The notes under the pieces: generated by a model
Databases searched by the model: none
The model's input: the letters and a program-made list of their open reading frames with translations, nothing else
What the model was told of the DNA's origin: nothing
Assembly (NCBI GenBank): GCA_000004695.1
Contig: CM000155.2
Span: forward strand, 3,136,001 to 3,200,000
Length of the DNA stretch: 64,000 nucleotides
From: Dictyostelium discoideum
Taxonomy: Eukaryota
Direction of reading: 5' to 3'
Shown here: piece by piece, positions 1 through 64,000 of the stretch
Position numbering within the stretch: the first letter of the stretch is position 1
Layout of the letters: each line of letters opens with the position of its first letter
Translations under genes and position numbers: made by a program

Positions 1-807
1 GTTGCCCTTCCATTCGATATGATTACAGACTTTAAGAATCGTCCACAACGTATACCATACGATAAATATTTGGAAAGAAAGAAAAAGATTGGTGAACGTG
101 CCACGGAATTGGTTGACGTTGGTAAGACCATTCAGTCACGTACCACTGGTGGTATCATGAGCAAACGTGATAGAAGAAATTACAATCGTTTCCGTCAAGC
201 AATTTTCTTATTAGAAGAGGATTATGAACGTTTAAAGATTTCATACAAGAGACAAGGTGGCAAGGTCATACTTTATTATGCCCAGTTCTTTGGTGGTTTC
301 ATTGCATTGGGTGTTAGTCTTGGTTGGCTACTTCATATCATAATCTATATGATCACAGCTCCAGAGCCATTCCATCCTTTCTTAAATAGTTTGGTGATAT
401 CTTTGAATAATGCTTGGGGTTTCCTTGGTGTTATCGTCTATGGTTTACTCTCTTTCTATTTATTGTTCTGTGTTGTCAAGGGTAATTTCAAATTTGGGTT
501 ACGTCTTTTCTTCCTCTTCCCAATTCACCCAATGAGGGTTGGTAATACCATGATGAATGCTTTCCTATTCAATGTTGGTTTAATCCTTATCACATCGGTT
601 TCAATCACTCACTTTTGTACAATGGCTTTCTCTCAATTCACTTCAACAACTTCCATTAATTCACTCTTTGAAACTGCTGTTAAAAATCTTAAAATCTTAA
701 AATGGTTCTGGGTTGTCTATATCTTTGCCATCTTTGCTATGTCAATTCTTACTGCTATCTTTTTATTCATTAAACCTAAAGATAAACCAGCTAGAATTCG
801 TGTATAA
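1..807 (+). CDS. 3' end of a multi-pass membrane protein gene. The frame is open from base 1, and the product looks like the C-terminal half of an LMBR1/LIMR-family protein, with a charged loop followed by four TM helices.
   Basis: Frame 1 is open from position 1 to the stop at 805-807. A K/R/E-rich loop is followed by four hydrophobic helices. Codon usage is Dictyostelium-like. The family assignment is from recall only. Confidence 0.45.
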
Positions 808-1355
808 TTAATTATAATAATATATTAATATTTCAAAAAATCATAATCAATAAAATCATTTTATTTCATTTCAATTGTTTTTTTTCTATTTATTTTAAAT
901 TTAATTATTTTAAATATAATTATAATATAATTATAATATTAATAATAACAATTATATTGAGTATATTCAATAATCAAAAAAAAAAAAAAAAAATGTAAAT
1001 AAAAACAAAAATAAAAATTAATTGTTTGAGATTTTAGATCGTAATAGTTTTTTAGAATCAAATCGTATAAAATTTTTAATGCATTATCTTTTTTCATTTC
1101 AATATTATTAGAATCACATAGTTTTTTAATAAAATGAATTTGTCAAAAGAGATACTAAAATAAAATTATTATTTTGATTTGATTTAAATACAGATATTAT
1201 TTTAGTTTAGATCATCAATATTTATTAATGCTTTGATTGTTTTTTTCTTATTTTTTGTATGTATGGAAATTATTTTGTGTTAGATTTTCTTTGATCATTA
1301 ATTGTGTGTTCCTTTATTTATTAAATCAATACATAAATAAAAACTACTTCGAAAA

Positions 1356-1365
1356 GAATCGAACC
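1356..1365 (-). promoter_or_regulatory. External B box (GGTTCGATTC) about 30 bp downstream of tRNA-Lys
   Basis: A B-box consensus copy outside the tRNA body, as is typical of Dictyostelium tRNA loci. Confidence 0.5.
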
Positions 1366-1396
1366 ATTGACTATTTTTGTTCCAAATGAAAAGTTT

Positions 1397-1469
1397 CGCC
1401 CAAAGGGGGGCTCGAACCCCCGACCACAAGGTTAAAAGCCTTGCGCTCTACCGACTGAGCTATCTGGGC
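1397..1469 (-). tRNA. tRNA-Lys (anticodon UUU)
   Basis: The reverse complement folds as a 73-nt cloverleaf (GCCCAGA acceptor, anticodon loop CTTTTAA, T-arm GGGGGTTCGAGCCCCC). It is identical to the + strand copy at 5444. Confidence 0.9.
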
Positions 1470-1516
1470 TTTGGATGAAAAAATATTTTTTAAAAAATAT
1501 AATATATCTAATTTCA

Positions 1517-1978
1517 GATCGAAAAAAACAAACAACAACAACAATCTCTTTTTTTGATTATTTCATTTTTCATATAAAAAAGACTTAAAAAACAAATAAA
1601 TAAATAAATAAACTATTTTAAAAAGCCATCTTTTTACTTTATTGTAATTTATTATTTGTTTCGTTTTGAGAATTTTGCGTAGCAAAATTTTCAAAAAAAA
1701 AGCAAAAAATAATCAGATCGAAAAAAACAAACAACAACAACAATCTCTTTTTTTGATTATTTCATTTTTCATATAAAAAAGACTTAAAAAACAAATAAAT
1801 AAATAAATAAACTATTTTAAAAAGCCATCTTTTTACTTTATTGTAATTTATTATTTGTTTCGTTTTGAGAATTTTGCGTAGCAAAATTTTCAAAAAAAAA
1901 GCAAAAAATAATCAGATCGAAAAAAACAAACAACAACAATCTCTTTTTTTGATTATTTCATTTTTCATATAAAAAAGA

Positions 1979-1985
<7 letters not shown>
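1517..1985 (+). repeat. Tandem array of the TRE5-A A-module (199-bp unit, about 2.4 copies)
   Basis: GATCGAAAAAAACAAACAACAAC starts at 1517, 1716 and 1915, with near-identical units. Confidence 0.85.
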
Positions 1986-2014
<29 letters not shown>

Positions 2015-2090
2015 GGAACCCAAGTTAATCAGAAAATTTCCAGATTTTTAACTTTTTAAAGAAAAATAAAAAAAATAGAAAGAAAATAAG

Positions 2091-3425
2091 ATGAAAATCA
2101 CAAACAACACCACAAATATTAAGCAACACAAATGCCTACAAAAAATAAGCGAAATTGTGGATAAAACTCAATTAAAAAAAAAACAATTCAAATACGTCAT
2201 AAACATCAATCACGAACCAGACGATAAAATAAAAAAAGATTTAGAAAAAAGTTTGGACAAAAAAGATGTTTTAATCAAAAGTAATAATACATTCAAAATT
2301 CTCACAGACAGTATTAGTACAGTAATCTATTTTGTAAATATGTTTGATGCAGAATTAAAAGGACAATTTATAACCACTATAAGACCAAAAAATATGTATA
2401 CAGATTTTGATTGGTATAAATCACTCACAGAAATAGAATGGGTAATAGAAAATGAAGGATGTAAACTAATTAAATTAGAAATTAAAGGCGAAACTCTAAT
2501 TATCAAAACAGTGAAAAGAGTCGTAGAAGAATTTGACACTATCATTGAACTAGACAATCTAACATTAATTGGACACTCCAACAAAGGATGGAGAGATCAA
2601 ACCTCATTACCAGAAAATCAAGAAGAAAACAAAAATAAAAAACAATCAGATGAACAACAACCACAATCTACATCAGAACAAATACCAAAACAAGGAAAAA
2701 GAACAATCATTATCCCACCAATCACATCCTCATCTAATGATAAAACATTTATGGCCCTAGATGATACAGCTCAAAAGGTAATAGAAGCATCACTAGAAAA
2801 CGTAGATGAACTAACAAGAATAGAGAATGAGATCAATACACAATCGATAAACAATCAAGAAATTAAAACAAAATCAGAAAAACCTATCGAACCACCATCT
2901 CCATACAATACACCAATAAAACAACACGGCGAAACAAAGGGACTAACAACGGAAGAAAAACTTAGAGAGGCAAATGATATCTTCGACTTCACCAGCCCAA
3001 ACACTGATGCAATAAGAAAAATAGAATTCCCACTTTCAATCCCTTCAAATCAATGGTTCTTCTCCTCTCCAATAAAACATATCATGAGTTTCAGCCCAAC
3101 CTATGGTACACCATCGAAAATTATCGATTCACCAAGTAAATTGTTAAACACACCAAAAAAGAAACAACAAGACAAAACAAACAAGACCAACAAAACACCA
3201 GTCAAACCAAAATTGGGTGAATATGGACAAAAAAGCATAAAAACAAAAATGGATGAAGATATAGACAACTTCAACAAGGAAATTCTAAAACAAATCAATA
3301 AATCAAAAAACCCCACAAACACACAAGACCAACAACACAACGAACAAAGTAAAGATCAGTTAGAAGACAAAATAAACCAGAAACTTCAAAAGGTAGATAA
3401 AAATCTACCCCAAATAAAACTATAA
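2091..3425 (+). CDS. TRE5-A ORF1 protein (444 aa)
   Basis: An intact ORF that begins MKITNNTTNIKQHKCLQKISE. The same N-terminus recurs in truncated form at 3824, 36860(-), 38860(-) and 40322(-). Confidence 0.85.
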   Translation: MKITNNTTNIKQHKCLQKISEIVDKTQLKKKQFKYVININHEPDDKIKKDLEKSLDKKDVLIKSNNTFKILTDSISTVIYFVNMFDAELKGQFITTIRPKNMYTDFDWYKSLTEIEWVIENEGCKLIKLEIKGETLIIKTVKRVVEEFDTIIELDNLTLIGHSNKGWRDQTSLPENQEENKNKKQSDEQQPQSTSEQIPKQGKRTIIIPPITSSSNDKTFMALDDTAQKVIEASLENVDELTRIENEINTQSINNQEIKTKSEKPIEPPSPYNTPIKQHGETKGLTTEEKLREANDIFDFTSPNTDAIRKIEFPLSIPSNQWFFSSPIKHIMSFSPTYGTPSKIIDSPSKLLNTPKKKQQDKTNKTNKTPVKPKLGEYGQKSIKTKMDEDIDNFNKEILKQINKSKNPTNTQDQQHNEQSKDQLEDKINQKLQKVDKNLPQIKL

Positions 3426-3429
3426 AGAA

Positions 3430-3663
3430 AAACACAATAAGAATAGGTGTTTGGAACATCCAAGGATCCAACACCATCCAATCTGCCAGCATAATAAACA
3501 CCGTTTTAGACAACAACAAGCTGGACGCAGCACTTCTAACTGAAACAAATATAAAAACAAATAAAATTTACTCAATAAATCAACAATATAAAAACAAAAT
3601 AACACACCACGCACCAATTGATAAAACAGGACAAGGGGTGTCACAAATCATCATCAACACCCG
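3430..3663 (+). pseudogene. TRE5-A ORF2 remnant (the N-terminus of the endonuclease only, joined directly to the 3' UTR)
   Basis: It translates to IGVWNIQGSNT...LLTETN and then stops. The last ~60 bp match the ORF2 3' UTR that is also seen at 36985-37100(-). Confidence 0.6.
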
Positions 3664-3721
3664 CAATAGAACTTCCTAAACATCTCAAAAAATACAATAA
3701 TTCACTCAGTACTTTCTATAA

Positions 3722-3780
<59 letters not shown>

Positions 3781-3782
<2 letters not shown>

Positions 3783-4091
3783 CAAGTTAATCAGAAAAAT
3801 AAAAAAGATAGAAAGAAAATAAAATGAAAATCACAAACAACACCACAAATATTAAGCAACACAAATGCCTACAAAAAATAAGCGAAATTGTGGATAAAAC
3901 TCAATTAAAAAAAAAACAATTCAAATACGTCATAAACATCAATCACGAACCAGACGATAAAATAAAAAAAGATTTAGAAAAAAGTTTGGACAAAAAAGAT
4001 GTTTTAATCAAAAAGACCCTGTAAAAAAAAAAAATAAATAAAATGAGATCTAGCATCTCAAGGAGAAGCAAATAATAATTGCGTTATCCAA
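3781..4091 (+). mobile_element. TRE5-A 3' B-module (contains the first 65 codons of ORF1, 3824-4020), then the C-module and an oligo(A) tail
   Basis: The C-module GACCCTGTAAAA...ATGAGATCTAGCATCTCAAGGAGAAGCAAATAATAATTGCGTTATCCAATTCAAAAAAAA ends in an A-run at 4081-4091. Confidence 0.6.
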
Positions 4092-5159
4092 TTCAAAAAA
4101 AAAAATATATCTAATTTCCAAATTCAAAATAGTGAATTAAATATTAACCAACAATTTAGTGTCTATGGAGATATTAATGATAAAACTAGCGATTATATTT
4201 TGGTTTTATACCAACAGTACAGAAGTTCTCCTGGTAATATAATAGTTAATAATGTTGAAGAACAACATCAATGTTATCAATCGAATAACGAAAATTCAAA
4301 TGTATTGGGTAAACCATTGGAAAAAGTAGAACATGGTCACGTGGAGCATTTCTCTCCAAATAGTCGAGATTGTGATAGATCAAAACCTGTAGACATCGAA
4401 ACCGATAAAAATTAGAAATTTAATTTTTTGGGTACTATTGACAGTAGAAGTTAAGAAAGTAAAGCAGAATCAACACCAACTAGTACTATTCAAGGTAGTT
4501 TAATCAGTGTATGGTCATTTGATAGATCAGTTGATCATGTTGTTTTAGGAACAACTGTAAAACATGGTATGAGTGATAGTGGTAGTTGGAAGTAACATCA
4601 AACATAATAACAATTACCATATTAAAGAACATAACAAAGTAAGTGAAAAAGTTATCTATTTAAATTCAAAAAATCCATTTGCTGAATTCTATAATCACAA
4701 ACCATTTACAAATAATTTTACTATCAATCATTAATGAGTTAAAATTTACTCAAGATATATTAAAAATTTTTTAAAATAAAAATAATTAAATAAATAAAAA
4801 TTATAAAAAGTTTAGATAATAGTTTTTTTTTTATTTATTTTTAAAAATAATCTATTTTCAATATATACTCCGCTCATTGTTGTATAAATTATAAACCAAT
4901 TAAATTTTTGATTAAAAAAAAAAGGTAAAGAAAACTGAATATTTAATCCCATTGTTTGTTTGAGATTTTAGATCCATCATCTTTTGTCCATTTCAATATT
5001 ATAAGAATCATTGAATTTTTATAATATTGATCAATCAAATATGGAAGAATATTATAATTTTAATATCAATAACCAACATCATGTCATGAATTCTATAGTT
5101 TTCATGCCACTGGTGGTGAATCGGTTGAACCAGAAGATGAATAATAAATATTTTTAGAT

Positions 5160-5352
5160 GGATGAGATATATCATCTCAAGGAGAAGCAAATAACATTTG
5201 CGCTACCCATTCAAAAGCTTCTCTTTGAGTAAATTAATGATAACTTTTTTTTGAATTGGATAACGCAATTATTAGTTTCTTTTCCTTGAGATGCTAGATT
5301 TCATTTTATTTGTAGTAATTTTACAGGGTCTTTAAAAGAGGGGTTAGTTTAC
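5160..5352. mobile_element. Inverted pair of TRE5 C-module fragments (a divergent + copy at 5160-5220 and a - copy with an oligo(A) at 5245-5352)
   Basis: CATCTCAAGGAGAAGCAAATAA...CCATTCAAAAG on the + strand faces TTTTTTTTGAATTGGATAACGCAATTATTAG...CCTTGAGATGCTAGAT, which is the reverse complement of a C-module. Confidence 0.5.
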
Positions 5353-5443
5353 AAAATGTAGATAACATGATAATAACGGACCAGACTTAATTTAAATTTA
5401 TGGTAAAGGGTTTTAACTATTTTTTTTTTCATTAACATCCAAA

Positions 5444-5516
5444 GCCCAGATAGCTCAGTCGGTAGAGCGCAAGGCTTTTAACCTTGTGGTCGGGGGTTCG
5501 AGCCCCCCTTTGGGCG
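5444..5516 (+). tRNA. tRNA-Lys (anticodon UUU)
   Basis: GCCCAGATAGCTCAGTCGGTAGAGCGCAAGGCTTTTAACCTTGTGGTCGGGGGTTCGAGCCCCCCTTTGGGCG. Cloverleaf is intact and the discriminator is G. Confidence 0.9.
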
Positions 5517-5545
5517 AAACTTTTCCCCTGGAACATAAGGGCAGA

Positions 5546-5555
5546 GGTTCGATTC
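5546..5555 (+). promoter_or_regulatory. External B box (GGTTCGATTC) 30 bp downstream of tRNA-Lys
   Basis: An exact B-box consensus outside the tRNA. Confidence 0.5.
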
Positions 5556-5824
5556 TGATTAAAAATTATATCACCATTTTTTAAATCGTAAATTAAAAAT
5601 CAAAAATTAAAATCTCAAATGACTTGGTTGTTTTTTATTAATTCGATAATATATTTAAAACTGATATATTGAAAAATAAAAAATTTCTCTAAAGAGAAAC
5701 AAATTCAATTGAATCCTCTCAAAATATTTATTTATTTTTTAAATCAAAAACTTTGGATGATAACTTCATATTTTAAATAATATTTTGTTGGATATTAAAA
5801 AAAAAAAAAAAAAAAAAAATCTGT

Positions 5825-5863
<39 letters not shown>

Positions 5864-5894
5864 CTTTGCATTTTTTCCAACCTCAGAGTAAAGA

Positions 5895-8669
5895 ATGGAT
5901 ATCTTATATAAAAAAGTATTTAATAATAAATTTTTACAGAATAAAATTTATAATTATATTCAATTCAAAGATAGAGAAGAGAATAATAATGATTTAGAGA
6001 AATGTTTTAATGAATATATTAAGTATTATAATGTTCAAGATTTAGAGATTGAAAGATTGGTATTAAGAAAAGAGTATAGATTATTATTTGAAACTATTGA
6101 TAATTATTTTCAATATGGTATAGTTGATCCAATCCGATATTGGTATTATATAATCACACCAAGTAAATATGAGATTAAATTATTGATTCAATTGAGTGGA
6201 TTAGGATTCGAAAGATTTCTATTACTTTATAACGAATTCACAATACTATTCAAAAGATTAAAACACCAACTATTAAGAAACGTATTAATTAGTGGTAATG
6301 AAGAGATATTCAATTTCCTTTTGAACAAAGGTTATAAATTAAATCTAACAATTAATTGGGATAATTCTGAATTTTCAAAATTAAATTGTGCTGGTAATAT
6401 TAATTTATTTAAATTAATAATTGAAAATCATTATACTCGTTTCAATAGTGATTTAGATTTAATCTCATTTAAATTATTATTAAAATTATCATCTCAAATT
6501 AGATATCAAATTGGACAAGTAAAAAGTAATAGTTTTTATTTATCAGTTCAAAATCATAATAACAATCCATTTTATTCTTCTCCTCCAAGTAATAATAATA
6601 ATAATAATAACAATGGATCTATATATAAAATTTATCATACAGAAATTTCAAATGATTGGAATAATGATAAATGTTGGTCAAATTTTAATTATTTAGATAT
6701 TTATAGATATTTAATGAATAGAGTTGAAATTACATGTATACCAATTTCAAAATTATTTGTATCATTTAGAGTTTCAGATATTTCATTAGCAAAAGCAATT
6801 TGTGAATATAGTAATGAAAGGGTTCATCATCAAACTGGTGAAGGTATTGATGAAGTTGATTCTTATATTACAAAATTGGGTATAATCTTAAATACATTGA
6901 AATATCGCAATTCCTATAGATCTCAATTGCTATCAATACCACAAAGTATTTATCAAGTTTTAAAATTCACATTAGAGAATCATATTAGTAGAGAAAAGAA
7001 AACTGACCAACTTTATGGTAACATTGAAAATATTTTTAAACCAATCCATTCAAAACATCCATTTGCAAATGATATATCTCATCATCATTTAAATGATGAT
7101 CCAACTAATCCAGTAACAGTTTATTCAATCAATTATAATCAACTAAATGATGATGATGATAGATTATTTAAATTATTTTTAGAAAATGATTATTTACCAA
7201 ATTGTTTAGATGAATTTAAATATATGTTATCAAAGAATTTAAAAATTAAAAATGAATCTGATAATATTGGTAAACTATTTATACATTGCTCAAATCAGTT
7301 AACAGATTTTGAATTTTTAAAATTTTGTTATCAACATTATCAACCAAATTCAAAAGAAATTTTAAAAAATGTAATTCATGATTGTATTATTTCAACATTT
7401 GAAATTTCAACATGGATTATAAATCAAGTATTTCCTTATGGTTATTGTAATAGTGATATTAATCAATTCATTCCAAAGTCTCCATCAAATTATTGTTTAC
7501 AAAATTTAATTATTTTTGATCAAAAATCACTTGAACTAGTATTACCAATTATTAATATCGATTTAAATCTATTTAAATCAATAATTGGCTTTAAAAATTC
7601 AAATTTTTATTTTGTTTTCATTCAATTATATAAAAAATTACTTTTAGAAAAAGCTAATGATCCAACAAGTGTATCCAATATAACAAGTGAAATATTGAAA
7701 TCTATTTACTATAAAGATTGGTTCCCATTATTTAAATATATTCTTGATAATGATTATAAAGGTAATAATGAAAAAATTCAATCTATCTATAAATCTTTTA
7801 AAAAAACTCAACCTTATCAACTTCATCCAAAATATCATTCATTAATTCAATTTACTCTATCAAATAATATTAATAATAATAATAATAACCATCCAAATTA
7901 TTTAAATTTCATTATTAATTCAATGTATCAAAATGGTGAACAACTTTTAAAAGTTTATGATGGTAGTTTATCAACAATTAAAAATAATTTACAATCAATT
8001 AAATTTAATTCAACAAAAGTTTTAAATAATGTATTTGAAAATATTATATCTCCTCATTATATAATTCCAAATCAAAATAATAATAATAATAACCATTCAA
8101 ATTATTTTATTTCAAGATTAATTGGAACAAGTATTAAGAAATTTTATTTTTTATTAAATTTTAATGATAATGATAATAATAATAATAATTATATTAGTGT
8201 TAATAATAATTTTTTAAAAATTAATTTTAAAATTATAATTAAAGAATCAATTTTATCAAATTATTTATCAATTTTAAAATATATAATTTTTAGAAATGAT
8301 AATAAAGAAAAAGTATTTGGTAGTAGTAGTGATTTTCAATTTATGATTGAATTTCATTCATACTTTTTATTTTATTCAATATTATCATTTTTAGAGAAAA
8401 GAAATAATAGAAAACAATATTCAATTGGTAATTCATTATTATTAAAATCATCTTTAGAAATTGTTAATCATTGTATAGAAATTTTTAACAACCATTCAAT
8501 ATATTATCAATTAAATCAAATTTTAAATTTTATTAAAAATGAAAATGTTTCTTTAATATTATTTAAAAATAATTTAAATTTATTTTTAAATAATATTAAT
8601 CAAATATCAATTAATGAAGATAAATTAAAAAAATTTTTATTAAATTTAAAAAAAAATATAAATGAATAA
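5895..8669 (+). CDS. Hypothetical Asn-rich protein of 924 aa, single exon, with no domain I can recognise
   Basis: A long uninterrupted ORF with Dictyostelium codon bias and poly-N tracts. It sits 380 bp downstream of the tRNA. Confidence 0.65.
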   Translation: MDILYKKVFNNKFLQNKIYNYIQFKDREENNNDLEKCFNEYIKYYNVQDLEIERLVLRKEYRLLFETIDNYFQYGIVDPIRYWYYIITPSKYEIKLLIQLSGLGFERFLLLYNEFTILFKRLKHQLLRNVLISGNEEIFNFLLNKGYKLNLTINWDNSEFSKLNCAGNINLFKLIIENHYTRFNSDLDLISFKLLLKLSSQIRYQIGQVKSNSFYLSVQNHNNNPFYSSPPSNNNNNNNNGSIYKIYHTEISNDWNNDKCWSNFNYLDIYRYLMNRVEITCIPISKLFVSFRVSDISLAKAICEYSNERVHHQTGEGIDEVDSYITKLGIILNTLKYRNSYRSQLLSIPQSIYQVLKFTLENHISREKKTDQLYGNIENIFKPIHSKHPFANDISHHHLNDDPTNPVTVYSINYNQLNDDDDRLFKLFLENDYLPNCLDEFKYMLSKNLKIKNESDNIGKLFIHCSNQLTDFEFLKFCYQHYQPNSKEILKNVIHDCIISTFEISTWIINQVFPYGYCNSDINQFIPKSPSNYCLQNLIIFDQKSLELVLPIINIDLNLFKSIIGFKNSNFYFVFIQLYKKLLLEKANDPTSVSNITSEILKSIYYKDWFPLFKYILDNDYKGNNEKIQSIYKSFKKTQPYQLHPKYHSLIQFTLSNNINNNNNNHPNYLNFIINSMYQNGEQLLKVYDGSLSTIKNNLQSIKFNSTKVLNNVFENIISPHYIIPNQNNNNNNHSNYFISRLIGTSIKKFYFLLNFNDNDNNNNNYISVNNNFLKINFKIIIKESILSNYLSILKYIIFRNDNKEKVFGSSSDFQFMIEFHSYFLFYSILSFLEKRNNRKQYSIGNSLLLKSSLEIVNHCIEIFNNHSIYYQLNQILNFIKNENVSLILFKNNLNLFLNNINQISINEDKLKKFLLNLKKNINE

Positions 8670-8727
8670 ATAAATAAATAAATAATTAAAAGTTTTGTTT
8701 TATTTTATTTTATTTTATTTTATTATT

Positions 8728-11700
8728 TTATTTTTTTAATTTTTTATTTGATGTTGGTTTTGTTGAAGATTTTATATTTTCAGGTTGTTTTCTAACTTTT
8801 GAAGATTTATTTGAAGATGAGGTAGAGGAAGTTGATTTATTAATATTATTTTCTTGATTTAAAATATCATCTAAATTATTACTATCAATATCATCAGATG
8901 GTACGAATGAAATATTTGGATTTATACAATTAATTTTTAATTTTTGATCATGAGCTTTACTATCATCAACATAAATTTCAACAGTAACTTTATCAAATAC
9001 TCTAAAAGTATGAATACCATTACCAAGTGTTTGATCTTCATGATTATAATTATAAATATTAGATGTGCCACCACCACCATTGGTGGTAGCAGTTGAAGAA
9101 TTTGGATCAGAAACATAAACAGTACCTTCAAAACCATAACGTGGCACTAATACAACAAAAGCATTAGCTTTTACACGAATGATATAAGCATCTTCAACAG
9201 ATTTACGACCTTTGAAAAAGATTAAAGTATGAAGTTGAGTTGAACCTCTACTTGCGTATTGAGCCATTTTATGACGGAAATTATTATTCTCTGTTAATGC
9301 TGAAATGGTTTTATTCTCTAAATTTAATGAAACTGATTGAATACCAATTGCAGAAGCTAATAAACGATGAACTATAATATCTGGATAACGACGAATTGGT
9401 GATGTGAAATGAGTGTAAATATCAGTGGCCAAACCATAATGATTAAAATCTTCATATGGTAATGAACCTGATGAGAAATATTTAGCTGGTGACATGCAAC
9501 GGGTTGTCATAATACGACATAGGGTATTAAAGTATGAATCGTTCTTATCTACAGCGGAATCCAATGAATCTGCTAAATCTTTACTTGTGGTGGTTGAGAA
9601 TTTGTAACCTTTATTCTCGATTAACTTTGTCAATAAATCGAAAGCTGCTTTATTTGGAGTTGGATGACGACGTAACATAGCACAACCTGGGAAATGTTTA
9701 TAAATTTTCTTGGCAACCCAAATATTTGCTAACAACATAAACTCTTCAATCATTGAATTTGTTTCACGAAGTTGATAAATTTCAACATCGGATGGATCAC
9801 CACCCAATTCTTCAGTCTTGAATTTAACTTGTGGTGAAGCTAAATAGAGTGCACCCCTATCGAAACGTTGTTTTCTAAGAATTTTTGCTAAACTATTTAA
9901 ATTTCTAAGATTTACTGTGATTTGATCATTTTGAGATTTATCATCAATTCTAATTTGTGCTTGTTCATAGGTTAGAGATGCACATGAACGAATTATACTT
10001 TTAGTATATTCGACTGCAATGATTTCACCAGTGTGTTGATTAATTTTCCAAATACAAGAGAAAGCGAAACGATCTACATTTGACATTAATGAACAAAGAT
10101 TACCTGATAATTCACCTGGTAACATATCAATTCTTCTATCGACTAAATAAACAGAAGTACTACGATTTGCAGCTTCTTCATCGATTGCTGTACCTTCTTG
10201 AACAAAATGTGATACATCAGCAATATGAACACCAACCTCCATAATACCTTTACCAAGATCTTTAATATGTAATGCATCATCAATATCTGTACAACCTGGT
10301 GGATCAACACTGAAAATACACTCCTTTCTCAAATCTTTACGACCCACCATATCAGCACTCGTAACACGATCCATAATATCTGGTGATGGTAAACATTTCA
10401 TTACTGCTGCACCAAATGGATGATGTGGTATATCGAATTGTAACAATAATACTTGACTCTCTGTTTCCTTATCGCCCAATGGTCCTAAATCCTTTACAAA
10501 ATGACCACTTGGATATTTTGAATTCTTATCCCATTGATCGATTGCCACAACAATACGTTTACCAATTAAATTACTAACTTGACGACTTTTGATTCTAATT
10601 TTTGGTATACGTTTATCAATTGGCATAAAATAAAGAAAATGTAAACCTGTACTTGTTTTCGTAGTAGTATTATTATCATCTTGTTTGAATTCAACTGCAC
10701 CACAATATGGCTTCCAATTACGTTTAATTATACCAACGACTTTACCAGTTGGTTGCTTTTTTGAAATTAATGAATCCTTTGCAATTGAATCATCATCTTC
10801 TTCAACACCTTCATTCTCTAACATAATTAAAGTCGATGGTGTATTCCATTTAGATTGATCAAATAATTCAACGGCAACAATATCACCATCCACTGCTCTA
10901 TTTATATTCTCAATACCTTGAATCAATATCTCCTTTTCCATCTCCCTATTTGATACTGTTGCTTCTCTATAATTGGTTATACTTGTTCTAAATATACCTT
11001 GAATTAATTTACCACCTTTAATTCCCTCTGTTAACATTGACATTGGCTTATGTTCTTGATATTGGAATCTCTTTGATTCATCATTATCTTTTTCATTACT
11101 ATCATCATTTGGATCTGATAATTTATCAACCAATGATGGATTCTTATCTGATAATTCAAATACTAAATCTTGAACTAGTGTTTTTTAAAAAAAATAAAAA
11201 ATTAATATTTTATGTATATATATAAAATAATATAATATAATACTTACTAGTTTGACAATCTAAACCTAATGATTTTGCTTTTTTTAAATTATCTTTATCA
11301 TTTGTAATTAATAAAACTTTAATTGAATATTTATGAAGATGTGATTTATACCATTGAGTAGCTACACGAATTGCACGATCATTTCTATCATTTGGCGATT
11401 CACCATTTTCTCTAGTGATTGATGTGAATGTACTATATTCATTAGAGTAAACATAAAATTTTCTTGAGGATTCTTTAATTACATCACGTATACGATTAAA
11501 GATTGCACGATTTTGTGATTTAACTTCATCTAATACCGTTGATAATATTATACAATTCTTTATGGTTGGATCTTCTAATAAATCAATTTGGTGCAATATT
11601 ACATTTGTATCTAATATTAATATTTTATCAGAATCAATTGTATTGATTTCGTTTGATAATAATGCTCTATCTTCAACTGTTGTCCTTCTCTCTAATTTGA

Positions 11701-11821
11701 TTTTACATTCTTTACAACTATCATGTCCACATGGTATATCATCTCTTAAATAAATTTCATTTACAACTTTTATAATTGTTCCTTTCTTTGTTGCTTTATA
11801 AAAACATTTATTTGATTGCAT
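8728..11821 (-). CDS. dis3: Exosome catalytic exoribonuclease DIS3/RRP44 (CR3 motif, PIN domain and RNB domain), about 1006 aa. Exons: complement(11248..11821) and complement(8728..11174). A 73-bp intron lies at 11175-11247.
   Basis: Exon 1 encodes MQSNKCFYKATKKG...YLRDDIPCGHDSCKECK followed by PIN-domain sequence. Exon 2 encodes RNB motifs (FSVDPPGCTDIDDALH, LYLVDRRIDMLP, HYGLATDIYTHFTSPIRRY). The intron has a GTAAGT donor and a CACTAG acceptor, and the phase is consistent. Confidence 0.85.
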
Positions 11822-12082
11822 TATTTTAAAAAAAATTAAAAAAATAAAAATAAAAAAATAAAAAATAAAAAAATAAAAGAAAATGTGAAAAAAAAAAACG
11901 AAAAAAAAGTGATTTATCAACTCGTTTTTTTTATTTTTTTTTTATTTTTTTTTTTAATTTCTCATATTTTTGATATCATTAACAATTTAACATTTAAATT
12001 AAAAATTTTTTTTTTTTTTTTTTTTTGTTTAATTTTATTTACAATACAAATTTATTTACAGAAGTTTTTATTTATTTTATTT

Positions 12083-12123
<41 letters not shown>

Positions 12124-12124
12124 A

Positions 12125-12346
12125 CTAATTATGTATATTTTGAGCAATTGCACTTTCTAAATCTTCAATTGTATTATTTATTAAGAAACTATTATATTCT
12201 CCCAAAATTTGTGAAATATTTATTGATACGATTTCATTTACATTTATTTCTTTTTTAAATAGTTTACTTTTTTTTAAAAATGAAATTGTGGTTGTTAATT
12301 CAAATGAATTATTTTCATTTTCAATACTATTACAAATTGGAGGCAT
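12125..12346 (-). CDS. Possible small acidic protein (73 aa), weakly supported
   Basis: An ORF of normal complexity (MPPICNSIENENNSFELTTT...) in an otherwise A/T-homopolymer region. I found no homology and no other support. Confidence 0.25.
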   Translation of the reverse strand: MPPICNSIENENNSFELTTTISFLKKSKLFKKEINVNEIVSINISQILGEYNSFLINNTIEDLESAIAQNIHN

Positions 12347-12479
12347 CTTTGAAATTATTTTGATTTTGATTTTATTTGTCTTTTTTTTTAGGTTTTATTA
12401 TTTTTAGTAATATGTTTTTTTTTAATTTGTTTTTTTTTTTTTTATACACTTTTTTAATTTTATATTTTTAATTTTTTTT

Positions 12480-12600
12480 ATTTTTTATTTTATTTTAATT
12501 TATCTTTATTTTAATTTATTTTTATTTTAATTTATTTTTTTATTTTAATTTATTTTTTTATTTTAATTTATTTTTTTATTTTAATTTATTTTTTTATTTT
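12480..12600. repeat. AT-rich minisatellite (unit of about 20 bp, ATTTTAATTTATTTTTTT, about 7 copies)
   Basis: A direct tandem repetition that is visible in the sequence. Confidence 0.7.
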
Positions 12601-13355
12601 TATTTTATTTTTTATTACAATTTATTTTTATTTTACTTTATTTATTTTTTTTTTTTTTTTTTTTTTTTTATTTTTGTTTAAATAACAAATAAATAAAAAA
12701 ATTAAATATTTGAAAATAATAATAATTTAATATAAAAAATAAAAATTTATTAATTATTGGTTATACTATGTATGGTGGTACACGCAATATTATTATAATG
12801 TATTGAACAACAATAACAATAACATTAAAAACTAAATCTCAGTTTTTTGCTTGGATAAAATTATTTTTTTATATTTTTTTTTTTTTTAGCTTTTAAATTA
12901 TTATTTTTTTTTTTTTATTTCTTTATTTATTTATTAAATACATTTTTTTTTTTTTTATTTTTTTTTTTTAATAAATTCTGAATTTATGAACCACTACAAT
13001 AATAATTAACTAATAGGTCAAGGTGTGTTTTTGAATGGTGGGGGTGTTGTGTGTTTGTTAGGTGATTTGAAGGGTGGGTTATTAGAATTTAGATTTAATA
13101 AGGGTGTGAGTTTGTCGATTTTGACCACATTGTTTTTTTTTTTATTATTATTTTTATTTTTTTTGTTTTTTTTTTTTTTTTTTTTTTTTTCTTAATTTTT
13201 GTATTTATCCATTAATTTTTTAAATTTTTTTTTTTTTTTTTTCTACTTTCAAAAATTTGAGATTTAAATCATATAGCTGTTGATGTGGATAAAGTGTTTA
13301 AAATTTTGATAATTTTAACAATATTGTTTACTACCTATATATATAGTGTTTAAAT

Positions 13356-13389
<34 letters not shown>

Positions 13390-13604
13390 CTTTCATTTTT
13401 TATCATATTCAATGGGTAAATTTTAGTCCCACAATGTTATTACCTTTTAAGGTTATACCAAAAAAAAACCCCACCACCCTAAACTATCAAGTAAAAAAAA
13501 TATAATAAATAATAAAAAAAATAAAAATATATTTAATATATTGTTGGAGTTTTTTTTTTTTTCTAATGTGGGGTGTATGAAATAAATAATGAAAATAAAT
13601 AATG

Positions 13605-13614
13605 AAAATAAATA

Positions 13615-13685
<71 letters not shown>

Positions 13686-13695
13686 TAAAAATAAA

Positions 13696-13743
<48 letters not shown>

Positions 13744-13745
13744 TT
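13605..13745. repeat. (AAT/ATA)n trinucleotide microsatellite with an embedded (AAAAAT) segment
   Basis: About 130 bp of pure AAT repeats in intergenic DNA. Confidence 0.8.
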
Positions 13746-13980
13746 CAAATAAATAATAAAAAATAAAATAAAAAATCATTCCTAATTTATCTTTTTCTTT
13801 TTTAGATTTAATCAACATGATAAAAAAAAAAAAAGATTTTTATTATTAGTGTGGTGTGGTGTGGTGTGTGGGTATATGTTAAATTTAAGTTAGTTTCACA
13901 TTTATCTATTTATATTTATTTACATTGTTAAAATCAATTTAACATATTAAGCTTCTGGAATATATTTGCAATTATTATTA

Positions 13981-14030
<50 letters not shown>

Positions 14031-14070
14031 TTTTTTTTGTTTTTTTTGTTTTTTTTTTTTTTTTTTTTTT

Positions 14071-14804
14071 CTAATTATTTTTATTTTGAATTAAATCTAA
14101 AGAATTTATAAAGATGATACCATTATCTTTCATTTTCTGTAATGATTGATCGGTACCATTCTTTGAAACACCTTTTGAGCAATCTTCTATGAAATAAGTT
14201 TTAAAACCACAACTAACTGAATCCAAGCAACTAGCCAACACGCAGAAATCAGTTGCCAAACCACAAATGTAAACATTAACAATTGAATGTTTTTTTAATA
14301 TATCATGTAATTCAGTTTTTGATTTTTTATCATTATCATAAAATGATGAAAAACTATCAACTTCTTTATCCAATCCTTTATTTATTATTATATCTTTATC
14401 TTTTACAATTAAATCTTTATTAATTTCACTACCTTTTGTATTTTGAATACAATGATCCTATTTTTTTTTTTTTTTTTTTTTTTATCCCAAACAGTTTTAG
14501 AATTTATTTTTTTATTTTATTTTTTTTTTTTTATTTTTTCAAAAATTTGAATTTTACATACAGGAAATAAAAGTTGTGTATTATTTGATTTTGTTATAAT
14601 GGAGTCATATGGTTTTTTGTTATGAGTTGATGCAAATGAAATATGGTTTTCTGGGTGCCAATCTTTTGATAAAGCAACTAAATCGAATGAACAATTATTA
14701 CGGATATCGTTTATTGGTTTTATTATATCATTTGCATTCTCTACTTCTAAACTGCCATCTTTCATAAAATCATTTTGGACATCAATAATTAATAAGCAAG
14801 ACAT
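14071..14804 (-). CDS. Nicotinamidase / isochorismatase-family hydrolase (pncA-like), about 209 aa. Exons: complement(14562..14804) and complement(14071..14457). A 104-bp intron lies at 14458-14561.
   Basis: Exon 1 encodes MSCLLIIDVQNDF...WHPENHISF. Exon 2 encodes DHCIQNTKGSE...VYICGLATDFCVLAS, and the catalytic Cys is in context. Donor is GTATGT and acceptor is ATAG. The intron is a T-run. Confidence 0.8.
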
Positions 14805-15624
14805 ATTACTACTTCTACCACTACTATTTTTGAAGAATTATTATATAATAAAAAAATAAAAAATAAAAAATAAAAAATTTAATCTTAAAAAAAGAATTTT
14901 GAAAATATATATTAAAAAATCTTTTTGTTTTGTTTTGAAACACTATAAAAAAAAATAAAAAAAAAAAATAATAAAAAAATAAAATTTTAAAAAAAAAAAA
15001 AATGAAATTTTATTCTAGAACGACCCATATAAACGAGAAAAAAAAAAAAAGAAAAGGGACAAAAATGTTTTTTGGTTGAGCTTAAAATCTTAATAGCATA
15101 TTAAATTAAATTACTAAATTTTGATATTTTTATAAAAAAAAAAAATCGGATTGGTCAATTCAATGAAACTTTTATATTAATATTTATTTATTTAAAAAAA
15201 TAATCCAATAACACATTGATATCAAAATCCAAATTGTAATTAATAATTACTATTACCCCGAGTGGTAATTAATATTTATGGTGTTGATCAAAACTAAACA
15301 AATTTTATTTTATTTTTTTTTTTTTTTTTTTATTTATTTTCCGCACACCGATTTTGGTGAAACCTAAAAAAATTAATTCCAATGAAAATATTTATAAAAC
15401 GGGTAGATTTTTAAATTTATCCAACCAGAATTTTATTTTAAAATTAAAAAAAAAAAAATTATATTTTATTTTTTTTCTTTTTCTTTTTATTTTTTTTTTA
15501 TATATTTGGGAAAAAATAAAAAAATAAAATAAAATATAATAATATAAAATAAAATAAAATAAAATAAAATAAAATAAAATAAAATAAAATAAAATAAATA
15601 AAATAAAAAAAAAAAAAAAGGAAA

Positions 15625-15665
<41 letters not shown>

Positions 15666-16425
15666 AATAAAAAGATGTGGGACTAATGAAAAAAGAAAAT
15701 GTTTCTTTTTCGTTCGAAAAAGAAAAGGGGTTAAAAAAAAGTTTAGTGTTTAGCCCGCAAAAAAAAAAAAAATTTAAAAAAAAAAAAAAAAAATTTTGAA
15801 AAATTAAAAAAAATGATTAATAAGATTTTATCCAATGAAAAAGCGTAAAGATATTATTTTGATTGGAAAAAAAAAGATTTGAAAAAATAAAAAAAAAAAA
15901 ATAAAAAAAAAATAAAATAAAAAAATAAAATAAATTGAAAAAAAAAAAAAAAAAAAAAAAAGAAAAAAAATTGAAAAAAAAAAAAATCATTATATCTGCA
16001 ATCACAAAGGTTTACAGTCGAACGAATTCAATTAATTATAAAATATTTTTTTTTTTTTTTTTTTTTTCAAATTTTTAATTTTTTTTTCTCAATTTTGAAA
16101 TAATTTGTCAAATTTAAAAATCTTGTATATCAATTACCAATAAAAATAATTTCACTAAATAAATAAATATATATAAAAAATACACAATGGGAAAAGATGA
16201 TAAAAAAGGTATGTAATAATTTTTTTATTATTTTCATTTTTTTTTTTTTTTCATTTTTTTCATTTTTTATTTTTTTTTTTCCTTTATTCCCCTAATATGT
16301 AGATATATATATTTTGTATATCACATAACTTTTTATTTTTTTTAAAAAATATTTTATTTTTAACCCCTTTCAACCCCACACGAAAATACATCACCCCACA
16401 AATCATATTATTATTTTTTTATACA

Positions 16426-16473
<48 letters not shown>

Positions 16474-17007
16474 CAAATGTTGTTAATTCAACCAATAATA
16501 AAATCTATTCTACCTAATTAAATATGTAGTTATTTGAAGGAATAACTTTTTTTATTTTTTTTTTATTTTTGCACCTTTACATTAATTTACAACTTATTGT
16601 TTTTTTCTTCTTGCTCAGATTTTTTTTTTTTTTTTCATAAAATTTGAATCTGTAATTATTTTTTTATTTTTATTTTTATTTAAATTTAAGTGATATTATT
16701 ATACTACTTTTATATTTTTTTTTATTATTTATTTCTTTTTTTATAAAATCAAACCAATTAAACATATAATTTTTTTAAATTTTTTTTTTTCCTATTTTAT
16801 TTTTATTTTTTTTATTTTTTAAAATATTTTATCATTAAATTTTATTTATTTTATTTTATTTTATTTTTTTTAAAATATTATATCATTAAATTAAAATTTT
16901 TTTATCTCCATCATTTACTTAATTTCAAAATTTAAGAGACGACTAATTTAAAATTTTATATTATTAATAAAAAAAAAAAAAAAAAAAAAAAAAAATTAAA
17001 AAATAAA

Positions 17008-17382
17008 ATGCCAATTTTTAAAGTTAAACAACCAGTTCTTAGTGAAATTATGAAGAAACTATTAGAACCACAAGAAGTTGTTATATCAAGATATAGAGAT
17101 GCTGATGGTAAACCCAAGATAGATGAATTTAAAGAGGCTTTGGTTAAAGGTTTCTTTTTAATTAAATTCCCAAAATCATTTGGTGGTGCAGAGATTGGCG
17201 TAAATATTAAAGGTTTACCAAAAGAATATACATTACATAATACGACAAGCGAATGGTCAGTTGATGGAAATAGTGTGAAAATTATTGGTAAAGTCGAATT
17301 TCAATCAATACCCACTAGATTCCAAGCTTCTTTTCAATTAAATACTTTCCAAGGTGTTGGAAATTTAGAATTAATTAATTAA
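17008..17382 (+). CDS. Hypothetical protein of 124 aa
   Basis: A compact ORF of normal complexity flanked by A/T tracts. I recognise no domain. Confidence 0.45.
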   Translation: MPIFKVKQPVLSEIMKKLLEPQEVVISRYRDADGKPKIDEFKEALVKGFFLIKFPKSFGGAEIGVNIKGLPKEYTLHNTTSEWSVDGNSVKIIGKVEFQSIPTRFQASFQLNTFQGVGNLELIN

Positions 17383-17589
17383 TTTTTTTTTTTTTTAAAA
17401 AAAAAAAAAAATATATTTAAAAAAAAAGTATAAAAAAAACATAATTCACGCACAAACCTTCATATATACATGCATCAAATATAAAATTCATAAATCATAT
17501 TTATTCATAATTCAACCACTCAACTTCATTACAACATCATTGGTTTTTTTTTAGTATTTTTTTTTATTTTTCTATTTTTTAGTTTGTAC

Positions 17590-17631
<42 letters not shown>

Positions 17632-17909
17632 AAAAAAAACCAATCACGTTCAACCCAACTTAGCAATCAATTAATAGTATTACTACTATTATTATTTTTA
17701 ACCCATAAAACCATATCACACCAATAAAAATACCTCCCCTCCCCCCTATATAGAATTGTATTTTAATATAAAAAAAAAAACAAATCCTCAAACCCTTTTA
17801 TCGAGCTTGTGAGGTTGCTTTTCTCGTATAAGAAATAAATAAAAAGTAAAAAAAAAATTAAAAAATTAAAAAAAATACCTATTAGTTATTTTTATTTATT
17901 TTTATTCAT

Positions 17910-17941
<32 letters not shown>

Positions 17942-18704
17942 TAATTAAAAAAACACACAAATAAATAATTTTTTTTATAAAGATTTAATTTTTTGTTGAT
18001 TAAATTATCATAGTTTATATTTTCTTCTTTTTTTTTATTTTTTTTAATTACCCAAATATTACCTCCTATCAGTAATTCATATTTATAAATATCTTGTTTG
18101 TGTGATAAAAAAAAACCAATTTTTAAAGTCAATATTTTAAGTCCCCATTTTCCCAACCGTTTGCAAATAAAATCATTTTTGTATAATTAATTTTTTTTTT
18201 TATAAATTATAACGGTTTTTTTTATGGACGAAATTAATATTGACGACACAAAAATTTGGAATGATAAAATTAAAAAACGAACTAGTCCAATCACAAAAAA
18301 AAAAAAAATTAATATAATTTTAAAAAAAGTTGTTTTTAACATCTTTGATAACACCAAAAGATTTGTGATATTCCAATTTTTTTTTTTTTTTTATTAACAT
18401 TTTGATTTTTTTGAAGGTTTTTTTAAAAAAAAACAAAAAAAAAAAATTTAAATGCAAAGAGTGAAGTGGCGAAGTATGATGTTATATTTTTCACTATAAA
18501 TTAATGGATATTATTACACATCTTCGTACAATCCAACTTATTGTGCTTTAAAGTTCTTTGAACTATTTTTAATGGGTTTAATATTTTTTTTTTTATTATC
18601 TTTAATTCCAAAGATCATTTTTTTTTTTTTGAAAAAAAAAAACTATAAATAAAAAAAAAAAAAAAAAACAACAGACAAAATTAAATAATTTTTTTTTATA
18701 TATA

Positions 18705-21001
18705 ATGGAACAAAAAGAATTTGTAATTATATTTTTTAAAAAACAAATAAAAAAAAAAAAAAATGTTAATTATATTATTTTTTTTTTTTTTTTTAATGTA
18801 AAAAACAATTTTAGGATATTAAAAATATTTTATTGAAGATTGAAAAAGATAAAAATGAAACTTCAAAAAAAATACAAGAAAAATATAAAGATTGTACAAT
18901 TGAAGATTTGGAAAAATCTTTAAGAATCCAAAATAAAAAATCAGAAGAAATTACTTTTATCTCAAAAAAGATTGAAGAATTAAATGAAAAATTAATAGTT
19001 GAAAAATATAAACCATTATTGTCATCGTCCAATAATTCAAATGAAATTGAAAATGAGATATCACCAAAAATTAAAGAAATTTTAATTAAAAACTCTATAT
19101 TAAAAAATGAAAATTCAGCAGTATCACCATCGATAACAACAACAGATGCATCAGCATCATTAAGTTTTGGGGGTAAAACAATTGTTTTACCATCAAATCA
19201 ACCAACAACATTAAGAAAGAGTGATGCACCAGCTGATACAAAACATATTAAATTGGAAATTACCAATGATAATAAAATTAATATTATTTGGCAGGATGCA
19301 AAAAATTATCAATCAAAAGATTGGGTTGCACTTTATAACTATAAATATGCACCACCAGATGGTTATGTAAATAATACATGGTATTGGGCTGGTAATAAAA
19401 CAAGTGGTAAAGTTGAAACAGGTGTTACTTATGATGCTAATAGAACTCAACAAGTTAGATATTATAATTATCAAAATGAACTTATTAGTCAATATACAGT
19501 TGAAAGTCAATGTTGGATAGATATTCACGGTGATCTTGGAAGTGGTCTACAAGTAAATTGGCCAAATTATTCGACATCTGGTAGTAATGATATAATTGCA
19601 ATTCATAATAGTAATTTTGGTGAACCAAAAGATCTTGCCAATTCAATTGAACAATGCTATGCTAATAAAAATGATGGTGATTGGGTTTCTGAAATTATTA
19701 ATTGTGGTTTACCATATTATGCAGTTTATTGGTCTAACATTGGTGGTGGCAATTATATAAAACAAGCATGTTCAAAACCTATGACACCAGTTGATAGAAA
19801 ACTTGCAATTGGTGAATATTATAATGGAGAAGATTCTTATAACACATCAGTTGCTGCATTTTATGATTCAAGAGCAAACGATGACAAAGATTATATTATG
19901 GTTACCCTCAAAGAAGTCGATCAACCAGGAACTCCCGGATATAATGCAAAAGCAGCCAACGGTATAGTTTTATCATCTAATCATTCGTCATACAATGATA
20001 CACTTTATTTTTGGGGAACCTATTGTAGCTTTGATAATGAAACTGGTAAATTTTATATTCGTCAAAAAAGCTGTGCACTTGAATATAGAAAATGGATCAC
20101 TGATAATTACTCAAAGTTAAAGGATAGAAAAGTAAGAAATTTAGTTTTACCAGGTTCACACGATTCAGCAACTTACTTTATCAATTCACTCTCACCAAAA
20201 TCACCAGATGCTGACCATTATAAATATCCAGATTATCTTTTAACTCCATGGTCAAAAACTCAAACTTGCTCAGTTTATAAACAATTATGTTTTGGTGTAA
20301 GATATTTTGATTTAAGAGTTGCAAGATTAAAAGATAAACTTTATATTATTCATAATTTTTACTCTGATTCAGTTAAACAAGTTTTAAAAGATATTCTTCA
20401 ATACGTTTCAGAAAATGTAAATGAAGTTATCATTCTTCATTGGAGTCATCTTTATCTTGTCGATGAAGATAATAAATTATTAATGAAGATGATAATTGAA
20501 ATATTAGGAAAATTCATGTCAAATAGTAATAAAGGACCAGATGTTAAAGTTGGAGATTTAGCTGGTACACCAATTATTTGTATATATGATGATTTAGTAA
20601 ATCCATTAAGTAATGGTGGTGCTGGTGGTAATGGAAAAAGACCAGATATTCGTGATCCAAGACTTTGGGATCCTTCATGTATATCCTCACCTTATGAAAC
20701 TTCAAGATATCATAGTTTCGAATCAATTTTAAAATTTTTAAAATCTAGAATTAATGTACCAAAAAGAAAAGTTCTCCATGTTTGTCAAGCAATTCTTACA
20801 ATTGAATTTTCTTATGAATTCTTTGGACATGACTTAATAACTTGGACTGTAGAACATCGTAATAAATTCAATGAATTCTTTAATGATCTTGAAACCTTTG
20901 CTTCACCAACAAATATTATAATGACTGATTTCGTTACATTTTATCCATTATCTTCATATTGTATTCGTAGAAATACTTTAGAATTTAATAATAGTAATTA
21001 A
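18705..21001 (+). CDS. PI-PLC X-domain-containing protein (PLCXD-like phosphodiesterase) with a long N-terminal extension, about 734 aa. Exons: 18705..18722 and 18815..21001.
   Basis: The C-terminal half has LVLPGSHDS and surrounding residues that are typical of the PI-PLC X / bacterial PI-PLC-like fold. The 18-nt first exon (MEQKEF) is inferred from a GTAATT donor and a TTTTAG acceptor in frame. Confidence 0.7.
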
Positions 21002-21148
21002 TTAGAATAAATAAATAAAAAAAAAAAAATGAAATAATAATAATTGGTTATATTTTTTTTTTATTTATATTTTTTTTTATTTTTTTTTTATTTTATAATT
21101 TTGAAGGGATGATTATACACAAATAATAATAATAATTAATAATTTATT

Positions 21149-21439
21149 TTATCTAAAAACAGCTTCAATTAATTTGACAATAAAGGCCATTCCTTCATCT
21201 TTTGGAAATTCTAATCTAGTACCAAGAAATTCATTTTCATTTCTACAATTATCAATTGATATTGGATCATAATATATATCATCTTCATTAATTGTAATAT
21301 AACCATGTACTTTTGCATCATATTTTGGATTTTGACAAATAACTTCAAATTTATTTTCAGAAATAATTGAAATATTTGTACCAGTTAAAAGTTTATAAAT
21401 TTCTAAATGATTTTCATTAGTTTTATCTAAAATTAATAG

Positions 21440-21479
<40 letters not shown>

Positions 21480-21487
21480 TTAATTTA

Positions 21488-21532
<45 letters not shown>

Positions 21533-22987
21533 CTTACTTAATAAATTTGAATTATTTAAATCAATTTTTGATTGTTCAAATTGATTTAAAATTTTTTGAA
21601 TTGATTTTAAAGAATCATCAGTTGAAGATAATAATTTTTCTTCATATTCTTCAATTTCAGATAAATGTTTTTTCTCTAATTCTTCAATTTCAGCATTTTT
21701 CAATTCTAATTGATCAAATAATAATTTATCATTTACAATTGTAATCTCTTCGATTTCCTTTTGTAAACTATCAATGATTTGTTTTGAAGAGGTTTGTAAT
21801 TGATCATAATTGAGTTGTTTTTCTTTAATGGTTAATTGTAGTTGTTGAATTTCTTTATTCTTTGATTGAGTTAATTGTTCATGATCTTGGAGTACAGATT
21901 GTTTGATATCATCGATTTTAGATAACAACTCTTTATAACTATTTGATTTATCTTGATATTTAATTGATAATTGTTGGTATTTATTTGCAAAATCAGATTT
22001 CTCATTCTCTAATCGGTTTAATAACTCTGAGGATTCCTTTAACTTTTCTTGGGTTTTTTTCACCAAGTCTTGGTGTTTCTCTAGATTTGATCTTTGTTCA
22101 TTTTCATATTTAACTTTTAAATTCTCAATAAATTCTTTTAATTTCATTAAATCATTCTCTTCATTCAAGTTTCTTTGTAATTGGGCTTCTTGCTGTCGTC
22201 TCTCTTGGATTCTCTCTGATGATGGTGTTAGGTTTTCAAAGAGGATTCTGTCCCTTTCCTCTTTCTCGGATCGTTCTTTGTTCTGCTTGTTTTGGGTCTC
22301 AATCACTTGGTTTCTGTATGAGTCAAAGTCATTGGACACTCTTTGATTGTCAGTTTCAAGTTGCTCGATTCTGCCCTCGTAAAAGAGTTTAAGTTGATTG
22401 ATTGTAAATTCATGATCATCCTTTGATTTTAATAATATATCTTTTCTAATCTCTTCACAGTTAAATCCATGACCTTCCTTTAATGATTCCATTAATACTC
22501 TATTACTCGTATTTACATTATCCAATTCTCTCTTTAATTTATTTATAACTTTCCTAGATTCAGTATCCCTTTGTTCTGCTCGAATTTTAAAATCTTCAAA
22601 TAATTGTTCTGTCTCTGTAAATCTAATCTTCTTTATTTCATTAACTTTATCTTTTAATTCATAATATTTCCTTTTAAATAAATTTAAATTATTTAAATTA
22701 TTATTATTATTATCATCATTATTTAAATTATTATTATTATTATTATTTAAATTATTATTTTTATTATTATTTACATTAATATTACTATTTGTTGTAATAT
22801 TATTATTATTTATATTATTATTATTATTATTATTATTTTCAATATCATTATTATTTTCAATATAGCTATTATTATTATTTATATTATTATTTTCTAAATT
22901 ATTTTCATCTTCAGTGAAATTTTTATGTACAGTTTGATCAATACGTTGTTTTTGTGATCTTCTATTATCTGTTGCCCTTCTTGGCAT
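21149..22987 (-). CDS. Coiled-coil protein with an N-terminal Asn-rich region, about 575 aa. Exons: complement(21538..22987) and complement(21149..21426). A 111-bp intron made of (TTA)n lies at 21427-21537.
   Basis: It begins MPRRATDNRRSQKQ. A long heptad-like E/K/Q/L region follows. The donor GTAAGT lies after LLS, and the acceptor TTTTAG precedes NKTNENHLEIYKLL...EAVFR*. Confidence 0.65.
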
Positions 22988-23607
22988 TTTATTTTTATAA
23001 AAATTAATTAAAATAAAAGTTGGTTTGAAGAGGAAAAATAATTGTTGTATTTTTATTATTAATAAAAAAGTAAAAAAAAAAAAAAAAAAAGAAAAATTGA
23101 AAAAAAAAAAAGGAAAAAAAAGTGGCGCCAAAAAAAAAAATAATAATTTTGGAGGGCAGATTTTTTTTTTTTTAACTACAAAAATTTGTTTAAGATTTAG
23201 AATTTATTTTTAAAATTAAAACATATGAAAATAAATAAAAAAAAAAGAAAAAAAATTGATTTTTTTTTTATTTTTTTTATTTTGGATTATATGTTTACAA
23301 ATAATTAATTTCAAAAATCAATTTTTTTTTTTTTTTTTTGAAACAATAATTTTATTGTTTATTTTTTATTTTTTGGTATCATAATTTTGTATTTCCTGAT
23401 TTTTTTCTTGGTGTTATTTTTATTTTTATAAAAAATAAAAAAAAAAAAAAAATAAAAATGAAAAATTAAAAAAAAAAAAAAAAAAAATTTTTAAAAAAAC
23501 CGAGTCGAACGAATCTTTTTTTTTTTTTTTTTTTTTTTTTAATTTTTTTTTTTTAATTTTTTTTATTTTCTTTAATTTATATATATATTTGACCTACAAA
23601 AATAAAA

Positions 23608-26600
23608 ATGGGAAAAAAAATAAAGAAACAAACAGTTTTACCATTAAATGTTAAACCAAAGGGATTAACAAAAAAAGTACAATTACCAAAAGATCAAAAT
23701 TTAACAATTAAAGAATTAACAAAATATGATATCCTCTTTAAACAAGGTGAAAAGAATGTATCAAAAACTTCAGACTTTGTAGAAGTAGGTGAAGATGAAG
23801 TTGATAGTGAAGAAGATGATTATTTTAAAAATTCTTCATTTTTAAAATCAAATTTAACTGATGATGCGTATGTGTATATTTTATTTTTATTTTCAATAGA
23901 ATTTTAATAACCCCACCCACTAATATACTAATTTTTTTATTTTATTTTATTTTATTTTATTTTATTTTATTTTATTTTATTTTATTTTATTAGTAAATTT
24001 CAAAAATTATCATATTCTAAACAATTAGAAAATGAATATGAAGATCCAAAAGAAAAATCTAAAGCAGAAGAATCAGTTAAACAATTAAAAAAAAGAAAAT
24101 CAATTGATGATGATGAAGAAGAGGAATATAATGAATTAGAAGAAGATGAAATATATAATGAAAAGAGTGATGATGATGACGATGATGATGATGATGATGA
24201 TGATATTGAAAATGAAAGAGAAAATGATGAAAATAAAAGAGAATGGAAATTAGAAACAGTTGTTAAAAAGAGATTACCAATTAAAACACATGATGGTAGA
24301 ATGAAAACAATTACTCAAGTTATCACAGCAAAGGAATTAAAAGAAACTAAAGAAAAAAATGAAAAAACTAAAGAACAATTAATTGAACAAGTTACAAAAG
24401 AAAGAAATGCCAAAAATAAACAAAAAGGTAAAAAACCAACAGCAACACCAACAACAATTTCAAAAGAAGTAAATAAACAAATTAAAGATGCACCACAAAA
24501 GAAACAAAAAAAAAAAGATAATGATGAATCATCAGATGAAAGTGATACAGAGATTGAGAATTTAGATGTTTTAGATAGAGATATTGATGATAATGAATTT
24601 AATGATAATTCAAAATCATTGAACAGTAATAAAGATGATGACTTTTCAAAATTATCAGAAGGTGAAAGATATTTAAAAGAACAAGAATTAATTGAGAATG
24701 CAAAGATGAGTTTAGCAAAAGCAAGTTCATTGATTATTTCAAATCCAGAGAATAACATTCAAGCAATTAAAGAATTATTTTCAATTTGTATCAATAATAA
24801 AAACATTGTTATTAAAAAGTATAGTATTTTATCATTATGTGCAGTATTTAAGGATATCATACCAGGTTATAAGATTAATAAAGATTTGGCAGACGAGATT
24901 AAAAATGGCCAAACCAGTGCCGACGGTGCAGGACAGCCAAAGCAAAAACTTTCTAAAGAGATTAAAAAGATTAGAGAATATGAGAAAAAGCTATTGAAAT
25001 TCTATCAAAATTATTTAGTATTAATTGAAAATTCAATTAGTAATATTCTATCATTATTGGCAAGAAAAGTACCAAATACCAATGGTATTGGATTCTTTAA
25101 AATCAATGGTACCAACTATAGTAATAATGATTTAACATCATTATTACAATGTATTTTGAAGGCTGTTTCAACATTATTAATCACTCATCCACATTTCAAT
25201 TTCCGTACCAATTTAGTCACAATCACATCACGTTTTACAGTTTACAAAGATAAAGATATTGCAATGATGTGTTTGGAAGCCGTTAAATCATTATTTGAAC
25301 ATGATTCAACTGGTGGTGAAACTTCATTAGAGGTAGTACGTTGTTTGGCAAATGTAGCAAAATCTGCAAACTATTTAATTGATCCAAAGGTTGTACGTGT
25401 TTTCTTGGCAATGCGTTTAACAGATGTAATCGAGAAAATCAATCCATTCGGGTTCGCATCTGATGAGGCAAAGTTGGGTAAAAAAGATAGAAAGCATCTA
25501 ACTCGTACTGAAAAGAAGAAAAGAAAAGAAGATAAATCATTAGATAAAGAAATGAAAGAGGCAGAAGCTGAATTCTCAGTAAAGGAGCAAAAATTCCTTC
25601 AAACTGAAATTTTAAAGGCAATATTTATTCTTTATTTTAGAATTATAAAGAAAGCACCAAATTCACCTGCATTGACATCGGTATTGGAAGGGTTGGCTAA
25701 ATTCTCCCATTTGATATCTGTGGATTTCTTGGGTGACCTTTTGAAGGTACTTGGTGACTTGATTGAGAATGGTATCACTTCTATTGCCAATGCATTCAAT
25801 ACCAATATCACCGCCTTTAAGACTATTAAACTCCATGGTGGCTCGTTGAATGTCGATTTGAAGGATTACTACGTCCGTGTCTACTCCCTCCTCACCGACA
25901 TGGTTTTACCTAAAGAGCATGGTGTGATCGTAACTGCCTTGGACGCCCTACAATTAATGTTGGGTGACAAGAAGCAAACCGCCGTTGAAAGAGTTGCATC
26001 ATTCATTAAACGTCTCTCAACCATCGCTTTGTTTTTACCACCACATGCATCATTGGCATTAGTTTCATTCATTAAACAATTATTTATAACTTATCCACAA
26101 ACCCAACGTTTACTTGAAACCGATTCAACTTTCTCTGGTGGTGACTACGTTCCAGAGGCACAAGATCCTGATCATTGTAATCCATTCGCTTCAACTCTAT
26201 GGGAACTATCATTGTTAACCAATCACTGGCATCCAAAATTCGAACCAATCTTAAAAAGAATCTTATCATATAATGAATCACAAATGTCCTCTCAACATGT
26301 TACTCGTGAACGTTCACCATTGGAATTATATCGTTCCTATGATAATAGTAAAGGTGGTTTCAATCCACCAATTGAATTACCAAAAGAACATCATTTACTT
26401 GGTAAAATGCGTAAATTAAAAAAATCATTTAAAAATCGTGAAATTCAAGTTTTCATCACTCCTCAAAAACAATTTGAAAAATCATCTTTCCTTAATCAAT
26501 GTCAACAACAAACCTCTGATAAAGAAATTCAAAAACAAAATATTACTTTTGATAATTATTTTAATGAAAATAAAGATTTTAATAATCAAATGAAATTATT

Positions 26601-26709
26601 TAAAAAATTGGAAAATTTAAAAAATTTAAAATCAAGATTGGATTCTCAAAAATCTCAAAAATCTCAACCACAAAAGAAAAATACCAAGAAAATTTTAAAT
26701 ACTAAATAA
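23608..26709 (+). CDS. Nucleolar complex protein 3 (NOC3/CBF-family)-like protein, about 991 aa. Exons: 23608..23867 and 23994..26709. The intron is (TTTTA)n.
   Basis: The acidic N-terminus and the internal ...LSLCAVFKDIIPGYKI... stretch resemble NOC3. Exon 2 joins in frame to the ORF that begins MKTITQV. The donor is GTATGT and the acceptor is TTATTAG. Confidence 0.6.
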
Positions 26710-26860
26710 AATTTTAAATAAAAATAAAAAAAAATAAAAAATAAAAAATAAAAAAAAAAATTAAAAATATAAAAAAATAAAAAAAAAAAAATAAAAAAAT
26801 TTATATTCTTTTTTTTATCATTTCTATAATCAATTATTCAAAAAAAAAAAAAAAAAAAAA

Positions 26861-27388
26861 ATGCAAAATAGTAATAATTTAGGTTTATCTTTAGAAAAAA
26901 AAGATTATCATAATAAAAGTAAAATTATTGATAATGATGATAATAATAAAGAAAAAATTTATTGGTTAAATTATGATATTGAAAATATTAAAAAAGAATT
27001 ACAAGAATTACAAGATGAAGAAAATCAAATTTTAAAAGATTTAGAACCTTTTAAAAAACAAATTAAAGAATTAGAAGAAATTGAAAAACGTAATCTTGAT
27101 AAAGTTCATACATATAATGAAATTAAAGATGCAACTCAAAATCAAATAGGTATAGTATTAACATTATTTTAAAAAATATAAAAAAAAAAAAAAAAGATTT
27201 TTTTTTTTTTTTAATTTTCTTTATTTACCACTGGTTGTTTTATTTTTTAAAAAAATAAAAAAATAAAATTTTCTAATTTTTTATTATAATAAAAAATTTT
27301 AATAGGTAAATTAGCAGAATATGAAGGTGTTACAATAATTCAAATGACTAAAAAACTTGGCATATTTTTGAACAGTGATGAAAAATAG
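26861..27388 (+). CDS. SWI5-like DNA repair protein, about 123 aa. Exons: 26861..27149 and 27306..27388.
   Basis: After splicing the C-terminus reads ...LDKVHTYNEIKDATQNQIGKLAEYEGVTIIQMTKKLGI, which matches the Swi5 signature (HxYNDIKD...GKLA..GVT). An N-terminal coiled coil precedes it. Confidence 0.6.
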
Positions 27389-27478
27389 GTGTTATTTTTA
27401 TTTTTAAAATTTTTATTTTTTTTTATTTTGGGTTTGTCCATCTGAAACTCTTTATTTTATTGGTTTAAATATAAAAAC

Positions 27479-27509
<31 letters not shown>

Positions 27510-28444
27510 AAACAAAAGAAAAAAAGAAAACAAAAAAATATTTTTAAAAATAAAAATATCAAAGACTTAGGAAATAGAGAAAAAAAATGTCTTTTTCTAT
27601 TCCATTTCCAGCCTAAAAGCACCATCGCATCGTGGATTTGTGTTTAAAAATAAACTTTTATGATAAAGATAAAAAATAAAAATAAAAAAAAAATAATAAA
27701 ATAATAAAACAACACTTAAAGAGATTAATTGAATTTTTTTTTTATTTTTTATTTAGACCAAATCTTTTTTTTGTGCGAATCTTGATCTGTGTAAAAATAT
27801 GCACGTTGCAAAAAAAAAAAAAAAAAAAAAAAATATTAAAAAAAAAAAAAGAAAACCAAAAATAAATTTTATTTTTATTTTTTTTTATTTTTTTTTTTTA
27901 TTTTTAAGTTGGTTCTTTCTTTCTCTTACTCTTTCAGTTGTGTAAATACTCAATCAAAAACCAAAAATCAAAAAAATATTATTCATTAAAAAAAAAAAAA
28001 AGGAAAAGAAAATCAATTCTGATAAGAGAGAATTTCAAACTATCATACCTTTATATTTTTTTAATATTTTATTTTTGCCATAAATTCATTTTAACCCATC
28101 ACACACCACACTCACACAACACTGTAAAAATAATAACTACCTTTGTGTTATGTTTGTAAAATATATTTTCAATTAAATTATTATATAATAATAATAACAC
28201 CACCCATTAAAAATAAAAAAATAAAAAAAAATAAAAAAAATAAAAATAAAAATAAAAAAAAATAAACAAATAAAAATAAAAAAAAAGCAAAAAATATATT
28301 TTATTTAAACAATTTTCTTTTTTTTAATTTTTGTGTTGTGTGTTTAAAATTTTTTTTCCAGATCTTAATATTTATGAAAATATAAAAATAACAAAACAGT
28401 AATAAGAATATAAATAAATAAAAAAATAAAAAAAAAAATAAAAA

Positions 28445-30441
28445 ATGGCAGGTGATGATGATAGAAATTCAATTCCAATGGAACATTATGACCAACAAGA
28501 ATTACAACCACCACAACAAGAATTACAACAACCACCACAACAACAACAACAACAACAACAAGAATTACAACAACAACAACAACAACAACAACAAATATAT
28601 CCAAGTATAAATGATTTAGATTCTTCAAGAAATAATTCACCACAAGTACCACATTATGCAAGTAAGAATTCATTTAATAATAATAATAGTAGTAGTAATC
28701 AATCATTAGAAAAAATACAAGAATTGGAAAGTAAAAAAGAACTTGCCTATGAACATTTAAGTCCAGCACCACAATCATCATCGTATGAAGATTTAGGATT
28801 AAAAGATCAAGTTTTAGAGAATGTATTTGGTGCAACAGTACGTCAAAAGAAAGCAAGAGTACCTGAGGGATTTATAGTGAGTTATACAAAATCAGGTCAA
28901 CCATTTTTATTATCGGTAGAGTTACAACGTGAAACCAATGAAGATTTCATGGCAGCTAATGAACATGCAAAATTGAAACTACCAATAAATTGTGACAATA
29001 AAGATATCGAGAGAGTGTATGGCACTGGTGTTTATTTATACTTTAATTTCATTTCATTTTGTATTGGTGTCAATGTATTATTATTCCTATGCGTACTCAT
29101 TAACATGATACCACATTATTACTTTGGTGCAAAGTATGACCATTTTAAGAATTTCTCAATTCAAGATTATCTATTACTCTCTTTGAATCTTCAATCCTAT
29201 TATCAGTCAGAGGTGAAATTGTACTATTTCTGGTCGACTTTTGGTTGTATTTTACTCTCATTTTTCATGGGCCCCGTCTATGCTTTCAAAATTAATTCAT
29301 ACTTTAGAAAATCAAATAAAACTGATTTCGAAGATGGATTCGATGCTGATGATGTAATCATTAAAAATGCAAATATACCACGTAAAGAACGTTTAGTTCG
29401 TTTTTTCATCTCTTATATCATCTTTATTTTATTATTATGTGGTTCCGCTGTACTTTGTGCTTTAGTTTTAAAATTTGTAAATTCTTATAAATTTTTTACA
29501 AATATTTTGTAAGTTTTTTTTTTTTTTTTTTAAAAAAATAATAATAAAATAATAAATAATATTAATATTAATTTTTTTTCCTATATATAGAACAACATCA
29601 TTTATTTCAGCTTGTATTATTAGAGTTATAAATGTAATTTATGATCAAATTTCAATTTATTTAACAATGTTTGAAAAACATCCAACTTGGACAAAATTTA
29701 AAATTCAAAATACTTTAAAATTATTTGTTTTTAAAATTGTAAATGTTATTATTTTATATATTCTTAGAGATAGAATATTTGAAAATATTACTCATCAATC
29801 AATTTTAGAAGGTTGTCCATTTGTTGACGTTGGTTCTCAATTTTTATTTATTTTAGTTTTAGATTTAACTGTAAGTTTTATATAAATAAATTATATTTTA
29901 AAATTAATAATTTATTTATTAATTTTATTTTAATTATTTATTTTTGAATCAATAGTTATCAAATCTTTGGGAAATTATTTATAGTGTTTCAATGGCATAT
30001 ATTGGAAGAAGAAGAGAAAAGAGTGGTAAAAAATCAACAGAATCTTATAAACCTGAATTTGAAATTTCTGAAGAATATTTGGAGATTTTGTATAGACAAT
30101 TTATTGTATATTTAGGTTTACCAATTTATCCAATTGTAACTTTATTTGGTGTTGTTTGTAATATTGTTGAATATTATGTTGATAGATTCAGATTAATTAG
30201 AATTTGTAAAAAACCACATAGAATGCAAGGTTCTATGAAAAAGTTTTTATCATTTTATTTATTATTCATCTCTTTAATTAGTGTTGCTAGTTATCCGTAT
30301 GGTTCAGGTTGGGTTTTAATTCAAATTGGTTTTAAAACTGGAAATTTAAATACTAATTGTGGTTATTTATTCGATGGTGATATTCCAGTTTCTGATTCTT
30401 CATCTTCAAGTACTGGAAATGGAATTGGTATTAAAATCTAA
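28445..30441 (+). CDS. TMC (transmembrane channel-like) family protein, about 609 aa. Exons: 28445..29508, 29591..29870 and 29956..30441.
   Basis: The N-terminus is poly-Q. Multiple TM helices are present. The motif CPFVDVGSQF resembles the TMC signature CWETxVGQE. The C-terminal LPIYPIVTLFGVVCNIVEYYVDRFRLIRICKKPHRMQGSMKKFL matches the TMC tail. All donors are GTAAGT and the phases are consistent. Confidence 0.65.
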
Positions 30442-30544
30442 AAAAAATAAAAAATATAAAAAAAAATATAAAAAAATAAAGAAAAATAAAAAAAAAAAAA
30501 AAAAAAACTATTTATTAATTAAAGAAATAAAAATATAAAATTAA

Positions 30545-30595
<51 letters not shown>

Positions 30596-30783
30596 TTAAT
30601 AGTTTGAAGAAAAAATTAAGATTTAAAAAAAAAAAATAAAAAAAAAAAAAAAAAAAAAATATCTTTATTTTGTGGAAAATGTTTAATTACATATGTGTGA
30701 ATATATTAATTAAATTTAATAATTAATAATTTTTAAAAATATCAAAATGTGGTTTCAATTTGGTTATTTGAAAAATTTGCAAC

Positions 30784-30824
<41 letters not shown>

Positions 30825-31248
30825 TTTTTTTTTACATTTTATTTTATTTTTTTTATATTTTTTTTTTTAATTTTTTTTAATTTTTTTTATTTTATGGGTG
30901 TAGTGTGTTTGATAAATAATACAGAGATATCAATACCAATTTTGTAATAATACAAATATTCAAATATTTTTTTATATACATATATATTTTTTCCTTAATT
31001 TATAAAAAAAAATAAAAAAATAAATTTTTTTTATATAATAACATATTAATAATAATATCTTTGTCATTTTAAAATAATAATTTTTTTTATTTTTCTTATT
31101 TATTTAGGACATATATATCCAATAATTTAAAATTTTCTCAACCAATATTTTTTTTTTTTTAATTATTTAAAAATTAATTAACTAGATTTTTTTTTTTTTT
31201 TTTTAAAAAAAAAACAAAAAAAAAAAAAAAAAGCAAAAAAAAAAAAAA

Positions 31249-36262
<5,014 letters not shown>

Positions 36263-36635
36263 ATTCAAACTTTTAATTTATCATAAACTTATCTGTTTTT
36301 TTTTTTTTTTTTTTTTTTTTTTCAAATTAATAACCTCATCTCAATTTGGAATGTTCTAGTTTTATTTAATTTTATTTTAGTAATATTTTTATAGAGCCAG
36401 TTGTTTTTTTTGTCAGCAAATAAAAAGTAAATCAGCTATTTTTTTTTGATAAAAATATCTGAGCCTTAAAATAGTTTGGGTTAAACTTGGACAATTCAAT
36501 AAATTGAAATATTTCCATAAAAATCCATACTCTGGTATTGTAGTTTTAGGACCATCAATATAACAATTATATTTAGTTTAGTAAGAGGTATAATATTATT
36601 TATTATTTACCATTAATTATTTCTGTGTTCAAGGG

Positions 36636-36935
36636 TCACAAAAGTATATACAAATTATCAAAAGTATTACTTTTGATTAAAACATCTTTTTTGTCCAAAC
36701 TTTTTTCTAAATTTTTTTTTATTTTATCGTCTGGTTCGTGATTGATGTTGATGACATATTTGAATTGTTTTTTTTTTATTTGATTTTTATCCACAATTTC
36801 GCTTATTTTTTGTAGGCATTTGTGTTGCTTAATATTTGTGGTGTTGTTTGTAATTTTCATCTTGTTTTCTTTCTATTATTTTATTTTACTTTAAAAAGTT
36901 AAAAATCTGGAAATTTTCTGATAAACTTGAGTTCC

Positions 36936-36970
<35 letters not shown>

Positions 36971-37587
36971 TTTTTTTTTTTTTTTATTTATAGAAAGTAC
37001 TGAGTGAATTATTTTATTTTTTGAGATGTTTAGGAAGTGCTATTGCGTGAAGAGGTGAGTTCCATTGTCTGCTAAATTGTAATAGCTTTAGCGAGATTAA
37101 TGAGTCTAATTTATTTTATTCTTCTGGCCGTTGCTTTGATTTGATTCTTAATTTTTTGTTGTCTATGAATTATTATTTTTTTTTCATCGTGAATCAGTTT
37201 GTTTCTTTTGTACCAAATTTTTTCGAATATGATAGCTATTAAATTGGCTATTAGTGCAATTTGTAGATGGTTTAAAATCTTCACATTCCAGGTGTGAGTG
37301 GTGTGTCCACACTTAGTTAGGGTGTAGTTGAAGATTTCTTGTGTGTTTTTGATGTGGGCTTTGCAGTTGAAGAATATGTGTTCTGAAGTCTCATCTTCCC
37401 CAAACTGTTGGCATGGCATGTTGTATATTTTTGGTAGTGCTTTCAGTGTGTATCTCCATAATAAATCTCTACCTTTCATGTTTATTATTTTTTTAATTTC
37501 TTTAAATGGAAGGTGTTTGCTATTAATGTTGGTCATTATTTCTTTTTGGCCATGAATTTTTTTTTTTTTTTTTGAATTTTTGGCCAT
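36636..37587 (-). mobile_element. 5'-truncated TRE5-A fragment carrying the ORF2 C-terminal 158 codons, the ORF2 3' UTR, an A-run and the B-module (first 74 codons of ORF1). The C-module is missing.
   Basis: The ORF at 37111-37587 (GRDLLWRYTLKALP...CQQFGEDETSEHIFFNCKAH) is homologous to the ORF2 C-terminus of the full-length element. Positions 36985-37100 match 3640-3720 of copy 1. The truncated 5' end lies 39 bp from tRNA-His. Confidence 0.6.
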
Positions 37588-37625
37588 GAATTGGAATACG
37601 ACGTTTTTACTAAAATATCAAAATT

Positions 37626-37696
37626 CGCCGTGATAGTATAGTGGTAGTACATCAGATTGTGGCTCTGTTGACCCTGGTTCGATTCCAGGTCGCGGC
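37626..37696 (+). tRNA. tRNA-His (anticodon GUG)
   Basis: GCCGTGATAGTATAGTGGTAGTACATCAGATTGTGGCTCTGTTGACCCTGGTTCGATTCCAGGTCGCGGCA aligns to the canonical tRNA-His (anticodon loop TTGTGGC, discriminator A). There is one T-T mismatch in the anticodon stem. Confidence 0.8.
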
Positions 37697-37729
37697 ACTT
37701 TTTTTTGGCAGAAACCAAAATAGATCAAG

Positions 37730-37738
37730 TGTTCGATT
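37730..37738 (+). promoter_or_regulatory. External B box (GTTCGATTC) about 35 bp downstream of tRNA-His
   Basis: A B-box-like motif. Confidence 0.4.
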
Positions 37739-37739
37739 C

Positions 37740-38490
37740 TCAGAGGAATGTGCCAAGAAGTGAAATTCACTCACTTTTAAAAAAGGTTCAAATAAACTGA
37801 AATATTAAAATAAACTTTTTTCAAAAGATCCTAAAAAATTTAAATGCCAAATGATTTCCATAAAACAAATAATTCATGTAAAAACATAATAGATATGGAA
37901 CTCTTTAATGATGACAAAATTCAAGACTCAATATCAGACTGCAACATTATTCTCAAAAAATGGTATAAATATGCAACCATGACTTCAAAAATAAAGTAAT
38001 AAACTTTAAACTATCACCAAGATACTCACTTTCAATTTGTTAATTCATCATACAAATTAAAAATATTGAAAATCAAATTATCAACTAATACTGTATACCA
38101 AATAGAGTAATTGTGGGTCAATTAATTTAAGCGATAGCTCCAAAATACTATTTTATTATTGAAACATTTCCCAATAATCCAATAAATCTAAATAAACAAA
38201 ATAAACAATTAATATTTGTGAAAATACGAATCTAGCAAATAATTGATTAATTAAAAAAAGCAAAGTAAATTGTATTCCAAAATTAGTGTTTTTAAATCTT
38301 ATCCTTCGACCAATTCATCTAATAATATAATCTTTTGAGTAATATTAATATTTCTTGGTCTGATCAAGTACCATGATTTGTATTGTATATTATTAGATGA
38401 ATTGGTCGAAGGATATGATTTAAAAACGATGATTCGATTCCACAACATGAAGAGCACTTTTCATTAATATTTTGCCTTTAATAAGTAAAA
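37740..38490. repeat. Unclassified A/C-rich non-coding block downstream of tRNA-His, possibly a TRE3-derived fragment. It contains a 28-bp inverted repeat (38290-38325 / 38390-38425) and a B-box-like GATTCGATTCC at 38437.
   Basis: Its composition resembles the sense strand of TRE elements. It has no long ORF. It sits where TRE3 elements normally land. Confidence 0.3.
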
Positions 38491-38496
38491 AAATGG

Positions 38497-38920
38497 TAAC
38501 TTTTTTTTTGAATTGGATAACGCAATTATTAGTTGCTTCTCCTTGAGATGCTAGATCTCATTTTATTTGTAGTAGTTTTTTTACAGGGTCTCTAAAAGAG
38601 GGGTTAGTTTACTTTTTTTTTTTTTTTTTTTTTTTTGTTTCAAATTTTGAATTGTATTATTACTTTTGATTAAAACATCTTTTTTGTCCAAACTTTTTTC
38701 TAAATTTTTTTTTATTTTATCGTCTGGTTCGTGATTGATGTTGATGACATATTTGAATTGTTTTTTTTATTTGAGTTTTATCCACAATTTCGCTTATTTT
38801 TTGTAGGCGTTTGTGTTGCTTAAAATTTGTGGTGTTATTTATAATTTTCATCTTATTTTCTTCTATTTTACTTTAAAAAGTTAAAAATCTGGAAATTTTC
38901 TGATTAACTTGAGTTCCTAT

Positions 38921-38952
<32 letters not shown>

Positions 38953-39030
38953 TCTTTTTATATGAAAAATGAAATAATCAAAAAAAGAGATTGTAGTTGT
39001 TTGTTTTTTTAAAAAAAAAAAAAAAAATCG
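38497..39030 (-). mobile_element. ORF-less TRE5-A derivative, about 530 bp, of the A-B-C module type: C-module with an oligo(A), B-module with the first ~70 codons of ORF1, and an A-module
   Basis: C-module reverse complement at 38497-38610, ORF1 N-terminus reverse complement at 38640-38860, B-module tail at 38870-38925, A-module reverse complement at 38951-39010. Confidence 0.65.
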
Positions 39031-39249
39031 TACCATACCATCCAAAAATCTCAACTTTTGTAATAATGGCGAATAATTAAGCGACATAAATAAATTAATA
39101 TATAAAGTTTTTATCCCTGGTAAAATACAAATATAGAAATAGATCTGTAACTGAAAAGACGTTAACAAATACAAGATTCTTACTTTATTCTCAGAAATTT
39201 TACCAACAGTTTCTTTATTAAAATTAGTTTTAGTATAAATAGTAAATAA

Positions 39250-39450
39250 AATAAAAATTAATTCATTGTTGTTTTATTCCAAATTGTGCACAAACATAAC
39301 TTATAAGTAAAGCTTTTTTATATATAATATTATATATATCTCTATATTATATATAATAATATATATTATATATATTATATATAATAAAGTTTTACTTATA
39401 AGTTTTGTTTGTACACAATTTGGAATAAAACAACAATGAATTAATTTTTA
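39250..39450. repeat. Large near-perfect palindrome with arms of about 58 bp (AATTCATTGTTGTTTTATTCCAAATTGTGCACAAACATAACTTATAAGTAAAGC) around a spacer of about 85 bp of (TA)-rich sequence
   Basis: The two arms are exact reverse complements of each other. Confidence 0.75.
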
Positions 39451-39469
39451 TTTATTATTAATTATTTAT

Positions 39470-39566
39470 TATTAATTATTTCTGTGTGTTCAAGGGTTAC
39501 ACAAGTATATAAGGTATATACAAATTATCAAAAGTATATCATAGGAATTGGAATACGACGTTCATT
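39470..39566. repeat. Unclassified dispersed repeat (TTAATTATTTCTGTGTTCAAGGGTYACA...CAAATTATCAAAAGTA...GGAATTGGAATACGACGTT). A second copy is at 36590-36640, and the terminal 18-mer also occurs at 37590-37607 next to tRNA-His.
   Basis: Three partial copies in this window, and each one abuts a TRE5 fragment. Confidence 0.4.
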
Positions 39567-39820
39567 ACAAGCTTGTTAGCTTTATAAATATATATAATTA
39601 ATAATTATATAATTGAATAATATTTTGTTATCTTTATTTAATATTAATTTATATTTATAATATTCAATATTGTTTATAAAATTTTCTCTAGTATTTATAT
39701 TATTTATAAGGAGTTGACAGTATTATTATTATAATTATTTTTATATTATTTAAATGTGTGTCAACTATTATTAGTAATGTAATATGCATATTTAATATCT
39801 ATTAATTTTATTTTATTTTA

Positions 39821-39933
39821 TTTTTTTTGAATTGGATAATGCAATTATTATTTACTTCTCCTTGAGATGCTAGATCTCATTTTATTTTATTTATCTATTA
39901 ATTTTATATTTTTTTTTTTTGAACAGGGAATAA
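39821..39933 (-). mobile_element. Solo TRE5-A C-module (a 5'-truncated insertion) with an oligo(A)
   Basis: A T-run followed by GAATTGGATAATGCAATTATTATTTACTTCTCCTTGAGATGCTAGATCTCATTTTA is the reverse complement of a C-module. Confidence 0.5.
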
Positions 39934-39947
39934 CAACTATTAATTTT

Positions 39948-40057
39948 TTTTTTTTTTTAATTGGATAACGCAATTATTATTTGCTTCTCCTTGAGATGCT
40001 AGATCTCATTTTATTTTATTTTATTTTTTTTTTACAGTGTCTCTAAAAGAGGGTTGG

Positions 40058-40106
<49 letters not shown>

Positions 40107-40398
40107 TTTCCAATTTTGAATTGTATTATTACTTTTGATTAAAACATCTTTTTTGTCCAAACTTTTTTCTAAATCTTTTTTTATTTTATCGTCTGGTTCG
40201 TGATTGATGTTTATGACGTATTTGAATTGTTTTTTTTTTAATTGAGTTTTATCCACAATTTCGCTTATTTTTTGTAGGCATTTGTGTTGCTTAATATTTG
40301 TGGGGTTGTTTGTGATTTTCATTTTATTTTCTTTCTATTTTTTTTATTTTTCTTTAAAAAGTTAAAAATCTGGAAATTTTCTGATTAACTTGAGTTCC

Positions 40399-40437
<39 letters not shown>

Positions 40438-40705
40438 TCTTTTTTATATGAAAAATGAAATAATCAAAAAAAGAGATTGTTGTTGTTGTTTGTTTTTTTT
40501 CGATCTGATTATTTTTTGCTTTTTTTTTGAAAATTTTGCTACGCAATATTCTCAAAACGAAACAAATAATAAATTACAATAAAGTAAAAAGATGGCTTTT
40601 TAAAATAGTTTATTTATTTATTTATTTGTTTTTTAAGTCTTTTTTATATGAAAAATGAAATAATCAAAAAAAGAGATTGTTGTTGTTTGTTTTTTTTCGA
40701 TCTGT
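39948..40705 (-). mobile_element. Short TRE5-A derivative of about 760 bp (A-module x1.3, B-module with 87 codons of ORF1, C-module, A-run). It is flanked by the 14-bp direct repeats CAACTATTAATTTT at 39934-39947 and 40707-40720.
   Basis: A-module reverse complement at 40432-40505 and 40630-40705, ORF1 reverse complement at 40059-40322, C-module reverse complement at 39960-40050, T-run at 39948-39960, and the flanking TSD. Confidence 0.7.
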
Positions 40706-40773
40706 CAACTATTAATTTTTTTTTTTTTTTAATAACATCACTCAATTTGAGTGTGTTCTAGGAGAGTTTATTT

Positions 40774-40807
<34 letters not shown>

Positions 40808-40930
40808 CTTTTTTTCTTGTTATTCTTATTTTTTTTTTTATTATTATTATTATTATATTATTATTATTATTATATTATTATTATTATATTATTATTATTA
40901 TTATATTATTATTATTATTATTATTGTTAT

Positions 40931-40970
<40 letters not shown>

Positions 40971-40975
<5 letters not shown>

Positions 40976-43900
40976 AGTAGTTGGTGTTATATGAGCAGTA
41001 TGGTATGAAGTGTTCCGGGATGTTTATGGTCATGAGTTTCGAGTTCCAGTTGTGGCTGAATTTTTCGAGTCTTCTTTTTATTGATGCGGTCCGATTGATT
41101 GACTCTCGGTTATCAGTGCATCTTAGTTCTTGACGTAGTTGTTTTTCTACTATCTTTCTTGTTCTATCCCATTCGGCATCTCTCGCTTTTTTGATTTTAT
41201 GAATTATTTGGTTCTCTGTTATTATTGTAGTGTTATCGTTGAATTTTATTTGATTTCTTCTGTACCATATCGATTCCATAATGGCTCCTATCAGATTTGA
41301 TGAGAATGGTGTGAGTAGTTTTCCGAGAACTTTTTCGCTCCATGGACCGTGGTAAGTGTTGTTGGAGTCTTTACAGACCTTTTGATAGATTGAGTCGATA
41401 TTCTGTTTTATTGATTTGCATTCGAAGAAGATGTGCATAGACGATTCTTCTTCTTTACATGAGTGGCAATTCTCCCCATGGTGTTTTGGAAGTGCCTTGA
41501 GTAGATATCTCCATGCTAAGTCTCTTCCTTTGATAGTTGTGATTGATCTGGCTTCTCTGAATGGTAGAATTGGGTGATTAATGTTCTTTTGAATCAGTTT
41601 TTGACCTGTTGTTGGCTGGTGTTTGTTCCATCCCTTGTATTTGATATCCATCATGTTTCTATAGATTACTTTTAATTTTTGTTTGTTTTCGTATTTGGGT
41701 TTGACTTGGTTTAGTTTGAGAGTTATTCGCTCTCTTGGGTGGTGCAACAACTTCCAGGCTTTCCAGCATTTGATGTGAATCCTTGATAGTGAGTTTTCTT
41801 TTTCCGACTTCCAGACTTCCATATGTGGAGGGCAGTTCTGGTCGTCTTTTTCTCTGAGGTATTGTTCGTATATCCATGCTTTCTGGGCATTGGATCTGGT
41901 TGCCATATTCCAGAGTTCCAGGCCTCCAATTTCATAGTCTCTTCTGCTCCTTTCTTTTGAGATAGCCCACCTGTCCCCTTTGAATAACATGTTGGCATTA
42001 ACGTTCTCCAGTTTCTTTATGTCATTTATTTCGTTGATGTATAGTTGGAATGTTAGTTGGGACAGCAGGTATGATTTGAGGATTGTGATTCTACCTTTTA
42101 GCGTTGATGACACGCTCGAATAGCATTTTGTGAGGTTTTCCAGTTTGTTCACCGTATCATCTACTTTGCTTATTACACCTTTGCGGTTGAAGAAAAAGCC
42201 AAGATATCTTTCTTCTTCTTTCGCCCCAATTGTCTTATATTTGGTCTTTATCTTTGGGTTTTTAGTGATGCACACACATTTATTATCGTTTATTTTTGCT
42301 GCTGTGGCTTGGCAAAATTTTATAACTTTCATATCCATTTTATCTGCGTCATCTATGTTACTGGCTAGTGTGACTGTGTCGTCTGCATATTGTCCAATCT
42401 TCATCGAATTGTTCTGATTGAGTTTTATGCCTATTATGGTATTGTCTTTTCTTATTGATGTTGATAAGCATTCACATACTATAGCGAAGAGAGTTGGTGA
42501 AATTGGGTCGCCCTGTTTTGTACCTCTTCCTGCTCTGAAGGATTCAGAGAGTTGTCCATTTACCATGACCCTTATGTTGGTGTTCGTTAACATGCTTAGT
42601 ATTGTGTTTGTTATTTTCCGAGGGAACTTTAGATGGTTTAGAGTCCTTATTAACGCTTTATGAGATATTGAATCGAAGGCTTTTTCGAAGTCATAAAAGG
42701 TGATTATCGTGTTTCTATCACTCTTTTCCATTGCTAAATCCAAAGCTATAATGTTGTTGTGGAGTAGCCTTCCTGGTATAAAACCGTTCTGGTACTTTGA
42801 GATTATGTTTGGCAGGATTTTTAGTATTCTATTGTTGATTATTTTTGAGTAGATTTTGTAGTCTACGTTGAGTAACGTTATTGGTCTTCTGTTTGAGATT
42901 TCCAAGACATCCCCTTTACCTTTGTATATTGATGTAAGGATACCGTTCTTGAATTCTGTTGGAATTTCATTGTTTAAAAAGAAGTTGAATAGTTCTGTGA
43001 GGATTGGAATTAGTTTGTGTTGGTGGATTTTATAGAATGAAGATGTTATTCCATCTTCTCCTGGTGATTTACCTTCTGCTATCTTTTCTATTGCTAGCTT
43101 AACCTCATATTCTTCGATTCTGTCTTCCATCTCTGTTAATTTTTTTTTATCTATTGGTGGGTTCCAGGTGCTTAGAAGTTCTGTATGTGTTTCTTGGTCG
43201 CATTCTTTCTCTTTGAAGAGTGTCTCGTAATATTTTCTGAAGCAATCTGTTATTTCTTTTTGTTCTGTTTCGATTTTTCCATTGGATGGGTTCTTTATTC
43301 TGTGAATCTGGGAGCTCGAGTCTCTTTTTTTAAGAATAGATGTAAGGAGATTTGATGCTATTTCTTTATTGTTGATGTAGTTGATTGAGCTTTTGATCAT
43401 TCTGTCTATTCTTTCTTCTTCTTGAAGTATTGTTATTTCGTTCGATATTGTTTCTTTTTCATATTTGTTTTTTGTTTTTGTGTGTTCATTTGCTAGATTT
43501 GATAGCGTTTTTTTTCTCTCTAGTATTCTTTTCTTTTCTGTTGTAATGCATTGTTTTTTTATTTTTTTTTTGAACTTAATCCAGTATTCCGTTATGTTAA
43601 TGTTTTTTCTTTTGGTTTCCTGGTAGTGGTCGATTATTTTTTCTATCTTTTTTATTGTTTTATCTTCTTTAATTATTATTGAGTTCATTTTCCATAGGGG
43701 TGATTTGTATATTTTTGTGAAATTTGGTATTTTGAAATCCATCACTACTATGTTATGGTCTGATTTGTTTATTTTATCGATTATCTTGTACGAGTGATTG
43801 AGTTGGTGCATCTTTGTTGATAAGAATGTTCTATCGATTAGTTTATCTTTGAAGGTTGTTTTAGTTGTTGAATTTGGTAGTATTTCGGTGAGTCCTACTT

Positions 43901-44402
43901 CCATCATTAGGAATTCTATTGTTTCATTTTCTGTGAATTTTCTCTTATCGGATGATCCATCTTTGAACTTGATTTTTGCATATTTGTTGATGTTAAAGTC
44001 ACCAGTAACTATGTCTGCCTGTTCTAGATCTTCAAGGGAAATATTGTTTGAAAACCATCCTTTTCTTCTGTCATATGAGGCTGGTGCATAGATGCAAATT
44101 ATGTTGATTTCCATATTGTTTAGAATTGCAGTAAATTTTAAGATTCTGCCTTCTTTTTCTTCCAAGTTTTTAATTTCTATTTGTTCTAGGTGATTTATTG
44201 CCATTACTCCTTTTCCTCTTGCTTCTTTTCCTTTTCCTCCTGTTGAGTAATGGTTTTTGATTTGCGCTAGATTTTGATCCTTTTTTAGATTTGTTTCTGT
44301 TAGTATTGATATATCAGGTTTTATTAGGTTAATTGTATTTTTTGTCTGATTCATGCTTTTGATTGTTGAGCAACCTTGGCAATTCCAGGTCATTATTTTT
44401 AT

Positions 44403-44405
<3 letters not shown>
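40971..44405 (-). CDS. TRE5-family ORF2 polyprotein (AP endonuclease, reverse transcriptase and C-terminal Cys-rich domain), 1144 aa, apparently intact
   Basis: An uninterrupted ORF with the motifs listed above. Confidence 0.85.
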
Positions 44406-44449
<44 letters not shown>

Positions 44450-44476
44450 GTTTTTTTTTTTTTTTTTTTTTTTTTT

Positions 44477-44507
<31 letters not shown>

Positions 44508-44513
<6 letters not shown>

Positions 44514-45872
44514 AAATGAGACAGATGGAAGTATGTCTTGGAGTACTTTGGGCAATTTGTCTCTTAGTGCTGCTTCCATTAGATCTGATTCTTCCTTTGT
44601 TATTTTAGTTGGAGTTTTGTAAGGTGTTGATATTTCTTGGTGATTAGTTGTTGGGTTTGGAGATGAGTTGGATCTTTTTCTTTTTACTGTCTCTGGGGTT
44701 GCTGGAGATTCTGGATTTTGGATAGGTGACATTGTTTGTCTTTTTTTGATTGAGGCTAACCTTGGGGTTTCCTTCTTTTTTTGGTTATTTATTTTTTCTT
44801 CAAAAATTCTGTTCTCTTCTTCATTTTCGAACATCTTTCTTACCACTTCTAATGCTTCTTCATCTTCAGTTAACTCCATTTTCCTTTTCTCTTTGCTGTC
44901 AACACTATATGTTACTGTTATTGGTGGGACACGAAGTACTTTTCTCTTTTCAATATTGTTTATTGTGTTTGTCGTTTCTGTCGTTGTGGTTGTTGTAGTT
45001 GCTCTAATTGTTGTGGGTTTTTTATTTTCAATTTCGTTTTCCTTTTCTTTTTCGTTTTTGCTCTTGTCTTTGATGTTGTCATTATTGATTTCTTTATTAT
45101 TTTCTTTTCTGTTTTCTATTTTGTTTTTGTTGTTATTTTTTGATTCGCTAGTGTTTTTATGATTGGATTCTTCTTTTGATTTTATGTTTATTCTTGTGTT
45201 TTCCTTTATCTCGGGATTTGGTAGTTCCGTGATTTTTGAATTTTCTGAGATTTCGTCTTCGATTTCCTTATTTGTTTTTCTTTGATTTTTTGTTTCTTCT
45301 GTTGTAGTGAGGAATAGTATTGTTATGTGTTTACAATGTATTAGCTGGTCTTTGTGCTCTGGACTGATAATTGAGTTGAATGAGTGTATTATCAGGTTTT
45401 CACCTAAATTATCTAATTTGATTATTTCCAGTCCTTCTTCATGCAATGTTTTTTCTACTATGTCCATTGATTTTTCCCAGTTGAATGTTTTGAAGATCTT
45501 TTTTGGTTTTATTATTGCTCTGTGAACTCCTTTTAGTACTCCGTTGAAAACGTTAGAGTACTTGATTACTTGAGTTCTGCAGTCAGTGAGGATTTTGAAT
45601 TTATTCTTACTTATTATTATCTTATCATCTCCTTGTAAATGAATTTCCAATTCTGCTTTTAAGTTGTTGGAAATCTCATCTGGGATATTGATCATGAATT
45701 TATATTGTTTTAGTTCAATTTGAGTGTGGTATATTGCTTCGCTTATTTTATCAAGTGTTCTGTACGTATTTTTTAAATATTTGAACTTTGTTCTGAGTTC
45801 ATTTGATTTCTTGATTTTATCTGCCAATGTTTCTGTTGATTCTGTCATTATTGTATTTGCCAATTTATTCAT
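44508..45872 (-). CDS. TRE5-family ORF1 protein, 454 aa
   Basis: It is collinear with TRE5-A ORF1 (FKILTD..., LEIIKLDNLGENLIIHSF) and roughly 40% similar by eye. Confidence 0.8.
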
Positions 45873-45951
45873 TTCTTTTTTTTTTCTTTAAAATCTTTAT
45901 TCGACTTTAAAAATTTAAAATTCTGGAAATTCCCTGAAAGAATGTTTTCGG

Positions 45952-46026
<75 letters not shown>

Positions 46027-46147
46027 TCTTTTTTTTATATGAAAAATGAAATAATCAAATAAAAAAAGTGTTGTTGTTGATGTTTTTTCTCTTACTCTCA
46101 ACTATTAATTTTATAAAGTAACTTTATTACAACTTTTCATCAAAAAT

Positions 46148-46220
46148 GCCTGGATGGCTCAGTAGGCAGAGCGAGCGGCTGTTAACCGCTAGGTCCATGG
46201 TTCGATCCCATGTCTAGGCG
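46148..46220 (+). tRNA. tRNA-Asn (anticodon GUU)
   Basis: GCCTGGATGGCTCAGTAGGCAGAGCGAGCGGCTGTTAACCGCTAGGTCCATGGTTCGATCCCATGTCTAGGCG. Cloverleaf is intact, the anticodon loop is CTGTTAA, and the discriminator is G. Confidence 0.9.
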
Positions 46221-46250
46221 AGCTTTTAGGAAAATTTTCAATAGATCGCT

Positions 46251-46260
46251 AGTTCAATTC
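46251..46260 (+). promoter_or_regulatory. External B-box-like element (AGTTCAATTC) 30 bp downstream of tRNA-Asn
   Basis: Its position and its similarity to the B-box consensus. Confidence 0.4.
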
Positions 46261-46282
46261 TTTCCTTGATCTCTCAAATATC

Positions 46283-49200
46283 TAAGGACTTGATAATCAA
46301 TTAGATATCATTGCACCTCCATCAATCACAAGACCACTCTCTTTCTTAGAAAAAAACAATAACACCATCAACATTAAGTGTTACTTTAAATCAACCACAC
46401 ATCCGTGAAGAATTAACCTCAAAAGATGACACAAGAATTCAACAAATTCACAAAAACATTCACAAACTCTTCGAAGATATACTGTCGCCATCAGCATTTA
46501 AAATAATTGGTGCAACTGCCTTCGTAAATTGCAACGTTGATAAATTAACTTCAATAATCAACCTTCAAAACCAACTTGCACTAAATATCGACAAACTCAA
46601 CTATAGATTCGATATATCATCAAATGATTATGCAATCATTAAAACATTCATTAAAACGTACTCACCCAAACATGCAAACGATGCAATTACAAACAACCTC
46701 ACTAAATTCACCAGTTGTACATCAATTGAATCATTTACTGTCACATACTCATATGCTGTTGCGTTTAAAAGTTACATTATAACATATCATCTAATTGATC
46801 ACACACACAACATTGTTGATCAAAAGATCGAACAACCATCTGGTATCACAAGATATATCAAAGCTGCAACACGTAGTGTCACTAAACACAAAATTCAACA
46901 TGCAAAAAATGCAGATATGGCAACAACTATAAAAAATGCCATCACAAACCCAAACATGAACAAAAACAATCAACCACCAAAAAACAACATTAACAACCCA
47001 CCAACCAACGAAATTGCAAATTCCAATCGCAATAATAACTCACTTCAAAATAGTGGTTCAAAAGCTATACTAAATGAATCACTTGATATTAACAATCAAT
47101 CCCAAAACAATAATGAAATTTCACACAAAAGTGATTCTTCAAATAATAATAACGGGAAAAACTCATTATCAATGAGCAATCCAACCGATCCAACAATTGT
47201 ACCACAAAAACCTCCACCATCTCAACCAAACAAACCAAGTGCACCAACTCCAAATACAATAAATACAAGAAGAAGCAGCAATGCCCTGACTACACAACCA
47301 GTCAATACTGGTGCTGCCAAACCTAGTAAGGTATGAGCTCAAAAATCAACTTTATAACATGGAATTGTAGAGGATTCACTGATAACCCAAACAATCAACA
47401 CAATTCCTACCAAAAAGCTGTTGACACACTACAACTACTTATATCAAAACTTCCACCTCGTCCAACGATCTCAATACTCACTGAACTCAATTTATCACCA
47501 TTACAACTTAGACATGATTTTCCCGATCACATCATCTCTGTCACCAAACGAGGAAATGGTGTAATCATCATTAACCATAACCCAAACACACTCAAACTCA
47601 AACACATATCAACAATTGATGGTAGAGCTATTTTAGCAGACGTTATATTTCCAAATCAATTACCAATTGGTATTCTTGGAATTTACGCACCAGCATCAAA
47701 TAATACCATCAAAAAGAATTCATATGCAACTTCACTACAAACACTTCTCCACAACCACTCAACAAACCCAATACCAAACCAATCCCAACATGTATCTATT
47801 ATCGCAGGAGATTTCAACTGTACCCACAACGACAATTCACTATTAGATGATATTATCCAATCCTACACATACCAACACCATCTAATTGATCAAGGTGAAT
47901 TTAAAAACACTCCAACTCATACACATGGTAACAGATTAGATAGAATATATACTCAATACAATAGAATAGACCCTGAAAATATATATACACAAGTCCACCA
48001 AATTCCATCTTCATTATCAGATCATAATCCAATATCAACAACAATTTCTTCACCTTTTCAAATAAATAAACATAAGAAAAGATGGATATTATCACCTGGT
48101 ACTGCAAATGACCATGAAGCAATCAATATTATCAATCATTTAATAACTAATCACAATAAAACATCAATCAATCAATTTACAAACTGGTCAAAAGTAAAAT
48201 CAAAAATTATTAAAACTCTAAAAAACTATCAATATAACAAAGACAAACAAACTCAACGTGCAAAACAAATACTATTAGAAAAAGCAGCAAAATTCAAACA
48301 TCTTGAAGAACAATGCATCGCTGAATACAATATTATATGTAACAAAAACAAATTACACCAAAACCACACAAACATATTAAAAAAACATATAAATGGAGAA
48401 ATACCTAGCAAGTATCTATCAGCAATACTAAACAAAAGATCAAAAGATGCAAAAATTGAATCAATCCAATATGGTAACATCATTACATCCGACCCCGACC
48501 AAATTGAAAATGCGTTTGTTGAATTCTACACAAATCTATATAGCTTACAAATATGTTGTCCAATTACTCACCAGCTCATACTAAACACATGGCCCATCAT
48601 AAAAAATGAATACTGGAATGGTTTAGACTCACCATTTATACAAGATGAAGTTGAAGCTGCAATTAAAACCTGTAACCCCAACAAATCACCCGGTCCAGAT
48701 GGCGTTACAAATGCATTCTACATTAATCATTTAAACCAAGTTAAACCAATTCTCACTACATTATTCAACGATATACTAGAAAATCCTCACCACATCACAA
48801 CAGAATTCACCGAAGGTCTTATACACACAATATACAAGAAAGGCAACCCCTTACTCATATCAAATCGTCGTCCCATCACACTTCTAAACACTGATTACAA
48901 GATCCTCTCAAAAGTAATCAATGCACGTCTTCTGAGAATACTTCCTTTCATCATCAACAACAACCAAACTGGTTTCGTACCCCACAGATTCATCATAGAC
49001 AACATCATCAACATCAATGAATTAATCAACTACCTCAAATCTAAAAACCTCCCTGGTATCATCACACTATTTGACTTCTTTAAAGCATTTGATTATATCT
49101 CTCACGATAGTATTAAAAGAACATTAATTCATATTGGTATACCAATAAAATTAATAAATTTAATCCACAAGCTATTATCTGACTCACAAGCAAAAATTTC

Positions 49201-51277
49201 AATTAATGGTAAAACGACCAGAAAATTCGATATTAAAAGAGGTGTAAAACAAGGTGACCCAATCTCAGCCACTTTATTTGTAATTGTAATTGAAAATTAG
49301 CAAGAACAATAAATGCAGACAATACAATAATTGGATTACCAATTTCACCCAATCCACAAATTAAAATCAAATTCACCCAATTTGCAGACGACTCTACAAC
49401 ATACAACATCAACTACGAACAACAACAACAATCAATCAAACATTTCGATAATTTCTGCGCTTCAACATCATCATCATTAAATTTTGACAAAAGTGCAATA
49501 ATAGAAATCAACCCCCACAAAATCACTGATAAACACATAATAAACAACATTCCACAATCAAAAAGAATTCCAATAACCAAAAAAGATCAATCAGAAAGAG
49601 TCCTTGGCTATTTCTTTAATCATAATGGTTTACATAGGAAATTACCAGAAACAATGAAAACACTGATCAAATCATTAGTACTATGGAAAACTAGTGGCAC
49701 AACATTAAAAACAAAAACAACCATCATAAACACCTACTCACTATCACCAATAACATATTTATCATACCTTGAAGAATTTACAAAAGATGAAGAAATTCAA
49801 ATTAATAAATTAATCTCATGGTTTATGAATTCTCCCGCAAATTCTGAATCACCAACTCTCAATACCAATTCCATTGAAAACAACTCATCAACCATCCATT
49901 CACGTGCAAAAATACCTTTGATGTGTTATGATAGATCATTAAAACCATTAAAAGAAGGTGGTTGGGGTATGTGGAATATACAACTACGACAAGTTGCTCA
50001 AAAGATTTGGATATACAACAGATTTTTACAAATGCATAAATCTGCAAATAATTCAATATACATGATAAGTTGGATGGATCAAATCATCAACAAATCAATC
50101 TCTTCTCCATACCTTATAAAAATCAAAAAAGAATGGGAAAACTATGCAACTCAAATTGGACATCTAAAAGATAAAGTTCAAATCCTACAACCAATATTAA
50201 TAAAAAATCAAACCTCTCAAACAAACACAAATAATATTCCACTACCACCAACACTCAAAGAAATCTACTCGACAATACTCAACAATCACCAATGTAAATC
50301 AAAAGACTATATTGGCAAGAAATATTCAGATCTACTTCTTACTTCGCACCAACAATCAATACAACTATTATGGAAATACACACACGACCAACTATTTGTC
50401 AAAATTCAAAAATTAAAAGATCCAAAAGGCCGTGATACAATGCAAAGATTCCATGCTAGATGTCTTCCGATTAATCATCTACACAACAAAGTTTGCCCCA
50501 TTTGCAACAATGAAATGAATAATGATCCCTATGGTCATTTGTTTTTCAATTGTCAGCACACAATCAACTTCATAAACCACGACAAATTAAAATATTTTAT
50601 ATATAAAAATTGCAATGGAAACAAAAACTGGTCACTAACAAAAAACCAAACAACAAAATTATACACACTCATTTATAAACCACAAACAAACAACAAAGCA
50701 TTTAAACCAGATCCAACTATCAATATTAATTTTGCAGAAAACGCACAATATAAAAAATACAGGTTCAACTGGAATTATATAAACACAAATCTTGATCTAG
50801 TCAGAACACACGCATATTGGAACATAATCTCATTAGTTATTCACCAAATATGGATATGGTTATGCAAATCATTATTTGACATCAATATAACTCAATCAAT
50901 TGATAATTGGAACAACCAAATAAACAACACAACACTAGATTATGATATATTAAAATCAAAATGGCACAAGCTAATAAGATTGGAATATTCAAGAACATTA
51001 TCAAACTTTAACCAATACTCAATTAAAAACAACCTCACAAAAACTCAAAAAGAAACCCAATGGTCCGAAACAATCAAAAAATTTAAAAAAGAATGGAGCA
51101 TAAACACTAACGAACCAATTCCAACAATTACACCACCAATTAATTATTAATTACCTAATCTAAAATAACATACCATTTTAAATTCACAAAAACTAAAAAA
51201 CCTAAAATAAATAAATAAAAATAAAATACTAATTGTATACTACAATAGTTTATTTATATCAAAAAAAAAAAAAAAAA
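46283..51277 (+). mobile_element. TRE3-family non-LTR retrotransposon of about 5.0 kb, inserted 62 bp downstream of tRNA-Asn and flanked by a 12-bp TSD (CTCTCAAATATC at 46271-46282 and 51278-51289). It carries a poly(A) tail at 51261-51277 and its ORFs are disrupted.
   Basis: Its sense strand is A/C-rich. ORF1 C-terminal part is at 46917-47336. ORF2 has an APE domain (ITWNCRGF) and an RT domain (FVPHRFIIDN...FADDST) that is split by a stop at 49298-49300. There is a C-terminal Cys-rich domain (CPICNNEMNNDPYGHLFFNCQH). Confidence 0.75.
47333..51150 (+). pseudogene. TRE3 ORF2, interrupted. The 47333..49300 part carries the APE domain and the N-terminal part of the RT domain, and the 49654..51150 part carries the RT C-terminal part and the zinc-finger-like domain. 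The region between them reads through only after a frame change.
   Basis: The RT motif FADDST continues in another frame just after the stop at 49300. Confidence 0.6.
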
Positions 51278-51944
51278 CTCTCAAATATCCACAAAAAAAA
51301 CTTTTTAATTATTTTATAAACAATTTTCATGATTAAGGGAAAAATATTTAATAAAATTCATAAAACCTATTAATTGGTTATTGTTTATTTCTTATAATGG
51401 ATAAATTGACTAATCATTATTATAAAAATAATAATAATAAAAATAAAAATAAAAATAATAATAATAATATCTACACTATATTTTTAAATTAAAATTCCTT
51501 ATTTGAAAATTCAAACTAAAAAAAAAGGATAACTTCTTTACATTTTACAACCAAAGTCCATTAATAAACTGTTAATTATAGTTTTTTCCTTTAAAGGATA
51601 AACATTGATCAATATTTTAAAAAAATAAAAATAAAATAAAAAAAAAAAAAAGTGTATCGATTCTTTATTTCTATTTTATAAGTAAGAATTTCATAATCTA
51701 TTATTTATATAATTTTTTAAAAGTTGGTTTTGATTTTTTTTTCTACAAAATAATAATAAAAAAAAATTATTAATTGAAATATACAAACCAGAATTTTGAT
51801 TTCAAAAATTAATTTTTAACAACCAAAAAATAAAAAAAAACAAAAAAAAATAAAATAACATACTTTTTTTTTTATTTTAGATTTTTTCACCATCACTCTA
51901 GGAAATTAAAAATCAATTGGAGTGAACTTTTTTTTTATTTGTTT

Positions 51945-51976
<32 letters not shown>

Positions 51977-52337
51977 TCAGCGGATACATCTCCAAAAAAG
52001 ACTTTTAGAATTTTAGATTTTTTAATCTTTGGCTCTAAGGTTATTTTTATCATAAACAGTGTTTAAATTTTTTTTTTTATTTTTTTAATGATTACATTTT
52101 TTGTGTGGGGTGTTTCAAAACAATAAAAAGCAATCCAAAATCCACAAAAATAAAAAATAAAAATAAAAAAAGGAACAAAAATAAAAAAAAATGGGTTTAT
52201 TATGGTAAAAATGATTTTAAAAATTTGAACAGTATTTAAATTGTTTTTTTTTTTTTTTTTATTTTTTATTTCCATTCATTAAATTCAACAACAAAATCAA
52301 ATTCAACAAAATCAAATCAAATAATTAATTAATAAAA

Positions 52338-52769
52338 ATGTTAGTCTTAAGAAATTTATTAGCTTTAGTAACCCTTGCTTTATTATTCACTTTATCAAGT
52401 GCTCAATACACTTTATCCGTTTCAAATTCAGCCTCAGGTTCAAAATGTACAACTGCCGTCTCTGCTAAATTAAATGCATGTAATACTGGTTGTTTAAATT
52501 CATTTAATATTGTTGAATCATCAAATGGTAAAGGTTTAGTTTTCAAAACCTTTATCAATGCTGCATGTTCTGGTGAATATGAATCATTATCACAATTCAC
52601 TTGTGCTGCTAACCAAAAAATCCCAACAACCTCTTACATTGTTTCTTGCAATTCAACACCAAGCTCAAATTCAACAACTGATTCCGATTCCTCAAGTGGT
52701 TCAACTGTCATGATTGGTTTAGCTTCAAGCTTATTATTTGCTTTTGCCACCTTGTTAGCTTTATTTTAA
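52338..52769 (+). CDS. ponA: Ponticulin, a GPI-anchored F-actin-binding membrane glycoprotein of 143 aa
   Basis: A signal peptide is followed by QYTLSVSNSASGSKCTTAVSAKLNACNTGCLNSF..., then an S/T-rich stalk and a hydrophobic GPI-signal C-terminus. This matches my memory of Dictyostelium ponticulin. Confidence 0.7.
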   Translation: MLVLRNLLALVTLALLFTLSSAQYTLSVSNSASGSKCTTAVSAKLNACNTGCLNSFNIVESSNGKGLVFKTFINAACSGEYESLSQFTCAANQKIPTTSYIVSCNSTPSSNSTTDSDSSSGSTVMIGLASSLLFAFATLLALF

Positions 52770-53004
52770 ATTAATTTCTATATTCTATATATAGTTTAAT
52801 ATATAAATAAATAACACCCCCTTTTGTATTTAATTTATTAAATATTATTTTTTTTTTTTTTTGAAAATATTTCACTTAATAAATTATTAAAATAATTAAT
52901 TATAATTGAAAAAATTAAATTCCTATTTAATAATTTTGATTTTGATTTAATTAACCCTAAAAAATAATTTTCAAAATTATTTTATTTTAAAAAAAAACTA
53001 TAAA

Positions 53005-53042
<38 letters not shown>

Positions 53043-53104
53043 AAACTAATATTAAAAATTAAATAAATATAATATAAATAAATAAAAAAATTAAAAAAAT
53101 TAAA

Positions 53105-53620
53105 ATGCAAACTTTTAAAAAATTAATATTAATTTTGTTATTATTAGCTTTATTTGTTTTTTCAAATGGTCAATATACATTTAATGTTTTAAATAAAGCT
53201 CCAGGATCTAAATGTGAAAATGGTACAATGGCAGAATTAAATACTTGTAGTAAAGATTGTTTAACATCATTCTTAATTTTAAAATCAATTGATAAGAAAT
53301 CATTAACATTTACAACTTTTAATAATAATCAATGTAATGGTGATTATAATACTCAAACAACTTTTGATTGTAAACCAACTCCTCAAAATATTTCTCAAAC
53401 TCAATACTTTATTTCATGTGAAGAACAAACCTCTAAACCTACTAGTTCTCCAATTCATTCCAATTCAACAATTAAATCCACTTCTACCACTACTACCTCC
53501 ACTCCTCTTCCTCACAAAGATACTCCACATCACTCTGCTAGTAGTTCCTCTATTGTAGTTAGATTAACACCAATTTTTTTTATTGCATTTGCTTCTCTTA
53601 TTTTTTTATTTGGTTTCTAA
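53105..53620 (+). CDS. Ponticulin-like protein of 171 aa (signal peptide, Cys-pattern domain, S/T stalk, GPI signal)
   Basis: [34 protein letters not shown] is collinear with ponticulin. Confidence 0.65.
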
Positions 53621-54336
53621 AATTTTAAGATAAACCAAAACAAAAAAAAAAAAAATAAAAAAAAATAATAAAAAAAGTTTTTAAACACAAAATAAATAAT
53701 TGTTTATAATTATATCTTTTATTTTGGAATTAAATTTAAAAATAAAAAAATAAAATAAAATAATTGATAATATTAAATAAAACTTATACATGTATAAAAA
53801 AATAAGTAACTAAAACAATGAATATATTTGTAAGATTTTTTTTTTTTTTTTTACACTTTAAATTTTGTGAATACATTAAAAAAAAAAAAAAAAAAAATTA
53901 AAGAATAATATTTTAAAAAAAAAATTATAAAAAATATTTTAGAACTAATTTTTTAATGTTATAAATTTAATTAAATAAATAAAAATAATACATTACATGA
54001 TTATTCATTTTCATTTTTTTTTTTAAAAAAAAAAAAATTAATGATAATAATGATCTATAGTAAAAGTTAATAAATAAAAGTTTAGTGAATATAATATTAC
54101 TTTTTAAATTTTTTTTTTTTTTTTTGTTTGTTATATCTTTTATTTTTTTTTTTTTTCTATTTTTTTAATTTTTCTAATTTTAAATTTTATACAAATTTAC
54201 CCTTAATTACCTTTTTTTTTTTTTTTTTTTTTTTTTGTTTTTTTTTTTTCCTCTAATTTTTAAAAAAAAAAAAAAGAAATAAAAGAAAAAGAAAAAAAAA
54301 ATAAATAAATAAATATAGAGTTTTTTTTTTTTTTTT

Positions 54337-55311
54337 TTAAGGATAAATTGAAGAAGATTTTTTAGCTAAAGATTGAAATTGTTGAGATTCAGTCATACCT
54401 CTACCACTACCAATAACACCTACTTTACTATGAATACCATCACCAGTTGAAAACATTGAAGTCTTTTTTCTATCAGTAAAAGTGCCAGGTATAGATTTCT
54501 TTGGTTTATTTACGAAATCTTTCCAAGCTTGAGTTTTTTGTTTACCTTCTTCTTCAACTTTTTTCAAACGATTCATAGATTTGATTGAATGAATTTTCTT
54601 TTGTTTTTGTTTTTTAACCTCTTCACTATCCTCTGGTAAAATTTTTAAAGATTTTGGAATCACTTGAATTTGATCGGGTGCTTGTAAATATTTTTTTTGT
54701 TCCAATGTTTGATTTGCTAATAATTTTAAAGATCTAGTTGGTGGTCTAATTTTATCAAATGTTAAAGTTTCCGTATTACCATAATCAGTGTATGTTACAA
54801 CAAATGTACCATCTTTATTAATTGAATCAATCTTTGCTCTATACCAAATTCCATCAACTGAATATTGTCCTTCACATACTGATCCAACTGTCATTTTTGT
54901 CTCTGAAAATGAATTATCTTCAATAATATTTGATGGTATATTATTATTATCATTATCATTAAATGTTGATTTTTTATTAATTGTTGGTGGTGGTATTATT
55001 ATATTATTATTTTTAAATTCTGAAGAAGAATTAAAATTGTTATTACTATTATTATTATTTGTATTATTTACTGCTACACTAGTAGAATTGATAGGAGTAG
55101 TTACATTGTTAATTATATTATTGGTTTCTTTTTCTCTTTGTTTCTTTATAATTAAATCTGTTGTTGTTTTTATAATTGTAATTAAATCATTTTTTAATGT
55201 TTGTAATTCATCATCGTTATTATCCTCTTCTAATAATGCTTCAATTTCAAGAAGCTCTGTTTTATCTTGTTTTAATTTATTTTCTAAATCTTCAATAGAA
55301 TATGATTCCAT
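54337..55311 (-). CDS. SPF30 / SMNDC1-like splicing factor with a Tudor domain, 324 aa
   Basis: The Tudor core is VGSVCEGQYSVDGIWYRAKIDSINKDGTFVVTYTDYGNTETL. There is an N-terminal coiled coil. The C-terminal KVGVIGSGRGMTESQQFQ resembles the SPF30 tail. Confidence 0.7.
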   Translation of the reverse strand: MESYSIEDLENKLKQDKTELLEIEALLEEDNNDDELQTLKNDLITIIKTTTDLIIKKQREKETNNIINNVTTPINSTSVAVNNTNNNNSNNNFNSSSEFKNNNIIIPPPTINKKSTFNDNDNNNIPSNIIEDNSFSETKMTVGSVCEGQYSVDGIWYRAKIDSINKDGTFVVTYTDYGNTETLTFDKIRPPTRSLKLLANQTLEQKKYLQAPDQIQVIPKSLKILPEDSEEVKKQKQKKIHSIKSMNRLKKVEEEGKQKTQAWKDFVNKPKKSIPGTFTDRKKTSMFSTGDGIHSKVGVIGSGRGMTESQQFQSLAKKSSSIYP

Positions 55312-55708
55312 TCTGTATTTAATATAAATATATATAAATATAAATAAATTTGTTTTTTAAAAAGAAAAAAAAAGTTTTTTTTTTATGTTAACGTTTAAAT
55401 GCGGTTGTGTCAAAAATTAAAAATAAAAAAAAAAAAAAAAAAAAATTTTGAATAAAAAAAAAAAAAAATAAAAAAAAAAATAAAAAAAAAAATTAAAATT
55501 AATAAAAAAAATTATTAATAATTGTTTTTTGTTTAAATCTTGGATGCATATTTTAAATTTTTTTTTTTTTTTTTTTTTATTTTGTTTTTTTTTTTTTTCA
55601 TATTTATGATTTAATCCTTTTTTAGAAATTTCATAACAATGAAATTTCATTTTAAGGGAAAAAAAATTATTGTTTGGAAATGGGGAAATCTGGAAAATAA
55701 AATTATTA

Positions 55709-55740
<32 letters not shown>

Positions 55741-55820
55741 TCTTTTGTTATTTATTTATTTTTATTTCTTTATAATTAAACATTACCTTTTTTTTTTTTT
55801 ATTTTATTTTATTTTTTTTT

Positions 55821-56787
55821 TTAATTAATTGAAATTACATTATAATTTGGATTTATAGTACCAATTACGATTAAACTGAAATGATAAATTGAAGAAGGTG
55901 TAATAACAACATCATTTGGTAATGAAAACTCAGTTAAAGAATTTGCTATGATACTCCAAGCAGATTGTAAATTTCTAAGTGGTGTATCACTTGAAAATGA
56001 TAATTTTCTAATATCATTTAGCCCATTATTTGTAATTTTCAAACTAATATCCATATAATTAATACCACTATCGACCCATTTACTATTAATTTTTGATTCA
56101 ATTATAGCATCACCAATATTACCACCATTTCCATTTCCATTTCCAGTTGTAGTTGGTGGAGAAGTTTGAATTGAACATAAACTTGCAACAGCTTGGTATC
56201 TTTTTTTAGAAGCTATGTGAAAAGCGTATAATCTACCCTCATCAGAATAACCATTGAATACATTTGTACTACAATCGGTGATATTGAAAACTCTACTTTT
56301 ACCCTCATTATTAATTGTTACTTGACCATCACGAGTTATACGAAATGAACGTGAGTCATAAAATCCTTCAACTGTTCTCTGATCTGAGAATGGTTGAGTT
56401 TTACCTGCAAAACAATCTTCATTAATTGATGAAAGTGCAATATATCCATCAGTATTTGATAAATCATTTGAAAATAATGGTGCTGTCATTGAATTACCTC
56501 TGGCATATATAATTTTACCATTTGGATCAACATATGAAATTTGAATACCTTTACATTAAATAATTAATAATTAAAATAATATTAAAAATTGAAATTTATT
56601 ATTTTCATTTTTATTTTTGTTTTTCATTTTTATACTTTTTACTTTATACTTTACCATTATTTTGATTATTTACAAAATAAGTTAATAATGCATCTTTACA
56701 TCTTTGAGGTGTTGGTCCATTGGCCTCACATGATTTAAATAAAAATATTGAAAAAACTATAATTATTAAACCAAAAACCAATCTCAT
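55821..56787 (-). CDS. Secreted protein of unknown family, about 286 aa. Exons: complement(56655..56787) and complement(55821..56548).
   Basis: Exon 1 encodes the signal peptide MRLVFGLIIIVFSIFLFKSCEANG... with a GTAAAG donor. Exon 2 runs in frame from a ...AAAG acceptor through the 222-aa ORF. It contains a GNGNGNGG linker and N-glycosylation sites. Confidence 0.55.
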
Positions 56788-56885
56788 TGTAATATATTTT
56801 TTTTTTTTTATAGTTGTAAATTAATTTTTTGTCTCAAAGTATTAAAATTATTATTATTATTATTAATATTATTATTAATTTTTTT

Positions 56886-56929
<44 letters not shown>

Positions 56930-57231
56930 CATTCAAATACAATTGTGTGTGTGAAAGTGTGAGAAACAATTTACATTTCTACAAATTCTTTCATTTTTTT
57001 TTTAATTTAATTATTATTTTTTTTATTATCATTGGATTGGTTGCTTTTAAATTGTTATATTGTAAGAAAATGTAAAGATGAAAAATAAATAAAAAAAAAA
57101 ATAAATAAATAATAAAAAGTCCAAAGTGTAAAAGAAAAAAAAAAAATAAATTTTAAAATTAAAATTATTTATTGAATTAAAACTCTTTTTTTTTTTTTGT
57201 GAAAAAAAAAAAAAAATAAAAAAAATAAAAA

Positions 57232-57278
<47 letters not shown>

Positions 57279-57286
<8 letters not shown>

Positions 57287-58119
57287 TTTTAATTTTCTTG
57301 ATTTGGTAAAACTAAAGGAGTTGATGGATCATAAGGTTTAATTAAAAGTTCAGAGAATAATTTTAATGATGGTACACCTCTAACTTCTGCCTTTAATAAA
57401 GGTAATTTAGTGACATGAAAATCGAAATATAAATCAGCGATTTGATCCAAATATTTCTTTTGCATCTTTTGTCTTGCATTACATAAACTACAATCCTTTT
57501 CTGGATAAACGATTTGATTTACAATTACATTATGAACATCAATATCTAATTTTGTTAATTGTTGAATTAATCTTTCTGTTTCATATACTGATAAAAATTC
57601 TGGTATACAAACTGGAATAAATGTTGTTAAATCCTAAATAAAAATAAAAAAATAAAAAATAAATTAATTTCTTTATATCTAAGTATATTTTATATATTTG
57701 TTTTATATATATAAAACTTACTGGATTTTTAAATTGAATATTAATTTCTTCAATAACTTTTTTAGTTGATTGAATTTTACCTTCCATATTTTCTAAAGAT
57801 GGTGCATTACCACCCATCATACCAGATACAGCATTGAAAATACCAGAAAAGTTTTGTTGCATTGATAAGAATTTATTAATACCTTTATCTAATAATGATG
57901 GAATTGAGAGTAATCTAAGGGTATGACCAGTTGGTGCTGTATCGAAAACTACCACTGAAAATTCTAATGATTTAACCAATTTCATAACTTCTGCAAAACT
58001 CATTGCTTCATCAATACCTGGTATAGCTGCTGTAAATTCTTGTAAATTAAATCCATCTGATTGTGTTTCCATAAATTCTGGTGCTAATTGATCTGGTGTT
58101 GGGTCAATTTCCTACAGTG

Positions 58120-58190
<71 letters not shown>

Positions 58191-58505
58191 ATACACATAT
58201 TATTAATATATAAATAATAACTAATTAATAAATAAATAATAATAATTTACCATTGCAAATAAATTTGTAAAACCTTCAACTAAAGTTGGTGATTTTGTAA
58301 ATTTTTGACCAAATGCATCACTAAGATTATGTGCTGGATCAGTTGAAATTAATAAAACTGATTCTTTAACTTTTGATAATTGAATTGCAACACTACAACT
58401 TGTGGTAGTTTTACCTACACCACCTTTACCACCTACAAAAATCCATTTTAATTTCTCGCTATTTATAATGTTTTCAATAGTTGGTTCAAATTCATCATCA
58501 GCCAT
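57279..58505 (-). CDS. get3: GET3 / ArsA (TRC40) tail-anchored-protein targeting ATPase, 329 aa. Exons: complement(58251..58505), complement(57722..58111) and complement(57279..57623).
   Basis: P-loop [24 protein letters not shown], then [15 protein letters not shown], then [12 protein letters not shown], and the CxxC dimer motif DCSLCNAR in exon 3. Donors are GTAAAT and GTAAGT, and the phases are consistent. Intron 1 holds a (TAAA)17 repeat. Confidence 0.85.
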
Positions 58506-58899
58506 TTTTTTATTTATTTATTAATTATTTATAAAATTATAATTTAATTAAAAGGGTGTGAACGCGAATTTATGTGTTTGAATGAAAATGAATGTTTAAA
58601 AAAAAAAATTAAAAAATAAAAAAAAATTTCAAAAATTAAAAAAAAAATTAAAAAAAAATTAAAAAAAAAAATTATTTGTAACATCGTCATCGGGTGGTGT
58701 TTATGACTGTTTTGAAAAAGAAAAAAAAAAAAAATAAAAAAAAACAAAAAAAAAGAAACCTAAAAAGGTAAAAAAAAAAAAAGATAAAAAAAATTCCATT
58801 TATTTCCAATATTGAATTTAAATAGGATTTTTATTTTTATTTTTTTTGTTTTCAAGATTTTTTGGTTGATTTTAAAATAGATATATGAAAAAAAAAAAA

Positions 58900-58934
<35 letters not shown>

Positions 58935-59070
58935 TTTATTGGTTGATATTAAAATAAATACATAGATGAAATACGTTACTTTTTTTTTTCTGAAATTCAC
59001 TTTTTTTTTTTTGATTTCTTTTTTTTTAGTTTTTTTTTAAAATTTTTTTTCATCCACAAAAATCTAAAAA

Positions 59071-59105
<35 letters not shown>

Positions 59106-59273
59106 TAACACCCCTCAAAGTCTCAAACTTATCAAAAAGTAGATAATTATCTTCTTCCTCCCCCCTGTCTCCTCCCTCCTCTTCTTTTTTTTTCCTCTTC
59201 CTCTTCCTCTTCTATTCCTCTTCTTTTTTTTCCTCTTCTTTTTCCCCTTCCTCAAAAAAAAAAAATAATTAAA

Positions 59274-59720
59274 ATGAAAGTCTCAAATATTTTATTATTA
59301 ATTGCAACTATTATCTGTATCTTTAGTTTTACCAATGGAAAAGTGAATCATGGTACACCAGATCAAGGTGAAATTAACTATTGTAATATGTGTAATGTTA
59401 CAACTCAATGCGCTCATGGTACCGATCATAACTGTGTTGATGTCACATTAAATAAATGTACATCAGTAACCAATACCTGCGATAACTCTCAATTCTATAC
59501 CATTGTAACTCAAGAAGGTAGTACTGTCTCCACAAGAAAGTATCAAAATGCCAATTGTACCACCGAAGTTGTCAACACCTTTACCACCGTATCTTGTGGT
59601 AGTTGTTCAAGTTCCGGTGAAATCCAAGTACTCTGTGCTGCTGATGATGATTCAAGCTCTACTTTAGTTTATCCTTCAATCTTTTTGATTGTAATGATTT
59701 TAATTTCTTTAATCTTTTAA
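59274..59720 (+). CDS. Ponticulin-like GPI-anchored protein, 148 aa
   Basis: A signal peptide, a Cys-rich domain (CNMCNVTTQCAHGTDHNCVD...), and a hydrophobic GPI-signal tail. Confidence 0.6.
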   Translation: MKVSNILLLIATIICIFSFTNGKVNHGTPDQGEINYCNMCNVTTQCAHGTDHNCVDVTLNKCTSVTNTCDNSQFYTIVTQEGSTVSTRKYQNANCTTEVVNTFTTVSCGSCSSSGEIQVLCAADDDSSSTLVYPSIFLIVMILISLIF

Positions 59721-59888
59721 AATTATTTAAAATAAAATAAAATAAAAATTAATCTTTTAGGTTCACTTAAAAAAAAAAAAAAATAATAATAATAATAATA
59801 AAATACTTGGCACCATTCAGACAATTTATTATTATTTTATTTAAAAAAATATGGAATTTAAATTAAATAATTATTTAATTTAAATTTT

Positions 59889-59924
<36 letters not shown>

Positions 59925-60068
59925 ATGGAAATATCTAAACATATATTTTAAATCTTTGGCACCCAAATAAAATTTTCAATAAAATAAAAAAAACAAAATC
60001 AACCACTCACACTTCAATGCAAATTTAACTCAACATAATTTTTAATATAAAACTATAAATGGTTTTTT

Positions 60069-60119
<51 letters not shown>

Positions 60120-60426
60120 CCACAACAACAGCAACATCAAGTAACAACTTTAGGTAGTTATTTATCTTTATTATAATTTTTTTATAAAATGATAACTAGA
60201 AATGTATGTTTTATTTTATTTATTTATTTTATTTATAAATTTATATATTTAAAAAAAAAAAAAAAGAAATGAGAAGAATGTTTGAAAATTATAAACAAAG
60301 TAAAAAAGAATTAAACAAGAAGCTATAAATGAAATTAAAGAAAAAGAAAAATTAGAAAAGAAAGTAAATAAAGATAGAGAAAGAGCTGAAAAAAATTCAT
60401 TTATACCCTACAACTATATTAATGAT

Positions 60427-60510
<84 letters not shown>

Positions 60511-60650
60511 TCTATTCAAAAATAATAAAAATAATAAAAAATAATAATAATGATAAATTTTTAAATTAAAATTTTAAAATTATCTTATTTTATTTTAATT
60601 AAATGTTAATTGTTTTTTGATTAATCAAAATCCATTTATTTTTGAATATT

Positions 60651-60683
<33 letters not shown>

Positions 60684-61310
60684 CCTGAAACCTTGGTAAT
60701 AAATCCATAGTAAATAGTTCAGACCTTCAATTTTCATATTATTTTTTTCATATTATAATTATTATATATTTTTAATATTTACCTATTTTTATTAAAAAAA
60801 ATTAAATTAAGAAAAATAAAATAAAAAAGAGAAAATTTTTTTTATAAAACAAAATTCTTCCTAATTATAGACATAAAAAACAAAATTACAAATAATAAAA
60901 AAAATAAAAAATAAATAAATAAAAATAAGATAAACAATTATGGTCCCATTTGCGTGGTTCTAAATTTTGATGGAATTTTTAATGAATTTTAATTGAAAAA
61001 AAAAAAAAAAAATAATAATAATAACAGCAATTGTTTTAAAACTAGCATCATCCAATGTTTGTCAACATTAATAAAAAACACTTTGGAGATTGCAAAGGCA
61101 GCTCCACCTATTTTAATTTAAAAATTTGCACACTCACAAAATCAAAATAAAAAAAAAAAAAAAAAACCTGGTAAATTTTTTATTTTTTTTTTTTATTTTT
61201 TTTTTTTTTATTTTGAAAACTTATTCAATCAAAGTTCAGTTGAAATAGAATGTTATTATTATTAAATATATTTTTTTTTTTTTTTTTTTTTTTGATTTTA
61301 TGAGTAATTG

Positions 61311-61341
<31 letters not shown>

Positions 61342-61357
61342 CGGGTTTTAGAGAAGT

Positions 61358-61388
<31 letters not shown>

Positions 61389-61619
61389 TGAGATTGGGAA
61401 AAAAAAAAAAAAAAGAATAAATCGTAGCTTATCGCCATAATAATTCTATAATGTTTATTTATTGGCTGGGAAATAAAGGAATAAAAAAAAAAAAAGTGGA
61501 AAGTTATAATATCTTTTGTTTTTCCTATTCCCAACTGATAAAAATACCATTTTCTATTTTTGAAATAAATTAATTAAAATTGTAACCCCCATTTAATGTG
61601 AACATTGAGAGAAAACCAA

Positions 61620-61650
<31 letters not shown>

Positions 61651-62629
61651 AAAATTGGAATTAAATATTCCTGGTTGGAGTGAAATGGTGAATATTTCAT
61701 AAAAAATCCGTTTAAAGGTGCAGTTGGTGATTCACATAATGTTTTATTTTTATTAATATTATTATGAAATCCTCCTCAAGCATTAAAAAAATTGTTGATT
61801 ACAAAAAAACCTTAAAACTTCAACCAGTTTTAAAAATAAAATTATTATTATTGTTTTTTTTATTGATTTATTGTTTTTGGAATCCTGGTCTTTTCCAAAA
61901 AAAAAAACAGCAAAAAATTTGTTTTTTTTTTTTTTCATTTTTCACATTTTTTTTTTTTTTTTTTATTTTTTATTTTTTTTTTTTTATTTTTCTCAACACT
62001 CAACCAGTCTTTGTAACTTTTTTTTTTTATTTTATTTTTTATTTTTTATTATTTTTTTTATTTTTTTTTTTATTTTTTTAAATACCATTTTTTTAAAATA
62101 AAAAAAAAAAAAAAAATATTCCATAATCTAACAAATAAATAAATCAAATAGATAATAATAATAATAATTATTAAAAAAAAAAAAAAAAAAATAAATAATA
62201 ATAATATTTGCACTCAGAACCAAAAACAATTGTTTTTTTTTTAGGCCTGGGGTAGGTTAAAAATTTGAAAATTTTATTTATTTTTATTTTTTTTTATTTT
62301 TTTTTATTTTTTTGTTTTTTTATTTTTTTTATTTTTATTTTTTCAATATTCTAATCTTTTTTATTTAAAACACATTTTGTATATAAAAAAACATAGTTTT
62401 TTTATTACTTTTTTTTTTTTTTATTTGTTTTATATTAATAATTTTTTTTTAGATTTTTAATTTTTTGTTTTTTTTTACGAACATTTCCTAAAAAAAAGAG
62501 AAAAAAAAAAAAAAAAAAAAACAAACAAAAAAAACAATACACACAAACAATACCACCACAACACCAATAATTATAATACCTACGAAATAATATAAATAAA
62601 AAAAATAAAAAAAACACTAAAATACAATA

Positions 62630-64000
62630 ATGGGTTTCGATGATGGATCATTCAATAGTCAAAGTTATAGTACTTCATTTAATAGTTTAAATAATTTCTA
62701 TATTCCTCTTAACCAATCACAACAACCACAACAACAATCTCAAGTACAACAACAACAACCACCAACACAACAAGTACAACAAAACAATGAATTATTATCA
62801 AGTGGTGGTATTCAAAACAATTCTGATATTGTTGTAAATAATAATCCAGTATTTCAAAATCTAAACTTAGGTCATTTAGGTGCTGATAAAATTATTTATG
62901 AAGGTATGTAAATTTTTAAAATTTTTAAAATTTTATATAAAAAATAAATAAATAAATAATAATACTAATTTTTTTTATTTTATTTTTTTTAGGTTTATTA
63001 ATTAAACAAACTAAAATTTTAAAGAGATGGGATCCAAAATATTTTTGTTTATTAAATTCATCACTTATTAATTTTTATGATACAACAAAAACTCGTGTTC
63101 ATCGTGTTTTCTATTTGGATCAAATTTCAATTTCATACAAGAAAATGGCGACTGATACAGAGATAAAAATATGTTTATTAATTCAAGATAGTGGTCGTAC
63201 TCATTATCTTTATTCACAAATTCCAAATCAAACTGAAGCTTGGATTAATGCTTTAGTTACACAAAAAAAGATTTTAATGCAAGCAAAATCAAATCAATTC
63301 TTAATGAATTCAACTCCATCTTATCCTTCATTCCCATTATCAACTTCACCACCACCATATTATAATAACAATAATAATAGTAATAATGGTAATAGTTTTG
63401 GTATGATGATTGAGCAAGCTCAACAACAAGCTCAACAACAAGCACAACAACAACAAGCACAATTATCACAATCATATCAACAACAACAACAACAACCATC
63501 AGTTGTTAATAATACTTATAACTTTTATTCATATCAACCACAACCACAACCATATCAACCACAATATAATATTCCAATTGATAGGTCAGTTGATCCAAAT
63601 ATTTTATTTAATAATAATACTGGTTTCATTCAACAACAACAACAATTACAATTACAAGCTGCTGCTCAGCAACAATATCAACAACAACAACAACCACAAC
63701 AATCTAATAATAATAATAATAATAATGATGTTCAATGGATTCAACATAAAGTTTTAACAACTGATACATTGGCTGGTATTGCAATTAAATATAATACTAC
63801 AATTGATGTAATTAAAAGAATTAATTTAATTCAAGGTAATAATTGTATTAGTCATCAAACTTTATTGGTACCTTCATCTGGTGTTGTTAATTATCAACCA
63901 CAACAAGTTCAACAACCAGCCAACTCTGAGGATGAAAGAAAGAGAAAGCTCATTCAATTGTTTGCTGTATCTGAAAACATCTCAAAGGAAGAGGCTAGAT
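62630..64000 (+). CDS. PH-domain plus LysM-domain protein whose 3' end lies beyond the window. Exons: 62630..62903 and 62993..>64000.
   Basis: The donor is GTATGT and the acceptor is TTTTTTAG. Exon 2 encodes LLIKQTKILKRWDPKYFCLLNSSLINFYD...EAWINALV (PH-like), then poly-Q, then VQWIQHKVLTTDTLAGIAIKYNTTIDVIKRINLIQGNNCISHQTLLVP (LysM). Confidence 0.55.

Follow-up and report, generated by a model that had tools for sequence, protein, structure and literature searches.

Upstream of a tRNA-Asn gene of chromosome 6 in the window, by which we mean the whole 64,000-nucleotide stretch of Dictyostelium discoideum DNA analysed here, lies a stack of TRE5-family elements separated by copies of a short repeat. 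The features of the locus, in window coordinates, are as follows.

38500-39010, minus strand: older short TRE5-A (A-B-C), oriented as the stack, 91-92% identical to other copies
39574-39809, no strand assigned: left part of a candidate DGLT-A solo LTR ("H3R"), continuing at 46113-46131; left boundary chosen by eye
39810-39891, minus strand: E0, a 5'-truncated TRE5-A with an A-rich tail and about 63-70 nt of the C-module 3' end
39909-39936, minus strand: E0.5, a 28-bp remnant made up of T12 and GAACAGGGAATAACAA, with its own 14-bp duplication CTATTAATTTTATA
39934-39947, plus strand: left duplication of E1, CAACTATTAATTTT, which opens with CAA, the three bases at the 5' end of the older E0.5
39948-40705, minus strand: E1, a non-autonomous TRE5-A derivative with no ORFs, delimited by BLAST, junction comparison and C-module alignment
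40705-40719, plus strand: middle repeat copy, which serves E1 as its right duplication (14 nt, starting at 40706) and E2 as its left one (15 nt)
40720-46097, minus strand: youngest layer, E2, a full-length non-LTR retrotransposon of the TRE5-B type with a 15-bp duplication
46098-46112, plus strand: tRNA-proximal duplication copy, TCAACTATTAATTTT, the currently "live" target site
46113-46146, no strand assigned: 34-nt spacer between the tRNA-proximal repeat copy and tRNA-Asn, defined from the sequence, with no element start within it
46147-46221, plus strand: tRNA-Asn (GTT), called by ARAGORN, the Pol III gene that would direct the insertions
46282-51276, plus strand: TRE3-type element 60 bp downstream of tRNA-Asn, with Pfam Exo_endo_phos and RVT_1 domains

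The mature 5' end of tRNA-Asn may be 46148. The TRE3-type element downstream is flanked by CTCTCAAATATC at 46270-46281 and 51277-51288. At the other end of the locus, the TRE5-A at 38500-39010 may be an earlier, displaced layer, and its membership in the stack is uncertain.

The largest element, E2, has its poly(A) tail as T11 on the plus strand, a 3' end of ...GAGTGATGTTATT and no C-module. Its ends were set by comparison with loci L002 and L004. ORF2 (40971-44405, 1144 aa) contains RVT_1 (E=5e-37), and an N-terminal Exo_endo_phos match covers the whole profile with E=0.0018 and 18.5 bits, below the Pfam cut-off of 24.5. ORF1 (44508-45872, 454 aa) is DDB_G0293632 of D. discoideum AX4, with UniProt Q9GQ50 ("Group-specific antigen") as its 90% cluster mate. 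BLASTP of this ORF1 against TRE5-A ORF1 gave no significant alignment; the two ORF1 proteins of TRE5-B and TRE5-A are reported to share 25% identity (PMC3159450). The 3' end ...CTCAAATTGAGTGATGTTATT-poly(A) is common to L002, L004, L014, L015 and L016, and it has neither C- nor B-module similarity. TRE5-B is set apart from TRE5-A and TRE5-C by a 3' end that lacks both the C-module and the 3' B-module (PMC3159450). On these sequence features E2 would belong to TRE5-B, a name that is given by exclusion. The preliminary description had placed this full-length element at 40721-46097, which is essentially right except that it starts at 40720.

The short A-B-C TRE5-A element at 39948-40705, described in the same place before, is E1. 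On the plus strand it consists of a T11 tail, the C-module, one B-module and about 1.5 A-module repeats, and an alignment of the C-module with three other copies in the window puts the tail directly after ...CCAATT(C). In BLAST comparisons, 40112-40704 of E1 is 97.5% identical over 595 nt to the A/B region (1714-2300) of TRE5-A.2 at 1515-4104, and its B-module is 99.1% identical to that of the same element. Its 5' end carries the canonical ...CAGATCG plus one extra T, and the end ...cgatctg is the same as the 5' end of TRE5-A.2 at 1515.

What had been taken for one solo C-module at 39821-39933 resolves into two features, E0 and E0.5, each with its own duplication. E0 is flanked by TATCTATTAATTTT at 39796-39809 and 39892-39905. 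The duplication of E0.5, CTATTAATTTTATA, is found at 39895-39908 and, once E1 and E2 are removed, at 39937-39947 joined to 46113-46115. Within E0.5, a stretch of 16 nt is similar to the final nucleotides of C-module variants, and we read E0.5 as a putative, extremely 5'-truncated TRE5 insertion whose donor element we infer. We also considered E0.5 together with the 14-mer as one longer, diverged C-module fragment, and rejected this since it leaves the 14-bp CTATTAATTTTATA repeat unexplained.

The 14-mer CAACTATTAATTTT occurs exactly on the plus strand at 39934-39947, 40706-40719 and 46099-46112. The first and last of these starts agree with the earlier placement of the repeat, and the middle one, earlier put at 40707, is 40706. 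A fourth copy at 18988-19001 (minus strand) lies within unrelated AT-rich, coding-like sequence and looks like a chance match. The four matches in the window compare with 0.7 expected, and none of 100 shuffles reached four. The 11-nt core CTATTAATTTT has five copies at the locus and eight matches in the whole window, where 0.86 are expected. Both copies that flank E2, at 40705-40719 and 46098-46112, share 15 nt, TCAACTATTAATTTT, and the left one includes the extra T at 40705 that was left by the 5' junction of E1. No third element begins at 46099, as had been proposed; the sequence from 46113 onward is the spacer.

The repeated 14-15-mer is not purely host DNA, since 3-4 nt of it derive from earlier element junctions. 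Although this could suggest that the repeat is the terminal sequence of TRE5 elements, and the 11-nt core with 19 further nucleotides also adjoins the 5' end of a TRE5-B at a tRNA-Gly gene in L001, we give this reading almost no credence. The 14-mer is not at the TRE5-B ends in L002, L004 and L014, and all 21 kb of L001, L002 and L004 lack it. Nor is it at the TRE5-A ends at 1515, 4104, 5245, 38501 and 39010, or at those read in L008-L011. In addition, the third repeat copy runs on into the spacer before tRNA-Asn. As for L001, the segment in common is found between the element and the tRNA, beginning at a distance of 18 nt from the latter, which agrees with a DGLT-A LTR already in place and not with TRE5-B sequence. 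The earlier view that the repeat is target and not element sequence is thus upheld: six other TRE5-B loci were fetched, both junctions were read in three of them, and none of these three ends in the 14-mer.

Stepwise removal of each element together with one repeat copy gives perfect duplications of 15, 14, 14 and 14 bp, which end in TTTT beside the tail, so that the true length could be 10-14 nt and the first nick is uncertain by up to 4 nt. What remains at the end is the simple site ...AATATCTATTAATTTTATAAAGTAAC...tRNA. When the canonical termini of TRE5-A and TRE5-B are taken from other copies, the duplications start directly beyond them. On the plus strand each layer opens with a run of T, so all tails point away from the tRNA gene. 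All elements of the stack have their 5' end on the tRNA side, as TRE5 requires. The reconstructed 5' junctions, as they stood when each element inserted, were 45-49 bp from the ARAGORN tRNA start (48 for E1 and 48-49 for E0), within the range of 47+/-3 bp reported for TRE5 (PMC5391098) and in keeping with the position of about 48 bp upstream suggested before. As a TRE-TRE tandem, the locus has four layers in one orientation with intact duplications between them, none of them interrupted and the newest nearest to the tRNA. We are confident that the stack represents four independent insertions of TRE5-family elements by target-primed reverse transcription at one position upstream of tRNA-Asn. 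Serial retrotransposition into a site regenerated by its own duplication, as the preliminary description had it, is supported, and the series is deeper than was thought, with four layers.

The order of the insertions is fixed by nested nucleotides: CAACTATTAATTTT contains the CAA of the E0.5 5' end, and TCAACTATTAATTTT adds the extra T of the E1 5' junction. Moreover, identity to other genomic copies rises toward the tRNA, from about 96.6% for E0, measured against other C-modules, through 97-98.6% for E1 to 99.9-100% for E2. Both the captured nucleotides and this gradient agree with the earlier proposal that each new element lands between the previous one and the tRNA gene. The layout of repeat, E1, repeat, E2, repeat by itself gives no order, and E2 could in principle have come first, with E1 inserted later into the distal duplication copy of E2. 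This is very improbable. The distal copy is 5.4 kb from the tRNA, whereas TRE5 elements integrate at a set distance, about 47 bp, upstream of Pol III genes (PMC5391098). The T at 40705, which is repeated at 46098, has a one-step explanation only if E1 was first, and the higher identity of E2 also speaks against it.

The same full five-copy stack is found in an independent D. discoideum assembly, GCA_054883475.1 (L003), where the three copies farthest from the tRNA are again spaced by 42 and 96 nt. For other isolates, the proteins of E2 ORF1 and of the ponticulin gene next to the stack were looked up by exact match, which led to this one other D. discoideum assembly, where no intermediate occupancy state was seen; the look-up of E2 ORF2 gave no match. 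Assemblies do differ in places. E2 has one A-module-like 5' repeat in the window and six A-modules in L003, and at tRNA-Lys a single TRE5-A.2 in the window stands against two in L013. These differences would favor a tandem that arose from recombination, duplication or mis-assembly rather than from separate retrotranspositions, but we judge this highly unlikely. E1 and E2 come from two families that differ in their 3' ends and have unrelated ORF1s, and each element comes with a tail and a duplication of its own. An independent long contig reproduces the five-copy structure, and the nested CAA and T pattern is impossible by unequal exchange.

The tRNA-Asn orthologue is present in L003, L006 and L007. 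In L006, from the sister species D. cf. discoideum, tRNA-His and tRNA-Asn are 1.2 kb apart and there is no TRE5 upstream of tRNA-Asn. Homology there reaches only about 12-16 nt upstream of tRNA-Asn, so L006 cannot confirm the pre-insertion site base by base. In L007 the tRNA-Asn gene is inverted, with a TRE5-like insert of its own.

The candidate LTR, assembled from 39574-39809 and 46113-46131, is 255 bp long, reads TGTTAGC...TTATTACA and has TG...CA ends. Its 30-nt tRNA-proximal end recurs at the unrelated tRNA-Gly locus L001, and the distance from the end of this segment to the tRNA is 16 nt at tRNA-Asn and 18 nt at tRNA-Gly. DGLT-A inserts 13-18 (up to 33) bp upstream of the tRNA coding sequence (PMC6101501), and its LTR is 265 bp (PMC6101501, PMC5006619). 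The candidate resembles the known DGLT-A solo LTRs in its distance to the tRNA and, with the left boundary set by eye, would be like them in length and ends (PMC5006619, PMC6101501); it differs from them in being split by the TRE5 stack and in having no clear 5-bp duplication. Its flanks are AAGCT and ACTTT, with no clean duplication of about 5 bp. This absence could reflect decay or a wrong LTR boundary. A sensitive BLAST search for other copies of the candidate in the window and in 16 fetched loci returned AT-rich background, with the 30-32 nt of L001 as the one exception; a deletion in the TRE5-B of L001, at L001:12254, has removed the far side of that locus. The 11-nt core CTATTAATTTT probably belongs to this older candidate DGLT-A solo LTR. 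We lean, somewhat beyond an even chance, toward the tRNA-proximal 30 nt of the candidate LTR, 16 nt upstream of tRNA-Asn, as the original target.

Alternatively, the 30 nt held in common with L001 could have been moved, in one direction or the other, by 5' transduction, in a TRE5-B read-through transcript begun in the tRNA flank, with no DGLT-A solo LTR at both loci. At both loci the shared segment directly adjoins the TRE5-B 5' end, and the candidate LTR has no further copy among the 16 fetched loci. Yet TRE5-B would then have had to insert 18 nt from tRNA-Gly, beyond its usual range of positions, and the transduced length would have happened to restore the junction about 48 nt from the tRNA. 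The core also pre-dates TRE5-B at tRNA-Asn, since it was already duplicated by the oldest layer, E0, and the 5' junction sequences of the tRNA-Asn locus and L001 are unlike. The positions at 16 and 18 nt, the TG...CA ends and the length of about 255 bp fit DGLT-A instead (PMC6101501, PMC5006619). We therefore regard 5' transduction as unlikely, and as a novelty such transduction of tRNA-flank sequence by TRE5-B, suggested by the L001 30-mer, is less likely than the shared nick positions discussed below.

On the preferred reading of four successive insertions, the mechanism may be pictured as follows. From the literature on TFIIIB/ORF1 targeting, TRE5 pre-integration complexes would recognise the Pol III factors bound at the tRNA gene and make their cut some 47 bp upstream. 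By the sequence, the first nick is on the plus strand of the window after ...AATTTT (46112|46113) in three events and 3 nt nearer the tRNA (46115|46116) in one, although the T run leaves its exact place within TTTT ambiguous. A preference of the endonuclease for T runs (TTTT|A) was also tried as the cause of reuse and was rejected, as the duplications at L008, L009, L010, L011 and the tRNA-Lys gene in the window start otherwise. The poly(A) tail primes at the first nick, and the second nick is made 14-15 nt farther from the tRNA, so that a 14-15-bp duplication forms. The copy between the 5' end of the new element and the unchanged tRNA gene is again at the preferred distance, so the next element lands there and displaces the older ones outward. 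The sequence of events is E0 (truncated TRE5-A C-module), E0.5 (the 28-bp remnant), E1 (TRE5-A A-B-C) and E2 (full-length TRE5-B). The repeat grew from CTATTAATTTT to CAA plus core and then to T plus CAA plus core, since later duplications copied the 5' junction nucleotides of the previous element.

Taken together, TRE5-A (two or three times) and TRE5-B, whose ORF1s are unrelated, may have cut the same phosphodiester bonds to within 0-3 nt over evolutionary time, despite a distal sequence that changed with each insertion. We tentatively suggest that where the nicks fall depends almost wholly on the boundary of the Pol III factor complex of the host at the tRNA gene, and not on element-specific proteins or the distal DNA; we hold this as a possibility short of an even chance. 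If true, stacks like that at tRNA-Asn could serve as natural single-nucleotide rulers of the Pol III complex footprint.

The behaviour of these elements is already known, and the tRNA-Asn stack is a clean natural example that leaves current understanding unchanged. [quoted passage not shown] TRE-TRE tandems at D. discoideum tRNA genes are known from the Winckler laboratory (PMC5391098, PMC9012585, PMC3159450), and experiments on TRE5-A have demonstrated both the formation of tandems and the reuse of an identical position. The present stack is like these tandems in distance, orientation, duplication length and non-templated 5' nucleotides. In both, the newcomer lies between the tRNA and an uninterrupted resident, and independent events at the identical position are possible. 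There is no difference in kind, but the tRNA-Asn stack has four natural layers that mix TRE5-A and TRE5-B, and the nucleotides that one duplication after another has captured show their order directly.

Other systems are less close. The clusters of Ty1, Ty3 and solo LTRs at yeast tRNA genes also arise by Pol III-directed reuse of the region upstream of a tRNA gene, where relics accumulate. However, Ty1 and Ty3 are LTR elements that use an integrase and make 5-bp duplications, and the Ty1 window is broad, whereas the TRE5 stack is built of non-LTR elements by target-primed reverse transcription, with 14-15-bp duplications and reuse at near single-nucleotide precision. R1 and R2 in rDNA are likewise non-LTR retrotransposons that insert repeatedly at a defined position, but they recognise DNA sequence and occupy different rDNA units, while TRE5 measures distance from a protein complex and piles up at one locus.

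The stack illustrates how tRNA-targeted retrotransposons in a gene-dense genome can hit a safe site repeatedly and move older copies outward undisrupted, and the duplicated target at this locus records the order of events. It could be of use in textbooks and for testing transposon annotation, in which nested duplications give relative dating. The tRNA-Gly gene in L009 has a second natural triple duplication, and stacking on the same duplication was seen at 2-3 of about 10 occupied loci, a small sample.

Four TRE5-family insertions, E0, E0.5, E1 and E2, are stacked upstream of tRNA-Asn(GTT). All elements of the region lie on the minus strand with their 5' ends pointing toward the tRNA, and the poly(A) tail of each therefore appears on the plus strand as an opening run of T.

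Features of the insertion stack
39810-39891, minus strand: E0, 5'-truncated TRE5-A with an A-rich tail and ~63-70 nt of the C-module
39909-39936, minus strand: E0.5, 28-bp remnant, T12 + GAACAGGGAATAACAA, the latter resembling C-module termini
39948-40705, minus strand: E1, short TRE5-A with tail, C-module, one B-module and ~1.5 A-module repeats
40720-46097, minus strand: E2, full-length TRE5-B-type element with ORF1 (454 aa) and ORF2 (1144 aa)
46147-46221, plus strand: tRNA-Asn(GTT)

What had been described as a solo C-module is two separate things, the truncated E0 and the 28-bp remnant, whose nature we infer with less certainty. Over 595 nt, E1 matches the TRE5-A.2 at 1515-4104 with 97.5% identity, and it shares the terminus of that copy (...cgatctg), with one extra T after it. 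In E2, ORF2 has an RVT_1 match (E=5e-37) and an Exo_endo_phos match that spans the full length but is sub-threshold, and ORF1 is not significantly similar to that of TRE5-A. An ORF within the stack matches DDB_G0293632 of Dictyostelium discoideum AX4 at 100% identity. The 3' end of E2, ...GAGTGATGTTATT-poly(A) without a C-module, is common to copies at tRNA-Arg, tRNA-Phe and tRNA-Asp and to two more (L015, L016). Since the C-module is the end of TRE5-A and TRE5-C, and not of TRE5-B (PMC3159450), we name E2 TRE5-B by exclusion. Its 5' end has one A-module-like repeat in the window (46006-46097) and six in tandem, of ~198 bp, in L003 (8814-9918), the same locus in an independent D. discoideum assembly; the count is 2 to ~9 in other TRE5-B copies (L002, L004, L015). 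Either the repeats are collapsed in the window assembly or the promoter modules truly vary in copy number.

The order of insertion can be read from the repeats between the elements. In the window, where G+C is 23%, the 14-mer CAACTATTAATTTT has 4 matches against 0.7 expected, a number reached by no shuffle. Exact plus-strand copies are at 39934, 40706 and 46099; the outer two positions are as in the preliminary description, while the middle copy had been placed at 40707. The fourth match (18988, minus strand) is within unrelated coding-like sequence. The locus also holds five copies of an 11-nt core, CTATTAATTTT, at 39799, 39895, 39937, 40709 and 46102. When each element and one repeat copy are deleted stepwise, every step leaves a perfect duplication, of 15 bp for E2 and 14 bp each for E1, E0.5 and E0, and the fully un-inserted site is a single ...GCATATTTAATATCTATTAATTTTATAAAGTAACTTTATTACAACTTTTCATCAAAAA-tRNA. 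The E0 duplication is TATCTATTAATTTT, and that of E0.5, visible after removal of the younger elements, is CTATTAATTTTATA. The 14-mer is therefore composed of CAA, which is the 5'-terminal 3 nt of the 28-bp remnant, and the older core, and the 15-mer around E2 is the 14-mer plus the extra T left at the 5' junction of E1. Because CAA and T from earlier 5' junctions were captured in later duplications, the order is E0, E0.5, E1, E2. Identity to other genomic copies (E2 99.9-100%, E1 97-98.6%, E0 ~96.6%) agrees with this order. The earlier observation is thus confirmed with small corrections, and its interpretation, serial insertion into one TSD-regenerated site, is supported by the perfect stepwise duplications, the captured nucleotides and the identity gradient.

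When inserted, the four 5' junctions were at distances of 49, 48, 45 and 48 nt from the tRNA start given by ARAGORN (each +1 if the mature tRNA starts at 46148). On the plus strand, three of the tails start after 46112 and one after 46115, positions that are ambiguous within the TTTT run. Contrary to the earlier suggestion, no third element starts at 46099; 46113-46146 is only spacer to the tRNA. These distances, the orientation and the duplication lengths all match the published TRE5 values, i.e., an insertion window of 47+/-3 bp, strict 5'-end-to-tRNA orientation and duplications of 10-16 bp (PMC5391098, PMC9012585). From the literature, targeting would proceed via ORF1 and TFIIIB, and integration by target-primed reverse transcription with the ORF2 endonuclease and reverse transcriptase.

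If the 14-mer were element sequence, it would be found at TRE5 ends elsewhere. It is absent from 21 kb in total of three unrelated TRE5-B loci (L001, L002, L004), from the TRE5-B junctions read at L002, L004 and L014, which end in other sequences, and from TRE5-A ends, both those in the window (1515, 4104, 5245, 38501, 39010) and those read in L008-L011. Each of these other elements has its own, different duplication. This absence at the loci read makes an element-borne 14-mer very unlikely. An assembly artefact is likewise very unlikely, since the five-copy structure recurs in L003 (GCA_054883475.1). There, all five core copies are present with identical 42- and 96-nt spacings among the three tRNA-distal ones; the interval that spans E1 shows a 13-nt difference, probably within E1 homopolymer runs. 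The sister species D. cf. discoideum (L006) has tRNA-His and tRNA-Asn at a distance of 1.2 kb; a TRE5-A-like element precedes tRNA-His, and the region upstream of tRNA-Asn has none. Since homology to the window ends ~12-16 nt upstream of the tRNA, this empty site is not confirmed base by base. A pseudo-fragment like the tRNA-Asn 5' flank and gene start is found ~100 bp upstream of the real gene (L006 8745-8790). L007, from a second assembly of D. cf. discoideum, has tRNA-Asn in inverted orientation, with a TRE5-A-like insert of its own.

A second natural case is found at a tRNA-Gly-GCC locus (L009), where the duplication CCACTCAATTT(TGG) occurs three times upstream (9611-9621, 11996-12006, 12974-12984), bracketing a TRE5-A.2 and a 5'-truncated element with a variant C-module (...GCGTTATTCCATTC). 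At the minus-strand tRNA-Lys, the window has one TRE5-A.2 (1502-4117, duplication ATATATCTAATTT), and the same locus in the other assembly (L013 9413-12004, near a contig end) has two in tandem with one shared duplication of this sequence. The extra copy reflects either a true insertion or duplication event or a discrepancy between the assemblies.

The original target may itself be a repeat. Next to the stack, on its tRNA side, lie 30 nt (46102-46131), TGTAATAAAGTTACTTTATAAAATTAATAG reading away from the tRNA, that recur with 29/30 matches at an unrelated tRNA-Gly-GCC locus on another chromosome (L001 9188-9217). Both copies directly adjoin a TRE5-B 5' end, and the gap between the shared segment and the tRNA is 16 nt for tRNA-Asn and 18 nt for tRNA-Gly. 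In 18/20 cases, DGLT-A (H3R is the older name of its solo LTRs) sits 13-18 bp upstream of a tRNA gene, and its LTR is 265 bp long (PMC6101501, PMC5006619). When joined, 39574-39809 and 46113-46131 form a 255-bp unit with TG...CA ends. This unit has no clean 5-bp flanking duplication and no further copy among the 16 loci. Alternatively, the shared 30 nt could come from 5' transduction by TRE5-B; this would require TRE5-B to have inserted non-canonically, 18 nt from the tRNA, and conflicts with a core that was already duplicated by the oldest layer. Given the segment position, the DGLT-A spacing and LTR length, and the 255-bp unit, we are therefore mildly inclined to place the stack inside an old DGLT-A solo LTR, a candidate compared with the published description only. 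Just left of this candidate, 39453-39573, which includes the 18-mer GAATTGGAATACGACGTT, is paralogous to the flank upstream of tRNA-His (36594-36667 + 37589-37610), taken as if without its own TRE5 insert (36668-37588). Such paralogy points to an old duplication or to a further tRNA-associated repeat.

Stacking at tRNA-Asn is a kind of feature already known and a correct reading of known behaviour; in published work, of 98 tRNA genes that were occupied beforehand, 91 received tagged TRE5-A. The locus adds a clean four-layer natural example, mixed between TRE5-A and TRE5-B, with an order that is readable from the duplications.

Other elements are found nearby. A short TRE5-A (A-B-C; 38500-39010), in the same orientation as the stack and 91-92% identical to other copies, has no tRNA gene within 50 bp of its 5' end and may be an earlier layer displaced by later insertions. 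Between it and the stack is a 235-bp near-perfect palindrome (39235-39469; arms 89% complementary), which may be a hairpin-type small transposon. Downstream of tRNA-Asn, at a distance of 60 bp and just beyond an external B-box-like motif (tagttcaattc), is a TRE3-type element (46282-51276, plus strand; Exo_endo_phos and RVT_1) with a 12-bp duplication CTCTCAAATATC (whole feature 46270-51288). Upstream of the plus-strand tRNA-Lys at 5444, two C-module-like sequences lie tail to tail (5162-5352): the first shares 92.5% (67 nt) to 83.5% (115 nt) identity with the E0 and E1 C-modules, and the second, inverted and 84-86% identical, is possibly TRE5-C-like.

Follow-up and report, generated by a model that had tools for sequence, protein, structure and literature searches.

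Which retrotransposon lies head to head with the tRNA-Asn(GTT) gene in the 64-kb stretch of Dictyostelium discoideum DNA analysed here (hereafter, the window), and what does the long run of A residues between its two ORFs mean for the production of the second protein? The original prediction described an intact, full-length element of the TRE5 type that differs from TRE5-A and has an A-run of about 100 nt between the ORF1 stop codon and the ORF2 ATG. We located the following features (positions in the window).

46147 to 46221, plus strand: tRNA-Asn(GTT), the targeted gene (ARAGORN)
46098 to 46112, minus strand: 5' copy of the target-site duplication, AAAATTAATAGTTGA (sequence)
40720 to 46097, minus strand: the element as assembled, 5378 bp, very probably TRE5-B (sequence comparison)
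46024 to 46097, minus strand: terminal partial A-module, GAGTAAGAG...GACTT, about 80% nucleotide identity to the TRE5-A A-module
45955 to 46023, minus strand: 69-nt poly(A) tract at the A/B junction of the 5' UTR
45873 to 45954, minus strand: leader resembling a B-module, just before the ORF1 ATG; its homologue in TRE5-A is the B-module leader
44508 to 45872, minus strand: ORF1, 454 aa, uninterrupted, identical to DDB_G0293632 / Q54BG7
44406 to 44507, minus strand: inter-ORF poly(A) spacer, 102 nt, A30 C A26 CC A43 (sequence)
40971 to 44405, minus strand: ORF2, 1144 aa, uninterrupted, identical to DDB_G0293630 / Q54BG8
ORF2 residues about 2-230: APE endonuclease domain
ORF2 residues 503-737: reverse transcriptase domain, with YADD at 673-676
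41468 to 41418, minus strand (ORF2 residues 980-996): CX2CX7HX4C motif
40731 to 40970, minus strand: 3' UTR, consisting of A38, a TAA/TATAA-type microsatellite, A33 and a unique 44-nt end
40734 to 40757, minus strand: predicted 3'-terminal hairpin, AACACACUCA-AAU-UGAGUGAUGUU, adjoining the tail
40720 to 40730, minus strand: poly(A) tail (sequence)
40705 to 40719, minus strand: 3' copy of the target-site duplication, AAAATTAATAGTTGA (sequence)

The element is very probably a copy of TRE5-B, a known L1-like, tRNA-gene-targeted non-LTR retrotransposon, the primary description of which is reportedly that of Glöckner et al. in 2001. The assignment was made by published descriptions; the supplements of PMC3159450 and PMC5006619 contained no TRE5-B sequence or accession. 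Among the originally proposed identities (TRE5-B, TRE5-C, or a variant), TRE5-B agrees with every published feature that could be tested. The element has two ORFs, and ORF2 has the order APE, reverse transcriptase and zinc finger, the finger as a motif only. In AX4, TRE5-B is inserted 34-82 bp upstream of tRNA genes (PMC5006619, Table 1) with its 5' end facing the tRNA gene; the gap between the 5' ends of tRNA-Asn(GTT) and the element is 49 nt, head to head. The 3' end of TRE5-B has neither a C-module nor a 3' B-module (PMC3159450; PMC4559204), and blastn of these modules, which are present elsewhere in the window, gave no match to the 3' UTR (40970-40731). TRE5-B ORF1 is about 25% identical to TRE5-A ORF1 (PMC3159450), and a global MAFFT alignment of the present ORF1 with TRE5-A ORF1 gave 28% identity. 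The AX4 consensus of TRE5-B is 5971 bp, and one of its 25 copies is intact and full-length (PMC5006619); the element itself has 5378 bp and would reach 5972 bp with three 198-bp A-modules added, and the other copies that we compared measure 5499-6308 bp, varying with A-module number.

The N-terminal APE-type endonuclease and the L1-type reverse transcriptase of ORF2 place the element in the L1 clade. Careful re-translation gave both ORFs without interruption, as predicted, at 454 and 1144 aa; they are, residue for residue, the proteins of the annotated AX4 chromosome 6 genes DDB_G0293632 (ORF1) and DDB_G0293630 (ORF2). TRE5-B is already known. Spaller et al. 2016 (PMC5006619) counted a single intact copy in AX4, which the element probably represents. 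The predicted distinction from TRE5-A was borne out by the ORF1 divergence, the lack of 3' B- and C-modules and the separation of the ORFs by poly(A); of the modular order of TRE5-A (A-B-ORF1-ORF2-B-C, with overlapping ORFs), homologous modules are confined to the 5' UTR. Compared with published TRE5-B, nothing was found that excludes membership; the element does lack a complete A-module.

ORF1 is identical at 453 of 454 residues to UniProt Q9GQ50, 'Group-specific antigen'. As predicted, it is a distant relative of TRE5-A ORF1; apart from the global value, residues 37-169 are 40% identical (tblastn, E = 3e-24). Composition-adjusted BLASTP gave no match between the two, and the reading that they are unrelated was rejected as a sensitivity artefact, since MAFFT and tblastn show N-terminal homology. 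No Pfam family matched ORF1. Apart from ORF1 itself, a word-indexed search returned a single protein, from D. cf. discoideum, and an exhaustive search found 11 homologues among 1.84 billion proteins; thus, ORF1 is lineage-restricted. For residues 1-195, AlphaFold2 with a 3-sequence alignment gave a model with a mean pLDDT of 54, and Foldseek with this low-confidence model against PDB gave just TM values of about 0.2 and E > 0.01, which led to no fold assignment. ORF1 would be a family-restricted gag-like protein. TRE5 relatives of ORF1 bind TFIIIB.

ORF2 residues 2-848 align to residues 8-892 of human L1 ORF2p (phmmer against PDB, E = 2.8e-57). Pfam RVT_1 matches residues 503-737 (E = 5e-37), and Exo_endo_phos spans its whole profile on residues 5-217 with a score below the curated cut-off. 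Motifs of the catalytic type (WN, E, D..N, SDH and YADD) are present. Of the domains originally proposed, APE (by the L1 alignment) and reverse transcriptase were recovered, and the zinc finger was seen as the CX2CX7HX4C motif, without a Pfam zf-RVT match in the C-terminus. ORF2 would supply the APE endonuclease, the reverse transcriptase and the CCHC motif.

The perfect 15-bp target-site duplication that had been proposed is present; both copies of AAAATTAATAGTTGA (46112-46098 and 40719-40705) match fully and flank the element. For comparison, we used six further copies (L001-L004, L007 and L008) from another D. discoideum assembly, of which L003, in GCA_054883475.1, is the orthologue of the window locus and has the same 5' target-site junction. 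The possibility that the duplication is merely the start of an A-module was rejected, as other copies begin with GAGTAAGAG next to unrelated flanks and have their own duplications. The term 'full-length' holds for the start at the canonical first nucleotide of GAGTAAGAG and fails for the A-modules, of which only a terminal part is present. The tail was described as A16; the terminal run has 15 A's (40730-40716), four of which are assignable to the duplication, leaving a tail of 11-15 A's. Directly beyond the 3' duplication, an older TRE5-A derivative begins with its 5' end. We suppose that the element was inserted 49 nt upstream of tRNA-Asn(GTT) by target-primed reverse transcription, at a position previously occupied by the TRE5-A derivative, so that the same 15-bp target would have been duplicated again.

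Each of the six other copies is inserted upstream of a different tRNA gene (Gly, Arg, Asn, Phe, Asp and Arg), at a distance of about 39-49 nt. Between the window copy and those at the tRNA genes for Asn, Arg-CCT and Phe, there are only 1-3 substitutions over about 5.2 kb. Because near-identical copies are present at different tRNA genes, TRE5-B was mobile recently, in agreement with the proposed recent origin of this copy. Outside the ORFs, the A/B-junction poly(A) tract is 69 nt in the window versus 33-42 nt in the other copies, and the 3'-terminal hairpin has a predicted energy of -9.2 kcal/mol (z = -5.5; 0/200 shuffles were equally stable).

The predicted A-run between the ORF1 stop codon and the ORF2 ATG measures 102 nt (44507-44406). 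No other A-tract in the window is as long, although A/T runs of at least 20 nt occur there 58 times (about 1 per kb). The spacer is fully unpaired by structure prediction. Comparison among copies gave spacers of 69, 75, 79, 76, 71 and 67 nt in L001, L002, L003, L004, L007 and L008, respectively, 35 nt (A33 and TC) in the orthologue from the sibling species D. cf. discoideum, and A21 in a related family with 56% identity in ORF2. Judged from these sequences, the poly(A) spacer is an inherited, length-unstable trait of the TRE5-B lineage and not an artefact. In the later papers on TRE5-B that were consulted, among them PMC3159450 and PMC5006619, we found no mention of an inter-ORF poly(A).

The 102-nt spacer leaves ORF1 and ORF2 in frame in the window copy. 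However, a fusion by readthrough or frameshifting was rejected, as the spacer measures 67, 71, 76 and 79 nt in other copies, so that the frame is not conserved. Because the spacer length modulo 3 varies and the first AUG past the A-tract is that of ORF2 itself, the sequences imply that ORF2 is initiated independently on a bicistronic RNA. Likely routes would be termination-reinitiation, a route known from human L1, or internal entry on the A-leader, which is predicted to be unstructured. The spacer may plausibly have the proposed role in the translation of ORF2. A-rich leaders aid cap- or factor-independent initiation in poxvirus late mRNAs and, via Pab1, in yeast invasive-growth mRNAs. Like the TRE5-B spacer, these are long unstructured A-tracts just before an AUG that is reached without cap scanning, but they occupy the 5' end of mRNAs with a single cistron, or are much shorter. 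A limited literature search found nothing on poly(A)-leader translation. Human L1 ORF2 is translated by low-frequency reinitiation (PMC4091050), and mouse L1 ORF2 is made via an IRES, with an inter-ORF spacer of 40 nt (PMC3592465).

The identity, the competence and the assembly of the element can each be disputed. It is most improbable that it belongs to TRE5-C or to an undescribed TRE5 family, even though it was placed by family descriptions, and the database entries are named just 'hypothetical protein'. The C-module ending typical of TRE5-C (about 78% identical to the TRE5-A C-module; PMC3159450) was not found, and TRE5-C is represented in AX4 by an 879-bp consensus and zero full-length copies (PMC5006619). 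The ORF1 identity to TRE5-A agrees with the published TRE5-B value, and the length would do so with three A-modules added; as seven TRE families have been catalogued in AX4, an eighth with several near-identical full-length copies would hardly have escaped notice. Even as TRE5-B, the window copy may be dead or non-autonomous despite its intact ORFs, which we regard as unlikely. Just 74 nt of A-module and the A's are left, and in TRE5-A it is the A-module that bears the plus-strand promoter (PMC3159450); at least one complete 198-bp A-module was found in six of the six other copies (1 to 8 or more), and none in the window copy. However, the orthologous locus has five complete A-modules and otherwise 1 substitution in 5188 nt, so that the lack of A-modules is probably due to a collapse in the reference or a recent deletion. 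In addition, the 74 nt that were kept are the most conserved stretch of the module, and the ORF proteins could act in trans. On these sequences, either the autonomy of the window copy is doubtful or the reference has collapsed, and we infer that it may be competent to transpose. The same locus argues for errors in the reference assembly. Its spacer is A79 without C's versus 102 nt with three C's in the window, its 5' UTR tract is A42 versus A69, and its five A-modules (about 990 bp) are missing from the window; the long A-runs at the locus all differ between assemblies, roughly in proportion to length. The exact length of the 102-nt spacer is in doubt because of the 79 nt at the orthologous locus, and so are the C interruptions and the A-module number. 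The doubt stops there, and it is very unlikely that the spacer length and 5' structure, or the spacer itself, are wholly artefacts; the tract recurs in each of the seven D. discoideum copies, and independent assemblies also show it in two other lineages. Nor is it a collapsed repeat, since the window tract is longer than that found elsewhere.

If the spacer is thus an inherited trait of TRE5-B, it may still be functionless, and we consider this quite possible, though somewhat less than probable. It would then be a neutral expansion of an A-rich stretch by slippage of the polymerase or the reverse transcriptase in a homopolymer-prone genome, and ORF2 would be made by L1-type reinitiation independent of the spacer sequence. 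Its highly variable length (21, 35, 67-79 and 102 nt), the variation of A-runs between assemblies and the abundance of A/T runs in the window are consistent with this explanation; the inter-ORF spacer of human L1 is dispensable for ORF2 translation (PMC4091050), and TRE5-A and TRE3 do without such a spacer. On the other hand, an A-only tract ends directly at the ORF2 AUG in three diverged lineages (ORF2 identity down to 56%), and no base but A, or rarely C, accumulates in it; this pattern suggests constraint, at least against structured or AUG-containing sequence. Long A-tracts are also found at every boundary of TRE5-B (A-module / B and ORF1 / ORF2 / 3' UTR part 1 / 3'-terminal 44 nt). We offer, as a decidedly speculative joint reading, that the A-tracts could be scars left where the reverse transcriptase switched templates to the poly(A) tail of another RNA, and that the one between ORF1 and ORF2 could have been kept as an unstructured, PABP-binding internal leader, i.e., a homopolymeric 'IRES'.

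As a TRE5-B copy, the element shares with TRE5-A (DRE) the target preference and orientation, a homologous A-module, a B-like leader, the A/B-junction poly(A), a homologous N-terminal domain of ORF1 (40% over 133 aa) and the domain order of ORF2, whereas the coding regions have no nucleotide similarity. Unlike the element, TRE5-A has a 3' B-module and a C-module, the latter with an antisense promoter as well as a 3' structure that is essential. The original prediction that the ORFs abut in TRE5-A was incorrect; in the TRE5-A copy in the window, they overlap by 25 nt, and ORF2 is in the -1 frame with no ATG. With LINE-1, the element has in common a bicistronic RNA, non-overlapping ORFs with a short non-coding spacer, the ORF2 endonuclease and reverse transcriptase alignment, the CCHC motif, the poly(A) tail and the target-site duplication. 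LINE-1 differs in its mixed-sequence spacer (63 nt in human L1), its sequence-unrelated ORF1 and the absence of tRNA-gene targeting.

As TRE5-B has been catalogued since 2001, there is little new to discover in the element as such. The AX4 reference appears to misrepresent its 5' A-module array and A-tract lengths, and TRE5-B was mobile very recently, though experimental study has been limited to TRE5-A. Template switching, if true, would explain the unrelated ORF1s between TRE families and the roughly 80% A-module identity between TRE5-A and TRE5-B despite coding regions without nucleotide similarity; the PABP-binding leader, if true, would mean that a eukaryotic mRNA that is naturally bicistronic contains a homopolymeric 'IRES'. 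The window holds three sibling TRE families, each with its own ORF1/ORF2 junction. In one, the ORFs overlap in an ATGA; in another, they overlap by 25 nt, with ORF2 in the -1 frame and lacking an AUG; in the third, a poly(A) spacer of 70-100 nt leads up to an AUG. These junctions form a natural comparison set for second-cistron translation in LINE-like elements, and the homopolymeric spacer could easily be altered in the existing mbsrI retrotransposition assay.

The element under study, a 5378-bp non-LTR retrotransposon copy on the minus strand, carries an inter-ORF poly(A) spacer that is real and typical of its family; a function of the spacer is only putative. The features of the element and its surroundings are as follows.

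Features of the element and its target site
46147-46221, plus strand: tRNA-Asn(GTT)
46112-46098 and 40719-40705, minus strand: target-site duplication AAAATTAATAGTTGA, a perfect 15-bp direct repeat
46097, minus strand: 5' start of the element, terminus GAGTAAGAG...
46097-46024, minus strand: terminal partial A-module, followed by A69
45872-44508, minus strand: ORF1, 454 aa, without interruption in the ORF listing
44510-44508, minus strand: ORF1 stop codon
44406-44507, minus strand: inter-ORF spacer of 102 nt, A30 C A26 CC A43, from the ORF1 stop to the ORF2 ATG (44405)
44405-40971, minus strand: ORF2, 1144 aa, without interruption in the ORF listing
40730-40716, minus strand: terminal run of 15 A

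The original prediction of two intact ORFs, perfect 15-bp duplications, and an A-run of about 100 nt between the ORFs was thus borne out. The predicted A16 tail was in fact 11-15 A, as four of the 15 terminal A's can be assigned to either the tail or the duplication. The 5' end lies 49 nt from tRNA-Asn(GTT), head to head, an arrangement that is the signature of TRE5 elements. In ORF2, residues 2-848 aligned with human LINE-1 ORF2p (E = 2.8e-57), and Pfam RVT_1 was found at residues 503-737; Exo_endo_phos covered its whole profile (5-217) with a sub-threshold score. The endonuclease motifs, YADD, and CX2CX7HX4C (residues 980-996) are retained.

Both proteins are encoded on chromosome 6 (3,602,379 bp) of D. 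discoideum AX4 and match database entries exactly: ORF1 is DDB_G0293632 (Q54BG7) and ORF2 is DDB_G0293630 (Q54BG8). ORF1 also differs by one residue from UniProt Q9GQ50, 'Group-specific antigen'. The family is already known, and the ORFs are already annotated in the reference genome as hypothetical proteins.

TRE5-B has been described as an element with TRE5-A-like integration and with neither a C-module nor a B-module at its 3' end, whose ORF1 is just 25% identical to that of TRE5-A, and TRE5-C as having a C-module at its end (PMC3159450; PMC4559204). For AX4, the TRE5-B consensus is given as 5971 bp, and the family numbers 25 copies located 34-82 bp from tRNA genes, one of them full-length with intact ORFs; TRE5-C has a consensus of just 879 bp and is not represented by any full-length copy (PMC5006619 Table 1). 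Within the window, the TRE5-A.2 element at about 1511-4099 served as the reference for family comparison. Nucleotide-level similarity to it was confined to the 5' UTR of our element, where the A-module was about 80% identical (46024-46097 vs 1511-1710). Identity between the ORF1 proteins was 28% globally and reached 40% within residues 37-169 (E = 3e-24), in agreement with the distant similarity noted originally. The 3' UTR showed no similarity to the B- or C-modules present in the window, and the addition of three 198-bp A-modules to the 5378 bp gives 5972 bp. These results place the element, predicted to be TRE5-B, TRE5-C, or a variant distinct from TRE5-A, most probably in TRE5-B. Spaller et al. 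counted one intact copy in AX4, and the present element probably is that copy. The coding regions of TRE5-A and TRE5-B have no detectable nucleotide similarity, and the likeness of their A-modules suggests either that the promoter module is under strong constraint or that the families have exchanged modules.

Exact-protein look-ups in another D. discoideum assembly, GCA_054883475.1, yielded six further copies (L001-L004, L007, and L008). Every one of them is inserted upstream of its own tRNA gene (Gly-GCC, Arg-CCT, Asn-GTT, Phe-GAA, Asp-GTC, and Arg-ACG), at a distance of about 39-49 nt. They share the GAGTAAGAG terminus, and each has unrelated flanks and its own duplication. L003 is the locus orthologous to that in the window, with 99.96% identical flanks and the same duplication. 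With homopolymers left out, just 1-3 substitutions in about 5.2 kb separate the copies found next to the Asn, Arg-CCT, and Phe genes; therefore, the amplification was very recent, as had been suggested from the single copy. L002 and L003 have an intact ORF2; that of L001, L004, L007, and L008 is broken, and the break in L004 is also present in AX4 (DDB_G0292452, 719 aa).

The term 'full-length' applies to the window copy only in part. It starts at the canonical GAGTAAGAG terminus but has just a partial A-module, with no complete 198-bp A-module where L003 has five; other copies have from 1 to 8 or more. The shortfall relative to L003 (4813-5900) is about 990 bp, which reflects either collapse in the AX4 reference or deletion or expansion of the array in one strain. 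As the A-module is the promoter of TRE5-A (PMC3159450), the autonomy of the window copy as assembled is uncertain.

The window (G+C 23%) contains 58 A/T runs of at least 20 nt, the longest being the spacer between the ORFs and the tract of 69 nt in the 5' UTR. Collapse during assembly was considered as the origin of the spacer. However, a spacer was found in all six other copies (69, 75, 79, 76, 71, and 67 nt), three of which have a single C in it. In D. cf. discoideum, the degenerate TRE5-B orthologue (L005), with an amino-acid identity of about 78%, has A33 and TC before the ATG, and a related family (L006, ORF2 56% identical) has exactly 21 A. Since the tract is present in every copy examined, an artefact is ruled out and the tract is an inherited family trait. 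Its exact length at the window locus is uncertain: L003 has A79 without C's, and long A-runs are longer in the window in all cases (window/L003: 69/42, 102/79, 40/33, 33/27, 28/25, and 24/21). Runs of at most 17 nt are of equal length in both.

The 102-nt spacer places ORF1 and ORF2 in the same frame. However, other copies that are just as young have spacers of 67, 71, 76, and 79 nt, with which the frame is lost, and thus stop-codon readthrough and programmed frameshifting are excluded as a family strategy. ORF2 has an AUG of its own, the first to follow the ORF1 stop; it immediately adjoins the tract, which is predicted to be completely unpaired. In the best-supported reading, ORF2 would be started independently on a bicistronic RNA, either by termination-reinitiation of the L1 type or by internal entry, possibly aided by the A-leader. 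In human L1 termination-reinitiation, the spacer sequence is dispensable (PMC4091050), and internal entry has been claimed for mouse L1 (PMC3592465). A serious rival is that the A-tract arose neutrally by slippage, which is favored by the extreme variability of spacer length.

At the 3' end, a stable hairpin (40757-40734) was predicted (-9.2 kcal/mol, z = -5.5). It occupies the place of the essential structure in the C-module of TRE5-A (PMC3159450) and, by analogy, may be a candidate recognition element for the TRE5-B reverse transcriptase.

Further TRE elements and fragments in the window
40703 to about 39954: TRE5-A derivative; two A-modules and a partial one, poly(A), B-module, A43, C-module, A16
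40322-40059: 87-aa ORF1 start in the B-module part of this derivative
46300-51150, plus strand: TRE3-type element, about 100 bp downstream of tRNA-Asn(GTT)
1511-4099, plus strand: TRE5-A.2-type element; A-A-partial A, B, ORF1, deleted ORF2 remnant, A57, 3' B-module, C-module

The TRE5-B copy stands in front of the short TRE5-A derivative, and TTAATAGTTG recurs, in the minus-strand reading, at 46108-46099, 40715-40706, and 39953-39944. One target site upstream of tRNA-Asn was re-used in series; sequential targeting of a single tRNA gene is already known (PMC5006619). The derivative is followed by a tiny insertion and by a solo C-module at about 39905-39826 that has AAAATTAATAGAT as its flanks; another A/B/C unit, likewise TRE5-A-like, occupies about 39010-38510. 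Upstream of tRNA-Asn (46113-46132) and of tRNA-Gly (about 5175-5215 in L001), the flanks have GTAATAAAGTTACTYTATAAAATTAATAG in common. This sequence begins at a distance of about 15 nt from the gene and may represent the terminus of a different element with tRNA targeting, e.g. a solo LTR.

The TRE5-A.2-type element encodes a 444-aa ORF1, has its own duplication (ATATATCTAATTTC), and is inserted upstream of tRNA-Lys(TTT) (1397-1469, minus strand), at a distance of about 41 nt. An inverted pair of C-module-like sequences at 5170-5330 (GAGATATATCATCTCAAGGAGAAGCAAATAA... and its reverse complement) is located about 110-270 bp upstream of another tRNA-Lys(TTT) (5444-5516, plus strand). At 39235-39469 there is a large near-perfect palindrome, formed by AATTAATTCATTGTTGTTTTATTCCAAATTGTGTACAAACAAAAC... 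and its complement around a centre that is (AT)-rich. A 5'-truncated TRE5-type ORF2 fragment (37150-37551, minus strand; 43% identical to TRE5-B ORF2 residues 934-1068) faces tRNA-His(GTG) (37627-37698, plus strand).

The ORFs of the TRE3-type element (46917-47336, 47333-49300, and 49654-51150), whose ORF2 is split in two, were 26-43% identical to TRE5-B ORF2 by tblastn. Its ORF1 and ORF2 overlap in an ATGA stop-start (47333-47336). The TRE5-A ORFs do not abut, as had been supposed, but overlap by 25 nt at 3401-3425; ORF2 is in the -1 frame and lacks an ATG. In TRE5-B, the poly(A) spacer (44406-44507) is followed by an ATG. The window thus contains three sibling TRE families, each with a different ORF1/ORF2 junction.

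Follow-up and report, generated by a model that had tools for sequence, protein, structure and literature searches.

A two-exon gene at the end of the window

The window, by which we mean the whole 64,000-nucleotide stretch of Dictyostelium discoideum DNA analysed here, ends in a two-exon protein-coding gene on the plus strand (23% GC), the 5' 93% of which lies inside it. This is a real social-amoeba gene, and it encodes an uncharacterised, conserved and soluble protein with a PH, a LysM and a UBA-like domain and glutamine-rich linkers. The features of the gene and its product are as follows:

62630..62903, plus strand: exon 1 (274 nt), with the ATG at 62630; codes for the Q/N-rich disordered N-terminus and the first PH strand
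62630..62887, plus strand: N-terminal low-complexity Q/N/S-rich region (aa 1-86), predicted disordered, pLDDT ~30
62837..62872, plus strand: short motif NNPVFQNLNLG just 5' of the PH domain (consensus NNPIYQNLNFG), like an NPx[YF] motif
62888..63309, plus strand: PH domain (aa 87-197), spanning the intron; seven β-strands and a C-terminal helix with a conserved Trp (EAWINAL)
62904..62992, plus strand: intron (89 nt), AT-rich, GTATGT...TTTTAG (GT..AG)
62993..64000, plus strand: exon 2, running past the window end, with 92 nt of coding sequence (30 codons and the stop) beyond base 64000
63310..63732, plus strand: central Q/N/P/Y-rich linker (aa 198-338), predicted disordered, pLDDT mostly <50, unalignable among orthologues
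63733..63876, plus strand: LysM domain (aa 339-386), predicted βααβ, of the eukaryotic LYSMD1-like type by profile and model
63877..63927, plus strand: flexible linker between the LysM and UBA-like domains (aa 387-403), pLDDT <50 in both models
63928..64000, plus strand: predicted UBA-like bundle, aa 404-427 of about 404-453, with the first helix and part of the second in the window and the remainder beyond

The exons proposed in the first-pass annotation (62630-62903, and 62993 onward) proved exact. Read unspliced, the exon 1 frame runs into a stop at 62911; a public contig of near-identical sequence (L001, NCBI GCA_054883475.1) carries an independently made gene call with the identical start and intron, and the splice junction is ungapped in an alignment of eight dictyostelid orthologues. 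The full length was taken from the same contig, where the gene call gives a protein of 457 aa whose first 427 residues are the window product. The 30 residues missing from the window, which the first-pass annotation had left to be retrieved, are thereby recovered, and the C-terminal end of the protein reads ...EEARSYLVNNDWDFAKSIKVFRDDLDWESNQKYN. The 900 nt upstream of the gene are homopolymer-rich non-coding DNA. Minus-strand open reading frames in 62630-64000 were considered as genes and rejected, being at most 80 aa long and V-rich merely as the complement of Q-rich coding sequence.

The protein looks intracellular, as had been proposed from a first reading of the sequence, because its N-terminus is hydrophilic and it has no hydrophobic segment: no signal peptide or membrane-spanning segment was found along its length, where the highest 19-residue Kyte-Doolittle mean is 0.64. 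N-myristoylation, judged by a PROSITE-type rule, was considered as well and rejected, for while Met1-Gly2 is invariant, Phe stands at position 2 after Gly here and Glu occupies position 5 in other species.

Three folded modules in a disordered chain

The Q-rich linkers described in the first-pass annotation are present. Q makes up 17% of the protein and N 12% (29% together), and its Q/N-rich stretches are predicted with pLDDT <50; the sole structure predicted in the central linker is a low-confidence poly-Q helix. In the orthologue alignment, the N-terminal region (aa 1-86) takes the place of the CHORD-like zinc domain of other dictyostelids, and in the motif at its end N71, N72, P73, Q76, N79 and G81 are invariant across the eight dictyostelid orthologues. 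Across Dictyostelia, identity in the PH and LysM segments is 55-75%, whereas the linkers are unalignable, a pattern which indicates conservation under selection and argues that the PH and LysM matches are not due to chance. Given a pTM of 0.28, the whole-protein AlphaFold model is silent on the packing of the domains against one another, and only its per-domain parts were used.

The PH domain call, already made from the sequence alone, stands on several lines of evidence. The spliced protein matches Pfam PF00169 over aa 89-180 at 36.6 bits (E 7e-9; gathering cut-off 25.1), and the same profile is matched in all eight orthologues. In the AlphaFold model the strands lie within 87-165 and are followed by the helix, 169-197 (pLDDT 70-80), whose Trp (W175) is invariant across the orthologue alignment. 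The top Foldseek matches of this model are all PH domains (GRK2, TAPP1, FAPP1, DAPP1 and AKT), and among solved structures the family profile matches TAPP1 at 3.7e-5 and DAPP1 at 9.4e-5.

These nearest solved relatives are phosphoinositide-binding PH domains. The domain of the window protein carries a net charge of +7 and is, like theirs, basic in the β1-β2 segment, with 5 K/R there where other dictyostelids have 7-8. Of the canonical 3-phosphoinositide signature (K..W-[KR]-x-R) it has only an incomplete version, the window protein reading RW-D-P-K-YF: the β1 Lys and one basic β2 residue, at +3 after the Trp, are retained as in the TAPP1, DAPP1, FAPP1 and AKT domains, while at +1 there is an Asp, where the aligned TAPP1 has Lys, and at +2 a Pro. 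A lipid specificity is not inferable. At the position of the Asp, Akt presumably has Arg. Specific lipid binding is in any case absent from most PH domains.

The LysM domain is borderline for the window protein considered alone and, from profiles and models, secure at the family level. Pfam PF01476 scores 20.1 bits on the 427-aa fragment and 19.9 bits on the 457-aa protein, just below the cut-off of 20.9, while the C-terminal piece on its own gives 23.7 bits; precomputed public Pfam lists carry LysM on three of seven dictyostelid orthologues. Hidden Markov model searches of the spliced protein thus upheld the PH domain of the first-pass annotation outright but its LysM domain only through the family: LysM was matched in 8/8 orthologues (E ≤ 1; best E 8e-6), and the family profile matches Bacillus subtilis LytE at 1.7e-11 and the LysM domain of human LYSMD1 (2djp) at 5e-7. 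The canonical pattern DTL...Y....I...N...L.(V/I)P is retained, and the domain is modelled as βααβ with pLDDT 83-90. Its best structural match is again 2djp, within a set of Foldseek LysM matches at rmsd of about 1.6-2.2 Å that includes chitin- and peptidoglycan-binding LysM domains.

A third module, overlooked in the first-pass annotation, lies at the C-terminus: a UBA-like three-helix bundle, 24 residues of which are inside the window. In a modelled 121-residue C-terminal module, whose lead sequence is identical to that of the window species over all 121 residues, the helices fall at 68-83, 87-96 and 101-117 (pLDDT 90-96). Foldseek aligns the bundle with the UBA domain of TDP2 (rmsd 0.5 Å over 38 columns) and with UBALD2 (1.2 Å over 47), and the family profile matches p47 UBA (4.3e-6), TDP2 (1e-4), Dcn1 (1.9e-4) and FAF1 (1.5e-3). 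Pfam PF14555 (UBA_4) scores 16.8 bits on the isolated C-terminus of the window species, below the cut-off of 21.8; it is matched in five of the eight dictyostelid orthologues, and non-dictyostelid relatives reach up to 35.3 bits (P0087). The single-species Pfam scores of both fall slightly under the cut-offs, and the LysM and UBA-like calls lean on family profiles and predicted folds.

The matched domains of p47, TDP2, Dcn1 and FAF1 are, we take it, ubiquitin-binding UBA domains, and the title of the TDP2 entry matched (6q00) describes a UBA domain bound to ubiquitin. The likeness of the window bundle to p47/NSFL1C, FAF1, Dcn1 and TDP2, by both profile and fold, is however one of domains only, and ubiquitin binding is at most predicted for it; the partner domains of these proteins found no match in Pfam scans of the window protein.

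Relatives of the protein in dictyostelids and other protists

A full-length homology search returned at least seven dictyostelid orthologues among the matches listed, with no D. discoideum entry among them. The tandem of LysM and UBA-like domains extends well beyond them, as it was also found in Cochliopodium (Amoebozoa), in Anisonema (Euglenozoa), in an MMETSP transcript, and in metagenomic or transcriptomic sequences of uncertain origin. A CHORD-like domain usually comes before the tandem. Five of the non-dictyostelid sequences carry this domain, whole or cut by the contig end, and its profile matches the CHORD domain of CHORDC1 at 2.7e-7 and CHORD-II of RAR1 at 1.3e-6. Across the set, this domain is present in P0003-P0007, P0123, P0124 and P0153. 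Dictyostelid orthologues from outside group 4 retain it together with an HxED..T..IL tail, while in the orthologue alignment it is missing from the window protein and from those of D. firmibasis and D. purpureum. A missed upstream exon was considered and rejected as the reason, no W.CC-containing coding match being found in any frame of the window.

Among 160 proteins compared, matches to the PH profile are limited to the eight dictyostelid proteins, a restriction seen within the best 150 representatives from a single profile search. The window protein itself has the contiguous arrangement of LysM, short linker and UBA-like domain, covered by a single-stretch profile match and by the alignment, and ends in the tail YL..(N)DWD...D..WE. 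Its likeness to the protist CHORD-like–LysM–UBA-like proteins, such as the one from Cochliopodium minus (EP01091_P007545, here P0123), lies in a homologous tandem and an invariant YL...DW..., D..WE tail, and its difference in a PH domain gained and a CHORD-like zinc domain lost. From these comparisons of sequence we infer that the window protein is a dictyostelid-specific derivative of this protist family, that dictyostelids inserted the PH domain between the zinc domain and LysM, and that the zinc domain was later lost in the lineage to which the window species belongs together with D. firmibasis and D. purpureum. Literature searches on Dictyostelium LysM with PH, and on CHORD with LysM and UBA, returned no account of the protein or the family, and the CHORD-like–LysM–UBA-like family of several protist lineages appears to have had no prior description.

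A candidate cytosolic adaptor and its alternatives

In our judgement there is about an even chance that the protein is a cytosolic PH–LysM–UBA-like adaptor, derived from the CHORD-like–LysM–UBA-like family, which binds membrane, ubiquitin and a LysM ligand. It would act as a scaffold or adaptor with three modules. Its basic PH domain would attach it to an acidic-lipid membrane, for which analogy with the characterised cytosolic LysM proteins makes endosomes, phagosomes or lysosomes most plausible. The UBA-like domain would engage ubiquitin, or a ubiquitylated or ubiquitin-like partner, and LysM could add one more site of contact, whose ligand would be a protein, such as HPS1 is for LYSMD1/2, or else a GlcNAc-containing glycan. 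With flexible linkers between them, all three modules could engage their ligands simultaneously. The first-pass annotation had suggested an intracellular sensor or adaptor, perhaps linked to bacterial feeding; the adaptor half of this gains from the additional C-terminal binding module, the function itself being a prediction from sequence and models, while the sensor half and the feeding link are conjecture.

Two groups of known proteins invite comparison. Like the window protein, LYSMD1 and LYSMD2 (LMD-2) lack a signal peptide and carry one LysM domain within disordered sequence, and the window LysM is most similar to that of human LYSMD1 in sequence and in fold. We take LYSMD1/2 to be without a PH or UBA-like domain. 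LYSMD1/2 and LMD-2 are reported to bind BLOC-3, the Rab32 GEF (PMC11289520); this BLOC-3/Rab32 function is theirs, and for the window protein it would by analogy be a candidate at most. LYSMD1/2 and LMD-2 establish that LysM domains occur in cytosolic eukaryotic proteins (PMC11289520), and the first-pass statement that eukaryotic LysM domains are usually extracellular was overstated.

The second group is OXR1/NCOA7/LMD-3, with a LysM–GRAM–TLDc architecture, in which the GRAM domain has a PH-like fold. These intracellular proteins, which act on Golgi, TGN and lysosomal membranes, resemble the window protein in combining LysM with a lipid-binding module, namely a phosphoinositide-binding GRAM domain (PMC12146697, PMC12652258). 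Alongside LYSMD1/2 (PMC11289520), they set a precedent for cytosolic LysM proteins that work on endomembranes by way of protein contacts. The window protein differs in that the order is reversed, with PH before LysM, in that its domain scores as classical PF00169 rather than GRAM, and in that it ends in a UBA-like domain instead of TLDc. As TLDc found no Pfam match in the full 457-aa protein, the V-ATPase regulation reported for OXR1/NCOA7 (PMC12146697) is not expected of it. In Caenorhabditis elegans LMD-3, LysM and GRAM were dispensable for the phenotypes scored (PMC12652258), which indicates that modules of this kind can be functionally minor.

The combination of PH and LysM flagged in the first-pass annotation as unusual is genuine, but its unusualness holds only in part, given the pairing of LysM with GRAM in OXR1/NCOA7/LMD-3 (PMC12146697, PMC12652258) and because cytosolic eukaryotic LysM proteins are already known; we regard the architecture as only moderately unusual. 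Public orthologue records already list both Pfam domains, and the finding is useful rather than surprising: the protein is hypothetical and uncharacterised, and automatic annotation in public databases shows the two domains that had been flagged. Roles described for LysM proteins inside eukaryotic cells include Rab32 activation by LYSMD1/2 (PMC11289520) and V-ATPase regulation by OXR1/NCOA7 (PMC12146697), and a genetically tractable amoeba protein that joins a LYSMD1-like LysM to a PH and a UBA-like domain offers a simple test system. It could show whether a cytosolic LysM domain reads glycan or protein, and whether it links membranes to ubiquitin signalling.

Among the alternatives to a cytosolic adaptor, one is a sensor of bacterial cell-wall or chitin fragments, in which LysM would bind peptidoglycan or GlcNAc oligomers that pass out of phagosomes into the cytosol, PH would position the protein at the phagosomal membrane, and the UBA-like domain would couple detection to ubiquitin responses, e.g. 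xenophagy. We consider this unlikely. Dictyostelids are bacterivores, the canonical LysM pattern is kept, the predicted fold lies ~2 Å from those of chitin- and peptidoglycan-binding LysM domains, and a UBA-like domain is compatible with a ubiquitin-linked response. Against this, we know of no cytosolic eukaryotic LysM protein shown to bind peptidoglycan, and several other protists also have the LysM–UBA-like core. LYSMD1/2, moreover, function via protein contacts with BLOC-3 (PMC11289520). On the side of a sensor one may count DDB0218607, a D. discoideum gene for a LysM protein that is 32-fold higher in V12M2, a wild strain; it is listed as a membrane protein (PMC2443395) and could not be matched to the window gene.

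Equally doubtful is that the protein is a functional counterpart of LYSMD1/2 (LMD-2), its LysM region binding an HPS1/HPS4-type GEF of Rab32-family GTPases and promoting biogenesis of lysosome-related organelles, with PH adding membrane targeting. Human LYSMD1 is indeed the closest solved LysM by profile and fold, and LYSMD1/2 are described as cytosolic, with a single LysM and otherwise disordered, acting on endolysosomal membranes (PMC11289520). However, the same paper describes them as LysM-domain proteins only and is not known to assign the binding of HPS1 to the LysM domain. The similarity, moreover, spans only the ~45-residue LysM, and the solved chain compared is LysM alone.

A little less probable still is a soluble proteostasis factor, inherited from the CHORD-like–LysM–UBA-like ancestor, which would act in the cytosol or nucleus to connect clients of HSP90-type chaperones with the ubiquitin system; its PH domain would bind protein rather than lipid. 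The ancestral architecture includes a CHORD-like domain, and in RAR1 and CHORDC1 it is the CHORD domains that bind HSP90. The family profile matches UBA-like domains of the p47, FAF1 and Dcn1 type, which belong to ubiquitin/p97/cullin pathways, and the incomplete lipid signature of the PH domain would also fit. With its CHORD-like domain missing, however, the window protein would have lost any HSP90 link, and HSP90 binding by the family is itself putative.

We think it improbable that the LysM–UBA-like tandem is the core of an undescribed, widespread protist family of cytosolic glycan readers, with PH stationing the dictyostelid sensor on phagosomal membranes. On this reading, LysM would recognise GlcNAc-containing material, such as peptidoglycan or chitin fragments leaking from damaged phagosomes, and the UBA-like domain would recruit the ubiquitin/xenophagy machinery. 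Such a protein would represent an ancient cell-autonomous immune sensor, like but unrelated to the NOD and PGRP receptors of animals.

Finally, it is very hard to credit that AT-rich sequence of low complexity has produced spurious domain calls, with no real multi-domain gene behind them. Although the single-sequence LysM and UBA_4 scores lie under their Pfam cut-offs and Q and N make up nearly a third of the protein, low complexity does not extend to the folded segments, which are conserved in eight dictyostelid species and beyond, have significant profile matches to solved structures and are modelled at pLDDT 70-96, and the gene call on the second contig agrees; conservation and the profile results effectively refute this reading.

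Gene structure

The plus-strand gene at the end of the window almost certainly encodes a protein of PH–LysM–UBA-like architecture, which consists of three independent, conserved small modules on flexible tethers and carries no secretion signal. Start, exons and intron all agree exactly with the two-exon model of the first-pass annotation:

62630-62903 (+): exon 1, ATG at 62630, 274 nt
62904-62992 (+): intron, 89 nt, GTATGT...TTTTAG, restores the frame
62993-64000, the window end (+): exon 2, open, no stop inside the window
62837-62872 (+; aa 70-81): short motif NNP(I/V)(Y/F)QNLN(F/L)G, invariant, directly before the PH domain

Left unspliced, the exon 1 frame runs into a stop at 62911. With the complete neighbouring gene at 59274-59720 as bait, we fetched a near-identical public contig, L001 (NCBI GCA_054883475.1), whose independent gene call has the identical start and intron and a product of 457 aa. 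Residues 1-427 of this product are the window-encoded protein; the last 30 codons and the stop codon fall past the window end, and the remainder that the first-pass annotation had left to be retrieved has thereby been recovered. Some 31 nt of homopolymer-length indels in intergenic DNA separate window ~61700-62629 from L001 ~12400-13325, while the encoded protein is identical; the two sequences thus come from separate strains or assemblies, or else long stretches of A/T were resolved in different ways. These upstream 900 nt (about 61700-62629) are non-coding and homopolymer-rich, and the window as a whole (23% GC, long homopolymer tracts, Q/N-rich coding sequence) is typical of Dictyostelium in composition. 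Minus-strand ORFs inside the gene region are short, mirror the Q-rich frame and include no genes.

Outside the three modules, about 60% of the protein consists of Q/N/P/Y-rich sequence that is predicted to be disordered and is unalignable among orthologues, as befits the Q-rich linkers first described. No hydrophobic segment was found in the protein (highest 19-residue Kyte-Doolittle mean 0.64), which predicts a soluble product of the cytosol or nucleus. Judged from this and from the lack of a secretion signal, the intracellular location first proposed is probably correct.

The three conserved modules

The PH call of the first-pass annotation is well founded: the domain (aa 89-180) scored 36.6 bits against a Pfam cut-off of 25.1, its AlphaFold model has seven strands and a C-terminal helix (pLDDT 70-80), and all top Foldseek matches are PH domains. 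By family profile, its closest counterparts are the PH domains of TAPP1, DAPP1, PLEKHA6, FAPP1, centaurin-α1 and AKT1. With a net charge of +7 and a basic β1-β2 segment, which has fewer basic residues in the window protein (LLIKQTKILKRWDPKYF) than in other dictyostelids (ILKKQGKTLGLWAKRRF), the domain plausibly docks to membrane, its lipid specificity not being readable from sequence. The short motif before it is similar to NPx[YF] motifs of the PTB type, and reads NPIY in most species, NPVF in the window protein and NPIL in Tieghemostelium.

The LysM domain is borderline for the window protein alone (20.1 bits against a 20.9 cut-off; 23.7 bits for the isolated segment) but secure at the family level. 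It was matched in all eight orthologues, the family profile finds B. subtilis LytE (1.7e-11) and the human LYSMD1 LysM (5e-7), and the model is a βααβ unit (pLDDT 83-90) whose best structural match is 2djp (LYSMD1). The LysM call therefore stands, its own Pfam score being slightly sub-threshold.

A third conserved module, the C-terminal tail EDERKRKLIQLFAVSENISKEEARSYLVNNDWDFAKSIKVFRDDLDWE, was absent from the first-pass annotation, and only its first 24 residues lie within the window. It is modelled as a three-helix bundle (pLDDT 90-96) that superposes on the UBA domains of TDP2 (0.5 Å over 38 columns) and UBALD2. Its family profile matches the UBA domains of p47 (4.3e-6), TDP2, Dcn1 and FAF1, and Pfam UBA_4 is sub-threshold in the window species alone (16.8 bits against a 21.8 cut-off) and gives up to 35.3 bits in relatives. 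These similarities place it in the p47/FAF1/Dcn1/TDP2 class, for which binding of ubiquitin or a ubiquitin-like protein is the default expectation.

Relatives and domain history

The nearest protein among the matches listed belongs to D. firmibasis (88% by BLASTP, 95% in alignment), and none of those matches is a D. discoideum entry; orthologues were also matched in D. purpureum, Polysphondylium, Tieghemostelium, Heterostelium and Synstelium. When the LysM+UBA-like segment was used as the profile of an exhaustive search, 5580 LysM proteins were recovered, mostly bacterial multi-LysM, and in a small subset a single stretch spans the whole LysM–linker–UBA-like profile. This subset derives from Cochliopodium (amoebozoan), Anisonema (euglenid) and metagenomic or transcriptomic data of unknown origin; one more member, an MMETSP transcript, came from a later search. 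The Anisonema acinus transcript (P0033) holds two complete consecutive tandems (aa 91-211 and 245-364), and the LysM–UBA-like pair thus behaves as a single duplicating unit.

Several non-dictyostelid relatives and all non-group-4 dictyostelid orthologues share an upstream Cys/His motif, C-x2-C...C-x-Y-H...W-x-C-C...C...H-x-E-D..T..IL, located upstream of the PH domain at aa ~63-156 in the orthologues P0003-P0007. Its profile matches the CHORDs of CHORDC1 (2.7e-7) and RAR1 (CHORD-II, 1.3e-6), with a weaker match to the BTK motif. This CHORD-like domain is absent from the window protein (62630-62887), D. firmibasis and D. purpureum, which have Q-rich sequence in its place, and is largely lost in Synstelium, where the tail HxED..T..IL alone is kept. 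Among 160 proteins compared, the PH profile matched only the eight dictyostelid proteins. On this limited sample, the most economical reading is a CHORD-like–LysM–UBA-like ancestor, with PH inserted in the dictyostelid stem and the CHORD-like domain disappearing from the lineage to which the window species, D. firmibasis and D. purpureum belong.

Possible role and surroundings

The first-pass annotation had called the combination of PH and LysM unusual. All three modules are from well-known families, and public records of the orthologues already carry PH and LysM Pfam labels. The GRAM domain of OXR1 and NCOA7 has a PH-like fold. These proteins place a LysM beside a lipid-binding module: OXR1, NCOA7 and LMD-3 combine LysM, a lipid-binding GRAM and a V-ATPase-binding TLDc, and are found at Golgi, TGN and lysosomes (PMC12146697, PMC12652258). 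Cytosolic LysM and its pairing with a lipid-binding module are not new; literature searches turned up no description of the PH–LysM–UBA-like architecture, of its confinement to dictyostelids in the sample analysed, or of the CHORD-like–LysM–UBA-like protist family.

The protein would be a cytosolic adaptor, its PH domain docking it on membrane, its UBA-like domain binding ubiquitin or a ubiquitin-like protein, and its LysM binding one of two possible ligand classes, a partner protein or a glycan that contains GlcNAc. We tentatively suggest, by analogy, that it might sit at endo-, phago- or lysosomal membranes and tie them to ubiquitylated partners, because those cytosolic LysM proteins that have been characterised work on endomembranes via protein contacts; this mechanism is a good deal less certain than the architecture. 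Alternatively, the protein may have a LYSMD1/2-like role with Rab32: LYSMD1/2 and LMD-2 have HPS1/GLO-3 as a binding partner and stimulate the Rab32 GEF (PMC11289520). It may instead sense peptidoglycan or chitin, although the results lend no support to the tie with bacterial feeding first proposed. For DDB0218607, a LysM gene of D. discoideum, Sillo et al. (2008; PMC2443395, supplementary file 6) report strongly raised expression in a wild strain grown on bacteria and a listing under membrane proteins, and no match could be made between it and the window gene. Lastly, a chaperone–ubiquitin role may have been inherited from a CHORD-bearing ancestor, the window protein itself having lost that domain.

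The protein-coding neighbours offer no clue to function, nor any sign that genes of related function cluster here; the tRNA genes of the window are listed last:

54337-55311 (-): Tudor/SMN-type protein
from about 55821 (-; L001 6567-7533): CBM49 protein, weak CBM49 match
about 57300-58505 (-): ArsA/GET3-type ATPase, multi-exon
59274-59720 (+): Cys-rich secreted-type protein, 148 aa
downstream of the PH–LysM–UBA-like gene, in L001: mitochondrial carrier
1397-1469, 5444-5516, 37627-37698 and 46147-46221: tRNA genes

The 148-aa protein, which has no Pfam match on record and may be ponticulin-like, has a hydrophobic signal-like N-terminus and a hydrophobic C-terminal tail that looks GPI-anchor-like. 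Finally, a non-LTR retrotransposon ORF of 1504 aa, with Exo_endo_phos and RVT_1 domains, extends into L001:1-1901, roughly window 49.3-51.2 kb, and together with the tRNA genes is reminiscent of the D. discoideum TRE elements, which target tRNA genes.
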